DNA of 24,000 nt. Source: Acidaminococcaceae bacterium. GTDB lineage: Bacteria > Bacillota > Negativicutes > Acidaminococcales > Acidaminococcaceae. Made by a program: the position numbers and the translations under genes. Below the pieces are notes generated by a model. That model was not told the origin of the DNA. It did no database searches and worked only from the letters and a program-made list of their open reading frames with translations. Below are positions 1-24,000 of this stretch, one piece after another. How positions within the stretch are numbered: position 1 is the first letter of the stretch; each line of letters begins with the position of its first letter. Location: assembly GCA_022484685.1 (NCBI GenBank), contig JAKVKY010000009.1, forward strand, positions 33,500-57,499, in the 5' to 3' direction.

Positions 1-333
1 CCGAGTCTTAGCACTGAAGAAAATCTGGGTGGCAATGCTGGCTGCATAGGCATCTACAACGGCCGTGGTATTGCACTTATGCCGTTTGACCATGTTAGCG
101 ATGGCGATTCCGGCCATGACATCGCCGCCGCAGCTGTTGATGTGGATGGTTAAATCCTTATCCTGCAGGGAATCCAGAGCCTCTTTCACGTCGGCAGGAA
201 AAACATAACCATCTTTAAGACCCCAGCCTTTGTACGCATCATCAATAATTTCACCGGTAATATAGATTTCAGCGGCGGTCTGGGTGATGTTGCGAATATT
301 AATGGCATGGAGCAGTTTAGCTGGTAGAACCAT
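1..333 (-). CDS. Prohead (head-maturation) protease, ClpP/S14-like; 3' part cut by window edge
   Basis: Not in the ORF track because it runs off the window. Reverse translation from the ATG at 333 (AAGGAGG upstream) gives MVLPAKLLHAINIRNITQTAAEIYITGEIIDD...LTIHINSCGGDVMAGIAIANMV. The INSxGGxVxAGxAI pattern is typical of ClpP-type phage prohead proteases. It lies directly downstream of the portal gene, as in HK97-type head modules. Confidence 0.75.
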   Translation of the reverse strand, partial: MVLPAKLLHAINIRNITQTAAEIYITGEIIDDAYKGWGLKDGYVFPADVKEALDSLQDKDLTIHINSCGGDVMAGIAIANMVKRHKCNTTAVVDAYAASIATQIFFSAKTR

Positions 334-1609
334 TGGGATTACCTCCTTTGGGGAAAATACCGGGAGCAATATCACCGGCTTTATCGTTATTTAAAAAACT
401 ATCCAGTGTTGCGAAGCCGCTAGGTACCAGTACAACATTACCATTGCCATGTTCCAGCGGCGGTGCCCCGGCCATACGGCGTCCTTCGTCAATCTTGTAC
501 ACGGCGGATTTTACATAATTGCTGATAATCTGGGATTGCTGTACCGGGTCAGCCCGTAAAATTACGTTGACATTAAACTTAAATTCGTAATTGTTCAAGA
601 CCAAATCTTCCCGCAGTAACCTACGTTTGAGTTCCTGCTCATACAATGAGATGTTATAGAGCAGCGTGCTTACATAAAAACTAAGGTTCTGGGCCGTGCT
701 GTTGGCATAACTGGATTTACTATAGTCGTTGAGGTCATTGGGTTTGATGCCGAAGGCAGCCGCCACCTGAAGGCTGGAATATTTTTTGAGCTCGTAAAAT
801 TGGCTGTCCACTAGTTTCAGATCTAACGGCTGCAGCTTCCAATCATAGGGAAGGGGAATAACCCGGCCACCTTTGGTGTTGGCGATGGTCTGCATCTGCT
901 CAATGATTTTCTTTTTCTTGGTTTCGCTTAAATCACCGATGTAGTTGACCACGGAATTAGCTGTTAAACCGTTTTTATATAGGTCGTTCAGAACTTGGGT
1001 ACTGGCTTTATTGCCGGTCATGTAGTCGGCAATAATTTCATGGACCGGTTTCCCGGCCAGGCCGTCATCGGTACAAATCCAGCTTTTTACGTGCAGCAAC
1101 TGATCAGGACGAAGCCAGTATTCGTTACCGCTTTTGGACGACTGGTACCGGTACATGAATGGCTGCGAGAAATTCTGACCGGTGTTATTAACATAGATGC
1201 TTATCTGGCGCGGATGCAGCGGCAAAAGCTGTCTTACTTTGCCGCCACTGTCACGATCAATGTAGGCGTAGCCGTTGCCCCAATGATTTCGGCATAATTC
1301 CAGATAAGTCCAAAACTGGATGGGAGTTTGTACCGGGTTGGGTTCTACCTGCAGGGCCCAAAAGGAATCATAGTTAGGTCCGGCCGGAACAATCCTTTTA
1401 TCAGCATCTACCAGGTGCAGCGGAAGTTTGCCCAGGGCTTCCGAAAGCATTTTTAAGCAGATAAAATAGGTGATTTCGCCCAAATCACTGCCGTATTGCC
1501 CGCGTAAACCCTGCAAAAAGGAGTTAATATTACTTAAACTTACGGTGCCGGAGTCGATATTTTGCAGCTTTTCGGCACGTTTCAGGATTAATTTGTCCAC
1601 AAAATTCAT
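317..1609 (-). CDS. Phage portal protein (HK97-family-like)
   Basis: 430-aa ORF packed between TerL (4-nt gap) and the protease (17-nt overlap). Size, position and sequence character fit HK97-type portals. The family assignment is from memory of family features, not from a search. Confidence 0.8.
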   Translation of the reverse strand: MNFVDKLILKRAEKLQNIDSGTVSLSNINSFLQGLRGQYGSDLGEITYFICLKMLSEALGKLPLHLVDADKRIVPAGPNYDSFWALQVEPNPVQTPIQFWTYLELCRNHWGNGYAYIDRDSGGKVRQLLPLHPRQISIYVNNTGQNFSQPFMYRYQSSKSGNEYWLRPDQLLHVKSWICTDDGLAGKPVHEIIADYMTGNKASTQVLNDLYKNGLTANSVVNYIGDLSETKKKKIIEQMQTIANTKGGRVIPLPYDWKLQPLDLKLVDSQFYELKKYSSLQVAAAFGIKPNDLNDYSKSSYANSTAQNLSFYVSTLLYNISLYEQELKRRLLREDLVLNNYEFKFNVNVILRADPVQQSQIISNYVKSAVYKIDEGRRMAGAPPLEHGNGNVVLVPSGFATLDSFLNNDKAGDIAPGIFPKGGNPNGSTS

Positions 1610-1613
1610 GGTG

Positions 1614-3446
1614 CTACTCCTTTTTTAGTCCGTTAATGATGTCGCTAAAGGTGTCGTATGCGTCATCATCGGCTTTTTCTTCGTCTGGTTCTTTGTTCAT
1701 AAAGTACAATTTATGGGCGTCAACCATAGCACAGATGGGGTCAATACGTTCTTCATAAGCATTTTTGTCTATCTTTATCTCTGCATAACCATTTTTAACG
1801 GTCATGGCGTTAACGGCGGACCATGTTAACAGCTCGTTGGCCTGGTCATAGAAGATTTCCTGGGCTTTGACGGAAAGAACGATATCGCAGGTGGCATCAT
1901 TCAGGTTTTTAGCGCTCTGGGTGATGCTGGTGATGTCCGCGCCGCCGGCTAATTCTTCAAGCTTGCTTAAAAAGGCGCTGGCATTGGCCGGATCATACCC
2001 GACCCCGATAAATTCAAGTTCGTATTTATCTTTAAGTTCCTTTAGCTCTGTAAAGATGAGATCATAATCTGTTTTAACACCGTACATGCCGCTGGTTGCG
2101 GTCAAAAGTTTTTGATTGACCCAGGCTCTGTAGGGCGCTAGGTCGCTTTGTTCGTGAGCTGGAAGGGCTAATTCCGGCATATAACTATGGCTCCAAACGT
2201 AAATTTTGGGTAAGCCATCCCCAAAAACACTGTCAGGGCCACACCATTTTTCCCGGATATCATCACTAAAATTAGCAGAAACTAGCGGGAATTCCAGTAC
2301 AATACTGGTTAAATCGCCGCCCTGGGATAAGTCGATGCCGAGATAGCACTGGCGCACACCCAGCCTGGTGATAATCTGGTCCAGGGTCCAGCTGGTACCG
2401 CAGCGTTCCCAGGCTCCTATATCCAGCAGCCTGCCGTTGCTATACTTAACCCAGGTATTCAGATGCTTGGTCTTAAAGTTTACTAAATCTTCGCCGCCTA
2501 TTTCCCGGGCGGTAATGGCGCTTTGCGCCAGACGGGCCAGCATATAGGTATTGATGCTGTTGTCCTGGTTCCAAAGGTAGTGAGGATTGGCTTTAGCCCA
2601 GTTGTGCTGGTCCCAGATGTCATCCTTTTCATCCATCTCGGCGATAAATACAAACTGTGTCTCTTTTTTGACGGCGCCGGTTAGAATTCGCTTGCAGAGT
2701 TTATAAAGTTTGTAGCAGGGACCGTTAAGATTAAAGCCTGCAGTGGTAATTACCAGGGTTAGGGCGTTGGTGACATTGATCTGCCCGTCATGCATCAGGT
2801 TGTACATCTGGTTAGTACGGTGCGCGTGATATTCGTCAATGATTGCCAGGATGGGGCGGAAGCCGTCGGCACTTTTGGTATCCCGGCCAATGGCCTTAAT
2901 TTCAGTTCCCGTAACCAGGCTGGTAATGATAACGTCCGACTCCTGGACCTTATACAGTTTCTCCAGGTCCTTGTCGGAACGGATGAATTTCAGCAGTTCT
3001 TTCCAGGCAATTTTGGCCTGGTCTTGTTTGGTGGCCGTGCAGCAGATCAGTCCGTACTGGTACCCGCTCAGAGTAGCAAAGTCGTTGGCAAAGGATCCGG
3101 CCAACATGTCCTTGCCGTTCTGACGGCCAACCTGGATATACGCCTCGCGAAAGCGGCGTTCCTTGGAATATTTGACCCGCCAGCCAAAAATGCAGCCAAC
3201 GATGAAAGCCTGCCAGCCATCTAAGACAAGTTTCTGTGGCTTGGTGCCTTCGCCCAGGGTTAATTCTTCGGCAAAATCAATATGCCTTTCGGCCTCGGCC
3301 GCATCAAAAATATAGGCAAAATCTTTGCGGGTCATGTCGTCAAGGTGGCGTTTGCAGGCCAGGTATTCAGACTCGCCGAAAGGAACTTTAAGCCCGGAGC
3401 AAATAAGCTTGGCGTAGACTGTGGTACGGTCATGTGCCTGCCGCAT
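1614..3446 (-). CDS. terL: Terminase large subunit (Terminase_1 / COG4626-like)
   Basis: 610 aa. Carries a Walker A-like VGRQNGKDMLAG, a Walker B-like ILAIIDEYHAH and the N-terminal DGWQAFIVGCIFGW motif typical of this TerL family. It starts 1 nt after the TerS stop. Confidence 0.9.
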   Translation of the reverse strand: MRQAHDRTTVYAKLICSGLKVPFGESEYLACKRHLDDMTRKDFAYIFDAAEAERHIDFAEELTLGEGTKPQKLVLDGWQAFIVGCIFGWRVKYSKERRFREAYIQVGRQNGKDMLAGSFANDFATLSGYQYGLICCTATKQDQAKIAWKELLKFIRSDKDLEKLYKVQESDVIITSLVTGTEIKAIGRDTKSADGFRPILAIIDEYHAHRTNQMYNLMHDGQINVTNALTLVITTAGFNLNGPCYKLYKLCKRILTGAVKKETQFVFIAEMDEKDDIWDQHNWAKANPHYLWNQDNSINTYMLARLAQSAITAREIGGEDLVNFKTKHLNTWVKYSNGRLLDIGAWERCGTSWTLDQIITRLGVRQCYLGIDLSQGGDLTSIVLEFPLVSANFSDDIREKWCGPDSVFGDGLPKIYVWSHSYMPELALPAHEQSDLAPYRAWVNQKLLTATSGMYGVKTDYDLIFTELKELKDKYELEFIGVGYDPANASAFLSKLEELAGGADITSITQSAKNLNDATCDIVLSVKAQEIFYDQANELLTWSAVNAMTVKNGYAEIKIDKNAYEERIDPICAMVDAHKLYFMNKEPDEEKADDDAYDTFSDIINGLKKE

Positions 3447-3447
3447 T

Positions 3448-3927
3448 TTAGGCCTTTTCTAAATACTTAAGGTATTTGTTAATCTTGTCCTCATGTTTAA
3501 CCGGAACTACCAGTTTAAGACGGTCACTGGTGGACAAGCCTAACTTACTACTGCACTGCATAATTTGCGCAATATACTTTTCTTCGGCCCGCATGTACGG
3601 GCTCAGCACATCGTAAGTATCCTTGGCGCTTTCACGGCTGGCAATCTCGCTGTGCTCCTGGATGTATTGCACCATGCGGGAGTAGCCGCTCCAGGCATTG
3701 GCATAGATGGCCAAAAAGCCCAGGTCCAAATTATCCAGCAGGTTAATGCTGCCGGCTTCCCGGACCACGCGGTCAAATTCAGCACGCGCAATATCGTCAA
3801 GCCACTCCGGCGCAGTTAGCTGGTCGCGGCCGACCTTGAGCTTTTGTTCGGCCTCGGCACGGTCGCTGCGGGCTTGTTTGCCAACTTTGCCTGTGCTGAT
3901 ATCAATTATTTTGCGGTTTCTTCCCAT
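3448..3927 (-). CDS. terS: Terminase small subunit (P27-family-like)
   Basis: The ORF-track entry starts at a GTG (3936). The ATG at 3927 (MGRNRK...) follows an AGGTGA RBS. About 159 aa, immediately upstream of terL. The LTAPEWLDDIARAEFDRV...LDNLDLGFLAIYANAW pattern resembles P27-type TerS. Confidence 0.7.
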   Translation of the reverse strand: MGRNRKIIDISTGKVGKQARSDRAEAEQKLKVGRDQLTAPEWLDDIARAEFDRVVREAGSINLLDNLDLGFLAIYANAWSGYSRMVQYIQEHSEIASRESAKDTYDVLSPYMRAEEKYIAQIMQCSSKLGLSTSDRLKLVVPVKHEDKINKYLKYLEKA

Positions 3928-4044
3928 TTTTATCACCTGTTTGATTTGAAAAAAGTGCCAAAATATTTTTTTGGGATTTCTGGCAATTTCCCGGAATTTA
4001 GGAGGGAGCGGGGTCTTATTTTTCCTTGGTAAAAACTTTTTTGA

Positions 4045-4452
4045 CTACCCCCGCCAGCCCCTTTTTATCTGCTTCAAGCGTTCTTGAAGCTTTGCTTTTG
4101 CATCTGGGCTGCTGTCATAAATTTTATGGATTTCGGCATGACTTTTTGCGGAAACATAAAGCAAATTTTCCAAACTATACCGCAGATCAGGGCGGTCATG
4201 GATGGTTAAGATGTGATGACTGAGCGTGCCGTGGTCCAAGCGGTGGTGGACTGCATAAGCATATTGGTCTATCCAGCTTGCCCGCCTGCCACAACTTTGT
4301 GTAAGCAGATGCCATTGCTTATCGTGATAAAATGCGGCAGCCTTGCTGTCGCGGCGAGCAGCATCATAAATATGATGCCGGTTGACATGACAAGGGCATT
4401 CGGCATTAAGCTTAAGCCTGCGGCCGCACTGCGGACAAATCTTAGTTAACAT
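4045..4452 (-). CDS. Phage HNH endonuclease (packaging-associated)
   Basis: The ATG at 4452 is preceded by AAGGAGA. The product MLTKICPQCGRR...CPCHVNRHH...LSHHILTIHDRPDLRYSLENLLYVSAKSHAEIH has Cys pairs and an H-N-H arrangement. Its position just upstream of terS is typical of HNH-dependent cos phages. Confidence 0.8.
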   Translation of the reverse strand: MLTKICPQCGRRLKLNAECPCHVNRHHIYDAARRDSKAAAFYHDKQWHLLTQSCGRRASWIDQYAYAVHHRLDHGTLSHHILTIHDRPDLRYSLENLLYVSAKSHAEIHKIYDSSPDAKAKLQERLKQIKRGWRG

Positions 4453-4722
4453 GCAATCTCCTTGCCCATATATAGCAAGAGCGCCGGCTGCGTATGACCG
4501 GCGCTTACCGCGGAAAGGTACGCGGCCTGCTTGCTGCTTGGGGGTTCCGGTGATGGGCCGGTGTATAGTAAGCGGCAAGAGTACCGCTAGCTACCAACGC
4601 CGGGCTGGCTCCCGGCATCGTTAAGGAGGACTCACTGCGGTGAGCCTCTATAATCAGTTTACGCAAAACAGTTCTAATATGATAGTATAAAGAACTATAT
4701 TTAACTATAATTTACTATAATC
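4453..4722 (-). promoter_or_regulatory. Late-operon control / possible cos region: four 10-bp-phased TATAGT-like hexamers followed by a GC-rich multi-hairpin segment
   Basis: In minus-strand sense the sequence reads TATAGTaaat TATAGTtaaa TATAGTtctt TATACT, with hexamers at 4719-4714, 4709-4704, 4699-4694 and 4689-4684. Several GC stems follow (plus-strand coordinates approximate): GAGGACTCAC/GTGAGCCTC ~4626-4648, GCCGGG/CCCGGC ~4599-4616, AGCGG/CCGCT ~4571-4588, GCGCCGG/CCGGCGC ~4481-4505. No convincing coding potential. Confidence 0.4.
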
Positions 4723-5091
4723 TTTGGTTAGTTTAGCCAGGCTTTCTTTAAGTCGCCGGTAGATGCCGTAAACGGTTTGCTCATGCACATGCATGTAGGC
4801 TGCCGTCTGGCGCCAGGTAAACCCGGATACAAAGTAAAGAGAAACTATTTCGGCTTCCTGAGTATCCAACTGAGGCAAGGTTCTGTCTATGACGGTCTTT
4901 AGTGATTCAAGCTGCTTGCTGACGGATAGCAGCCTGGGACTCATGTCCTTGTTAGGCCAGCCACCAGCGTTGTGGCGGCCGGCTTTGTAATCCGCCACGA
5001 TACCAATTAAATCTTTTTGGCATTTGAGCAGGGAACGATAATCATGAAGATTGTAAATGGAGGCATAAATCCTGTCGGACTTGTCACTCAT
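4705..5091 (-). CDS. Late-gene transcriptional activator, sigma-70 region-4-like HTH (ArpU/RinA/DUF1492-type)
   Basis: 128 aa. The C-terminal segment LDTQEAEIVSLYFVSGFTWRQTAAYMHVHEQTVYGIYRRLKESLAKL looks like a sigma region-4 HTH. It occupies the canonical position immediately upstream of the HNH/terminase block. Confidence 0.6.
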   Translation of the reverse strand: MSDKSDRIYASIYNLHDYRSLLKCQKDLIGIVADYKAGRHNAGGWPNKDMSPRLLSVSKQLESLKTVIDRTLPQLDTQEAEIVSLYFVSGFTWRQTAAYMHVHEQTVYGIYRRLKESLAKLTKDYSKL

Positions 5092-5519
5092 GGTTCTACC
5101 TCGTCTCCCAAATAATAAATACGCAGCTTAAGCCAGCTGGCGCTTTTGGATTTGGAAGGAGCGGTATCAAAATCCATATCCCGGGCCAGAGCATACTGAT
5201 CATCGTTATAGACTATGCCTTCCAGCATATCCATGACAATTTTGTGTTGGTTATGCATGTCATGTTTATGGCCGTCATCCGGCCAGCGGTCCCAGAATTC
5301 AACTACAATTTTGTCTTTGCCTCCGGCATAGGGCCATTCCTGGATGCGTACGGCTTGCTTGACAACCCACTGTGCTGCTTCAAACCAGGCCTTAGCCTTT
5401 CCAGTCAGGCCAGAGTGATAACTGCCGCTCTTGGCCGCGTGGTAGTACATGTGGTTTACGGTGGGGGCGACGGGTAACTGGACTTCGAGTATGGGCGCGT
5501 TGTCGCGTAGGTTTAGCAT
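5088..5519 (-). CDS. rusA: RusA-like Holliday-junction resolvase
   Basis: The ATG at 5519 follows GAGGAGGTG. The product has PTVNHMYY (RusA PxxNxxY-like) and HDMHNQHKIVMDMLEGIVYNDDQYAL (compare the RDxDNxxKxxxDalxgxxyxDDsqi consensus, recalled from memory). There is a 4-nt overlap with the downstream activator gene. Confidence 0.6.
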   Translation of the reverse strand: MLNLRDNAPILEVQLPVAPTVNHMYYHAAKSGSYHSGLTGKAKAWFEAAQWVVKQAVRIQEWPYAGGKDKIVVEFWDRWPDDGHKHDMHNQHKIVMDMLEGIVYNDDQYALARDMDFDTAPSKSKSASWLKLRIYYLGDEVEP

Positions 5520-6279
5520 TAATTTGCACCTCCTCATAATCAGGGAAAACTCTGTCTACTATCTTTTGCATGGTATAAAACTGATAGGCATAACCAGTGA
5601 TTGGATTAACGCCGGTCACGGGCGGCTTGCTGATGTACCAGCCTTTTAATGGCTTTGGTTCCTCTTTCCAGGAATCAGCTTTGATGTGTCTGTAATATAC
5701 CTTGGGCTGTTCTAAGTTCTTGGATTCATTCCAGCGCTTGCTTGAAAACCGCTGCTCTGGGTTCCGGAAGTGTCGCCGCGTTTCTTTGATTATGTAATGC
5801 GCCAGTTTTTCGTAATTACCGGACCGGTCCAGGATACTGATATGGACCCGGCCAAAGGGCCAACATTTAGACAAGATAGCTGGGTCTATCTTGTTCATGA
5901 TAATGTGATGATGAATATGGGTTCCACGTTCGCCAGTTTCGGTAGTATAAATATATTTGATCTTTTGGCCGAGCTTAAGCAGAGCTCTTTTTAAGCGCCG
6001 AAAAAAATTACTCATAATTTTGGTAACTTCATTGGCGCTGCCGGGTTGGTTGCCTAATTGGTAATCCAAAACCAGACTATAATCCCCAGGAATAAAATTA
6101 GTGTTGATTTTTCGACGCAAATTATTTTCCGCCAGACGCTCATTATGGTTTTGTACTGCTGCAGAAGTTTTTGCACATTTAGGTGCGCGGGAAGTGCGTT
6201 TACCTTTGTATTGCCATGTAAATCGTTTTTCAACTTCTAAAACATTTAGACACAAAAACTTTAGTTCATAATAAGGCAT
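5392..6279 (-). CDS. HUH-superfamily rolling-circle Rep/relaxase-like protein
   Basis: 295 aa, ATG at 6279 after AAGGAGA. Motifs in HUH order: DYSLVLDY (motif 1-like), GTHIHHHIIMN (HUH) and LAHYIIKET (YxxK). The last ~128 nt overlap the rusA-like start in another frame and encode an Arg/Pro-rich tail. Confidence 0.55.
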   Translation of the reverse strand: MPYYELKFLCLNVLEVEKRFTWQYKGKRTSRAPKCAKTSAAVQNHNERLAENNLRRKINTNFIPGDYSLVLDYQLGNQPGSANEVTKIMSNFFRRLKRALLKLGQKIKYIYTTETGERGTHIHHHIIMNKIDPAILSKCWPFGRVHISILDRSGNYEKLAHYIIKETRRHFRNPEQRFSSKRWNESKNLEQPKVYYRHIKADSWKEEPKPLKGWYISKPPVTGVNPITGYAYQFYTMQKIVDRVFPDYEEVQINAKPTRQRAHTRSPVTRRPHRKPHVLPRGQERQLSLWPDWKG

Positions 6280-6326
6280 TTGGAGCGTCTCCTTAAAATG
6301 GTCGTTAAGATAATATTTTAATCAAG

Positions 6327-6357
6327 CTCCAAAGCGCCCGGTACGAGCGCTCTGGAG
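6327..6357 (-). terminator. 11-bp hairpin downstream of the DUF3102-like gene (weak terminator candidate)
   Basis: In minus sense, CTCCAGAGCGC...GCGCTTTGGAG forms a stem with one G-U pair. It is followed by a moderately U-rich CUUGAUUAAAAUAUU. The U-tract is poor, hence the low confidence. Confidence 0.3.
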
Positions 6358-6371
6358 TCTGCAAAAAACAA

Positions 6372-7394
6372 TCAGTTAGGCTTTAAATTATTTTGTTCCA
6401 ACCGGCTTTGGAGTACGTTTAAAAATTTGCGCAGGGCGCCGGCATATTTTTTGCGGTTATTGTCATCCTGCATGCCATTGACGGATGCAAGCAGGCCGTT
6501 AAAGTTGGTCTTGGCACTTTCAAAATAGGCTTCAAAATGGTTGATCAAAACCTGGTCAGAATCAACGACAGTCGTATCAATTGGCTTAGCTGCATTTTCT
6601 GCTTTCAGCTTGGACAGTTCCTTTTCATATTCTGCTGCCATAGAATTGGCCGCTGCTTTACTTTGGTCAAGTGCGGCTTTTAAATCGTTAATGGTTTTTT
6701 CACTTGTGGCATTGATCTGGGCCTTTTTTAATTTTTCCTCCAGCTTCATGATTTTTACATCAAGCTTAGCAGAGGCCTTATCATTTTCCTTACGGAGTTT
6801 TTCTTCCTGCTCCCAACGTTTCCGGGCTGCTTTGGCCTCAGCTTCGGCCCTCAGACGTGCCTCATCTGCAGCCTTTTTATCAGCGATGGCCGCCGCCAGT
6901 TCCCGGTTAGAAAGGTTATCATTGATAATTTTATGGGCAAACTCTTCCCTGTCTTCTGCCGGCAAAGATAGCAGTGCCAGGGCCTTGGTATATTCCAGCT
7001 GACCGATGATGGGATTAGCAACCCTGGCGCCCCACAGGCCCCCTTGTGGATCTCCGTATTGCTTGTAAAGCCGCATATAATTTTGCGCAGAATTTAGGCT
7101 GTAATCGATACTGTCTTTCAGCCAAGTTTCCCACTGTCCATGAGGCAACATAGCTTTCGCCGCGCAAAGCCGCCGGCCAATCTCGATAACGGCGTCCAAG
7201 ACAAACCGGCGGGTCTGGTTCGTAATCTGGTTAATCTCGGCCGCCAGGGTGGCAGGTGTTTCATTTTCTAATTTGTCTTTTTCTGAAACAACAACATCCT
7301 GGGCTGCAGCTGCGGGTCCTGCGGCTGTGGTGTTTCCTTTTTCCGGAACAGTATTTTTTGCAAGGCCTTTTTCACTAATAATGCTTACTGTCAT
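6372..7394 (-). CDS. DUF3102-like protein with a long Lys/Glu/Ala coiled-coil C-terminal half
   Basis: 340 aa. The IEIGRRLCAAKAMLPHGQWETWLKDSIDYSLNSAQNYMRLYKQYG block matches my memory of DUF3102 proteins from Firmicute plasmids and phages. ATGA overlap with the upstream gene. Confidence 0.65.
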   Translation of the reverse strand: MTVSIISEKGLAKNTVPEKGNTTAAGPAAAAQDVVVSEKDKLENETPATLAAEINQITNQTRRFVLDAVIEIGRRLCAAKAMLPHGQWETWLKDSIDYSLNSAQNYMRLYKQYGDPQGGLWGARVANPIIGQLEYTKALALLSLPAEDREEFAHKIINDNLSNRELAAAIADKKAADEARLRAEAEAKAARKRWEQEEKLRKENDKASAKLDVKIMKLEEKLKKAQINATSEKTINDLKAALDQSKAAANSMAAEYEKELSKLKAENAAKPIDTTVVDSDQVLINHFEAYFESAKTNFNGLLASVNGMQDDNNRKKYAGALRKFLNVLQSRLEQNNLKPN

Positions 7395-9055
7395 GATGCT
7401 TGCCTCCTTAAATTTCCTTCATTCAACTTTTTTATGTAGTTATCAACGAATGTTTTAACCTCTTCTGGCGGGAGCTGGTCGTGATCTGCATAGCACTGAC
7501 GCAGTTCAAACTTGGATTTTTGCTTCTTGGTTTTAATTCGGTGGACTTCCATGGTTACGTAAGGTTTTTCCAAAGACTCTTTATGCCGCAACACTAAAAT
7601 ATCCGTGGTCCCGGCGGCATACCGGTCAGCATACATGCTCACGCAATGGTGTAAAAGTTCTCCTTCCATAATAATTTCCTTAATGCTTTGGATAGGACGG
7701 ATAACGTAAGAGCCTTCTGTATAAACATAGGTCTTGTTCCGAGTGGGCAGGGTTTTCTCAAGCTTATTTTGCAGGTAACTTTGGCGTTTAATTTCACCGG
7801 TTACCTTTAAATTAGTTTGCCGCTGGCGCAGATTGCGCGGCCATAGGTTGGCTTTATCATGCAGATTGACGCCGGAACGTTCAGCCAGGTTAATCCAGTC
7901 AACATACAAACTGATTATGTCAGACGGGTCGCGGATTAAATCAGTCAGGCCCATCCGTGGAACATAGTGCATAATCTTTTCGTAAGTTATCCCGTAGCTG
8001 GCCGCCGCCTGCAGCATGGTCATCTGATCCCATTTATGAATATTGATGTTGGTGATAATACTATAAATTAGCTCTGAGGACAGAATGTCAGGTTTATTTT
8101 TACGGGCCGCGGCAAATTTTCCTAAAGTTTCAAAATCAAGCGGCTTTCTCTTTGAGAGAAATTTAATATCACTTTTGGTCAAGCAGCCTTGAATTGCGGT
8201 AGCGGGTTTGTTGGCACGCCAGTTAATTATTCCTAGGTCCTTCCCGTTTTCACTATAAAGTAGGCGATGGTTTATTAGAGCACCTAATCCAAGTTTGGCA
8301 ACCATCTCCAGCCAGGGCTTTTTTTGATACCAGTCCAGATACATGAGCAGTAGAGCCTTATCACCGCGATGATTTGTAAAATCCAAATCTAATTTGTTGG
8401 CAGCACAGTACTCTAGATAGGTGCATTTAATCGCTTTCAGGAAACTGGAATTCATAGTAGCTAAATGGAAGTCGTAAAAGTTAGAATTATAATTGTACCT
8501 GAATACATCGTTAATTTTTCGCTTTTCCCGTAATTCTTCTATGGTTTTATATTTGTTGCCATCCCAATGCCAATAGGTGTGCCTTTCAAATTGTTGGGGT
8601 ACATAGCCCGGGCGAAACAGGTACCAGCCAATTGTCCGGTACTTCAATCTGGAATTACCTTTTTTGCTAAAATCCCGGATAACCTCAATTCCCTGACAGG
8701 TGACGCATTTAGGGTCCAAAGGAGATTTTTGGTAATAATTAACAACGCCCTTCCAGGTGCAGTGCCTGTTTATGTCTTTAACTCTCCATGCATCTTCAAC
8801 AGTTGCGGTGTGGCCGCATTCCGGACAATCCAGATTTTTATTGTGCCTGGGGGTCTTGTTCGTGATACATAAATGAGCACCGCAGTGCGTACAGTACAAA
8901 GAGGAACGGGCTTCTTTGTTAGTCCTGATTAAATAATCTCCATGCCAATCAGTGATCATCTTGCTTACAAAATCCTGGAACTTTTTATCTTTCTTAGGAA
9001 TCTCCGGAAAGTATTTCATAAATTCTTCCCGGCTTAATCTCTCTTGTTTGCCCAT
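7391..9055 (-). CDS. PcfJ-like protein with N-terminal zinc-ribbon
   Basis: The ATG at 9055 lies 7 nt after AGGAGG (the track start at 9058 is GTG). It has CTHCGAHL...CPECGH Cys pairs. The C-terminal EGELLHHCVSMYADRYAAGTTDILVLR resembles the PcfJ domain signature. Confidence 0.7.
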   Translation of the reverse strand: MGKQERLSREEFMKYFPEIPKKDKKFQDFVSKMITDWHGDYLIRTNKEARSSLYCTHCGAHLCITNKTPRHNKNLDCPECGHTATVEDAWRVKDINRHCTWKGVVNYYQKSPLDPKCVTCQGIEVIRDFSKKGNSRLKYRTIGWYLFRPGYVPQQFERHTYWHWDGNKYKTIEELREKRKINDVFRYNYNSNFYDFHLATMNSSFLKAIKCTYLEYCAANKLDLDFTNHRGDKALLLMYLDWYQKKPWLEMVAKLGLGALINHRLLYSENGKDLGIINWRANKPATAIQGCLTKSDIKFLSKRKPLDFETLGKFAAARKNKPDILSSELIYSIITNINIHKWDQMTMLQAAASYGITYEKIMHYVPRMGLTDLIRDPSDIISLYVDWINLAERSGVNLHDKANLWPRNLRQRQTNLKVTGEIKRQSYLQNKLEKTLPTRNKTYVYTEGSYVIRPIQSIKEIIMEGELLHHCVSMYADRYAAGTTDILVLRHKESLEKPYVTMEVHRIKTKKQKSKFELRQCYADHDQLPPEEVKTFVDNYIKKLNEGNLRRQAS

Positions 9056-9066
9056 CACGGCGCCTC

Positions 9067-9510
9067 CTAAAACAAATCTGCTAAACTTAAATCTATGCCG
9101 GACTTTGCCCCGGAAGCAGGTACAGGCTGGAACGCCGCCGGTGTAGGTACAGGATTAGCGCCGCCAGACATGCGCCGGTATCCCTCCATTAAAAATTCAT
9201 TAATAGCCAGGTCCTGAATCGCTGCCGGAATTTCATAATACTCAAGCACAATTTTTAACCCGTCCGGAAGCGAAAACATGCCATAACCCTTGTGCTTTTT
9301 TTCTATGGACTGTTTTTGTGCCCTGTCACGCATTTCGTTAAATGCGCCCTGGATGGTTTTCTTGTCCATTAAAATAAAGGATGCAATTTCCGGATGCTTC
9401 TGTACTGAATCCATTAAGAATTCACCGGCCATCGTAATAAAAGGGTCCTCCAAATTTTTATTAGTTTCGTCCTGTAACTTTTTGATTACCTGATCCAGAT
9501 TGTCACTCAT
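9067..9510 (-). CDS. PcfK-like protein
   Basis: 147 aa, adjacent to the PcfJ-like gene as on pCF10-type plasmids. The pattern KKTIQGAFNEMRDRAQKQ...GLKIVLEYYEIP resembles PcfK-family proteins as I recall them. Confidence 0.5.
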   Translation of the reverse strand: MSDNLDQVIKKLQDETNKNLEDPFITMAGEFLMDSVQKHPEIASFILMDKKTIQGAFNEMRDRAQKQSIEKKHKGYGMFSLPDGLKIVLEYYEIPAAIQDLAINEFLMEGYRRMSGGANPVPTPAAFQPVPASGAKSGIDLSLADLF

Positions 9511-9841
9511 GGTTTGCTCCTTTCATTGCCTCAATAAAAATGGCTGTGTTCTCATAAATCTTGATGCCGCGCCATTCTGCAAAAGCTTCCTCAGCCTGGC
9601 AGCCAACGCTGGACATGTAAGCCCCGGTCATGATGATGGCATCGCAACGGCTGAGCAGCTCCAGGCAGTGGGCCATACCAACCCGGTACGGAGTCTCATC
9701 ATAATTGCCGCCAATGCTGGTTACTCCCGCCACAAAGGTGACCCCAGGGAATAATTGCTGCAGCTTATCTATGTTTTCATGACAAGCGTTAAAATTATCC
9801 CTGCGGCCGCCATAAGGGTGGGCGACATAGATTAATTGCAT
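9503..9841 (-). CDS. DUF4406/DUF1937-type protein (nucleoside 2-deoxyribosyltransferase-like fold)
   Basis: 112 aa. MQLIYVAHPYGG...CDAIIMTGAYMSSVGCQAEEAFAEWRGIKIYE fits the IYxAGP...cDaxxxxxgWxxSxGaxxE pattern. GGAGGAAAACGT precedes the ATG. Confidence 0.5.
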   Translation of the reverse strand: MQLIYVAHPYGGRRDNFNACHENIDKLQQLFPGVTFVAGVTSIGGNYDETPYRVGMAHCLELLSRCDAIIMTGAYMSSVGCQAEEAFAEWRGIKIYENTAIFIEAMKGANHE

Positions 9842-10101
9842 ACGTTTTCCTCCTTATATTCTTGCAAGTTGTGGACGTGGACATACCAGAGCAGAGTGCT
9901 GGCGTAAGCACTAAGTACGGTGCCAGGCTGGTTGCCAAATCCTTTGTAAACAGCTTCTGTTTCCGGGCGGCCAAGGTCCTGGCACAACACAATAAAGTTT
10001 TTGTCTGCAGGTTTGTAGCAATCAGGGTCCTGGCCGATATAAAACAAGCGCCGCCCATCCGTAAATTTTTTGCAGTCACGCACATCCATTGTTAACCGCA
10101 T
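9832..10101 (-). CDS. Hypothetical phage protein
   Basis: 89-aa ORF, ATG at 10101 after GAGGTGG. It is translationally packed with the downstream gene. Confidence 0.5.
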   Translation of the reverse strand: MRLTMDVRDCKKFTDGRRLFYIGQDPDCYKPADKNFIVLCQDLGRPETEAVYKGFGNQPGTVLSAYASTLLWYVHVHNLQEYKEENVCN

Positions 10102-10113
10102 AATTCCACCTCT

Positions 10114-10236
10114 CTACAAACTTAAAACCCAAATGGCCCAGGCCAGCAAAGATTCAATCAAGGCCAACAAGACCAAAGCAATTACAAAAGGCCAGATAAA
10201 ATCAAATAACAACCACAAAGCAGCTAAGTAACGCAT
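10114..10236 (-). CDS. Small hydrophobic protein (40 aa), below the ORF-track cutoff
   Basis: The ATG at 10236 follows AAGGGAGA. The product is MRYLAALWLLFDFIWPFVIALVLLALIESLLAWAIWVLSL. It exactly fills the gap between two packed genes. Confidence 0.35.
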   Translation of the reverse strand: MRYLAALWLLFDFIWPFVIALVLLALIESLLAWAIWVLSL

Positions 10237-10254
10237 CTAAGCCGTCTCCCTTCA

Positions 10255-10452
10255 TCAATAATGCCGGGCGTTCCCAGCTAAGCCAACTGCAGCAGGCGGA
10301 GTAATGTTCTCGGAGCGCCGCCGTTTGGCAATGATATAATCCGCCAGCATGGTGGCTATGGCCTCACAGGCCGCATCCGGAAGGCTGGTTAATTCCTTGC
10401 CATCCGGGCCCAAAAACTTAATTGATTGCTGGCGAAGATCTGTTCTTGCCAT
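10255..10452 (-). CDS. Hypothetical phage protein
   Basis: The ATG at 10452 (MARTDLRQQ...) follows GGAGGTGA. The longer track version has no RBS. Confidence 0.5.
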   Translation of the reverse strand: MARTDLRQQSIKFLGPDGKELTSLPDAACEAIATMLADYIIAKRRRSENITPPAAVGLAGNARHY

Positions 10453-11020
10453 GGCGGTCACCTCCAACGATTTTTACCTGCTCCGGCTTTAAAGGTTTTT
10501 GCTCCGGTTCTGACGGTTCCCCGGCTTCGTTAAACAATGGCGGTACAGGGTCACGTTCCACGTTCCGCTTATTCTGATAGGCGTAAAAGAAAGCTTCCGT
10601 CTTTAACGCATCCATCAGGGCCACCTCTTCTTTGGTCATGCGGTTGTCCGAGGACCTGGGATTAGTCCAGTATTTGGGAGTTGTCATGGCAAGGGCCTCG
10701 GTGCTGCCGTCAACTTCCAAACTAAACTTAATCTTGACCCCGTAGCCTTTTTTATTGGCCGGTAAAAAGATAATCTTGTCCACGTAAACCTTTTTGGTAA
10801 ATTCTTCAGGTGTCATCTGCATACCGCAAAAATGAAGAATGCAAAGGTAGGTAAATCTATTAAAGACTTTGGCAAAGTCCTGGTGCCAAAATACCTGTTT
10901 GGCAACTTCGTTGGTCTCCGGATAACTACATTCGGGCAGAACCGTATACAGGATGGTCAGGCCAATTTCATTAAAGCCAATCTTTAAGACCTCAAAGCCG
11001 GTTTCTCCAAAAAACAACAT
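10418..11020 (-). CDS. Hypothetical phage protein
   Basis: 200-aa ORF, ATG at 11020 after AGGAGG. No family recognised. Confidence 0.6.
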   Translation of the reverse strand: MLFFGETGFEVLKIGFNEIGLTILYTVLPECSYPETNEVAKQVFWHQDFAKVFNRFTYLCILHFCGMQMTPEEFTKKVYVDKIIFLPANKKGYGVKIKFSLEVDGSTEALAMTTPKYWTNPRSSDNRMTKEEVALMDALKTEAFFYAYQNKRNVERDPVPPLFNEAGEPSEPEQKPLKPEQVKIVGGDRHGKNRSSPAIN

Positions 11021-11029
11021 GGCAGCCTC

Positions 11030-11470
11030 CTAACGCGGCCACACAAGGGTGACCTCTAAATCCTCATTGGCAGCGACCAGTAAATCACGGCCGTATTTGC
11101 GCAGCCTTTTCTTGGCTGCATCCAGGTTGGTGGGAACATTATCCCCGCGCCGGTACAGCCAATCAGGATGTGGTCCTTCTGTGTGAATATAGACAGCGCT
11201 GCCGCTGCTTTTGGTAAAGACGAACAGGGTATAAAACTTTTGGTTAACCTTGCTGAAGATATGGACTTTATCCGGATACTGATTTAGGTTAGAGCACTGA
11301 CCCAGCCCCGCCGGATTAAAAGCCCTGGGCGCTCTTTGTTGTTTGCCTTTATATATGCAGCCGCCAATACGTTTACAAAGTTTGCAATCCCAGATGCGTG
11401 CAATAGCGGCCCTTTCATTGGCCGGTAGTTTTGCCGCCAGATCGGCCGTATACATATCAAGATCTAACAT
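11030..11470 (-). CDS. Hypothetical phage protein
   Basis: The ATG at 11470 (MLDLDMY...) follows AAGGAGG. 146 aa. No family recognised. Confidence 0.6.
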   Translation of the reverse strand: MLDLDMYTADLAAKLPANERAAIARIWDCKLCKRIGGCIYKGKQQRAPRAFNPAGLGQCSNLNQYPDKVHIFSKVNQKFYTLFVFTKSSGSAVYIHTEGPHPDWLYRRGDNVPTNLDAAKKRLRKYGRDLLVAANEDLEVTLVWPR

Positions 11471-11589
11471 GATGTACCTCCTTAAAAACATTTACTAAAG
11501 ATGTCATTAAATGTCATATTGATTAGTGGTATAATTTGCTTAACAAGATATTGGGCATTTATCAGAGTGATAGTAAAGGATGTGATTTT

Positions 11590-11952
11590 ATGAATAAGTT
11601 TAATCAAGAAAAGCTTGTGCTCTTAATCTCCAGCGGCAAGAATACCTATAAGGATATTAAGGATGGTATACCGGAATTACCAGAGCTGGAGCTTGAGTCA
11701 ATGGTAAATGATATTGCATCCAACCCTGGGTGTATCGTAAAAACTAATGCAGACCTACCTAATTATGGGAATGTACATTTTGCTGATGCGGATACGTTCT
11801 ACCTTACAAACAACGGGAAAGATGTTCTTTACCAGTTGCAAAAGGAAAAGGTGCTCAATAAAAAGGTAGATGATTCATACAAGCTTAACGTCATGATATT
11901 GATCGCTACAGTTATAGGCGTTATCCTTAGTTTTTTAGCACTAACAAAATGA
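11590..11952 (+). CDS. Hypothetical C-terminally membrane-anchored protein (moron)
   Basis: The ATG at 11590 follows AAAGGA. The C-terminal LNVMILIATVIGVILSFLALTK is a hydrophobic anchor. An extended -10 promoter (TGgTATAAT, ~11527-11535) lies upstream. The gene is AT-rich and on the strand opposite the early operon. Confidence 0.55.
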   Translation: MNKFNQEKLVLLISSGKNTYKDIKDGIPELPELELESMVNDIASNPGCIVKTNADLPNYGNVHFADADTFYLTNNGKDVLYQLQKEKVLNKKVDDSYKLNVMILIATVIGVILSFLALTK

Positions 11953-12157
11953 TGTTAATAGCAGTAAATATCACTATTAAAACAATGTTTATGTGGGTCA
12001 ATTTGATTATTCCCTCGGTGGTACGAAACTGTGCCAGATACCATTCCTTAAACTTTTTTAATCTGGTTAACATAATTTCCATCCTTTCTGATAAGTATTT
12101 GTGGACTTGTGATTATAATTTTTTTGTACTATATTGACGATAAAGGAAGTGCGGATA

Positions 12158-12535
12158 ATGAAGAGAGATCTTGAACTTATTAGAAAAATTTTAATTGCTG
12201 TTGAAAAGGCTGATGGTTATGTTGCATTTGACGGCACGCCGGATATTGCCGAAGCTATTGGAGAAGCTGATTTAAGTAATGTTGGGTATCAGGTTAGTTT
12301 GTTAAGTGATTGCAACTATTTAGAAGTTAGTAAGATGGCATTACTTGGATTAGATTATTACAATTACACAATCTTCCGTTTAACCTCTGCCGGGTGCGAT
12401 TACTTAGATAGTGTTAGGGATCCAGGAATATGGGCTAAAACAAAAACTAAGTTGGAAAGCGTGGGCGGTTCGGTATCCCTTGACGTTGTTAAAGATGTTG
12501 CTTGTAAACTTGTTGCGATCCAACTAGGGATTTAG
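12158..12535 (+). CDS. DUF2513-like protein
   Basis: The ATG at 12158 follows AAAGGAAG. The N-terminus MKRDLELIRKILIAVEKADG is the characteristic opening of DUF2513 proteins as I recall them. A candidate promoter is TTGTGA-17-TATATT (~12104-12132). Confidence 0.6.
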   Translation: MKRDLELIRKILIAVEKADGYVAFDGTPDIAEAIGEADLSNVGYQVSLLSDCNYLEVSKMALLGLDYYNYTIFRLTSAGCDYLDSVRDPGIWAKTKTKLESVGGSVSLDVVKDVACKLVAIQLGI

Positions 12536-12734
12536 CCTCGGCCAATATAACGTCGTTAAAGGCTTTGTTTAAGTTTTCATAGGCCTCAATCAGGTAATCA
12601 TCGGTGGAATACAAGTTTTCAAGTTCAATGGACATATTTTCTTTGTGGTTGAGAATAATCCTTAGCCGGTTAATTGATAAATTGCTATTCATATCTTTTT
12701 TGTTCGTGCTTATACTTTTTTCATGACTATCCAT
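12489..12734 (-). CDS. Hypothetical early protein
   Basis: 81-aa ORF. Its 3' end overlaps the convergent DUF2513-like gene by 47 nt, so one of the two ends may be mis-set. Confidence 0.4.
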   Translation of the reverse strand: MDSHEKSISTNKKDMNSNLSINRLRIILNHKENMSIELENLYSTDDYLIEAYENLNKAFNDVILAEAKSLVGSQQVYKQHL

Positions 12735-13063
12735 TATGTTTGTGTATCCTTTCTGTTAGCAGTTTCTTGAAAATTCAAATTAACGAATTGTGATTCTGTT
12801 TTTAAAATCATTTTTGCAAGTTCCAGGGCTGCATATGCTTCAGCATAAGTTAGCCTTGGTTCTTTTTTTAGTAAATCTATGATAGAAAAAGTTAGGACAT
12901 CTTTTACAACCAGAGGCTGTTGATTCTTGTTACTAGGTGTATTTTCAAGGCGGTCCAAGTGGTTAAGATACTTTTGTAAGTTCAGCAGATGTTCTGCCTT
13001 GGGGTTATTTTTTGCATCTGTCAGTGTAATATTCATTACTGTTGCTTTTGTGATTTCGTCCAT
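12734..13063 (-). CDS. Hypothetical early protein
   Basis: 109-aa ORF whose ATG is preceded by the repeated leader carrying a GAAAGGAAT RBS. Confidence 0.5.
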   Translation of the reverse strand: MDEITKATVMNITLTDAKNNPKAEHLLNLQKYLNHLDRLENTPSNKNQQPLVVKDVLTFSIIDLLKKEPRLTYAEAYAALELAKMILKTESQFVNLNFQETANRKDTQT

Positions 13064-13103
13064 GTTCGTATTCCTTTCTGTCGCTGACCAGTTTGCTGGA
13101 AGC
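13061..13103 (-). repeat. Copy A of a 43-nt repeated 5' leader (includes RBS and start codon)
   Basis: The plus-strand sequence catgttcgtattcctttctgtcgctgaccagtttgctggaagc matches 13373-13415 at 39 of 43 positions. Confidence 0.8.
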
Positions 13104-13126
13104 GAAAGTTCCTTTAATGCTGCCGG

Positions 13127-13375
13127 TTACTTTAGAACTGTTAAAAGATATTTGTTCAAAATTTCTTCTTGAGCTTCTTTAATTTCCCGGGCAGAGCCAT
13201 CAGAGTCCCAAAATTCTATTGGTTCAAGTCTTTTATAGTGGTCAACACGTTTTTTAATTATTTTCAGTACTGCGTCTATTTCAGAGGCGCAGTACTGCTT
13301 TTTTTCAAATAGCATTAAAATGAGGCCGGCCATTATTGAAATTCTTAAGTGTGGCGAATTTATTTTTCTGTTCAT
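13127..13375 (-). CDS. Hypothetical early protein
   Basis: 82-aa ORF whose ATG is preceded by the second copy of the repeated leader/RBS. Confidence 0.5.
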   Translation of the reverse strand: MNRKINSPHLRISIMAGLILMLFEKKQYCASEIDAVLKIIKKRVDHYKRLEPIEFWDSDGSAREIKEAQEEILNKYLLTVLK

Positions 13376-13415
13376 GTTCGTATTCCTTTCTGCCGTTGAC
13401 CCGTTTGCTGGGAGC
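13373..13415 (-). repeat. Copy B of the 43-nt repeated 5' leader
   Basis: The plus-strand sequence is catgttcgtattcctttctgccgttgacccgtttgctgggagc. See copy A. Confidence 0.8.
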
Positions 13416-13442
13416 TGCGGTGTTTATAATTGACCACGAATA

Positions 13443-13457
13443 ATTGCGCTACGCAAT
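13443..13457. promoter_or_regulatory. Distal operator-like palindrome ATTGC-N5-GCAAT
   Basis: attgcgctacgcaat has the same half-sites as the three sites in the switch region. It overlaps the stop codon of the Cro-like gene. Confidence 0.45.
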
Positions 13458-13667
13458 TTTAGAGGCAAAAAAATATTGATAATATTCGTCTGTAGTAAGA
13501 TGTAAAAGGTTAGCTAATGCATTTGCTTCATCCAAGTATATTGGTCTCTTACCATTAATCTTTAAACTTACAGTAGGAACGGCACAATCCCAGACTTTGG
13601 ACGATGCAATATCTTTATATGTTACACCGTTTTCCCTCATCTTGCCTTTAATTTTTGCAGTATTCAT
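13449..13667 (-). CDS. Cro-like HTH regulator (XRE-type)
   Basis: 72 aa, divergent from the repressor gene. VTYKDIASSKVWDCAVPTVSLKINGKRPIYLDEANALANLL looks like an XRE-type HTH. It is the first gene of the leftward operon. Confidence 0.6.
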   Translation of the reverse strand: MNTAKIKGKMRENGVTYKDIASSKVWDCAVPTVSLKINGKRPIYLDEANALANLLHLTTDEYYQYFFASKIA

Positions 13668-13682
13668 GTTTACTCCTTTCTA

Positions 13683-13792
13683 ATTGCACTGTGCAATCCT
13701 AATATCTAAAGAATAGCACGGTAAAATATTAATGTCAATAGCACAGTGCAATTATTTTTAGTTATAAGTAAAATATTGTTGCGTTGTGCAAA
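13683..13792. promoter_or_regulatory. Genetic-switch region: three ATTGC-N5-GCAAT-type operators interleaved with divergent promoters
   Basis: Operators: attgcactgtgcaat (13683-13697), atagcacagtgcaat (13738-13752) and gttgcgttgtgcaaa (13778-13792). Leftward promoter: -35 TTGACA (complement of 13733-13738), 17-nt spacer, -10 TATTCT (complement of 13710-13715). Rightward promoter: -35 TTGCGT (13779-13784), 17-nt spacer, TGa-TATACT (-10 at 13802-13807). Confidence 0.65.
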
Positions 13793-13833
13793 GTATTGTG
13801 ATATACTCTAACCAAGTTATAAGGAGCAAAGAA

Positions 13834-14262
13834 ATGAATATTAATAATAAAGAGATTGGAAAAAGGATATCAAATATAAGAGAAGCTGCTGGTTTAAATA
13901 AAAAAGAACTGGCAGAATTGGTTCATGTAGCAGCTTCCACAATTTCAAGATATGAAGATGGCAGTATTGCAAAGATTAAAATTCCTGTAATAAGTGCGAT
14001 TGCGAATGTTCTTGAAATAAATCCTATGTGGATTATTGGTAAATCAGAGATTAAAGACATCAATAACGGTTGTATCAAGGAAAGTGGAGATTTAATAATT
14101 GATGGAAATAGAAGTAAGCCGTTTCAAAAATTATCGAGTGAGGAACGTAGCATTATAAATAAATACCGCGCCTTGGATGAGCGCGGCAAGTTTAATGTAC
14201 GAGAAACCATTGATCGCGAATATGCTTTTGTGAGGCCAGATAGCAAAGGGCAAGAAGCTTAA
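13834..14262 (+). CDS. cI-like repressor, XRE-family HTH, no S24 peptidase domain
   Basis: The ATG at 13834 follows TAAGGAG. MNINNKEIGKRISNIREAAGLNKKELAELVHVAASTISRYEDGS is a classic XRE HTH. The C-terminal half lacks an obvious LexA-type Ser/Lys domain. Confidence 0.8.
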   Translation: MNINNKEIGKRISNIREAAGLNKKELAELVHVAASTISRYEDGSIAKIKIPVISAIANVLEINPMWIIGKSEIKDINNGCIKESGDLIIDGNRSKPFQKLSSEERSIINKYRALDERGKFNVRETIDREYAFVRPDSKGQEA

Positions 14263-14340
14263 AGCAGCGCCTGGCCTGCGCCGGGATTAAGATAGTGAAG
14301 TAAATGACGGTAGGCTGAGTATCGTACAAAGGATAAAGAT

Positions 14341-14703
14341 ATGATTAGTGAAATCGGAGTGTTTTCCCAAACTGTTATTACAACATTGGGCCTGACTATT
14401 GCACCTGGTACTCCTATTTATCTTGGTCAGAGCAACATAATTCATATGAAAAGTAAACATTTAGAAGATTATTTGAAATATGAAGCCTATATCACAGATA
14501 TACTATCTAACCCGGATTATGTGGCCATAAATAGAAAAGACAGCTCAATTGAATATGTTAAATTATTTTTGACTAACAGTGAATATGTTAAGGTAGCAGT
14601 CAGGGTATCTACTAACGGGATTTATTATGCACGTTCATTATACGTTCTTAATGCAAAGAGAGTGCAGAACTTTATAACAGCTGGTACTCTTAAGCCAGTT
14701 TGA
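14341..14703 (+). CDS. Small conserved phage protein, possibly barnase/EndoU/RelE-fold (PBECR-like) nuclease
   Basis: 120 aa, AAAGGA RBS. The block PIYLGQSNIIHMKSKHLEDYLKYEAYITDILSNPDYV...SIEYVKLF...VKVAVRVSTNGIYYARSLYVL resembles PBECR-type proteins as I remember them. The functional call is weak. Confidence 0.45.
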   Translation: MISEIGVFSQTVITTLGLTIAPGTPIYLGQSNIIHMKSKHLEDYLKYEAYITDILSNPDYVAINRKDSSIEYVKLFLTNSEYVKVAVRVSTNGIYYARSLYVLNAKRVQNFITAGTLKPV

Positions 14704-14728
14704 CAAAACTTTATAAATACTTTATACT
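14700..14728 (+). promoter_or_regulatory. Near-consensus sigma-A-type promoter
   Basis: -35 TTGACA (14700-14705, overlapping the TGA stop of the preceding ORF), exact 17-nt spacer, -10 TATACT (14723-14728). Confidence 0.65.
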
Positions 14729-14734
14729 GTAAGT

Positions 14735-14838
14735 ACAGGGAAGGATTTGAGGGCGGAACAGGCAGCCGCCACCGGAGAGCCGCAAGGCTTGATTAGGGGA
14801 TGTGGGAATGTCACCCCACCTAATCCTTAAACCTAAAG
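14735..14838 (+). ncRNA. GC-rich structured leader or small RNA, class not recognised
   Basis: Helices seen by eye: GGCGG (14752-14756)/CCGCC (14766-14770); GAGCC-GCAA-GGCTT, a GNRA-capped hairpin (14777-14790); and GATTAGG (14791-14797)/CCTAATC (14819-14825). AAGGATT (14741-14747) can alternatively pair with AATCCTT (14822-14828), which overlaps the previous 3' arm. A promoter lies upstream and a terminator downstream. Confidence 0.5.
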
Positions 14839-14881
14839 AAGCCGTACTACAGTAAAATGTGGTGCGGCTTTTGTTTTATTT
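14839..14881 (+). terminator. Rho-independent terminator
   Basis: AAGCCGUACUACA-GUAAAA-UGUGGUGCGGCUU forms a 13-bp stem with two G-U pairs. It is followed by UUGUUUUAUUU. Confidence 0.7.
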
Positions 14882-14925
14882 CAAGTGGAGTGCTATGGTA
14901 GCGTGAATAAGTTAAAGGGGGCTTG

Positions 14926-15684
14926 ATGATGTATATTATCTTGGCTTTATGCGGAATAATAGTTTTCGTCGGCCTGGTTAATTTTGTTGTGAATACCCCT
15001 ACGCCCAGGCGTTGCCCATATACCCTAAAACTTAACAACGGACAGGACTTTGTTGTAAAAAAAGGCTTGGAAGGTCCGCCCATTGTTGATAAAGAGATTC
15101 TGGCCGGCAGAAAGCTTTGGTTCCGGCTGGTCAAAGATTTTACGGTAATTTGTTTTGATACGGCCAACGCATATCCGGATTCGGTTTGCGCCGTTGGCTA
15201 CGCTGTGGTTAAGAATAATAAAATTGTGGATAATATGTTTTATCTATGCCGGCCGCCTTATGATGATTTTTATAACACCAAGTATAACGGCGTGACTTTG
15301 GCAATCGTCCAAAAGCATCCAACTTTTTTAGGCATCTGGGAACAGATCAGGCCGGTAATCGAAGGCCAGGTTGTTGGCGCTTATAATCTGCCATTTCATT
15401 TTAGCTGTCTTAATGCGGCGCTTAAAAATATCGGCGCCGAAGCCCATTATGCATGCTTCGACATTTTGGATGATGCCAGGCGTTTCCTCCCGGGATTAAA
15501 GGATTATTCCCTGGCAGCCGTATCTAAAATCGGCAACTTTGATAGTTCCCCGGATGCTGGAACCAGGGCGCTCAACGCCGCCAGAATCCAAATCATCATT
15601 AATAAGCGGATAAAGGCAATTCCTTATTATGTAGAAGAAAATAATAAAATTGGGGGCGTGTTGGATGAAGAAAAGCTTGCTTAG
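14926..15684 (+). CDS. Membrane-anchored DEDD (DnaQ-like) exonuclease-fold protein with degenerate catalytic motifs
   Basis: Start is ambiguous (TTG 14923, ATG 14926, ATG 14929; GGGGG RBS at 14917-14921). The N-terminal YIILALCGIIVFVGLVNFVV is a TM helix. Residues ~75-235 align by eye to the DnaQ-like consensus, but with substitutions at the catalytic positions: FDTANA for FDxETT, YNLPFH for HNxxFD, and GTRALNAA for HxALxDA. Confidence 0.6.
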   Translation: MMYIILALCGIIVFVGLVNFVVNTPTPRRCPYTLKLNNGQDFVVKKGLEGPPIVDKEILAGRKLWFRLVKDFTVICFDTANAYPDSVCAVGYAVVKNNKIVDNMFYLCRPPYDDFYNTKYNGVTLAIVQKHPTFLGIWEQIRPVIEGQVVGAYNLPFHFSCLNAALKNIGAEAHYACFDILDDARRFLPGLKDYSLAAVSKIGNFDSSPDAGTRALNAARIQIIINKRIKAIPYYVEENNKIGGVLDEEKLA

Positions 15685-16636
15685 CGCAGCTGTCGTAGCT
15701 GCCATGCTTGTGGTGTCGCTGCCTGCGATGGCCGCAGATTCTGCACAGGTGAGGGCGACAAAGGCTGCTAAGATTGTAGAGGCATTAAAAGACGATAATT
15801 TTGCAAGCTTAGCAAATAAACAGTTACGGATACATCTTTATGATAAGTTGGGAATAGACCTGGGTGGGAATATTGTTTTACAAGAAAAAATGAGAAAGTA
15901 TAGTACTGAAGATACGGATATTTTAGGAAAAAATATTATACAAGATAAAAATATACTAGAAAAACAGCCCATACAGTCTGAAACTAATTTAAGTAATTTG
16001 ACAAACACAGGCATTATTATTGATGATATAAAAGATCAAACGATTTATAAACAAGATGTCGTTTTGATTTATAAATGTGATAAGGCGGTCCTAACGTGCC
16101 AAAACTCCAATAACGATATACCTAGTGCTAGAGCTGAATTTGAAAAAGAGCTTTATAATCATTATGGAAAGCGGTTTGTTATAAAACGTATTATTTATGA
16201 CCCTAATCAATTTCTTGAAAAGAAGGATGCATTTTTGGCCATGGTAAAGCCTGACGAAAATATTCTTATTGTCAAGATAACTTTGGAAGGCCAAGGGTTA
16301 GATGTTAAAGAATTTCAAAATGCCTTTGGCGCTAAAATTGGTGCAACCGTTCCCACTACTAAGGTGCATGTTGTTGAAGGAATTTTCAATGCTCATGAAC
16401 ATAAAGAAGGTTACAGTGATTACGGTGTTAAGGATTATTCGGCCTATACTTATGCGTTGGGTAATCGGATTTATACACAAACAGATCCGCGGAAATTAGT
16501 TAAAAATAATATTCGTGGGTGCATAAGGGATATTTGTAGATTTTATGGTGACCAGGTAAACAAATATGCTAATCCGGTGGGATATCAAAATGAGATAAAT
16601 CGGTATAGTGGTAGGTTCTATGACCTCAAGAAGTAA
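15665..16636 (+). CDS. Secreted protein of unknown function (Sec signal peptide)
   Basis: The ATG at 15665 gives MKKSLLSAAVVAAMLVVSLPAMA/ADS, with a basic n-region, hydrophobic core and AxA cleavage motif. It overlaps the upstream gene by 20 nt. The mature part is Lys/Asn/Ile-rich with no family recognised. Confidence 0.65.
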   Translation: MKKSLLSAAVVAAMLVVSLPAMAADSAQVRATKAAKIVEALKDDNFASLANKQLRIHLYDKLGIDLGGNIVLQEKMRKYSTEDTDILGKNIIQDKNILEKQPIQSETNLSNLTNTGIIIDDIKDQTIYKQDVVLIYKCDKAVLTCQNSNNDIPSARAEFEKELYNHYGKRFVIKRIIYDPNQFLEKKDAFLAMVKPDENILIVKITLEGQGLDVKEFQNAFGAKIGATVPTTKVHVVEGIFNAHEHKEGYSDYGVKDYSAYTYALGNRIYTQTDPRKLVKNNIRGCIRDICRFYGDQVNKYANPVGYQNEINRYSGRFYDLKK

Positions 16637-16681
16637 TAATGAGGTAGGGGTTTATAATGAAAATATGGAGGAGATATTGAG

Positions 16682-18370
16682 ATGGGTGATAATAAGACAA
16701 TAGAACTCCCTTTAGGTAATGATGTAGGTAAAATAATCTCTTTTACAAAAAAGAAACGTCAGCACAAGCCGCTTACGGAGATTGTTTCTATTCATAAATT
16801 ACAAATAACTAAATTTAGACAGTTCGAAAATGTAGAACTGGATTTAGGAGATACAATAACTGCTATAGCTGGTCATAACGCTACAGGGAAATCCACTTTG
16901 TTGGCATTAATAGGTAATAGTTGTGAGTTAAAAGTTAGTGGCGCCGAGAAGCCCTTGATTAAAGAGCAGTTTAGGGCAGAGTTAAGACAAATTATAAAAT
17001 GCTCACTAAAGAATGATATTCGAACAAAACAAGCTATGGTGATTAATTATAAGTTGCCAGGTGGAAAATTGATAGATGTTCCGTTCCGGTTTGGTTGGTG
17101 GGCGAAAGATACAAGACCAAGGCTTGTACCTAAATACAACGGATCTGAATCAAAGTTGAAGTTCCCAGTTTTGTATATTGGACTAAGCCGCTTGCAGCCA
17201 TTAGGAGAATGCGAAGGTAATGTAATGCATTCTAAGGTGTCAGAGTTTTTGGCCAAGCATAAAAATTACAGAGATTGGATTATTGAGAAGTATAAGTACA
17301 TACTCTCTTTACATGAAGTTGAGGGGATTGAAGCACATAAGCATCCTGTTGCCATGCAGAAGGTTTTTGTTGGCGTAAAGAATAAGACTTATGATGAATT
17401 ATGCAATTCTGCTGGTCAAGATAATTTAGGGCAGATACTACTGGCATTTTTATCATTTAAGAATCTTCAAGATAACCATATTAAAAATAAGATTCCTTGG
17501 AATGGAGGAATCTTGCTTGTTGATGAACTTGATGCTACATTACATCCTGCGGCACAGTGTAGGTTATTAGAGGTTTTTGTTAAAGAGATAGAAAAGCATG
17601 ATCTTAAATTGCAAATTGTTTTTACTACGCATAGCCCATCGCTTTTAGAAAGTTTCTATACTTTGCCGGAGTTGAAAAATAATAGAGATAAATATAAGGT
17701 AATATATTTGACACGGGCTAATGGTGATTTGGCAGTAATGAACAATCCGGATTTTGAATTTATCCGTTCTGATATGTTAATTACAGACCCGGCAACTAAA
17801 AGACAAACTAAAATAAATATTTATTCTGAAGACCATGAGGCTAAATGGTTGTTCAATCAGTTGCTTAAAGATACTAACAGGTTATCTAATTATCATATTA
17901 TTAATATGGATATATCATGTTCTACATTAATTAAATTAAATGAAGAAGCTCCTGAAGATTTTTCTAATTCTATAATTCTGCTGGATGGTGATTGTAGAAA
18001 ATCTTTCAATTGTAAAACAATTCCATTCAATATCATTTTTCTTCCTGGGGAAAAACGTCCAGAAAGTGTTATATATGATTATTTAATGAATACTGATGCC
18101 ATGAACCCAATTTTACACAATCCGAATTTTCCGGCAGCGACTAAACGCGGAATTGAAGAGTTCGGACCATTAAGCGCAAAATATGAACATATCCAGGAAG
18201 AGCGTAGCAAATATAAAAAATGGTTCCAAGATAGTGAGTTCTGGTTAACAGGTGATGCAGTTATTGATAGGTGGAAAAAAGATTGCGAAAAACAATATAA
18301 TGATTTCTTAAATCAGCTGAATAAGGTTACGATGAAGCTCATTATCAAAAAAGCTAAAATGTCAAAATAA
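16682..18370 (+). CDS. ABC-type (AAA_15/21-like) ATPase fused to a Toprim-like (OLD / DUF4435-like) domain
   Basis: 562 aa, GGAGGAGA RBS. ATPase motifs: Walker A GHNATGKST, signature-like NSAGQDNLGQ, Walker B GGILLVDELDATLHP, H-loop VFTTHSPSL. The C-terminal third carries IYSEDHEAKW ... IILLDGDCRK ... FLPGEKRPESVIY, arranged like the Toprim E...DxD. Confidence 0.7.
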   Translation: MGDNKTIELPLGNDVGKIISFTKKKRQHKPLTEIVSIHKLQITKFRQFENVELDLGDTITAIAGHNATGKSTLLALIGNSCELKVSGAEKPLIKEQFRAELRQIIKCSLKNDIRTKQAMVINYKLPGGKLIDVPFRFGWWAKDTRPRLVPKYNGSESKLKFPVLYIGLSRLQPLGECEGNVMHSKVSEFLAKHKNYRDWIIEKYKYILSLHEVEGIEAHKHPVAMQKVFVGVKNKTYDELCNSAGQDNLGQILLAFLSFKNLQDNHIKNKIPWNGGILLVDELDATLHPAAQCRLLEVFVKEIEKHDLKLQIVFTTHSPSLLESFYTLPELKNNRDKYKVIYLTRANGDLAVMNNPDFEFIRSDMLITDPATKRQTKINIYSEDHEAKWLFNQLLKDTNRLSNYHIINMDISCSTLIKLNEEAPEDFSNSIILLDGDCRKSFNCKTIPFNIIFLPGEKRPESVIYDYLMNTDAMNPILHNPNFPAATKRGIEEFGPLSAKYEHIQEERSKYKKWFQDSEFWLTGDAVIDRWKKDCEKQYNDFLNQLNKVTMKLIIKKAKMSK

Positions 18371-18426
18371 TAGACTATGGCCAAAAATAGTATTTTGATA
18401 TATACTGTGTGCGAGGAGGTGTTAAT

Positions 18427-19293
18427 ATGCCCCAGACAATGACGCCGCTGAGATACCCTGGTGGGAAGTCTCAGTTGGCCAAATTTATTAAGCACACAAT
18501 TGAATTTAATAATTTGACAGATTCCATATATTGTGAACCATTTTGTGGTGGTTCCGGGGTCGCTATTTCTCTGCTTTTAAGGAATCAGGTTTCATCTATC
18601 ATATTAAATGACCTCGACACAGCCATATACTCGTTCTGGAGAGCTGTTCTGACGGAAACAGATAGATTGACTGAGCGTATTAATACAGTTAGGGTAACGA
18701 TGAATACCTGGCATAGGCAGAAAAATGTTTTCCTTAATTTAAGAGATAACCGTGATTATAGTTTTGAACTAGCTTTTGCAACTTTTTTCCTTAACAGGAC
18801 CAACAGATCCGGTATTATAACCGGTGGCCCTATTGGAGGATATGAGCAGGATTCAGATTATAAGTTGGAGTGCCGTTTTAATAGAGCTGATTTAATCAAG
18901 AAAATAAAGAATATCTCGGTACATAGAGAACAAATCCAGTTATATCATCTTGATGCCATTGACTTAATACACGAAGTTTTATTAAGGCAAGCCCCCAATA
19001 GGTTGTTTATTTATTTTGACCCACCGTATTACGTTCAGGGGAAAAAATTGTACAAAGATTCTTTTGATGATGAGATGCATGGCAGTCTGGCTGATGCAAT
19101 CCATGAGTTGAATGATTATCACTGGATGGCTACCTATGATGATGTAAAAAGGATTAGGGAACTTTACAATGACCTGCAAATCAGGGAATACTCCATTCGC
19201 TATTCGGCAAATGAAAAACGCCAGGCAAAGGAAATATTCTTCTGTAGCCCAGCAACAAGAGTCGAAGATTATGACAAAGTAGTATTTGAATAA
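18427..19293 (+). CDS. D12-class (Dam-type) N6-adenine DNA methyltransferase
   Basis: The ATG at 18427 follows GAGGAGGTG (the track start at 18409 is not ATG). Motifs: LRYPGGKSQL, EPFCGGSGVA (FxGxG SAM site), FFLNRTNRSG and FDPPYY (DPPY catalytic motif). The order matches E. coli Dam. Confidence 0.9.
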   Translation: MPQTMTPLRYPGGKSQLAKFIKHTIEFNNLTDSIYCEPFCGGSGVAISLLLRNQVSSIILNDLDTAIYSFWRAVLTETDRLTERINTVRVTMNTWHRQKNVFLNLRDNRDYSFELAFATFFLNRTNRSGIITGGPIGGYEQDSDYKLECRFNRADLIKKIKNISVHREQIQLYHLDAIDLIHEVLLRQAPNRLFIYFDPPYYVQGKKLYKDSFDDEMHGSLADAIHELNDYHWMATYDDVKRIRELYNDLQIREYSIRYSANEKRQAKEIFFCSPATRVEDYDKVVFE

Positions 19294-19377
19294 AACACTA
19301 ACTTTATAATTTACCTTCTTTTTATAAAGATACCTTACATACAGCAGTAATATGGTATTCCATGGTAATATAGAGTA

Positions 19378-19417
19378 TTTTTGTCAATACTTTTTTGAAT
19401 AAAAGTATTGACAAAAA
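19378..19417. repeat. Perfect 17-bp inverted repeat with 6-nt spacer (operator-like palindrome)
   Basis: TTTTTGTCAATACTTTT (19378-19394), ttgaat, AAAAGTATTGACAAAAA (19401-19417). The U-run precedes and the A-run follows on both strands, so it is not a canonical terminator. Confidence 0.85.
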
Positions 19418-19436
19418 ACACCAGGGTATGTACAAT
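19408..19436 (+). promoter_or_regulatory. Near-consensus promoter embedded in the right arm of the palindrome
   Basis: -35 TTGACA (19408-19413), 17-nt spacer, -10 TACAAT (19431-19436). Confidence 0.65.
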
Positions 19437-19442
19437 ATATTT

Positions 19443-19533
19443 AACAAAGGATTCTTTGTTAAGTTAATAGTGTCCCTGGTGGTAGGCCGTCCAACTAATA
19501 TGGTACGTGCTGAGATCAGGGACTTTTTTATTT
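19443..19533 (+). terminator. Leader RNA: 5' hairpin plus a long terminator hairpin with U-tract, immediately upstream of the NYN gene RBS
   Basis: 5' hairpin: AACAAAG-GATT-CTTTGTT (19443-19460). The outer stem GTCCCTGGT (19472-19480)/ATCAGGGAC (19515-19523) encloses the inner helix GCCGTCCA/TGGTACGTGC, which has two bulged U. TTTTTTATTT follows (19524-19533), and the AAAGGA RBS is at 19537-19542. Confidence 0.6.
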
Positions 19534-19551
19534 ATGAAAGGATGATGTTTT

Positions 19552-20343
19552 ATGGAAGTTGCAATTTTGGTTGATGGTGGTTTTTATCGTCGTAGAGCCC
19601 AGAAGTGTATTGGCGAGAAAACAGCACAGGAACGCGCTGAAGAGCTAATTGAGTATTGTATGCGTCATTTAAACCAGGGACACCAAAAGTATTATGATTT
19701 ATACCGAATTTTTTATTATGATTGTCCGCCCATGAGTAAGAGTGTTTATCATCCATTACTTAAGAAAAGTTTGGATTTTAGCAAAACAGATTTGTTTAAA
19801 TGGACTAATGACTTTTTTGAAGAATTAAAAAAGAAACGTAAAGTTGCTTTAAGATTAGGTAATCTAGCTGATAAGCAGGCATATTTTGGAATTAGACCTT
19901 ATGTTCTTAAAGATATCCTGAATGGAAAACGTGGAATGGAATCGCTAACGGAGCAGGATTTTAAGATTAACGTTGATCAGAAGGGTGTTGATATTAAAAT
20001 CGGTATTGATATTGCTTCTTTAGCTTATAAGAAACAAGTTAGGCAGATTGTACTTATTTCTGGTGATAGTGACTTTGTGCCAGCTGCTAAATTGGCAAGG
20101 CGTGAAGGTATTGACTTTATACTTGATCCTCTTTGGAATCCTATTAAGCCTGACTTATATGAGCATATAGATGGACTTTATACCTGTGATGATATATTCA
20201 AACCTAAAAATTTCAGATATAGTTCAACAAGGCAGGGATGCCAATCAAGTAAGACAAAAGTATTTGTATCCCCATATGATAAATCTTCAGTCCCGTCTCA
20301 GGTTCCGGTTCAGACTCCCGTTCAAGATAAAAAGAATAATTAA
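19552..20343 (+). CDS. NYN-domain (LabA/PIN-like) ribonuclease-family protein
   Basis: 263 aa. VAILVDGGF, VDQKGVDIKIGIDIASLA and VLISGDSDFVPAAKLARREGIDF match the conserved acidic blocks of NYN/LabA domains. The C-terminal tail is low-complexity (VPSQVPVQTPVQ). Confidence 0.8.
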   Translation: MEVAILVDGGFYRRRAQKCIGEKTAQERAEELIEYCMRHLNQGHQKYYDLYRIFYYDCPPMSKSVYHPLLKKSLDFSKTDLFKWTNDFFEELKKKRKVALRLGNLADKQAYFGIRPYVLKDILNGKRGMESLTEQDFKINVDQKGVDIKIGIDIASLAYKKQVRQIVLISGDSDFVPAAKLARREGIDFILDPLWNPIKPDLYEHIDGLYTCDDIFKPKNFRYSSTRQGCQSSKTKVFVSPYDKSSVPSQVPVQTPVQDKKNN

Positions 20344-20374
20344 GGATTATTAAGATGTAGTTATAATAAAAATA

Positions 20375-20402
20375 GCCGCCAGGTGTTGGCGCACCAGGCG
20401 GC
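20375..20402. terminator. GC-rich hairpin between the NYN gene and int; the U-tract is on the minus strand only
   Basis: GCCGCCAGGTG-ttggcg-CACCAGGCGGC forms 10 bp plus one A/A mismatch. On the minus strand it is followed by UAUUUUUAUUAU. On the plus strand it is preceded by an A-run but not followed by U. Confidence 0.35.
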
Positions 20403-20490
20403 CGTGTAAACGCTCTACCCACAAAAGTAGGCTGATTACTATTTAATTATAGCATATTAGCCTGTCTTTAACAATTATAAGGAGATTTTT

Positions 20491-22008
20491 ATGTTAAGAG
20501 CAGCTATTTATGCCAGGTATTCCAGCGATAATCAGCGCCATGAAAGTATTGAAACACAATATAGAATCTGTGAGGACTATTGCCGTCAAAAAGGTTACCT
20601 GGTTGTGACCCACTATAAAGATGAGGCTAAGACCGGTACCATGGTGGCCAAGCGTGACGGATTTGCCCAAATGAAACTGGATGCCGGTTTGGACATATGG
20701 GATGTACTGGTGGTGTATACGCTGGATCGCACGGCGCGCCAGGAACTGGATTACTATTTATATAAGCAAGAACTGCTGGCGGCCGGCGTACGATATGAGT
20801 ATGCCACGGAATCTTTTGACCCCGGTACGGTGGACGGGCAGTTTTTTGAAGGAATTCAGGTGGCGCAGGCTGCATGGTACAGTCGTAAGCTTTCTGTAAA
20901 AATTAAGGACGGCAAAGAAACCAATGCCAAGGACCACTTGTTCCCTGGCGGCAAGCCACCTTTTGGCTATGATGTTACTCCAGAGCATGAATATGTGCTT
21001 AACCAGGGTGAGGCGGTGGCCGTGCGGGCAATTTTTGAGCAATATAATAACGGCCATAGCTATGGGGATATCATGAACTGGCTCAATGCTCGGGGATATC
21101 GTACTAAAAATGGTCAGTTGTTTGGCAAAAATAGCTTGTATGACCTGTTGGCAAATCCTAAATATGCAGGTACTTATATTTACCGCAGACATGCTACAAC
21201 CGGGAAAAAGACAAACAGCCACCGGGATAATCCGGATGCGCTTGTTTATACGAATGCTGTACCGGCTATCATCTCCGCTGCCGATTTTGCCAGGGCCCAG
21301 GAGCGTAAAAAAGCAAACAAGAATTGTGGTATCCGGAACAAAAGCTTCTATTTATTAAGCGGTCTGGTGCGCTGTGGTGAGTGCGGTCATGCCATGAGCG
21401 GCAACAGCGTGAGCCGTAGCCATTATCGTTATGAGTTTTATCAATGCACGCAAAAAATGACCAGAGGAGTGGCTGCGTGTCCCAATATCAAGATTAAGAA
21501 ACAGGAGCTGGAAGAGGCTGTCATAGCCGGCATGCTCAAAATAATGACGGTCCCTAACCTGGACATGATAATTACCCAAGCCACGGAAAAGATTGCTGCG
21601 CAGTTGGACGATACGGCCGAAGATGCCGCCACCGTAACTGCTAAGATTAGCGGACTTAACACTAAACTCAATAATATTTATAATGTAATCGAGTCCGGCG
21701 CCGCCGATGAGTTTGATCTGGCCCGGTTGGCGGATATTAAAAAGCAAATTACTGTTGCCCGGGAACATCTGGCACAGATTAATGCCTTTAGGCCGACGCT
21801 CATTGACAGGGATGAAGTGTTGGCCGAATGGTCAGAATTTGTTCCGGTCTTGAAAAACAAAAAAGATCCGCAAAAATTGCGGACCCTGTTAGGAAAATTT
21901 ATATCAACTATTACTGTATTCGCAAACCGCATAACGGTGCAGGTTGCACTACATTGTAGCGAAAAACTGGTAGCGCTAATGGGAATCGAACCCATGATTT
22001 CGCCTTGA
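20491..22008 (+). CDS. int: Large serine recombinase (prophage integrase)
   Basis: 505 aa, AAGGAGA RBS. The N-terminal AIYARYSSDNQ...ETQ resolvase-type catalytic-Ser motif is followed by a recombinase domain and the zinc-ribbon CGECGH...CTQKMTRGVAACPN, then a coiled-coil region. The last 41 nt of the ORF are antisense to tRNA-Glu. Confidence 0.9.
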   Translation: MLRAAIYARYSSDNQRHESIETQYRICEDYCRQKGYLVVTHYKDEAKTGTMVAKRDGFAQMKLDAGLDIWDVLVVYTLDRTARQELDYYLYKQELLAAGVRYEYATESFDPGTVDGQFFEGIQVAQAAWYSRKLSVKIKDGKETNAKDHLFPGGKPPFGYDVTPEHEYVLNQGEAVAVRAIFEQYNNGHSYGDIMNWLNARGYRTKNGQLFGKNSLYDLLANPKYAGTYIYRRHATTGKKTNSHRDNPDALVYTNAVPAIISAADFARAQERKKANKNCGIRNKSFYLLSGLVRCGECGHAMSGNSVSRSHYRYEFYQCTQKMTRGVAACPNIKIKKQELEEAVIAGMLKIMTVPNLDMIITQATEKIAAQLDDTAEDAATVTAKISGLNTKLNNIYNVIESGAADEFDLARLADIKKQITVAREHLAQINAFRPTLIDRDEVLAEWSEFVPVLKNKKDPQKLRTLLGKFISTITVFANRITVQVALHCSEKLVALMGIEPMISP

Positions 22009-22042
22009 GAGGGCGACGTCTTAGCCTCTTGACCATAGCGCC
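21968..22042 (-). tRNA. tRNA-Glu (anticodon CUC)
   Basis: 75-nt cloverleaf: acceptor GGCGCUA/UAGCGCU (first pair is G-U), D-arm GUCA-AGAGGCUA-AGAC, anticodon arm UCGCC-CUCUCAA-GGCGA, T-arm AUGGG-UUCGAUU-CCCAU, discriminator A and encoded CCA. The architecture parallels E. coli tRNA-Glu. Confidence 0.8.
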
Positions 22043-22057
22043 GTTTGTCTAAAAAAA

Positions 22058-22131
22058 TGGCTCCGGGACCAGGACTCGAACCCAGACAAGAAGATCCAGA
22101 ATCTCCTGTGCTACCATTACACTATCCCGGA
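22058..22131 (-). tRNA. tRNA-Gln (anticodon CUG)
   Basis: 74-nt cloverleaf: acceptor UCCGGGA/UCCCGGA with the U1-A72 typical of tRNA-Gln, D-arm GUGU-AAUGGUA-GCAC, anticodon arm GGAGA-UUCUGGA-UCUUC, T-arm CUGGG-UUCGAGU-CCUGG (two wobble pairs), discriminator G and encoded CCA. Confidence 0.75.
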
Positions 22132-22160
22132 GTATATAAGCACAATCGTGCTACCTGATT

Positions 22161-22189
22161 AGTATAAAACACCCGGCGAAAACTGTCAA
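22161..22189 (-). promoter_or_regulatory. Promoter of the tRNA-Gln/tRNA-Glu operon
   Basis: In minus sense: -35 TTGACA (complement of 22184-22189), 17-nt spacer, -10 TATACT (complement of 22161-22166). It lies ~30 nt upstream of the tRNA-Gln 5' end. Confidence 0.65.
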
Positions 22190-22319
22190 GTCCCATTTTG
22201 AAAAACTTTTAAGCTAAAAGGACGGAGTAAGTGGAAATAGTTTTCTAAAAAGCAATTTTACGTTATAATAGAAAGACACAAGTTCCGAGAAGGACGTGCC
22301 AAGAAACGGGAGATGCAAG

Positions 22320-23693
22320 ATGCATAGACAAAAAAGAAAGACGGCCGGTTTGGTGCTGGCCTTATTGTTAGGTAGCGCCGGGTTATTGCTGCCTCACGGG
22401 GCGGCGGCAACCGAGGCGGCCGTTGCTAAGACTGTGCAGGCGGAGCGTGCCGCGGTGGCAGCTTCGTTGCCTCAGGCCGAGAAACATGCGCCGGTACAGT
22501 TTACCGCGGTCCAGATTATTGACGGCGTACCTGTGACCATGCAGGGAACGCCGGTGACAGCCACGTCCCCTGACCAGAGCGCCTTTTTAATTCAGCACGG
22601 GGCCAATGTGGTCCTGCAAAAGATGGAGATTACTAAGAGCGGCGATAACGCCAGCGGCGAGTATACGGATGGCGGTTTGAATGCGGCGGTGTTAACCACG
22701 GATGCTAACGCCAGCCTGGATACTTGTACGGTGACCAGTGACGGTACCGGCGCCAGTGGTATTTTTGCCAGCGGTATGGCCGGGAAGGTCCGTGCTCATA
22801 ATACTACGGTTAGTACCAGCGGCGAAGCTTCCCGGGCTTTGGCGGCGGTGAACGGCGCGACAATCAGTGCGAATAAGATGACGCTGACCACAGCCGGCAA
22901 GGAAAGTCCGGCGCTGTTCGCTTTTGGCGACGATGCGTCTCTCTTAGTTTCTGACAGCAAGATTACGACCACCGGTGCGGACAGTCCCTGCGTTTATTCC
23001 CTGGGGACCGTGAGCCTGGTAACCAGTACGGCCACGGCGACTAATAGTGAGATGGCCGTGGTGGAAGGCAGCAATGATTTAACCCTGGACGCCGTCAAAT
23101 TAACCGGCGGGAAAAAATACGGTCTTCTGTTATATGCCAGCCTGTGGGAAGATGCGGACCCGGGCACGGCGGTCCTGGCGGTGCGGAATTCCACGCTGAC
23201 CAGTACGGCGCCGGCAGGCTTGTTTTATGTGACTAATACTAAGGCCGCTGTGACTTTGGAAAACAGCGTGCTGAATTATAGCGGCGACGTGGTTGCCCAG
23301 GTAGGCGCCGGTCCTTGGGGAACCCCGGGCCGCAATGGCGCTATCTTTGATTTGACTTTGACGAAGCAGCAGCTGAACGGAAATATCGTGGCGGATAAGC
23401 TGAGCAAGGTTTCGATTAACCTGGCCCAGGGGAGCACCTGGAACGGGACCGTGAATACAGATGCCAGCGCCCGGGAAGCCAACGTCAACATGCATGCTTT
23501 GGCCAACTGGTCGTTGAGCGGCGACGCCCATCTGAATATCTTTACGGATGATGATTTGAAGCTGGAAAACGTAGCCAGCAACGGCTACCGTATTTATTAC
23601 AATGCTAAGAATAAGGCGAATAAGTGGCTGGAAGGTAAGCGTTATAAATTAAGCGACGGCGGTCAGCTGGTGCCGGAACCCAAAGTAAAGTAA
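22320..23693 (+). CDS. Secreted protein with repetitive beta-helix-like segments (adhesin / pectate-lyase-fold-like), host gene
   Basis: The ATG at 22320 follows GGGAGA. Signal peptide MHRQKRKTAGLVLALLLGSAGLLLPHGAAA. The body consists of Gly/Thr/Ser/Ala-rich ~25-aa segments that recur (for example TTSGEASRALAAVNGATISANKMTLTTAGKESPALFAFGDDASLLVSDSKITTTGADSPCVYSLG). High GC (40/60 in a sampled 60-mer). Confidence 0.6.
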   Translation: MHRQKRKTAGLVLALLLGSAGLLLPHGAAATEAAVAKTVQAERAAVAASLPQAEKHAPVQFTAVQIIDGVPVTMQGTPVTATSPDQSAFLIQHGANVVLQKMEITKSGDNASGEYTDGGLNAAVLTTDANASLDTCTVTSDGTGASGIFASGMAGKVRAHNTTVSTSGEASRALAAVNGATISANKMTLTTAGKESPALFAFGDDASLLVSDSKITTTGADSPCVYSLGTVSLVTSTATATNSEMAVVEGSNDLTLDAVKLTGGKKYGLLLYASLWEDADPGTAVLAVRNSTLTSTAPAGLFYVTNTKAAVTLENSVLNYSGDVVAQVGAGPWGTPGRNGAIFDLTLTKQQLNGNIVADKLSKVSINLAQGSTWNGTVNTDASAREANVNMHALANWSLSGDAHLNIFTDDDLKLENVASNGYRIYYNAKNKANKWLEGKRYKLSDGGQLVPEPKVK

Positions 23694-23765
23694 AATCTGG
23701 AGCCTGTACGAGAAATTTACTTAAACCGGTAACAGGCTGGATGCCACTTGGTGCGGACATAAATT

Positions 23766-23829
23766 AAAAGAACGGACCCGTTTAGGGTGCAGACCCGTAA
23801 TCTGTAACCTAAAGGGGCTCCGTTCTTTT
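23766..23829. terminator. Long bidirectional terminator hairpin between convergent host genes
   Basis: The outer stem AAAAGAACGGA (23766-23776)/TCCGTTCTTTT (23819-23829) encloses the inner stem CCCGTTTAGG/CCTAAAGGGG (one mismatch). An A-run precedes and a T-run follows, so it can terminate in both directions. Confidence 0.65.
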
Positions 23830-23850
23830 CTTATGTTAAAAAGAGGTTAA

Positions 23851-24000
23851 TTAAAGTAATTCGCCGTAGCGGCGCAGGTAAGAATTTTTAACCAGCGTGG
23901 CCAAAGTCAGGTAGCCGATAATTAAAACTGCCAGCCAGGGGAAATACCACAGCGGGATCCGGCCCAGCCCCATAGCCTTAAAGGCAAAAGGCAGGAACGG
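23851..24000 (-). CDS. mgtA: C-terminal 49 codons of a Mg2+-transporting P-type ATPase (MgtA-like); 5' part outside the window
   Basis: Reverse translation gives ...PFLPFAFKAMGLGRIPLWYFPWLAVLIIGYLTLATLVKNSYLRRYGELL*. This closely resembles the MgtA C-terminus as I recall it (...YFPWL...GY.TLTQLVK..Y.RRYGWQ). Confidence 0.6.
   Translation of the reverse strand, partial: PFLPFAFKAMGLGRIPLWYFPWLAVLIIGYLTLATLVKNSYLRRYGELL

What the first reader, a model, noticed from the sequence alone, without database searches (positions are those of the whole stretch)
14700..20450. AT-rich cargo island between the immunity repressor and the integrase: candidate multi-gene anti-phage cassette not matching any named system I know
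Seen: composition drops sharply in this stretch. Hand counts of 60-nt samples give 20/60 GC at 16681-16740 and 16/60 at 19801-19860, against 32/60 in terL (2401-2460) and 40/60 in the host flank (22381-22440). All five ORFs are on the plus strand, opposite the lytic genes, between the cI-like operon and int. Established: in temperate phages of Gram-positive hosts this slot carries lysogenic-conversion, superinfection-exclusion and defence genes (for example ltp of TP-J34 and sie2009 of lactococcal P335 phages). Inference: the content is a TM-anchored pseudo-exonuclease, a secreted protein, an ABC-ATPase/Toprim fusion, a Dam-type MTase and a NYN RNase, with two strong promoters each followed by a terminator-containing leader. 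That reads as one or more immunity modules expressed from the lysogen. I cannot map the ensemble onto Gabija, PARIS, AbiL, Septu, Lamassu, BREX, DISARM or classical R-M architectures.
Basis: partly seen in the sequence, partly recalled or inferred. Interest (0 to 1): 0.8.

Follow-up and report, generated by a model that had tools for sequence, protein, structure and literature searches.

The report
Mosaic prophage island with defence modules
The AT-rich stretch beside the integrase of this Acidaminococcaceae prophage is a patchwork of independent accessory modules, not one five-gene system. Its core is a widespread, unnamed pairing of an ATP-driven nuclease with a DNA methylase, a sister of the E. 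coli defence system PD-lambda-5. It also holds an RNase gene that always travels with a structured RNA missing from Rfam.

Summary
All five ORFs are on the + strand, and every domain call was reproduced. The low-GC block, however, starts at about 11.5 kb. In 83 loci fetched through the ATPase-Toprim protein (P3), a P4-type methylase is adjacent in 77. P1, P2 and P5 never co-occur there. P4 is a full-length PD-Lambda-5_B methylase (370 bits). The window lacks PD-Lambda-5_A (ParB/HEPN). Among 80 viral contigs fetched through the methylase, 42 pair it with P3 only, 29 with A only, 1 with both and 8 with neither. So P3+P4 is an unnamed sister of PD-lambda-5, most likely restriction-modification-like. 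P5 (NYN) is an autonomous cassette: promoter, a 68-nt covarying RNA absent from Rfam, then the nuclease. The RNA was present in 79 of 80 viral loci. The first "leader" is a skipping-rope RNA that goes with the upstream PBECR3 gene. P1+P2 is a rare pair of unknown function. No phenotype was tested.

The parts
14341..14703 (+). PBECR3 (Barnase/EndoU/ColicinE5-D/RelE-like) nuclease gene. It lies just outside the finding and is the likely partner of the skipping-rope RNA.
   Evidence: Pfam PF18812, 78.9 bits. A 61%-identical homologue in IMG/VR locus L202 is also followed by a skipping-rope RNA.
14700..14728 (+). Sigma-70-like promoter (TTGACA-17-TATACT, 11/12).
   Evidence: This is a consensus match only.
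14742..14827 (+). Skipping-rope RNA (Rfam RF02924).
   Evidence: 55.8 bits against a gathering score of 36.7, E 4.7e-11.
14837..14872 (+). Intrinsic-terminator-like hairpin with a T-run, closing the skipping-rope transcript.
   Evidence: 15-pair stem.
14923..15684 (+). P1: an N-terminal TM helix followed by a catalytically dead DEDDh (DnaQ/PolC-type) exonuclease fold.
   Evidence: NCBIfam PRK06195, 75 bits, below cutoff. In the alignment to PolC exonuclease 2p1j all five DEDDh positions are changed: C77, D79, H, T, N. Only one homologue was found among 5.8e9 clusters.
15665..16636 (+). P2: a secreted, Cys-containing protein whose start overlaps the end of P1. It has a modular N-domain and C-domain.
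   Evidence: Signal peptide MKKSLLSAAVVAAMLVVSLPAMA. The C-domain is 48-52% identical to a host chromosomal protein, P0124. The related phage carries a different C-domain. No family matched in four libraries.
16682..18370 (+). P3: an ABC-type ATPase fused to a divergent Toprim-like nuclease domain (OLD-like). It is the effector of the two-gene module.
   Evidence: AAA_15, AAA_21 and phrog_3940 at 376 bits. Invariant K70, D281/E282, H317, E383/D384, D435/D437 and E461 across 78 homologues. AF2 pLDDT is 90.9, and the nearest folds are PtuA, retron Eco8, GajA and TsOLD.
18409..19293 (+). P4: a D12-class N6-adenine DNA methylase of the PD-Lambda-5_B family. The likely start is the ATG at 18427.
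   Evidence: PADLOC PD-Lambda-5_B, 370 bits, full length. Pfam MethyltransfD12, 89 bits. The FCGGSG and DPPY motifs are present. It is adjacent to P3 homologues in 77 of 83 loci.
19408..19436 (+). Sigma-70-like promoter (TTGACA-17-TACAAT, 11/12) of the NYN cassette.
   Evidence: An equivalent TTGACA/TATAAT pair is visible upstream of the RNA in most homologous loci.
19463..19532 (+). NYN-associated structured RNA: an 8-bp P1, a conserved internal loop, P2a/P2b, an A..AUAA loop and usually a U-run. It is not in Rfam 15.
   Evidence: All 14 pairs covary. 92.3% of cells are paired against 72.7% in shuffles (0/500). Covariance model R1 scores 59.3 bits here and hits 79 of 80 NYN loci. It gave no hit outside the four known NYN upstream sites in 1.3 Mb. 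Rfam gave no hit at E<=1.
19552..20343 (+). P5: a NYN/LabA-like nuclease gene that forms an autonomous moron together with its leader RNA.
   Evidence: Pfam NYN, 41 bits, and phrog_5783, 287 bits. Homologues stand alone next to cI or int in Streptococcus, Dorea, Burkholderia, Moraxella and E. coli/Stx phages. 450 IMG/VR stretches encode relatives.
20491..22008 (+). Large serine recombinase (integrase). It is the right border of the island, and its 3' end overlaps tRNA-Glu(CTC) at 21968-22042(-).
   Evidence: Resolvase, Recombinase and Zn_ribbon_recom. tRNAs.

Best explanation
The island is a mosaic of independently mobile accessory modules. They sit in the repressor-to-integrase slot of a prophage of an Acidaminococcaceae (Negativicutes) bacterium.

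The core is the two-gene module P3+P4. P4 is an active-looking N6-adenine DNA methylase of the PD-lambda-5_B family. P3 is an OLD-like ABC-ATPase/Toprim nuclease. This methylase family is almost always paired with one of two interchangeable effectors. One is the ParB/HEPN protein of the experimentally validated PD-lambda-5 system. The other is a P3-type protein.

Most likely mechanism (inferred, not shown): P4 marks the lysogen's and the prophage's DNA at its target motif. P3 uses ATP binding or hydrolysis to license its Toprim nuclease against nucleic acid of an incoming phage that lacks the mark. That would make it a restriction-modification-like system with an unconventional nuclease.

The other units are separate:
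- A skipping-rope sRNA gene, paired with the upstream PBECR3 nuclease.
- The rare P1+P2 envelope pair, of unknown function and possibly a superinfection-exclusion or conversion module.
- A promoter / structured RNA / NYN nuclease cassette.
For: Shown:
- P3 and P4 are strictly linked. In 77 of 83 P3 loci from at least 10 phyla the two are adjacent. They are on the same strand in 76 (50 in the order P3>MTase, 26 in the reverse order, 1 convergent), with a median gap of 19 nt. Of the 6 exceptions, 4 are cut by contig ends, 1 is a truncated P3, and 1 is an intact P3 with too little upstream DNA.
- Seen from the methylase side, 80 IMG/VR loci split as 42 with P3 only, 29 with PD-Lambda-5_A only, 1 with both and 8 with neither.
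- 16 of 83 P3 loci also carry PD-Lambda-5_A directly adjacent, often in the order A-P3-MTase.
- P4 scores 370 bits against PD-Lambda-5_B and keeps the FxGxG and DPPY motifs.
- The ATPase and Toprim-type residues of P3 are invariant in 78 homologues.
- The same pair sits between repressor and integrase in Streptococcus phage phiGBSVK-D_GBSInt4, in Selenomonas prophages and in Vibrio phage ValB1MD-2. It also sits beside Mrr, type I R-M and HerA-NurA genes in chromosomes.
- P1, P2, P5, cI and PBECR3 never accompany P3 homologues.

From the literature:
- PD-lambda-5 protects broadly, and cloning it needed an mrr-deleted host, so its methylase is active (PMC9519451).
- The ATPase-TOPRIM fusion HEC-04 defends, and needs both its Walker A and its Toprim metal site (bioRxiv 10.1101/2024.01.29.577857).
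Against: - No phenotype, methylation motif or cleavage activity was tested.
- P3 has no recognisable DNA sequence-reading domain.
- The Toprim assignment rests on motifs and weak matches. Foldseek E was >=0.15. DUF4435 matched only 2 of 24 members, at E 0.015.
- Characterised relatives (P2 Old, AriB) cleave tRNA in abortive-infection schemes rather than restricting unmethylated DNA (abstracts). This favours the guard/Abi rival.
- There is no C-protein or other obvious delay device, and the nuclease gene comes first in 50 loci. That is awkward for establishing a classical R-M system in a naive host.
- P3 and methylase divergence correlate only weakly among distant pairs (r 0.15).
- P1 to P4 are tightly packed, with no terminator-like site found between them. 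Co-transcription of P1-P2 with P3-P4 in this phage therefore cannot be excluded.
Confidence: 0.55

Rival explanations
1. Guard-type abortive infection, following PrrC/EcoprrI or PARIS logic. P3 is a latent suicide nuclease, for example against tRNA, and is held in check by P4 or monitors it. A phage anti-restriction or anti-methylase factor (a DNA mimic or SAM-lyase) releases P3, and the infected cell dies. Methylation is not the self/non-self mark read by P3.
For: [quoted passage not shown]
- Toprim nucleases of the OLD/AriB type cleave tRNAs (abstracts of PMC12445682 and PMC12409363).
- ABC ATPases of this clade act as sensors of phage proteins.
- P3 is found embedded between PD-Lambda-5_A and the methylase in 16 loci, like PrrC inside hsd.
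- Obligate linkage to the methylase fits an antidote or guardee role equally well.
Against: - In 61 of the 77 methylase-linked P3 loci, and in 42 of 80 methylase loci, there is no other nuclease. A guard would then protect a lone methylase that restricts nothing.
- P3 and A behave as alternatives rather than as a layered pair. Only 1 of 80 methylase loci has both.
Confidence: 0.3
2. One reading: all five proteins (P1 to P5) work together as one new multi-gene immunity system.
For: - All are on one strand.
- P1 to P4 are tightly packed (overlap of 35 nt, gaps of 45 and 38 nt), with no terminator-like site detected between 14872 and 19474.
- A 96%-identical P1 in another contig is again followed by a P2-like gene and then a gene of more than 398 aa.
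Against: - There was no co-occurrence of P1, P2 or P5 with P3/P4 in 83 loci.
- P5 has its own promoter and RNA, and occurs alone in about 450 viral contigs.
- P3+P4 occurs with quite different neighbours, such as Fic, Mrr, type I R-M and PD-Lambda-5_A.
- P1 and P2 are nearly unique to this phage lineage.
Confidence: 0.05
3. Not defence. P4 is an ordinary phage Dam-type methylase that protects phage DNA from host restriction. P3 is a phage replication or recombination ATPase.
For: - Phage-borne orphan Dam-like methylases are common. PHROG 56 is annotated only as 'DNA methyltransferase'.
- P3's PHROG has no assigned function.
Against: - The pair lies on the lysogenic strand next to int, not among the replication genes.
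- It also occurs outside prophages, next to Mrr, type I R-M and transposases.
- P4 scores below the Dam subfamily cutoff (82.7 against 114.85), but matches a validated defence component full length.
- The alternative partner of the methylase is a validated defence protein.
Confidence: 0.07

Closest known systems
PD-lambda-5 (Vassallo et al. 2022; PADLOC/DefenseFinder 'PD-Lambda-5': A = ParB/HEPN protein, B = methyltransferase)
   Same: - The methylase is the same family: 370 bits, full length, against PD-Lambda-5_B.
- Both are two-gene, prophage-borne modules with the effector usually upstream of the methylase.
- A and P3 are found with the same methylase family, and sometimes together.
   Different: - The window has no A protein.
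- The effector is instead an ABC-ATPase/Toprim fusion with no sequence relation to ParB/HEPN.
- A rule needing both A and B would not call PD-Lambda-5 here.
HEC-04 / IbfA (single-gene ABC-ATPase-TOPRIM defence proteins, Payne et al. 2024 preprint; Salmonella plasmid IbfA)
   Same: - It has the same two-domain plan, an ABC ATPase followed by a C-terminal Toprim with an E...DxD metal site.
- HEC-04 is P3's best PADLOC hit.
- HEC-04 is found embedded in a methylase-containing system (Hma).
   Different: - The match is only 68.6 bits, in three partial stretches.
- HEC-04 and IbfA work as single genes.
- P3 is obligately paired with a Dam-family methylase.
OLD-family nucleases (class 1 P2 Old/TsOLD; class 2 GajA of Gabija; class 3 retron Eco8 effector; class 4 PARIS AriA/AriB)
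   Same: - The ABC ATPase head has inserts. Foldseek top hits include retron Eco8, GajA 8u7i/8x5i and TsOLD 6p74.
- P3 has Toprim-type E/DxD/E motifs.
- Like P2 old, it sits in a prophage conversion slot.
   Different: - No GajB helicase, reverse transcriptase/msDNA or separate AriB partner is present.
- The partner is a methylase, a context not among the OLD classes in the 2023 review, which never mentions methylases.
- The C-terminal domain is too divergent for Pfam Toprim/DUF4435 models.
PrrC-EcoprrI (anticodon nuclease guarding a type I R-M system)
   Same: Both link an ABC-type NTPase fused to a nuclease genetically with a DNA-modification enzyme. This is the model for the guard/Abi rival.
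   Different: - PrrC has a HEPN-like anticodon nuclease domain and sits inside a complete hsdMSR locus.
- Here there is only a Dam-family methylase, with no HsdR or HsdS.
- The resemblance rests on general knowledge and was not tested here.
Type III toxin-antitoxin systems (ToxIN, CptIN, TenpIN), for the RNA+NYN cassette only
   Same: - The order is promoter, structured non-coding RNA, terminator-like U-run, then endoribonuclease-type gene.
- Both occur on mobile elements.
- One orphan copy of the RNA lies against a truncated ToxN gene.
   Different: - The RNA is a single hairpin, not a tandem repeat array.
- The protein has a NYN/PIN-like fold, not the ToxN/AbiQ fold.
- No toxicity or RNA-protein binding is shown.
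Skipping-rope RNA (Rfam RF02924; Weinberg et al. 2017)
   Same: - The window element is a member: 55.8 bits against a gathering score of 36.7.
- It is followed by a terminator, as described for the family.
   Different: Nothing structural differs. The new point is its position directly downstream of a PBECR3 gene, seen in 2 of 2 loci examined. The family's function is unknown.

Membership tests
PD-Lambda-5 | Component B: D12-class methyltransferase of the PD-Lambda-5_B family. | tested here: met
   PDLC04018, 370 bits, residues 7-290 against profile positions 1-280 of 291.
PD-Lambda-5 | Component A: ParB/HEPN protein encoded next to B. | tested here: not met
   None of the 10 window proteins scanned matched PD-Lambda-5_A. 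tblastn of 17 A-type proteins against the window found nothing below E 0.2. A is present in 16 of 83 related loci.
OLD-family nuclease | N-terminal ABC-type ATPase with Walker A, signature, Walker B and H-loop. | tested here: met
   AAA_15, AAA_21 and SMC_N. K70, NSAGQDN, D281/E282 and H317 are invariant. Foldseek to PtuA, retron Eco8, GajA, TsOLD and Rad50 gave E 1e-10 to 3e-12.
OLD-family nuclease | C-terminal Toprim domain with a conserved Glu and a DxD metal site. | tested here: inconclusive
   E383/D384, D435-G-D437 and E461 are invariant, placed after beta-1 and beta-3 of a beta-alpha fold. The PADLOC ATPase-Toprim_I-B profile covers residues 276-481. Foldseek was not significant, although AriB 8ux9, OLD C-term 6nk8/6njv and topo VI are among the top 30. 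DUF4435 matched 2 of 24 members at E 0.015. Pfam gave no hit.
Gabija | GajA adjacent to a GajB UvrD-like helicase. | tested here: not met
   There is no helicase in the island. No helicase family recurs among the neighbours of 83 loci. GajA models reach only 48-52 bits.
PARIS (AriA/AriB or fused AriAB) | AriA-type ATPase with a DUF4435 Toprim partner or fusion. | tested here: inconclusive
   AriA 60 bits and AriAB 55 bits, over partial stretches only. DUF4435 is sub-threshold. AriA 8ux9_B matched at E 3e-6, N-terminus only. Methylase linkage is not listed among PARIS components, an AriA ATPase and an AriB nuclease (abstract).
HEC-04 | Single-gene ATPase-TOPRIM matching the HEC-04 model over its length. 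| tested here: not met
   68.6 bits in 3 stretches, the best covering residues 162-323 of 562. P3 is paired with a methylase.
Septu / retron I-A PtuA | PtuA ATPase with a PtuB HNH partner. NCBIfam PtuA cutoff is 500 bits. | tested here: not met
   NF041760 scored 46.3 bits. No HNH neighbour was found.
Classical type II R-M | A methylase plus a cognate endonuclease that cuts the unmethylated site. | not testable with these tools
   The methylase is present (MTase_II PDLC03358, 310 bits). P3 resembles no scanned REase family. The recognition site and the methylation sensitivity of cleavage need experiments.
Dam (TIGR00571 subfamily) | Score at or above the curated cutoff of 114.85 bits. | tested here: not met
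   82.7 bits. GATC specificity should therefore not be assumed.
DEDDh 3'-5' exonuclease (P1) | Catalytic D, E, D, H and D residues in the ExoI-III motifs. | tested here: not met
   The alignment to PolC exonuclease 2p1j gives D to C77, E to D79, D to H, H to T and D to N. All NCBIfam scores are far below their cutoffs.
Skipping-rope RNA RF02924 | Covariance-model score at or above the gathering threshold. | tested here: met
   55.8 bits against 36.7, over the full model 1-80.
Type III toxin-antitoxin (for RNA+P5) | An antitoxin RNA made of tandem direct repeats upstream of the toxin, with a ToxN/AbiQ-fold toxin. | tested here: not met
   There is no tandem repeat at 19300-19560. P5 is NYN. Only the order promoter-RNA-terminator-nuclease is shared.

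The most novel reading that the evidence does not exclude
The promoter / 68-nt structured RNA / NYN nuclease cassette (19408-20343) is a new class of RNA-controlled toxin or abortive-infection module. It would work like a type III toxin-antitoxin system, but with a PIN-like NYN toxin and a single conserved hairpin RNA as its inhibitor or autoregulatory target. It is carried as an autonomous moron by hundreds of temperate phages of Bacillota and Pseudomonadota. Together with the PBECR3 + skipping-rope pair 5 kb upstream, it would mean that 'nuclease plus dedicated structured RNA' is a recurrent prophage immunity design.
Probability: 0.25. Interest if true: 0.8.

Novelty: new variant of a known kind. 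Interest (0 to 1): 0.62.

Why it matters
- PD-lambda-5 is catalogued as a ParB/HEPN + methylase pair. In the viral contigs sampled here, the same methylase family pairs more often with an OLD-like ATPase-Toprim protein (42 of 80) than with ParB/HEPN (29 of 80). A rule needing both A and B would miss this pairing.
- If P3 really reads methylation, it would be a restriction enzyme built on the OLD/ABC-Toprim scaffold. That would link two large defence families, R-M and OLD/PARIS/Gabija. It would also give a tractable two-gene system for asking how ABC-Toprim nucleases tell self from non-self.
- If P3 instead guards the methylase, it is a minimal PrrC-like RM+Abi hybrid.
- The NYN-associated RNA is a well-supported structured RNA family, with 14 of 14 pairs covarying and near-perfect gene association. 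It is absent from Rfam and offers a handle on an uncharacterised, very common prophage gene.
- The PBECR3 link may help with the unexplained skipping-rope RNA.

Tried and rejected
- P3 is not PD-Lambda-5_A. The paper's supplement describes A as ParB/HEPN, and P3 has no such hit.
- Sequence searches of the P3 C-terminal domain against PDB found nothing.
- hhalign of the P3 family against a single P2 Old sequence aligned only the Walker B region.
- A mirror-tree test of P3 against the methylase was uninformative. r was 0.76 overall but 0.15 among pairs below 50% identity.
- P1 and P2 gave no relatives in IMG/VR, and only 1 and 5 hits in 5.8e9 protein clusters. Their function could not be approached.
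- Gene fragmentation of the island in contig L097 was considered as pseudogenisation. It was rejected in favour of assembly error, because all 21 differences are +1 insertions, 20 of them extending short homopolymer runs.
- The Krishnan et al. 2020 ABC-ATPase survey, which may describe methylase-linked OLD operons, is not held in the library. Prior description there cannot be excluded.
- A literature search for NYN prophage toxins returned nothing relevant.
- A loose DNA pattern for the NYN RNA gave 19 matches, of which only 6 were real by the covariance model.

Full report
**Observation**

The compositional claim is correct.

| Region | GC |
|---|---|
| 1-11500 (structural/lytic) | 0.467 |
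| 11501-14699 | 0.354 |
| 14700-20450 | 0.368 |
| integrase gene | 0.468 |
| host flank | 0.528 |

The drop starts at about 11.5 kb, so low GC marks the whole lysogeny and early-control region and not just the cargo.

The five + strand ORFs are real. They lie between a cI-like HTH gene (13786-14262), a PBECR3 nuclease gene (14341-14703) and a large serine recombinase (20491-22008). The 3' end of the recombinase gene overlaps tRNA-Glu.

A host-flank gene falls in a 90% cluster with an Acidaminococcaceae MAG protein. The host is therefore a diderm Negativicute, not a classical Gram-positive.

**Domain calls**

All five were reproduced.
- P1 (14923-15684) has an N-terminal TM helix and a DnaQ/PolC-type exonuclease fold. 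All five DEDDh residues are replaced.
- P2 (15665-16636) has a signal peptide and matches no family in four libraries.
- P3 (16682-18370) is an ABC-type ATPase (AAA_15/AAA_21). Its C-terminal domain carries an invariant E383/D384, D435-G-D437 and E461.
- P4 (18409-19293) is a D12-class adenine methylase with FxGxG and DPPY motifs.
- P5 (19552-20343) is a NYN nuclease.

**Is it one cassette?**

It is not. I fetched 80 genome loci and 3 phage records through P3 homology and searched them for all the window proteins.
- A P4-type methylase is adjacent in 77 of 83 loci. P1, P2, P5, cI and PBECR3 are never there.
- The pair is on the same strand in 76 loci, in either order (50 P3>MTase, 26 the reverse), with a median gap of 19 nt.
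- The loci span Bacillota, Negativicutes, Actinomycetota, Fusobacteriota, Bacteroidota, Elusimicrobiota, Melainabacteria, Pseudomonadota and others.
- Of the six loci without a methylase, four are cut by a contig end and one holds a truncated P3. One short contig has an intact P3 followed by a DUF2726 gene.
- The pair recurs in exactly the window's slot: repressor ... P3, methylase, (Fic), integrase. This is seen in a Streptococcus agalactiae phage and in Selenomonas prophages.
- It also occurs outside prophages, next to Mrr, type I R-M, transposases and HerA-NurA.

**Relation to a named system**

PADLOC places P4 full length in PD-Lambda-5_B (370 bits). PD-lambda-5 was found by functional selection in E. 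coli ECOR7. It is a two-gene ParB/HEPN + methyltransferase system with broad protection. Cloning it required an mrr-deleted host. [quoted passage not shown]

P3 is not the A component, and the window has no A gene.

All-against-all clustering of the ORFs in the 83 loci found only one further recurrent neighbour, a 430-520 aa protein in 16 loci. PADLOC identifies it as PD-Lambda-5_A, often in the order A-P3-methylase.

Approached from the methylase side, the 80 best IMG/VR loci split as follows.

| Partner of the methylase | Loci |
|---|---|
| P3 type only | 42 |
| PD-Lambda-5_A only | 29 |
| both | 1 |
| neither | 8 |

The methylase family therefore has two largely alternative effector partners. 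The P3 pairing is at least as common in phages as the named one.

P3 has no dedicated model. Its best PADLOC score is 68.6 bits to HEC-04, in pieces. NCBIfam scores for PtuA, retron Eco8 and MAD3 are far below their cutoffs. PHROG 3940 (376 bits) has no assigned function.

I found no description of this pairing in the papers I could search. The most likely place for one, Krishnan et al. 2020, is not held.

**What P3 is**

The AlphaFold model built on 78 homologues is confident (pLDDT 90.9). Foldseek finds the ABC heads of PtuA, retron Eco8, GajA, TsOLD and Rad50 (E 1e-10 to 3e-12).

The C-terminal domain modelled alone (pLDDT 91.2) has the beta-alpha order expected of Toprim, with the acidic residues after strands 1 and 3. 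Its PDB matches are not significant, although AriB, two OLD C-terminal domains and topoisomerase VI are among the top hits. DUF4435 is the only Pfam family hit by more than one member, and it is below threshold. I therefore call P3 'OLD-like' and treat Toprim membership as probable but not proven.

**Mechanism**

The shown facts are:
- obligate linkage of P3 to the methylase;
- interchangeable effectors for that methylase family;
- intact catalytic motifs in both proteins;
- location in prophage-slot and defence-island contexts.

The inferred mechanism is that P4 marks self DNA and P3 attacks unmarked invaders, which is R-M-like. I give about 0.45 to that step and 0.55 to the overall explanation.

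The main rival (0.3) is a PrrC/PARIS-style guard, in which P3 is a suicide (t)RNA nuclease released when a phage factor interferes with the methylase. Several points favour this rival:
- known OLD and AriB enzymes cut tRNA;
- P3 lacks an obvious DNA-reading domain;
- P3 is embedded within A+B in some loci.

Against the rival, most loci have no other nuclease to guard.

**The two 'leaders'**

The first (14742-14827) is a skipping-rope RNA (RF02924, 55.8 bits). It has its own 11/12 promoter and a terminator. Weinberg et al. reported that this RNA class associates with a nearby protein. In an independent IMG/VR contig, a 61%-identical PBECR3 gene is likewise followed about 65 nt later by a skipping-rope RNA. 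This element therefore belongs with PBECR3, not with P1.

The second (19463-19532) is a conserved structured RNA that Rfam 15 does not contain (no hit at E<=1). Upstream regions of P5 homologues align from Streptococcus, Dorea, Burkholderia and E. coli phages and from IMG/VR contigs. The consensus is an 8-bp stem, a conserved internal loop (nAGUAAG / CGAAyC), a 2+4-bp inner stem and an A..AUAA loop. A U-run follows in 32 of 39 distinct sequences.
- All 14 pairs show compensatory changes.
- 92.3% of cells are paired, against 72.7% in shuffles (0 of 500) and 23-57% in slid controls.
- A covariance model finds the RNA 15-110 nt upstream of the NYN start in 79 of 80 viral loci. It finds nothing outside the four known NYN upstream sites in 1.3 Mb of unrelated loci.

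P5 homologues stand alone next to cI or int in very different phages, including the rexAB position of lambdoid and Stx2a phages. So promoter + RNA + NYN is an autonomous moron. The order resembles type III toxin-antitoxin loci, but the RNA is not repetitive and the protein is not ToxN-like. Autoregulation by NYN binding or cleavage is the conservative alternative.

**P1+P2**

The two genes overlap by 35 nt (20 nt if P2 starts at the ATG at 15665). P1 has a single homologue (96% identical) in 5.8e9 protein clusters. That homologue again follows a cI-like gene and precedes a P2-like gene.

P2 is modular. Its N-domain is shared with that phage. Its Cys-rich C-domain is 48-52% identical to a secreted protein encoded in the host chromosome, found in the same metagenome. 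A membrane-tethered dead exonuclease plus an exported host-like protein suggests an envelope-level function such as exclusion or conversion. That is speculation.

**Verdict**

- The island is a mosaic.
- Its core is a new variant of a known kind, a sister of PD-lambda-5 with an OLD-like effector.
- The NYN RNA is a new RNA family candidate.
- Nothing here demonstrates phage resistance.

Noticed in passing
window 19463-19532 (+), with promoter 19408-19436 and 5' hairpin 19440-19463: A conserved structured RNA sits immediately upstream of NYN genes in temperate phages of several phyla. It is absent from Rfam 15. All 14 pairs covary, and it is present in 79 of 80 NYN loci from IMG/VR.
   Followed up: yes
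window 14341-14827; locus L202 1501-1982: The skipping-rope RNA (RF02924) lies 39 nt downstream of the PBECR3 nuclease gene in the window. It lies about 65 nt downstream of a 61%-identical PBECR3 gene in an independent viral contig. This suggests the RNA's unexplained protein association is with PBECR3. Only two loci were examined.
   Followed up: partly
window ~16948; locus L084 9966-9994: Public contig JGI 3300056808 Ga0558721_02481 carries this sequence and matches the window over 6983-24000. The one large difference is a 28-bp imperfect tandem duplication inside P3, which brings an in-frame TAA and splits P3 into 92-aa and 471-aa genes. A second public contig, L097, lacks the duplication. 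This could be natural inactivation of the nuclease, or an assembly variant.
   Followed up: partly
window 14247-19473; locus L097: The second contig (JGI 3300047159, 201.6 kb) differs by 21 single-base insertions, 20 of them extending short homopolymer runs. Of these, 19 fall inside the island and none fall in the 8 kb before it, which fragments every island gene call there. These are probably read or polishing errors. Why they cluster in the island is unexplained.
   Followed up: partly
window 16060-16636 (P2 C-domain); loci L098-L101: The Cys-rich C-terminal domain of P2 is 48-52% identical to a 224-aa signal-peptide protein encoded in a non-phage chromosomal context, apparently of the same host. 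The closely related phage has swapped this domain for another.
   Followed up: partly
locus L190 9247-9569: One true copy of the NYN-associated RNA (68.6 bits) has no NYN gene. It abuts a truncated ToxN (type III toxin, PF13958, 67.8 bits) ORF on the opposite strand, next to two recombinase genes.
   Followed up: partly
window 13786-14703: The cI-like HTH gene is followed 78 nt later by the PBECR3 (RelE/Barnase-like) nuclease gene on the same strand. The pair may be an Xre-antitoxin/toxin-type pair in addition to serving as the immunity repressor.
   Followed up: no
window 21968-22131: The integrase ORF runs into tRNA-Glu(CTC) on the opposite strand, with tRNA-Gln(CTG) next to it. The attachment site is probably the 3' end of tRNA-Glu.
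   Followed up: no
window 11536-12535 (+): Two further + strand ORFs lie inside the low-GC block, opposite the early lytic genes. They are a 138-aa protein with a C-terminal hydrophobic segment and no family, and a DUF2513/phrog_585 protein. They may be additional morons.
   Followed up: no
loci L067/L068 118-3533; L044 1842-2525; L089-L091: P3 homologues have variable defence-type neighbours. These are HerA-NurA genes directly upstream, a DUF2726 gene downstream in the one locus without a detectable methylase, and a Fic gene after the methylase in Selenomonas prophages.
   Followed up: no
window 20291-20324: A 12-nt tandem repeat (2.8 copies) encodes the variable, low-complexity C-terminal tail of P5 (VPSQVPVQTPVQ). 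The tail is absent from homologues.
   Followed up: no

What the first reader, a model, noticed from the sequence alone, without database searches (positions are those of the whole stretch)
14926..16636. Overlapping gene pair: membrane-anchored DEDD-exonuclease-like protein with degenerate catalytic residues plus a secreted protein
Seen: ORF 14926-15684 begins with one hydrophobic helix. It then aligns by eye along its length to DnaQ-like 3'-5' exonucleases, but the catalytic positions appear substituted: FDTANA instead of DxE, YNLPFH instead of NxxFD, and GTRALNAA instead of HxAxxD. Its last 20 nt overlap the start of a gene encoding a protein with a textbook Sec signal peptide (cleavage AMA/AD) and an otherwise unrecognisable 300-aa body. 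Established: DEDD folds that lose catalytic residues usually retain nucleic-acid-end binding. Sie and Ltp-type exclusion proteins are membrane or extracytoplasmic and map to this prophage region. Inference: this may be a two-compartment module, with an extracytoplasmic component plus a membrane-tethered cytoplasmic DNA or RNA-end binder. It could block or sense incoming phage DNA, possibly feeding the downstream ATPase-nuclease.
Basis: partly seen in the sequence, partly recalled or inferred. Interest (0 to 1): 0.7.

Follow-up and report, generated by a model that had tools for sequence, protein, structure and literature searches.

The report
Dead membrane-tethered exonuclease in a prophage
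A prophage of a rumen Negativicute carries, between its repressor and integrase, a membrane-anchored copy of a DnaQ-type 3'-5' exonuclease that has lost all five catalytic residues. It overlaps a gene for an unrelated secreted protein, and the two look like separate lysogen-expressed accessory genes, not one machine.

Summary
ORF1 (14926-15684) has one N-terminal transmembrane helix and a confidently modelled DnaQ/PolC-type DEDDh fold. Against 126 relatives it keeps 15 of the 21 most conserved positions. The six it loses are the five catalytic residues (D76C, E78D, D158H, H209P, D214R) plus H121N. ORF2 (15665-16636) overlaps it by 20 nt and has a standard Sec signal peptide.

ORF1 belongs to an uncharacterised family of DEDDh exonucleases that sit just downstream of the CI-like repressor, near the integrase, in Bacillota temperate phages. 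Many are membrane-anchored and nearly all have an intact active site. The closest distinct relative stands there without an ORF2-like partner.

ORF2 is a mosaic: a shared signal peptide and N-domain, then a swappable C-domain. Its relatives occur in other prophage lysogeny modules, and in a chromosome, without any exonuclease. The downstream ATPase and methyltransferase recur elsewhere as a separate pair.

Most likely ORF1 is a lysogen-expressed, non-catalytic nucleic-acid-end binder or decoy on the cytoplasmic face of the membrane. That function is inferred. The skipping-rope sRNA just upstream belongs to the PBECR3 toxin-like gene, not to ORF1.

The parts
14926..15684 (+). ORF1, 252 aa: a membrane-anchored, catalytically dead DnaQ-like (DEDDh-fold) protein
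   Evidence: ORF list and sequence; 2574 homologues; AlphaFold pLDDT 85; Foldseek hits to PolC, DinG, ExoX and epsilon exonuclease domains. The identical protein is in an Acidaminococcaceae MAG (MCH4157674.1) and on at least 26 contigs.
14932..14991 (+). ORF1 N-terminal transmembrane anchor (residues 3-22), predicted N-out/C-in
   Evidence: Kyte-Doolittle mean 2.95; modelled helix 2-22 with pLDDT above 90; basic residues lie only on the C-terminal flank. Analogous helices occur in P0007, P0008, P0009, P0011, P0015, P0016, P0019 and P0030.
15109..15636 (+). ORF1 DEDD-fold domain (residues 62-237). Substituted catalytic codons: C76 15151-15153, D78 15157-15159, H158 15397-15399, P209 15550-15552, R214 15565-15567
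   Evidence: pLDDT 93-98 across the domain. Alignments A2 and A3 and column counts.
15665..15684 (+). 20-nt overlap of the ORF1 3' end with the ORF2 start; the ORF2 Shine-Dalgarno GGGGG (15652-15656) lies inside ORF1
   Evidence: Sequence. The same 20-nt overlap is called in two diverged contigs.
15665..16636 (+). ORF2, 323 aa: an exported mosaic protein. Signal peptide 15665-15733; helical N-domain 15734-15916; low-complexity linker 15917-16048; four-cysteine alpha/beta C-domain 16049-16633
   Evidence: Sequence; alignment A1 shows a shared N-part and a swapped C-part; AlphaFold domain confidences of about 77 and 80 with a disordered linker; GC step at about 15,800-15,850.
13786..14262 (+). 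Context: CI-like HTH repressor, divergent from a Cro-like gene at 13449-13667(-). It heads the + strand lysogeny block.
   Evidence: Pfam HTH_3 at 1.4e-10; ORF list.
14341..14703 (+). Context: PBECR3 (Barnase/EndoU/colicin-E5/RelE-like) nuclease gene. Absent from the 96%-identical ORF1 locus.
   Evidence: Pfam PF18812 at 3.6e-22; gene map of the ENA contig.
14700..14882 (+). Context, not part of the pair: skipping-rope sRNA unit. Promoter 14700-14728, RNA 14742-14827, terminator 14837-14872 plus T-run.
   Evidence: Rfam RF02924 at 55.8 bits against a threshold of 36.7; promoter matching 11 of 12 positions and a terminator. The RNA travels with PBECR3-like and other toxin genes.
16682..19293 (+). 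Context: AAA_15/AAA_21 ATPase (16682-18370) plus D12 adenine methyltransferase (18409-19293), a separate PD-lambda-5-like pair
   Evidence: Pfam and PADLOC; the same pair is in Javan645 and ValB1MD-2.
20491..22042 (.). Context: large serine integrase (20491-22008, +) whose end overlaps tRNA-Glu (21968-22042, -). This is the likely prophage end.
   Evidence: PHROG_95 at 2e-104; ARAGORN and Rfam.

Best explanation
ORF1 is a pseudo-exonuclease: a catalytically dead offshoot of an uncharacterised family of DnaQ-like DEDDh 3'-5' exonucleases. Temperate phages of Bacillota (including Negativicutes) carry that family immediately downstream of, and co-oriented with, their CI-like repressor, near the integrase. 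The position points to expression in the lysogen.

In ORF1 a single N-terminal helix tethers the domain to the cytoplasmic face of the inner membrane. The fold and the non-catalytic conserved positions are kept, while the metal-binding D-E-D-D residues and the general-base His are all replaced. I infer that it no longer cuts. Instead it binds or caps nucleic-acid 3' ends, or titrates a partner of the active enzymes, at the membrane where foreign DNA enters. That would make it an exclusion or defence-type accessory function.

ORF2 is a second, separable accessory gene: a Sec-exported periplasmic protein of a diderm host. It is built from a conserved signal peptide and N-domain joined to an exchangeable C-domain. 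It is translationally coupled to ORF1 by the 20-nt overlap, but it is not a dedicated partner.

Shown: homology, fold, loss of the catalytic residues, the membrane helix, the gene position, and the separability of the two genes. Inferred: topology, lysogenic expression, end binding and the defence role.
For: Homology and fold.

Targeted loss of the active site.
- 114 of 128 relatives read DEDHD, while ORF1 reads CDHPR.
- Of the 21 columns at least 90% conserved among the 126 other sequences in the alignment, ORF1 keeps 15. It loses exactly the five catalytic residues plus H121.
- The chance that six random losses include all five catalytic residues is 2.9e-4.

The open frame is kept.
- It is identical in at least 26 contigs from many samples.
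- It is intact in two 96%-identical variants that carry the same substitutions.

A second dead lineage. P0028 (A-D-V-gap-N) also sits between repressor and serine recombinase, in two phage backgrounds and on at least 20 contigs. It shares E78D and H121N with ORF1.

Family position, repressor then exonuclease then integrase: L008, L010, L011, L301, Javan310 and JavanS175.

Membrane anchors in many relatives.

Separability of ORF2.

ORF2 C-domain fold. The weak matches are all periplasmic or outer-membrane lipoproteins (HpaA, LptE, PelC, FlgT). This fits an envelope location.
Against: - No binding or phenotype data exist for any member of this family, so the defence role rests on gene position alone.
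- ORF1 lacks the TPR-like tail that most relatives carry. With all catalytic residues gone, simple decay cannot be excluded.
- No nucleotide-level selection test was possible. All available DNA copies are 100% identical, and DNA for the diverged copies could not be fetched.
- No promoter-like site scoring at least 9 of 12 lies between the sRNA terminator (14872) and ORF1. How ORF1 and ORF2 are transcribed in this window is therefore unclear.
- The conserved overlap and the conserved ORF2 N-part within the lineage leave room for some functional coupling.
- The ORF2 model has low confidence (pLDDT 61), so its fold matches are tentative.
Confidence: 0.6

Rival explanations
1. Decaying relic. ORF1 is a former lysogeny-module exonuclease that lost its function and is drifting. 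Its frame survives only because the element is young or because translation of ORF2 depends on it.
For: All five catalytic residues and the TPR-like tail are gone. Pfam no longer recognises the protein. No separate promoter was found. All DNA copies are identical, so the element may be recent.
Against: The losses hit the active site and spare 15 of the 16 other highly conserved positions (P=2.9e-4). The fold is modelled at pLDDT 93-98. The frame is intact in three protein variants about 4-5% apart, and most substitutions within the exonuclease-fold domain are conservative. A second dead lineage, P0028, is widespread in two phage backgrounds.
Confidence: 0.2
2. ORF1 and ORF2 form one two-compartment device: a periplasmic component plus a membrane-tethered cytoplasmic end-binder. 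It senses or blocks incoming DNA and may signal to the downstream ATPase.
For: The 20-nt overlap is conserved in three lineage members. The ORF2 signal peptide and N-domain are conserved alongside ORF1 while the rest varies. L010 also has a secreted protein right after its membrane-anchored exonuclease.
Against: Each gene type occurs without the other at the same prophage position. The L010 secreted protein is unrelated to ORF2. The ORF2 C-domain is swapped within the lineage. ORF1 has essentially no periplasmic part. The ATPase and methyltransferase form an independent pair elsewhere.
Confidence: 0.1
3. RNA-linked role. The dead exonuclease binds the 3' end of the skipping-rope sRNA encoded about 100 nt upstream, or works with the PBECR3 nuclease and RNA cassette.
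For: The three are adjacent in the window. One unrelated prophage (L198) has the order repressor, PBECR3, skipping-rope, DEDDh exonuclease. Weinberg et al. linked skipping-rope-associated genes with those of DUF3800 (PMC5737381), and DUF3800 has an RNase-H-like fold (PMC7736814).
Against: The 96%-identical ORF1 locus has only 44 nt between repressor and ORF1, with no PBECR3 gene. None of 9 other exonuclease loci has the RNA. Among 120 RNA-pattern loci only L198 has a true DEDD neighbour, because the hits in L220 and L278 were to BRCT domains. The RNA instead follows PBECR3, MazF-like, Doc and Abi_2 genes.
Confidence: 0.05
4. Re-tooled active site. Cys76, Asp78 and His158 form a new metal site (for example Zn), so the protein keeps a hydrolytic or regulatory activity.
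For: The replacements are typical metal ligands and sit at the former metal site. E78D and H121N recur in the independent dead lineage P0028.
Against: No precedent is known to me in this fold. The general-base His and the fourth Asp are replaced by Pro and Arg. P0028 has Ala and Val at the corresponding positions.
Confidence: 0.05

Closest known systems
DnaQ-like DEDDh 3'-5' exonucleases (Pfam PF00929 RNase_T): PolC and epsilon proofreading domains, DinG N-terminal exonuclease, ExoX, Cas2-DnaQ
   Same: Clear sequence homology and the same predicted fold. The best structural matches are 2p1j, 8zef, 8h18, 4fzy and 2ido.
   Different: All five catalytic residues are replaced. ORF1 scores below every curated family threshold. 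It carries an N-terminal membrane anchor and sits in a prophage lysogeny module, not a replication or repair context.
Uncharacterised 'xIDFETANxYPDS' lysogeny-module exonucleases (P0007-P0031; Streptococcus phage Javan310 gp2, satellite JavanS175 gp18)
   Same: 40-50% identity, the same linker motif, frequent N-terminal membrane helices, and the same position after the CI-like repressor and before the integrase.
   Different: Nearly all relatives keep D-E-D-H-D, and most carry a C-terminal TPR-like tail. ORF1 has neither. I found no paper describing a function for this family.
PADLOC candidate PDC-S48 and CRISPR-associated DEDDh
   Same: Domain-level similarity of the exonuclease fold (E 1e-9 and 1e-7).
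   Different: Only residues 70-220 match the first third of models 411-512 aa long. This is not full-length membership. No paper in the library mentions PDC-S48.
[quoted passage not shown]
   Same: A membrane-anchored protein with a non-catalytic DNA-binding domain (described as predicted DNA-binding in PMC11706625), encoded in a prophage lysogeny module. It resembles what I propose for ORF1.
   Different: Unrelated fold. It is named in that paper with no function stated in the passages I read.
diDNases (NrnC-like DEDDy dinucleases in genomic islands; PMC11706625)
   Same: DEDD-superfamily nucleases that ride on mobile elements. About two thirds lie next to an HTH gene, often near defence systems.
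   Different: A different DEDD branch. They are soluble, catalytically active, and specific for DNA dinucleotides.
Sie/Ltp-type superinfection-exclusion proteins (P22 SieA, PMC10883804; Ltp and T5 Llp from my own knowledge)
   Same: Prophage-encoded membrane or envelope proteins in the lysogeny region. The weak LptE/HpaA-like fold of ORF2 would fit a receptor- or envelope-directed role.
   Different: No sequence or profile similarity was detected. ORF2 has no lipobox. No exclusion phenotype is known.

Membership tests
DEDDh (DnaQ-like) exonuclease, PF00929 | Homologous RNase-H-like exonuclease fold | tested here: met
   2574 hits; PRK06195 at 5e-21; Foldseek TM-score normalised to the target of 0.7-0.79 against the PolC, Cas2-DnaQ and ExoX exonuclease domains.
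DEDDh (DnaQ-like) exonuclease, PF00929 | Exo I motif D-x-E | tested here: not met
   C76-F-D78 where 98% of relatives have D-F-E.
DEDDh (DnaQ-like) exonuclease, PF00929 | Exo II motif N-x-x-F-D | tested here: not met
   N-L-P-F-H158.
DEDDh (DnaQ-like) exonuclease, PF00929 | Exo III motif H-x4-D | tested here: not met
   P209-D-A-G-T-R214.
DEDDh (DnaQ-like) exonuclease, PF00929 | Score above curated family thresholds | tested here: not met
   No Pfam hit even at E<=1. The best NCBIfam score is 75 bits against a cut-off of 373.
Lysogeny-module membrane-anchored exonuclease family (informal, defined here) | N-terminal anchor, linker and exonuclease domain, encoded after the CI-like repressor and near the integrase | tested here: met
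   Architecture; synteny in the window and in L008, L010, L011 and L301.
Lysogeny-module membrane-anchored exonuclease family (informal, defined here) | Intact active site and C-terminal TPR-like tail | tested here: not met
   CDHPR, and the protein ends at residue 252 with no tail. P0007 also lacks the tail.
Sie/Ltp-type superinfection exclusion | Sequence or profile similarity to known Sie, Ltp or Llp families | tested here: not met
   No such hits in Pfam, PHROGs, PADLOC or NCBIfam for ORF1 or ORF2.
Sie/Ltp-type superinfection exclusion | Lipoprotein signal (lipobox Cys), as in Ltp and Llp | tested here: not met
   The ORF2 signal peptide ends AMA|ADS with no Cys.
Sie/Ltp-type superinfection exclusion | Blocks DNA entry or adsorption of superinfecting phage | not testable with these tools
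   Needs plating, adsorption and DNA-injection assays.
Two-gene module ORF1+ORF2 | Co-inheritance of the two genes across related elements | tested here: not met
   They occur together only in one lineage at least 96% identical. Each occurs alone elsewhere.
skipping-rope RNA (RF02924), neighbouring element | Covariance-model score above the gathering threshold | tested here: met
   55.8 bits against 36.7, full-length match to model positions 1-80.

The most novel reading that the evidence does not exclude
The repressor-linked, often membrane-tethered DEDDh exonucleases of Bacillota prophages may be a previously unrecognised kind of lysogen-expressed barrier. It would act on DNA 3' ends at the cytoplasmic face of the membrane, against superinfecting phage DNA or against incoming transforming ssDNA that could cure the prophage. 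On this reading ORF1 and the independent P0028 lineage are neo-functionalised versions that cap, sense or decoy DNA ends instead of digesting them.
Probability: 0.2. Interest if true: 0.7.

Novelty: new variant of a known kind. Interest (0 to 1): 0.45.

Why it matters
Catalytically dead nucleases that keep their fold are a known route to new binding or sensing functions. A membrane-tethered one in a prophage lysogeny module has not been described, as far as the searched literature shows.

The finding also exposes a recurrent, unstudied gene position: repressor, then DEDDh exonuclease, then integrase. It is seen in Negativicute, streptococcal and other phages, including named Streptococcus Javan phages, which may be easier to test experimentally. 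Active and dead forms are both available, so a single set of plating, DNA-entry and transformation assays could reveal what these proteins do for the lysogen.

For annotation, ORF1 should not be called "DNA polymerase III epsilon subunit", as one source does.

Tried and rejected
- Pfam on ORF1 gave nothing. Homology only appeared with PHROGs, PADLOC, NCBIfam, PDB and the full HMMER scan.
- The word-indexed single-sequence search found only one near-identical protein.
- L001 looked like an independent copy with fragmented genes. It is the same element with 21 single-base indels, that is, assembly errors.
- L290-L297 are 100% identical in DNA, so no dN/dS could be computed. DNA of the two diverged ENA contigs could not be fetched.
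- Locus scans with the mixed ORF2 alignment A1 found nothing in IMG/VR or the metagenome collection. The cleaner alignment A4 found two metagenome loci and none in IMG/VR.
- The genome-collection scan for ORF1 relatives returned mainly distant chromosomal Bacteroidales paralogues and was not used for context.
- Apparent DEDD neighbours of skipping-rope RNAs in L220 and L278 were BRCT-domain hits to the profile, not exonucleases.
- I considered that the skipping-rope RNA might belong with ORF1 and rejected it.
- The supplement of Weinberg et al. 2017 that names the RNA-associated protein is not held.
- I did not establish whether the ATPase matches PD-Lambda-5_A, because only the top 25 of 124 PADLOC hits are listed.
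Full report
**What is there.** The + strand from 13.8 to 22.0 kb is the lysogeny and accessory-gene block of a prophage. In order it holds:
- a CI-like HTH repressor (13786-14262), divergent from a Cro-like gene;
- a PBECR3 nuclease gene (14341-14703);
- a small RNA unit;
- ORF1 (14926-15684) and ORF2 (15665-16636);
- an AAA_15/AAA_21 ATPase (16682-18370) and a D12 adenine methyltransferase (18409-19293);
- a NYN-domain gene (19552-20343);
- a large serine integrase (20491-22008), whose end overlaps tRNA-Glu.

The identical ORF1 protein is recorded from an Acidaminococcaceae MAG (MCH4157674.1) and on at least 26 contigs from many samples. The host is therefore a diderm Negativicute, most likely from the gut or rumen.

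**Checking the observation.** ORF1 and ORF2 each follow a GGGGG ribosome-binding site and overlap by 20 nt. ORF1 residues 3-22 form a strongly hydrophobic segment with a Kyte-Doolittle mean of 2.95. AlphaFold models it as a helix with pLDDT above 90. Basic residues lie only on its C-terminal side, so by the positive-inside rule the rest of the protein should face the cytoplasm (inference).

Pfam finds nothing in ORF1, but the homology to DnaQ-like exonucleases is unambiguous:
- PHROG_192 at 6e-10 and PADLOC DEDDh at 1e-7;
- the PolC exonuclease domain 2p1j at 1e-4;
- NCBIfam PRK06195 at 5e-21, far below its cut-off;
- 2574 hits in an exhaustive HMMER scan.

With a 128-sequence alignment the model reaches pLDDT 85 overall and 93-98 across residues 62-237. 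Its best structural matches are the PolC, DinG, Cas2-DnaQ, ExoX and epsilon exonuclease domains.

**The active site.** In the family alignment 114 of 128 sequences read D-E-D-H-D at the five catalytic columns. ORF1 and its 96% twin read C-D-H-P-R.

Among the 21 columns that are at least 90% conserved in the 126 other sequences in the alignment, ORF1 keeps 15. It loses exactly the five catalytic residues plus H121 of the conserved HG motif. If six losses fell at random, the chance of including all five catalytic positions is 2.9e-4.

**What family it belongs to.** The closest relatives (40-50% identity) share the signature xVIDFETANxYPDS and a conserved linker. Many have an N-terminal membrane helix; others have SWIM or zinc-ribbon N-termini. 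Most carry a C-terminal TPR-like tail.

Wherever informative flanking context could be read, the gene sits just downstream of, and co-oriented with, a CI-like HTH repressor and close to the integrase:
- L008: P0007, 270 aa, membrane-anchored, intact site; repressor, 14-nt gap, exonuclease, tyrosine integrase.
- L010 and L011.
- L301.
- Streptococcus phage Javan310 and satellite JavanS175.

This is a recurrent lysogeny-module gene for which I found no published function. A second fully degenerate lineage, P0028 (A-D-V-gap-N), occupies the same position in two phage backgrounds on at least 20 contigs. It shares E78D and H121N with ORF1. ORF1 also lacks the TPR-like tail, as does the active P0007.

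**Is ORF1 a wreck or a working pseudo-enzyme?**

For function:
- The losses target the active site while the structural positions are retained.
- The fold is predicted with confidence.
- The frame is intact in three protein variants about 4-5% apart. Their substitutions are mostly conservative or lie in the anchor and linker.
- A second dead lineage exists independently.

Against function:
- No nucleotide-level selection test was possible. Every DNA copy I could fetch is identical, and DNA for the diverged contigs could not be fetched.
- No promoter-like site lies between the upstream terminator and ORF1.

I favour a maintained, non-catalytic protein, with a relic as the main rival.

**ORF2 and the pairing.** ORF2 has a standard SPase-I signal peptide (AMA|AD) and no lipobox. 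After it come a roughly 60-residue helical N-domain, a low-complexity linker and a four-cysteine alpha/beta C-domain.

In the two contigs that carry 96%-identical ORF1 copies, the 20-nt overlap is kept and the ORF2 signal peptide plus N-domain are about 70% identical. The C-terminal two thirds, however, are replaced by an unrelated sequence. A drop in GC from about 45% to 28% at roughly 15,800-15,850 marks the junction.

Relatives of ORF2 occur without any exonuclease:
- The full-length relative P0003 follows a cI-like S24 repressor.
- A relative of the C-domain lies between Fic and a tyrosine integrase in another prophage (L308).
- P0004 is a stand-alone exported chromosomal gene among housekeeping genes.

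Conversely, the active relatives of ORF1 have no ORF2-like neighbour. The secreted protein after the L010 exonuclease is unrelated to ORF2.

The ORF2 model is weak (pLDDT 61). Its only fold matches are periplasmic or outer-membrane lipoproteins (HpaA, LptE, PelC, FlgT; E 1e-4 to 1e-2, TM 0.3-0.5). That fits an envelope location but nothing more specific.

The two genes are therefore separable accessory genes that happen to be translationally coupled here, not a conserved two-compartment machine. ORF1 also exposes only about two residues outside the membrane.

**The downstream ATPase.** The ATPase and D12 methyltransferase recur as a pair next to the repressor or integrase in Streptococcus phage Javan645 and Vibrio phage ValB1MD-2, which lack ORF1 and ORF2. 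The methyltransferase matches PD-Lambda-5_B at 1.9e-111. Its discoverers call PD-lambda-5 a compacted prophage RM+Abi system (PMC9519451). Nothing links this pair to ORF1 or ORF2 beyond adjacency.

**The RNA just upstream.** Rfam finds a full-length skipping-rope RNA at 14742-14827 (55.8 bits against a threshold of 36.7). It has a near-consensus promoter at 14700-14728 and a terminator at 14837-14872. Weinberg et al. reported that this motif associates with a nearby protein family (PMC5737381), so I tested whether that family is ORF1. It is not:
- The 96% ORF1 locus has only 44 nt between repressor and ORF1, and no PBECR3 gene.
- None of nine other exonuclease loci has the RNA.
- In 120 IMG/VR loci found with a degenerate pattern (35 of 37 checked are true Rfam hits), the RNA lies 0-130 nt downstream of a toxin-type gene and is almost always co-oriented with it.
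- That gene is PBECR3-like in at least 45 loci. In others it is MazF/PemK-like, Doc or Abi_2.

Only one prophage (L198) repeats the window's order of repressor, PBECR3, RNA and exonuclease.

**How it most likely works.** Shown: a DnaQ-fold domain stripped of its catalytic residues, a membrane helix, a position in the lysogeny block, and separability from ORF2. Inferred: the domain faces the cytoplasm, is made in the lysogen, and binds nucleic-acid 3' ends or a partner of the active enzymes without cutting, at the membrane where foreign DNA enters.

The nearest analogy in the literature is thaL, a transmembrane HIRAN-domain protein in pneumococcal lysogeny modules (PMC12637031). HIRAN domains are predicted DNA binders (PMC11706625). 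NrnC-like diDNases show that DEDD nucleases on mobile elements next to HTH genes are a recurring theme (PMC11706625).

**Verdict.** ORF1 is a new, inactivated and membrane-tethered variant of a known enzyme fold, inside an unstudied prophage gene family. Interest is moderate. The active and dead forms together offer a clean experimental handle.

Noticed in passing
window 14700-14882 (+); loci L170-L289: A skipping-rope sRNA (RF02924) with its own promoter and terminator sits between PBECR3 and ORF1. Across IMG/VR this RNA lies 0-130 nt 3' of toxin or abortive-infection-type genes, almost always co-oriented with them. These are PBECR3-like in at least 45 of 120 loci, and also MazF/PemK-like, Fic/Doc, Abi_2 and two unnamed small families. 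It may be a toxin-linked RNA (antitoxin or decoy) or a marker of cassette boundaries.
   Followed up: partly
L200 5550-6327; L247 5703-6915; L217 2629-2735 and 6429-6507; L216 8078-8308 and 11697-11767; L222 1922-2152 and 5557-5627: Other orphan motifs from the same 2017 survey co-occur with skipping-rope in these loci. They are tandem 6A RNAs before a small unnamed (no Pfam match) gene, tandem drum RNAs before a MazF-like gene, DUF3800-I, and FuFi-1. The tandem RNA-then-toxin layout resembles type III toxin-antitoxin systems.
   Followed up: no
window 16682-19293 (+): An AAA_15/AAA_21 ATPase (PHROG_3940, with weak Toprim-like C-terminal hits) plus a D12 adenine methyltransferase matching PD-Lambda-5_B at 1.9e-111. 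The same pair sits beside the repressor or integrase in Streptococcus phage Javan645 and Vibrio phage ValB1MD-2. It is probably a compact RM/Abi-type defence pair.
   Followed up: partly
window 15800-15850: GC content drops from about 45% to about 28% inside ORF2. The drop falls where similarity to the ORF2 versions of the sister contigs ends. This looks like a recombination junction inside a gene that swaps the C-terminal domain of an exported protein.
   Followed up: partly
window 20491-22131: The 3' end of the serine integrase gene overlaps tRNA-Glu(ctc) on the opposite strand, and tRNA-Gln(ctg) follows. This is the likely attachment site and prophage boundary.
   Followed up: no
L298 5001-5951; L299 5001-5951: P0028, a second and independently degenerate exonuclease homologue (A-D-V-gap-N, with no membrane helix), sits after the repressor in two different phage backgrounds. 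In one it lies next to DUF4145 and Fic genes. It shares the E-to-D and H-to-N replacements with ORF1.
   Followed up: partly
L198 5292-8153: An unrelated prophage repeats the order cI(S24) repressor, PBECR3, skipping-rope RNA (here on the opposite strand), DEDDh exonuclease. The exonuclease is intact and fused to a SWIM zinc finger. A second exonuclease-BRCT gene lies at 3486-4475.
   Followed up: partly
window 19552-20343 (+): A NYN-domain protein (PHROG_5783 at 2e-85, with weak LabA-like NYN hits) lies between the methyltransferase and the integrase. It is another nuclease-fold accessory gene of unknown role.
   Followed up: no

Follow-up and report, generated by a model that had tools for sequence, protein, structure and literature searches.

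A HEC-04/IbfA-like ABC ATPase-Toprim protein and a PD-lambda-5-type methyltransferase form a near-obligate gene pair that may act as a methylation-gated anti-phage module

We found that the window, by which we mean the whole 24,000-nucleotide stretch of Acidaminococcaceae DNA that was analysed, carries two adjacent genes that are near-obligately linked across many genomes and viruses. One encodes a 562-amino-acid HEC-04/IbfA-like ABC ATPase-Toprim protein of the OLD superfamily (positions 16682..18370, + strand; assigned from its ORF, Pfam and hhalign) and the other a 288-amino-acid D12-class (alpha-class, DPPY) DNA methyltransferase of the PD-lambda-5_B family (18427..19293, + strand; assigned from Pfam, PADLOC and its motifs). 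The pair is located in the low-GC cargo of a prophage, with the lysogeny genes on one side and a large serine recombinase on the other, and in homologous loci it is often found near prophage ends; the phage backbone gave no match to GenBank phages by megablast. We consider the chances about even that the pair serves a temperate phage as lysogenic-conversion cargo in the form of an anti-phage module gated by methylation, and that it is a variant of PD-lambda-5 in which the effector has been swapped.

An earlier note, made from the sequence, had credited the 562-residue ORF with a full set of ABC ATPase motifs, and this was borne out. The four motifs are found in the canonical order of Walker A (GHNATGKST, residues 64-72, with K70; 16871..16897, + strand), signature/Q region (NSAGQDNLGQ, residues 242-251; 17405..17434, + strand), Walker B with D-loop (ILLVDELDATLHP, residues 277-289, with D281 and E282; 17510..17548, + strand) and H-loop (FTTHSP, residues 314-319, with H317; 17621..17638, + strand), and their core residues are invariant across 43 homologues of 35-60% identity. 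In an alignment of 47 sequences, in which the H-loop was also located, K70 and the Walker B and D-loop residues are invariant in 47/47; N242, S243, G245, D247, N248 and Q251 of the signature region are likewise invariant. Foldseek and Pfam place the ATPase head at approximately residues 36-345 (16787..17716, + strand), the Pfam matches being AAA_15 (1e-14), AAA_21 (7e-14) and also AAA_23. The AlphaFold2 model of the protein has a pLDDT of 89.6, and in Foldseek searches the head matched the retron Eco8 effector, PtuA, Thermus OLD, Rad50 and GajA at E ~1e-11, along with SMC heads, while the best PDB sequence match of the protein was Thermus OLD (6p74, 2.5e-6). We conclude that the 562-amino-acid protein is an ABC ATPase of the OLD/SMC-like clade. 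Both genes of the pair are preceded by a strong ribosome-binding site; that of the ATPase gene, GGAGGAG (16667..16673, + strand), was read from the sequence and lies 8 nt 5' of the start codon.

The C-terminal region had previously been read as holding a Toprim-like E...DxD arrangement. A putative Toprim-like core of four strands alternating with helices was delimited at approximately residues 376-470 (17807..18091, + strand) from secondary structure, PADLOC and the IbfA alignment, and its acidic residues are E383/D384/E386, D435-G-D437 and E461. The reading depended on conservation of such residues, and E383, D384, D435, G436, D437 and E461 are indeed invariant in 43/43 homologues; five of the six (E383, D384, D435, D437 and E461) are also invariant in 47/47, with G436 present in 43/47, which on these alignments we judge to be far beyond chance. 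Against PADLOC, the best model for the full protein was HEC-04 (9.5e-20, 68.6 bits), and the C-terminal domain alone also matched HEC-04 (2.7e-7), its other matches being a retron I-B ATPase-Toprim model, which spans residues 276-481 of the protein, and PDC-M12B at chance level (E=0.99). The hhalign comparison with IbfA (probability 99.3%, E=1e-20, ~23% identity) stays colinear for 378 columns, the Toprim region included, and E383/D435/D437 line up with the IbfA triad E317/D371/D373, the motif and spacing of which are those of the residues mutated in HEC-04. Mutants of HEC-04 in Walker A and in the E/D/D residues lose defence (Payne et al. 2024, 10.1101/2024.01.29.577857; PMC12111858). Judged by these profile alignments, the C-terminal region shares ancestry with the TOPRIM segment of HEC-04/IbfA, and the protein belongs to a family that is related to, but probably distinct from, HEC-04/IbfA.

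A Toprim fold for the C-terminus is thus supported by profile homology, although the structural match was not significant. When the isolated C-terminal model was compared with PDB and BFVD using Foldseek, as the earlier note had proposed for the OLD and AriB Toprim domains, the best labelled matches were Toprim proteins (BpOLD, AriB and RloB-like); however, because their E values were 0.2-0.3 and generic alpha/beta folds scored level with them, we do not take these matches as confirmation. The TM score of the isolated domain against OLD C-terminal regions was only ~0.35, hhalign gave no profile match to the C-terminus or Toprim region of P2 Old, where only Walker B aligned, and nothing consistent was found when 22 of the family's C-terminal domains were compared with Pfam. 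The sole match of the C-terminal sequence profile among PDB sequences, Lpg2149, was judged spurious. Beyond the core lies a family-specific C-terminal helical domain (residues 476-562; 18107..18367, + strand), recognised from the homologue alignment, the AlphaFold2 model and hhalign, with conserved residues P496, R508, K512, W514, F515 and W531. It is unaligned with IbfA, the hhalign alignment ending at residue 483.

A complete D12 methyltransferase had been reported 56 nt downstream on the same strand, and this description was accurate. The protein matches Pfam PF02086 (4.5e-25, 89.3 bits, cut-off 22) and contains all four of the motifs RYPGGK, EPFCGGSG (the FxGxG SAM-binding motif), FLNRTNRSG and FDPPY, with D198-P-P-Y201 invariant across 25 homologues, features by which it is assigned to the D12 class (alpha). 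Rather than the GTG at 18409, the true start is the ATG at 18427, which has a GAGGAGG ribosome-binding site (18413..18419, + strand) 7 nt upstream, so that the gap between the two genes is exactly 56 nt. Its match to the PADLOC PD-Lambda-5_B model (1.9e-111, covering 7-290 of 294 residues) reveals a family membership that had been missed, and it also matches MTase_II, the REBASE-type Type II model, at 3.5e-93. The label 'Dam-type', on the other hand, was overstated: the TIGR00571 dam score of 82.7 falls below the cut-off of 114.85, and structures of Dam, T4 Dam and DpnM gave no match at E<1e-3. The only solved relative is M.CbeI, the N4-cytosine methyltransferase of the CbeI R-M system, and with such an enzyme as its nearest solved relative neither 'Dam' nor an m6A mark is established.

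A survey of homologous loci, which had also been proposed, gave a clear result. The methyltransferase family adjoins the ATPase in 112/116 testable loci, comprising 47/51 genome loci with room to judge and 65/65 testable viral contigs. The family has roughly 600 members, and protein clusters that contain the pair number in the hundreds, many prophages among its carriers. The spacing is usually 15-150 nt, the genes are nearly always on one strand with the methyltransferase either upstream or downstream, and the adjacency spans Firmicutes, Fusobacteria, Actinobacteria, Bacteroidota, Campylobacterota, Elusimicrobia, Proteobacteria and archaea. We conclude that the linkage is near-obligate. Loci with the methyltransferase upstream form a coherent group in both proteins, and in 25/42 cases the nearest ATPase relative lies within the top three methyltransferase relatives (7% expected by chance). 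A mirror-tree comparison gave an overall r of 0.57 but r=0.01 for pairs of <50% identity, and it was discounted as evidence of deep co-evolution, the correlation being driven entirely by close relatives.

In ~87% of loci there is no nuclease or restriction arm other than the ATPase-Toprim protein, and the only recurrent third gene encodes the PD-lambda-5_A ParB-like protein (6/~45 loci). A family member lies beside a complete PD-lambda-5 at L031 and five other loci, beside a canonical Type II R-M system at L019 and beside a Type I HsdM at L052; divergent homologues at L034, L040 and L052 keep every catalytic residue and are without a cognate methyltransferase. The NYN gene and the upstream gene for a 328-aa protein that flank the pair in the window were rejected as components, as they are never conserved with it. 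Seen from the methyltransferase side, ~25/80 homologues neighbour an ATPase-Toprim gene and at least 29/80 neighbour PD-lambda-5_A (ParB/HEPN), with both partners at 2 loci and neither detectable at some others, and methyltransferase identity is 0.45 across the two partner types compared with 0.46 within type. The PD-lambda-5 methyltransferase is therefore a hub for two or more effectors that are unrelated to each other, ParB/HEPN and ABC-Toprim, which sometimes occur together, and this shared hub illustrates clearly how effectors are exchanged as modules.

Some copies of the pair have decayed. The ATPase gene is broken and the methyltransferase intact at L114, L137 and L224, the last being the public source contig, in which a 28-bp imperfect tandem duplication at 16948..16949 (+ strand), absent from the window, frameshifts the ATPase gene. 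Both genes are broken at L024, L030 and L139, and only at L113 is the methyltransferase frameshifted with the ATPase apparently intact; the pattern was counted in favour of a methylation-gated module, but its asymmetry of 3 versus 1 is not statistically meaningful. At L030, L114 and L224 the frameshifts cluster immediately downstream of Walker A, and we make no claim that this hotspot is an on/off switch; the three frameshifts differ in kind, being homopolymer indels in some and the 28-bp duplication in the other, and could be sequencing errors. A further case, L051, proved to be an N-gap artefact.

In the mechanism that we propose, the methyltransferase would mark a short sequence motif in the resident DNA of host and prophage alike, and the HEC-04/IbfA-type ATPase-Toprim nuclease, replacing the ParB/HEPN effector of PD-lambda-5, would act on, or be switched on by, incoming DNA that does not carry the mark. 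Cutting at a two-metal Toprim site (E383, D435, D437 and E461) would be licensed when the ABC head binds or hydrolyses ATP. The architecture, the conserved catalytic residues, the homology to validated defence proteins and the near-obligate linkage are observed; protection from the nuclease by methylation, DNA and not tRNA as its substrate, and the identity of the modified base and motif are inferred. The methyltransferase falls in the PD-lambda-5_B family, so a methyltransferase-plus-effector defence with such an enzyme has already been validated. More tentatively, the pair could be an R-M system of an undescribed kind, in which an ATP-dependent OLD/HEC-04-type ABC ATPase-Toprim protein is the restriction enzyme and a PD-lambda-5-type methyltransferase provides self-recognition. 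To our knowledge an ABC ATPase-driven Toprim catalytic domain is not among the described restriction-enzyme folds; if this were a true R-M system, Toprim would join that list and an OLD-superfamily nuclease would for the first time have a defined self/non-self signal, namely methylation.

Several points count against a methylation-gated module, namely the orphans at L034, L040 and L052, the decay at L113, the lack of deep co-phylogeny, the existence of relatives that cleave tRNA, the non-significant structural match for the Toprim fold and the missing profile match to the C-terminus of P2 Old. HEC-04 and IbfA are single-gene defences with no methyltransferase, from which it follows that such nucleases need no methylation for self-control; HEC-04 was found within helicase-methylase-ATPase (Hma) systems and is toxic on induction, and IbfA acts by abortive-like interference (Payne et al. 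2024, 10.1101/2024.01.29.577857; PMC12111858). These observations lend some weight to a guard or abortive infection system, in which the ATPase-Toprim protein would be, in the manner of HEC-04/IbfA or PARIS, a self-contained phage sensor and effector, a back-up layer travelling with methylation systems. We think this rather unlikely, and it is similarly doubtful that, in place of unmethylated DNA, the trigger would be a phage product (such as a DNA mimic that counters restriction, an enzyme that degrades SAM or an inhibitor of the methyltransferase), or that the cell would be killed or arrested, possibly through tRNA cutting. HEC-04, embedded in Hma systems, works alone, family members are also found beside complete PD-lambda-5 (L031 and five others), Type II R-M (L019) and HsdM (L052), orphans with intact active sites exist, and there are precedents, in PARIS and PrrC, for anti-restriction proteins acting as the trigger of an ABC ATPase. 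However, ~87% of loci hold only the methyltransferase, with no restriction arm to guard, a lone methyltransferase offers no defence worth backing up, the 112/116 linkage to one methyltransferase family is far tighter than the loose embedding of HEC-04, and no methyltransferase lies next to IbfA in R64. Because so few loci have another nuclease for a guard to watch, we favour the R-M-like pairing over the guard, both of which the earlier note had listed, although computation alone does not separate them.

Two other explanations must be weighed. Type II R-M systems are established to behave as agents of post-segregational killing, and the pair could similarly be an addiction module that stabilises the prophage, with phage defence secondary: once the element was lost, methylation would be diluted and a longer-lived nuclease would attack the chromosome. 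The position of the pair in low-GC prophage cargo by a large serine recombinase, often near prophage ends, and the toxicity of induced HEC-04 are consistent with this, but an anti-phage role has been validated for relatives of each component and we consider both the module and the route improbable. Since addiction also requires methylation to protect against the nuclease, it would be a consequence of the methylation-gated module, not an alternative mechanism. Orphan D12 methyltransferases are common in phages, and some homologues of the present one have neither partner detectable; the genes might accordingly be unrelated neighbours, a phage methyltransferase for evading host restriction that lies by chance beside an independent defence gene, as had also been suggested. 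We reject this as highly improbable because the genes are linked in 112/116 loci in either gene order; the adjacency also extends over many phyla, and the flanking NYN and 328-aa genes are never conserved.

How OLD-superfamily ABC-Toprim nucleases discriminate self from foreign is an open question for most of them, and an ATPase subfamily that nearly always accompanies a single methyltransferase family makes it easy to probe. Censuses of defence systems probably miss the pair, since the models of PADLOC 2.0.0 include none at family level for the ATPase (68.6 bits at best), and of its systems both PD-lambda-5 and Type II R-M are short of one partner here. OLD-ABC/TOPRIM-methylase neighbourhoods may, reportedly, already be listed by Krishnan et al. 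in 2020.

Comparison with OLD and PARIS, to which the ATPase had been likened, holds for the ATPase-Toprim architecture, but the closest characterised relative, ahead of P2 Old, GajA and PARIS, is HEC-04/IbfA. Like the OLD family nucleases (P2 Old, Thermus OLD, GajA, the retron Eco8 effector and PARIS), the protein combines an ABC ATPase with a Toprim domain, here putative; the OLD classes, however, are solitary, paired with a UvrD-like helicase or a retron RT, or split as AriA/AriB, and a methyltransferase partner is none of these. Membership of PARIS was rejected: the AriA PADLOC models match only at generic ATPase motifs (~1e-16), DUF4435 was found in 1/22 C-terminal domains (E=0.02) and AriB (8ux9) scored E=0.34 by Foldseek. 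Among related ABC-nuclease systems, AriB of PARIS and PtuAB of Septu/retrons are reported to cleave tRNA, not DNA. PrrC and RloC, too, are effectors with an ABC-type ATPase whose genes are attached to methylation-based systems, but no anticodon-nuclease domain was matched when the C-terminal domain was scanned alone, and instead of a Type I system the partner here is a single methyltransferase of the Type II-like kind. HEC-04 and IbfA share the compact ABC ATPase fused to TOPRIM and the aligned E/D/D triad, yet differ in the C-terminal helical domain and as autonomous single genes, as opposed to the near-obligate methyltransferase pairing seen here.

As in Type II R-M systems, a nuclease and a methyltransferase are tightly linked on one strand, in variable gene order and on a mobile element, and the methyltransferase, matching MTase_II, is related to M.CbeI; unlike them, the ATPase partner matches no known restriction-enzyme fold or model. 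PD-lambda-5 is a validated ParB/HEPN plus methyltransferase defence, described by its authors as a compacted RM+Abi system, with methylase activity high enough to need an mrr-deleted host (Vassallo et al. 2022, PMC9519451). PD-Lambda-5_A itself had no PADLOC match among the window genes scanned and no tblastn match anywhere in the window, and the effector here is an ABC ATPase-Toprim protein without a ParB or HEPN region. Nevertheless, the two systems share the same methyltransferase family, a prophage-borne two-gene unit of methyltransferase and one large effector and, at some loci, the PD-lambda-5_A effector together with the ATPase-Toprim protein.

In the genome survey, which took one genome per species and yielded 56 loci with near full-length relatives of the ATPase, a methyltransferase homologue adjoins the ATPase gene on the same strand in 47/56 loci. 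These homologues share 34-55% identity with the methyltransferase of the window, save for a more distant D12 enzyme (24%) at surveyed locus L019. A further 5/56 loci are cut by a contig end, and 4/56 have no adjacent methyltransferase despite room on the contig. Among IMG/VR viral contigs the methyltransferase is adjacent in 65/70 loci, and in the remaining five the contig runs out no more than 120 nt past the ATPase stop codon. The methyltransferase mostly lies downstream, with one coherent clade having it upstream, and the spacing is usually 15-150 nt. Hosts include Firmicutes, Fusobacteria, Actinobacteria, Bacteroidota, Campylobacterota, Elusimicrobia, Proteobacteria, candidate phyla and archaea, and neither the NYN gene nor the 328-aa protein that flank the pair here was conserved with it in any surveyed genome locus or viral contig. 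Given this linkage, the unconserved flanks and the wide host range, chance adjacency is excluded, and with it the earlier suggestion that the two are unrelated neighbours. Among relatives the two proteins can be seen to be inherited together: in 25/42 cases the nearest neighbour by ATPase also ranks among the three nearest by methyltransferase (7% expected), and the clade with the upstream methyltransferase is coherent in both proteins. No deep co-phylogeny signal was found among pairs below 50% identity (r=0.01).

In the window, the ATPase ORF occupies 16682-18370 on the plus strand (562 aa), its ATG preceded at 8 nt by GGAGGAG. The methyltransferase ORF, on the same strand, was first called in the ORF listing from a GTG at 18409 to 19293; because GAGGAGG lies 7 nt 5' of an ATG at 18427, we assign it to 18427-19293, a 288-aa product beginning 56 nt past the ATPase stop. 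The gap proposed in the earlier note is thereby confirmed, and every motif quoted there for the two proteins was found in its place. Within the ATPase ORF, just 5' of Walker B, an inverted repeat with an 11-bp stem (TAAGATTCCTT...AGGAATCTTG, 17488-17515) was flagged on both strands by a terminator scan.

Pfam AAA_15, AAA_21 and AAA_23 match ATPase residues 37-323, and the C-terminal third has no Pfam match. When 5.8 billion proteins were searched, 560 relatives were recovered, most by far measuring 520-560 aa and a few bearing the source label OLD-family endonuclease; the family is mid-sized, with 601 representatives of 50%-identity clusters carrying the family-specific C-terminal domain (E<=1e-10). 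Aligned across 43 members (35-60% identity), the ATPase motifs show no variation, and nor do E383, D384, D435, G436, D437 and E461; in a second set of 47 that included the most divergent members the catalytic residues were again invariant, with G436 varying (43/47). The acidic residues that had been singled out in the C-terminal domain are therefore conserved.

Whether this domain is a Toprim, as had been proposed, was examined by profiles and by structure. The C-terminal domain alone matches the PADLOC HEC-04 model (2.7e-7; 7/22 members) and a retron type I-B ATPase-Toprim model (3/22 members, best 2.4e-5). Over 378 columns the profile of the full-length family runs colinear with the IbfA protein encoded by plasmid R64 (probability 99.3%, E=1e-20), pairing YSED with YVED, LDGD with LDGD and PGEKRPE with PNGVKPE; no direct profile link to the Toprim region of P2 Old was found. 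The AlphaFold2 model of the full-length protein is confident (pLDDT 89.6) and places after the ABC head four strands alternating with helices (residues 376-470), followed by a helical domain. Foldseek matched it to the retron Eco8 effector, PtuA, Thermus OLD, Rad50 and GajA at E ~1e-11, matches dominated by the ATPase head, and its top PDB sequence match was Thermus OLD 6p74 (2.5e-6). However, the C-terminal domain modelled in isolation (pLDDT 89.6) had no significant Foldseek match: the highest TM-scores (~0.35), to the OLD C-terminal regions 6nk8 and 6njv and to PARIS AriB, came at E ~0.3 amid generic alpha/beta folds, and the top match in the viral library was a RloB-like protein (E=0.2). 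The Toprim region is thus better supported by profiles than by Foldseek, its assignment being based on homology and conserved motifs. We conclude that the 562-aa protein is a predicted OLD-superfamily nuclease of ABC ATPase-Toprim architecture, with HEC-04 and IbfA as its closest characterised relatives. HEC-04, a fusion of an ABC ATPase to a TOPRIM domain, has been validated by experiment as a defence encoded by one gene, and protection is lost in its K62A and E319A/D375A/D377A mutants (Payne et al. 2024, 10.1101/2024.01.29.577857); IbfA has been reported as its homologue (PMC12111858).

The methyltransferase had been described as Dam-type. Its D12 class stands (PF02086, 4.5e-25), but the Dam label is not supported: the TIGR00571 dam score is below the model cut-off, and the sole solved structure matched by the sequence is M.CbeI (7m6b). 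M.CbeI belongs to the alpha class, carries DPPY and is annotated as D12 adenine-specific, yet it makes N4-methylcytosine at GGCC. The modified base, taken in the earlier note to be m6A, is therefore not readable from the family name. Over its entire length the window has fewer GATC sites than expected (40 against 78, O/E 0.51), and CTAG is likewise scarce (O/E 0.42); other 4-mer palindromes mostly lie at 0.86-1.13, with CGCG (0.66) and GTAC (1.33) as outliers.

With PADLOC the methyltransferase matched PD-Lambda-5_B (1.9e-111) and a Type II methyltransferase model (3.5e-93). PD-lambda-5 was obtained from an E. coli prophage by functional selection and protects broadly (Vassallo et al. 2022, PMC9519451); it is listed as 'ParB/HEPN, methyltransferase', its cloning needed a host that lacked the mrr region, and its authors read it as a highly compacted prophage RM+Abi system (PMC9519451). 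When 80 viral loci anchored on the methyltransferase were classified by partner, 23 had the ATPase-Toprim gene, 20 a ParB-like gene (tblastn) and 2 both; at least 7 further loci had a PD-Lambda-5_A neighbour by HMM, and in the rest the partner was unassigned or the methyltransferase distant. Methyltransferases that are closely related mostly keep the same type of partner (40/43), and the classes are not deeply separated, identity being 0.46 within and 0.45 between them. At ATPase-anchored loci PD-Lambda-5_A is the only recurrent third gene (6 of ~45); in locus L031 (5998-11752) ATPase, PD-lambda-5_A, methyltransferase and serine recombinase stand in a row. At L019 (1627-7290) the ATPase has as neighbours a canonical Type II REase (6e-79), a protein of the PDC-S32 kind and a D12 methyltransferase that is not the usual one, and at L052 its neighbour is a Type I HsdM. 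The pattern is that of a single methyltransferase family that serves either of two effectors and, now and then, both.

The window is a temperate phage, with portal and large and small terminase genes annotated on the minus strand (317-3936) and a large serine recombinase at 20491-22008. A low-GC cargo island (34-36%, ~11.5-20.5 kb) interrupts a phage of 46-50% GC, and the rise to 53-57% beyond the recombinase, after ~22 kb, is probably the host junction. These positions put the pair between lysogeny genes and integrase, as in several related prophages. The island also holds an XRE-type HTH protein followed by a PBECR3 (Barnase/EndoU/RelE-like) nuclease-domain protein (13786-14703; Pfam 3.6e-22), which looks like a toxin-antitoxin or regulator-effector pair, and a DEDDh/DnaQ-like exonuclease (14923-15684; NCBIfam PRK06195 5e-21, weak matches to PADLOC candidate PDC-S48, 1e-9). 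Directly upstream of the ATPase, the 328-aa protein (15650-16636) has a signal-peptide-like N-terminus and no match in Pfam, PADLOC, NCBIfam or PHROGs. The NYN-domain protein (19552-20343; Pfam 3.3e-10, weak PADLOC HEC-09 4.8e-4) has its own strong promoter-like site (TTGACA-17-TACAAT, 19408-19436) and may be a separate defence gene.

A single public contig carries the locus (JGI 3300056808, Ga0558721_02481; L224); over 9.4 kb it differs from the window only by a 28-bp imperfect tandem duplication (GCCCTTGATTAAAGAGCAGTTTAGGTAA; L224 3967-3994) inserted at 16948/16949. The duplication frameshifts the ATPase just past Walker A, so that genes of 92 aa and 471 aa are called in its place, and does not affect the methyltransferase; either a natural off-allele or an artefact of assembly could explain it. 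In L030 (~2650-2660) and L114 (~5150-5180) the ATPase is also frameshifted within this short stretch (residues ~67-90), there at homopolymer runs of A/T, which may be due to chance, to errors in sequencing or to an on/off site prone to slippage.

On the most economical reading, the pair is PD-lambda-5-like with a swapped effector, and restriction-modification-like with an ATP-dependent Toprim nuclease: the methyltransferase would mark resident DNA, and the ABC-Toprim protein would act on, or be triggered by, unmarked DNA. This reading draws on the near-obligate linkage, on the absence of another nuclease from ~87% of loci and on the pattern of natural decay. L114, L137 and the public contig described above keep an intact methyltransferase beside a disrupted ATPase, L024, L030 and L139 have lost both genes to disruption, and only in L113 is the methyltransferase disrupted beside an apparently intact ATPase, counts too small for significance and including two homopolymer frameshifts that are possible sequencing errors. 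In L113 (4986-7934) the ATPase has a 126-aa in-frame insertion in its insert region, and the methyltransferase is frameshifted directly after DPPY.

The main rival, which we consider rather unlikely, is that the ATPase is an abortive guard accompanying methylation systems. Several points speak against the restriction-modification-like reading: HEC-04 and IbfA work without a methyltransferase (10.1101/2024.01.29.577857; PMC12111858), three divergent orphan ATPases keep intact active sites, and related ABC-nuclease systems are reported to target tRNA. However, a guard sits poorly with the ~87% of loci in which there is no other nuclease for it to accompany.

In the searchable literature we found no nuclease of the OLD/HEC-04 type described as having a cognate methyltransferase that is conserved with it, and an earlier comparative-genomic mention may exist. 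OLD classes have been defined by neighbours other than a methyltransferase, and no PADLOC 2.0.0 model recognises the ATPase as a family (best match 68.6 bits). The pair resembles PD-lambda-5 in that its methyltransferase matches the B component of that system; it differs in that no ParB/HEPN gene is present in the window and an ABC ATPase-Toprim gene stands in place of that effector.
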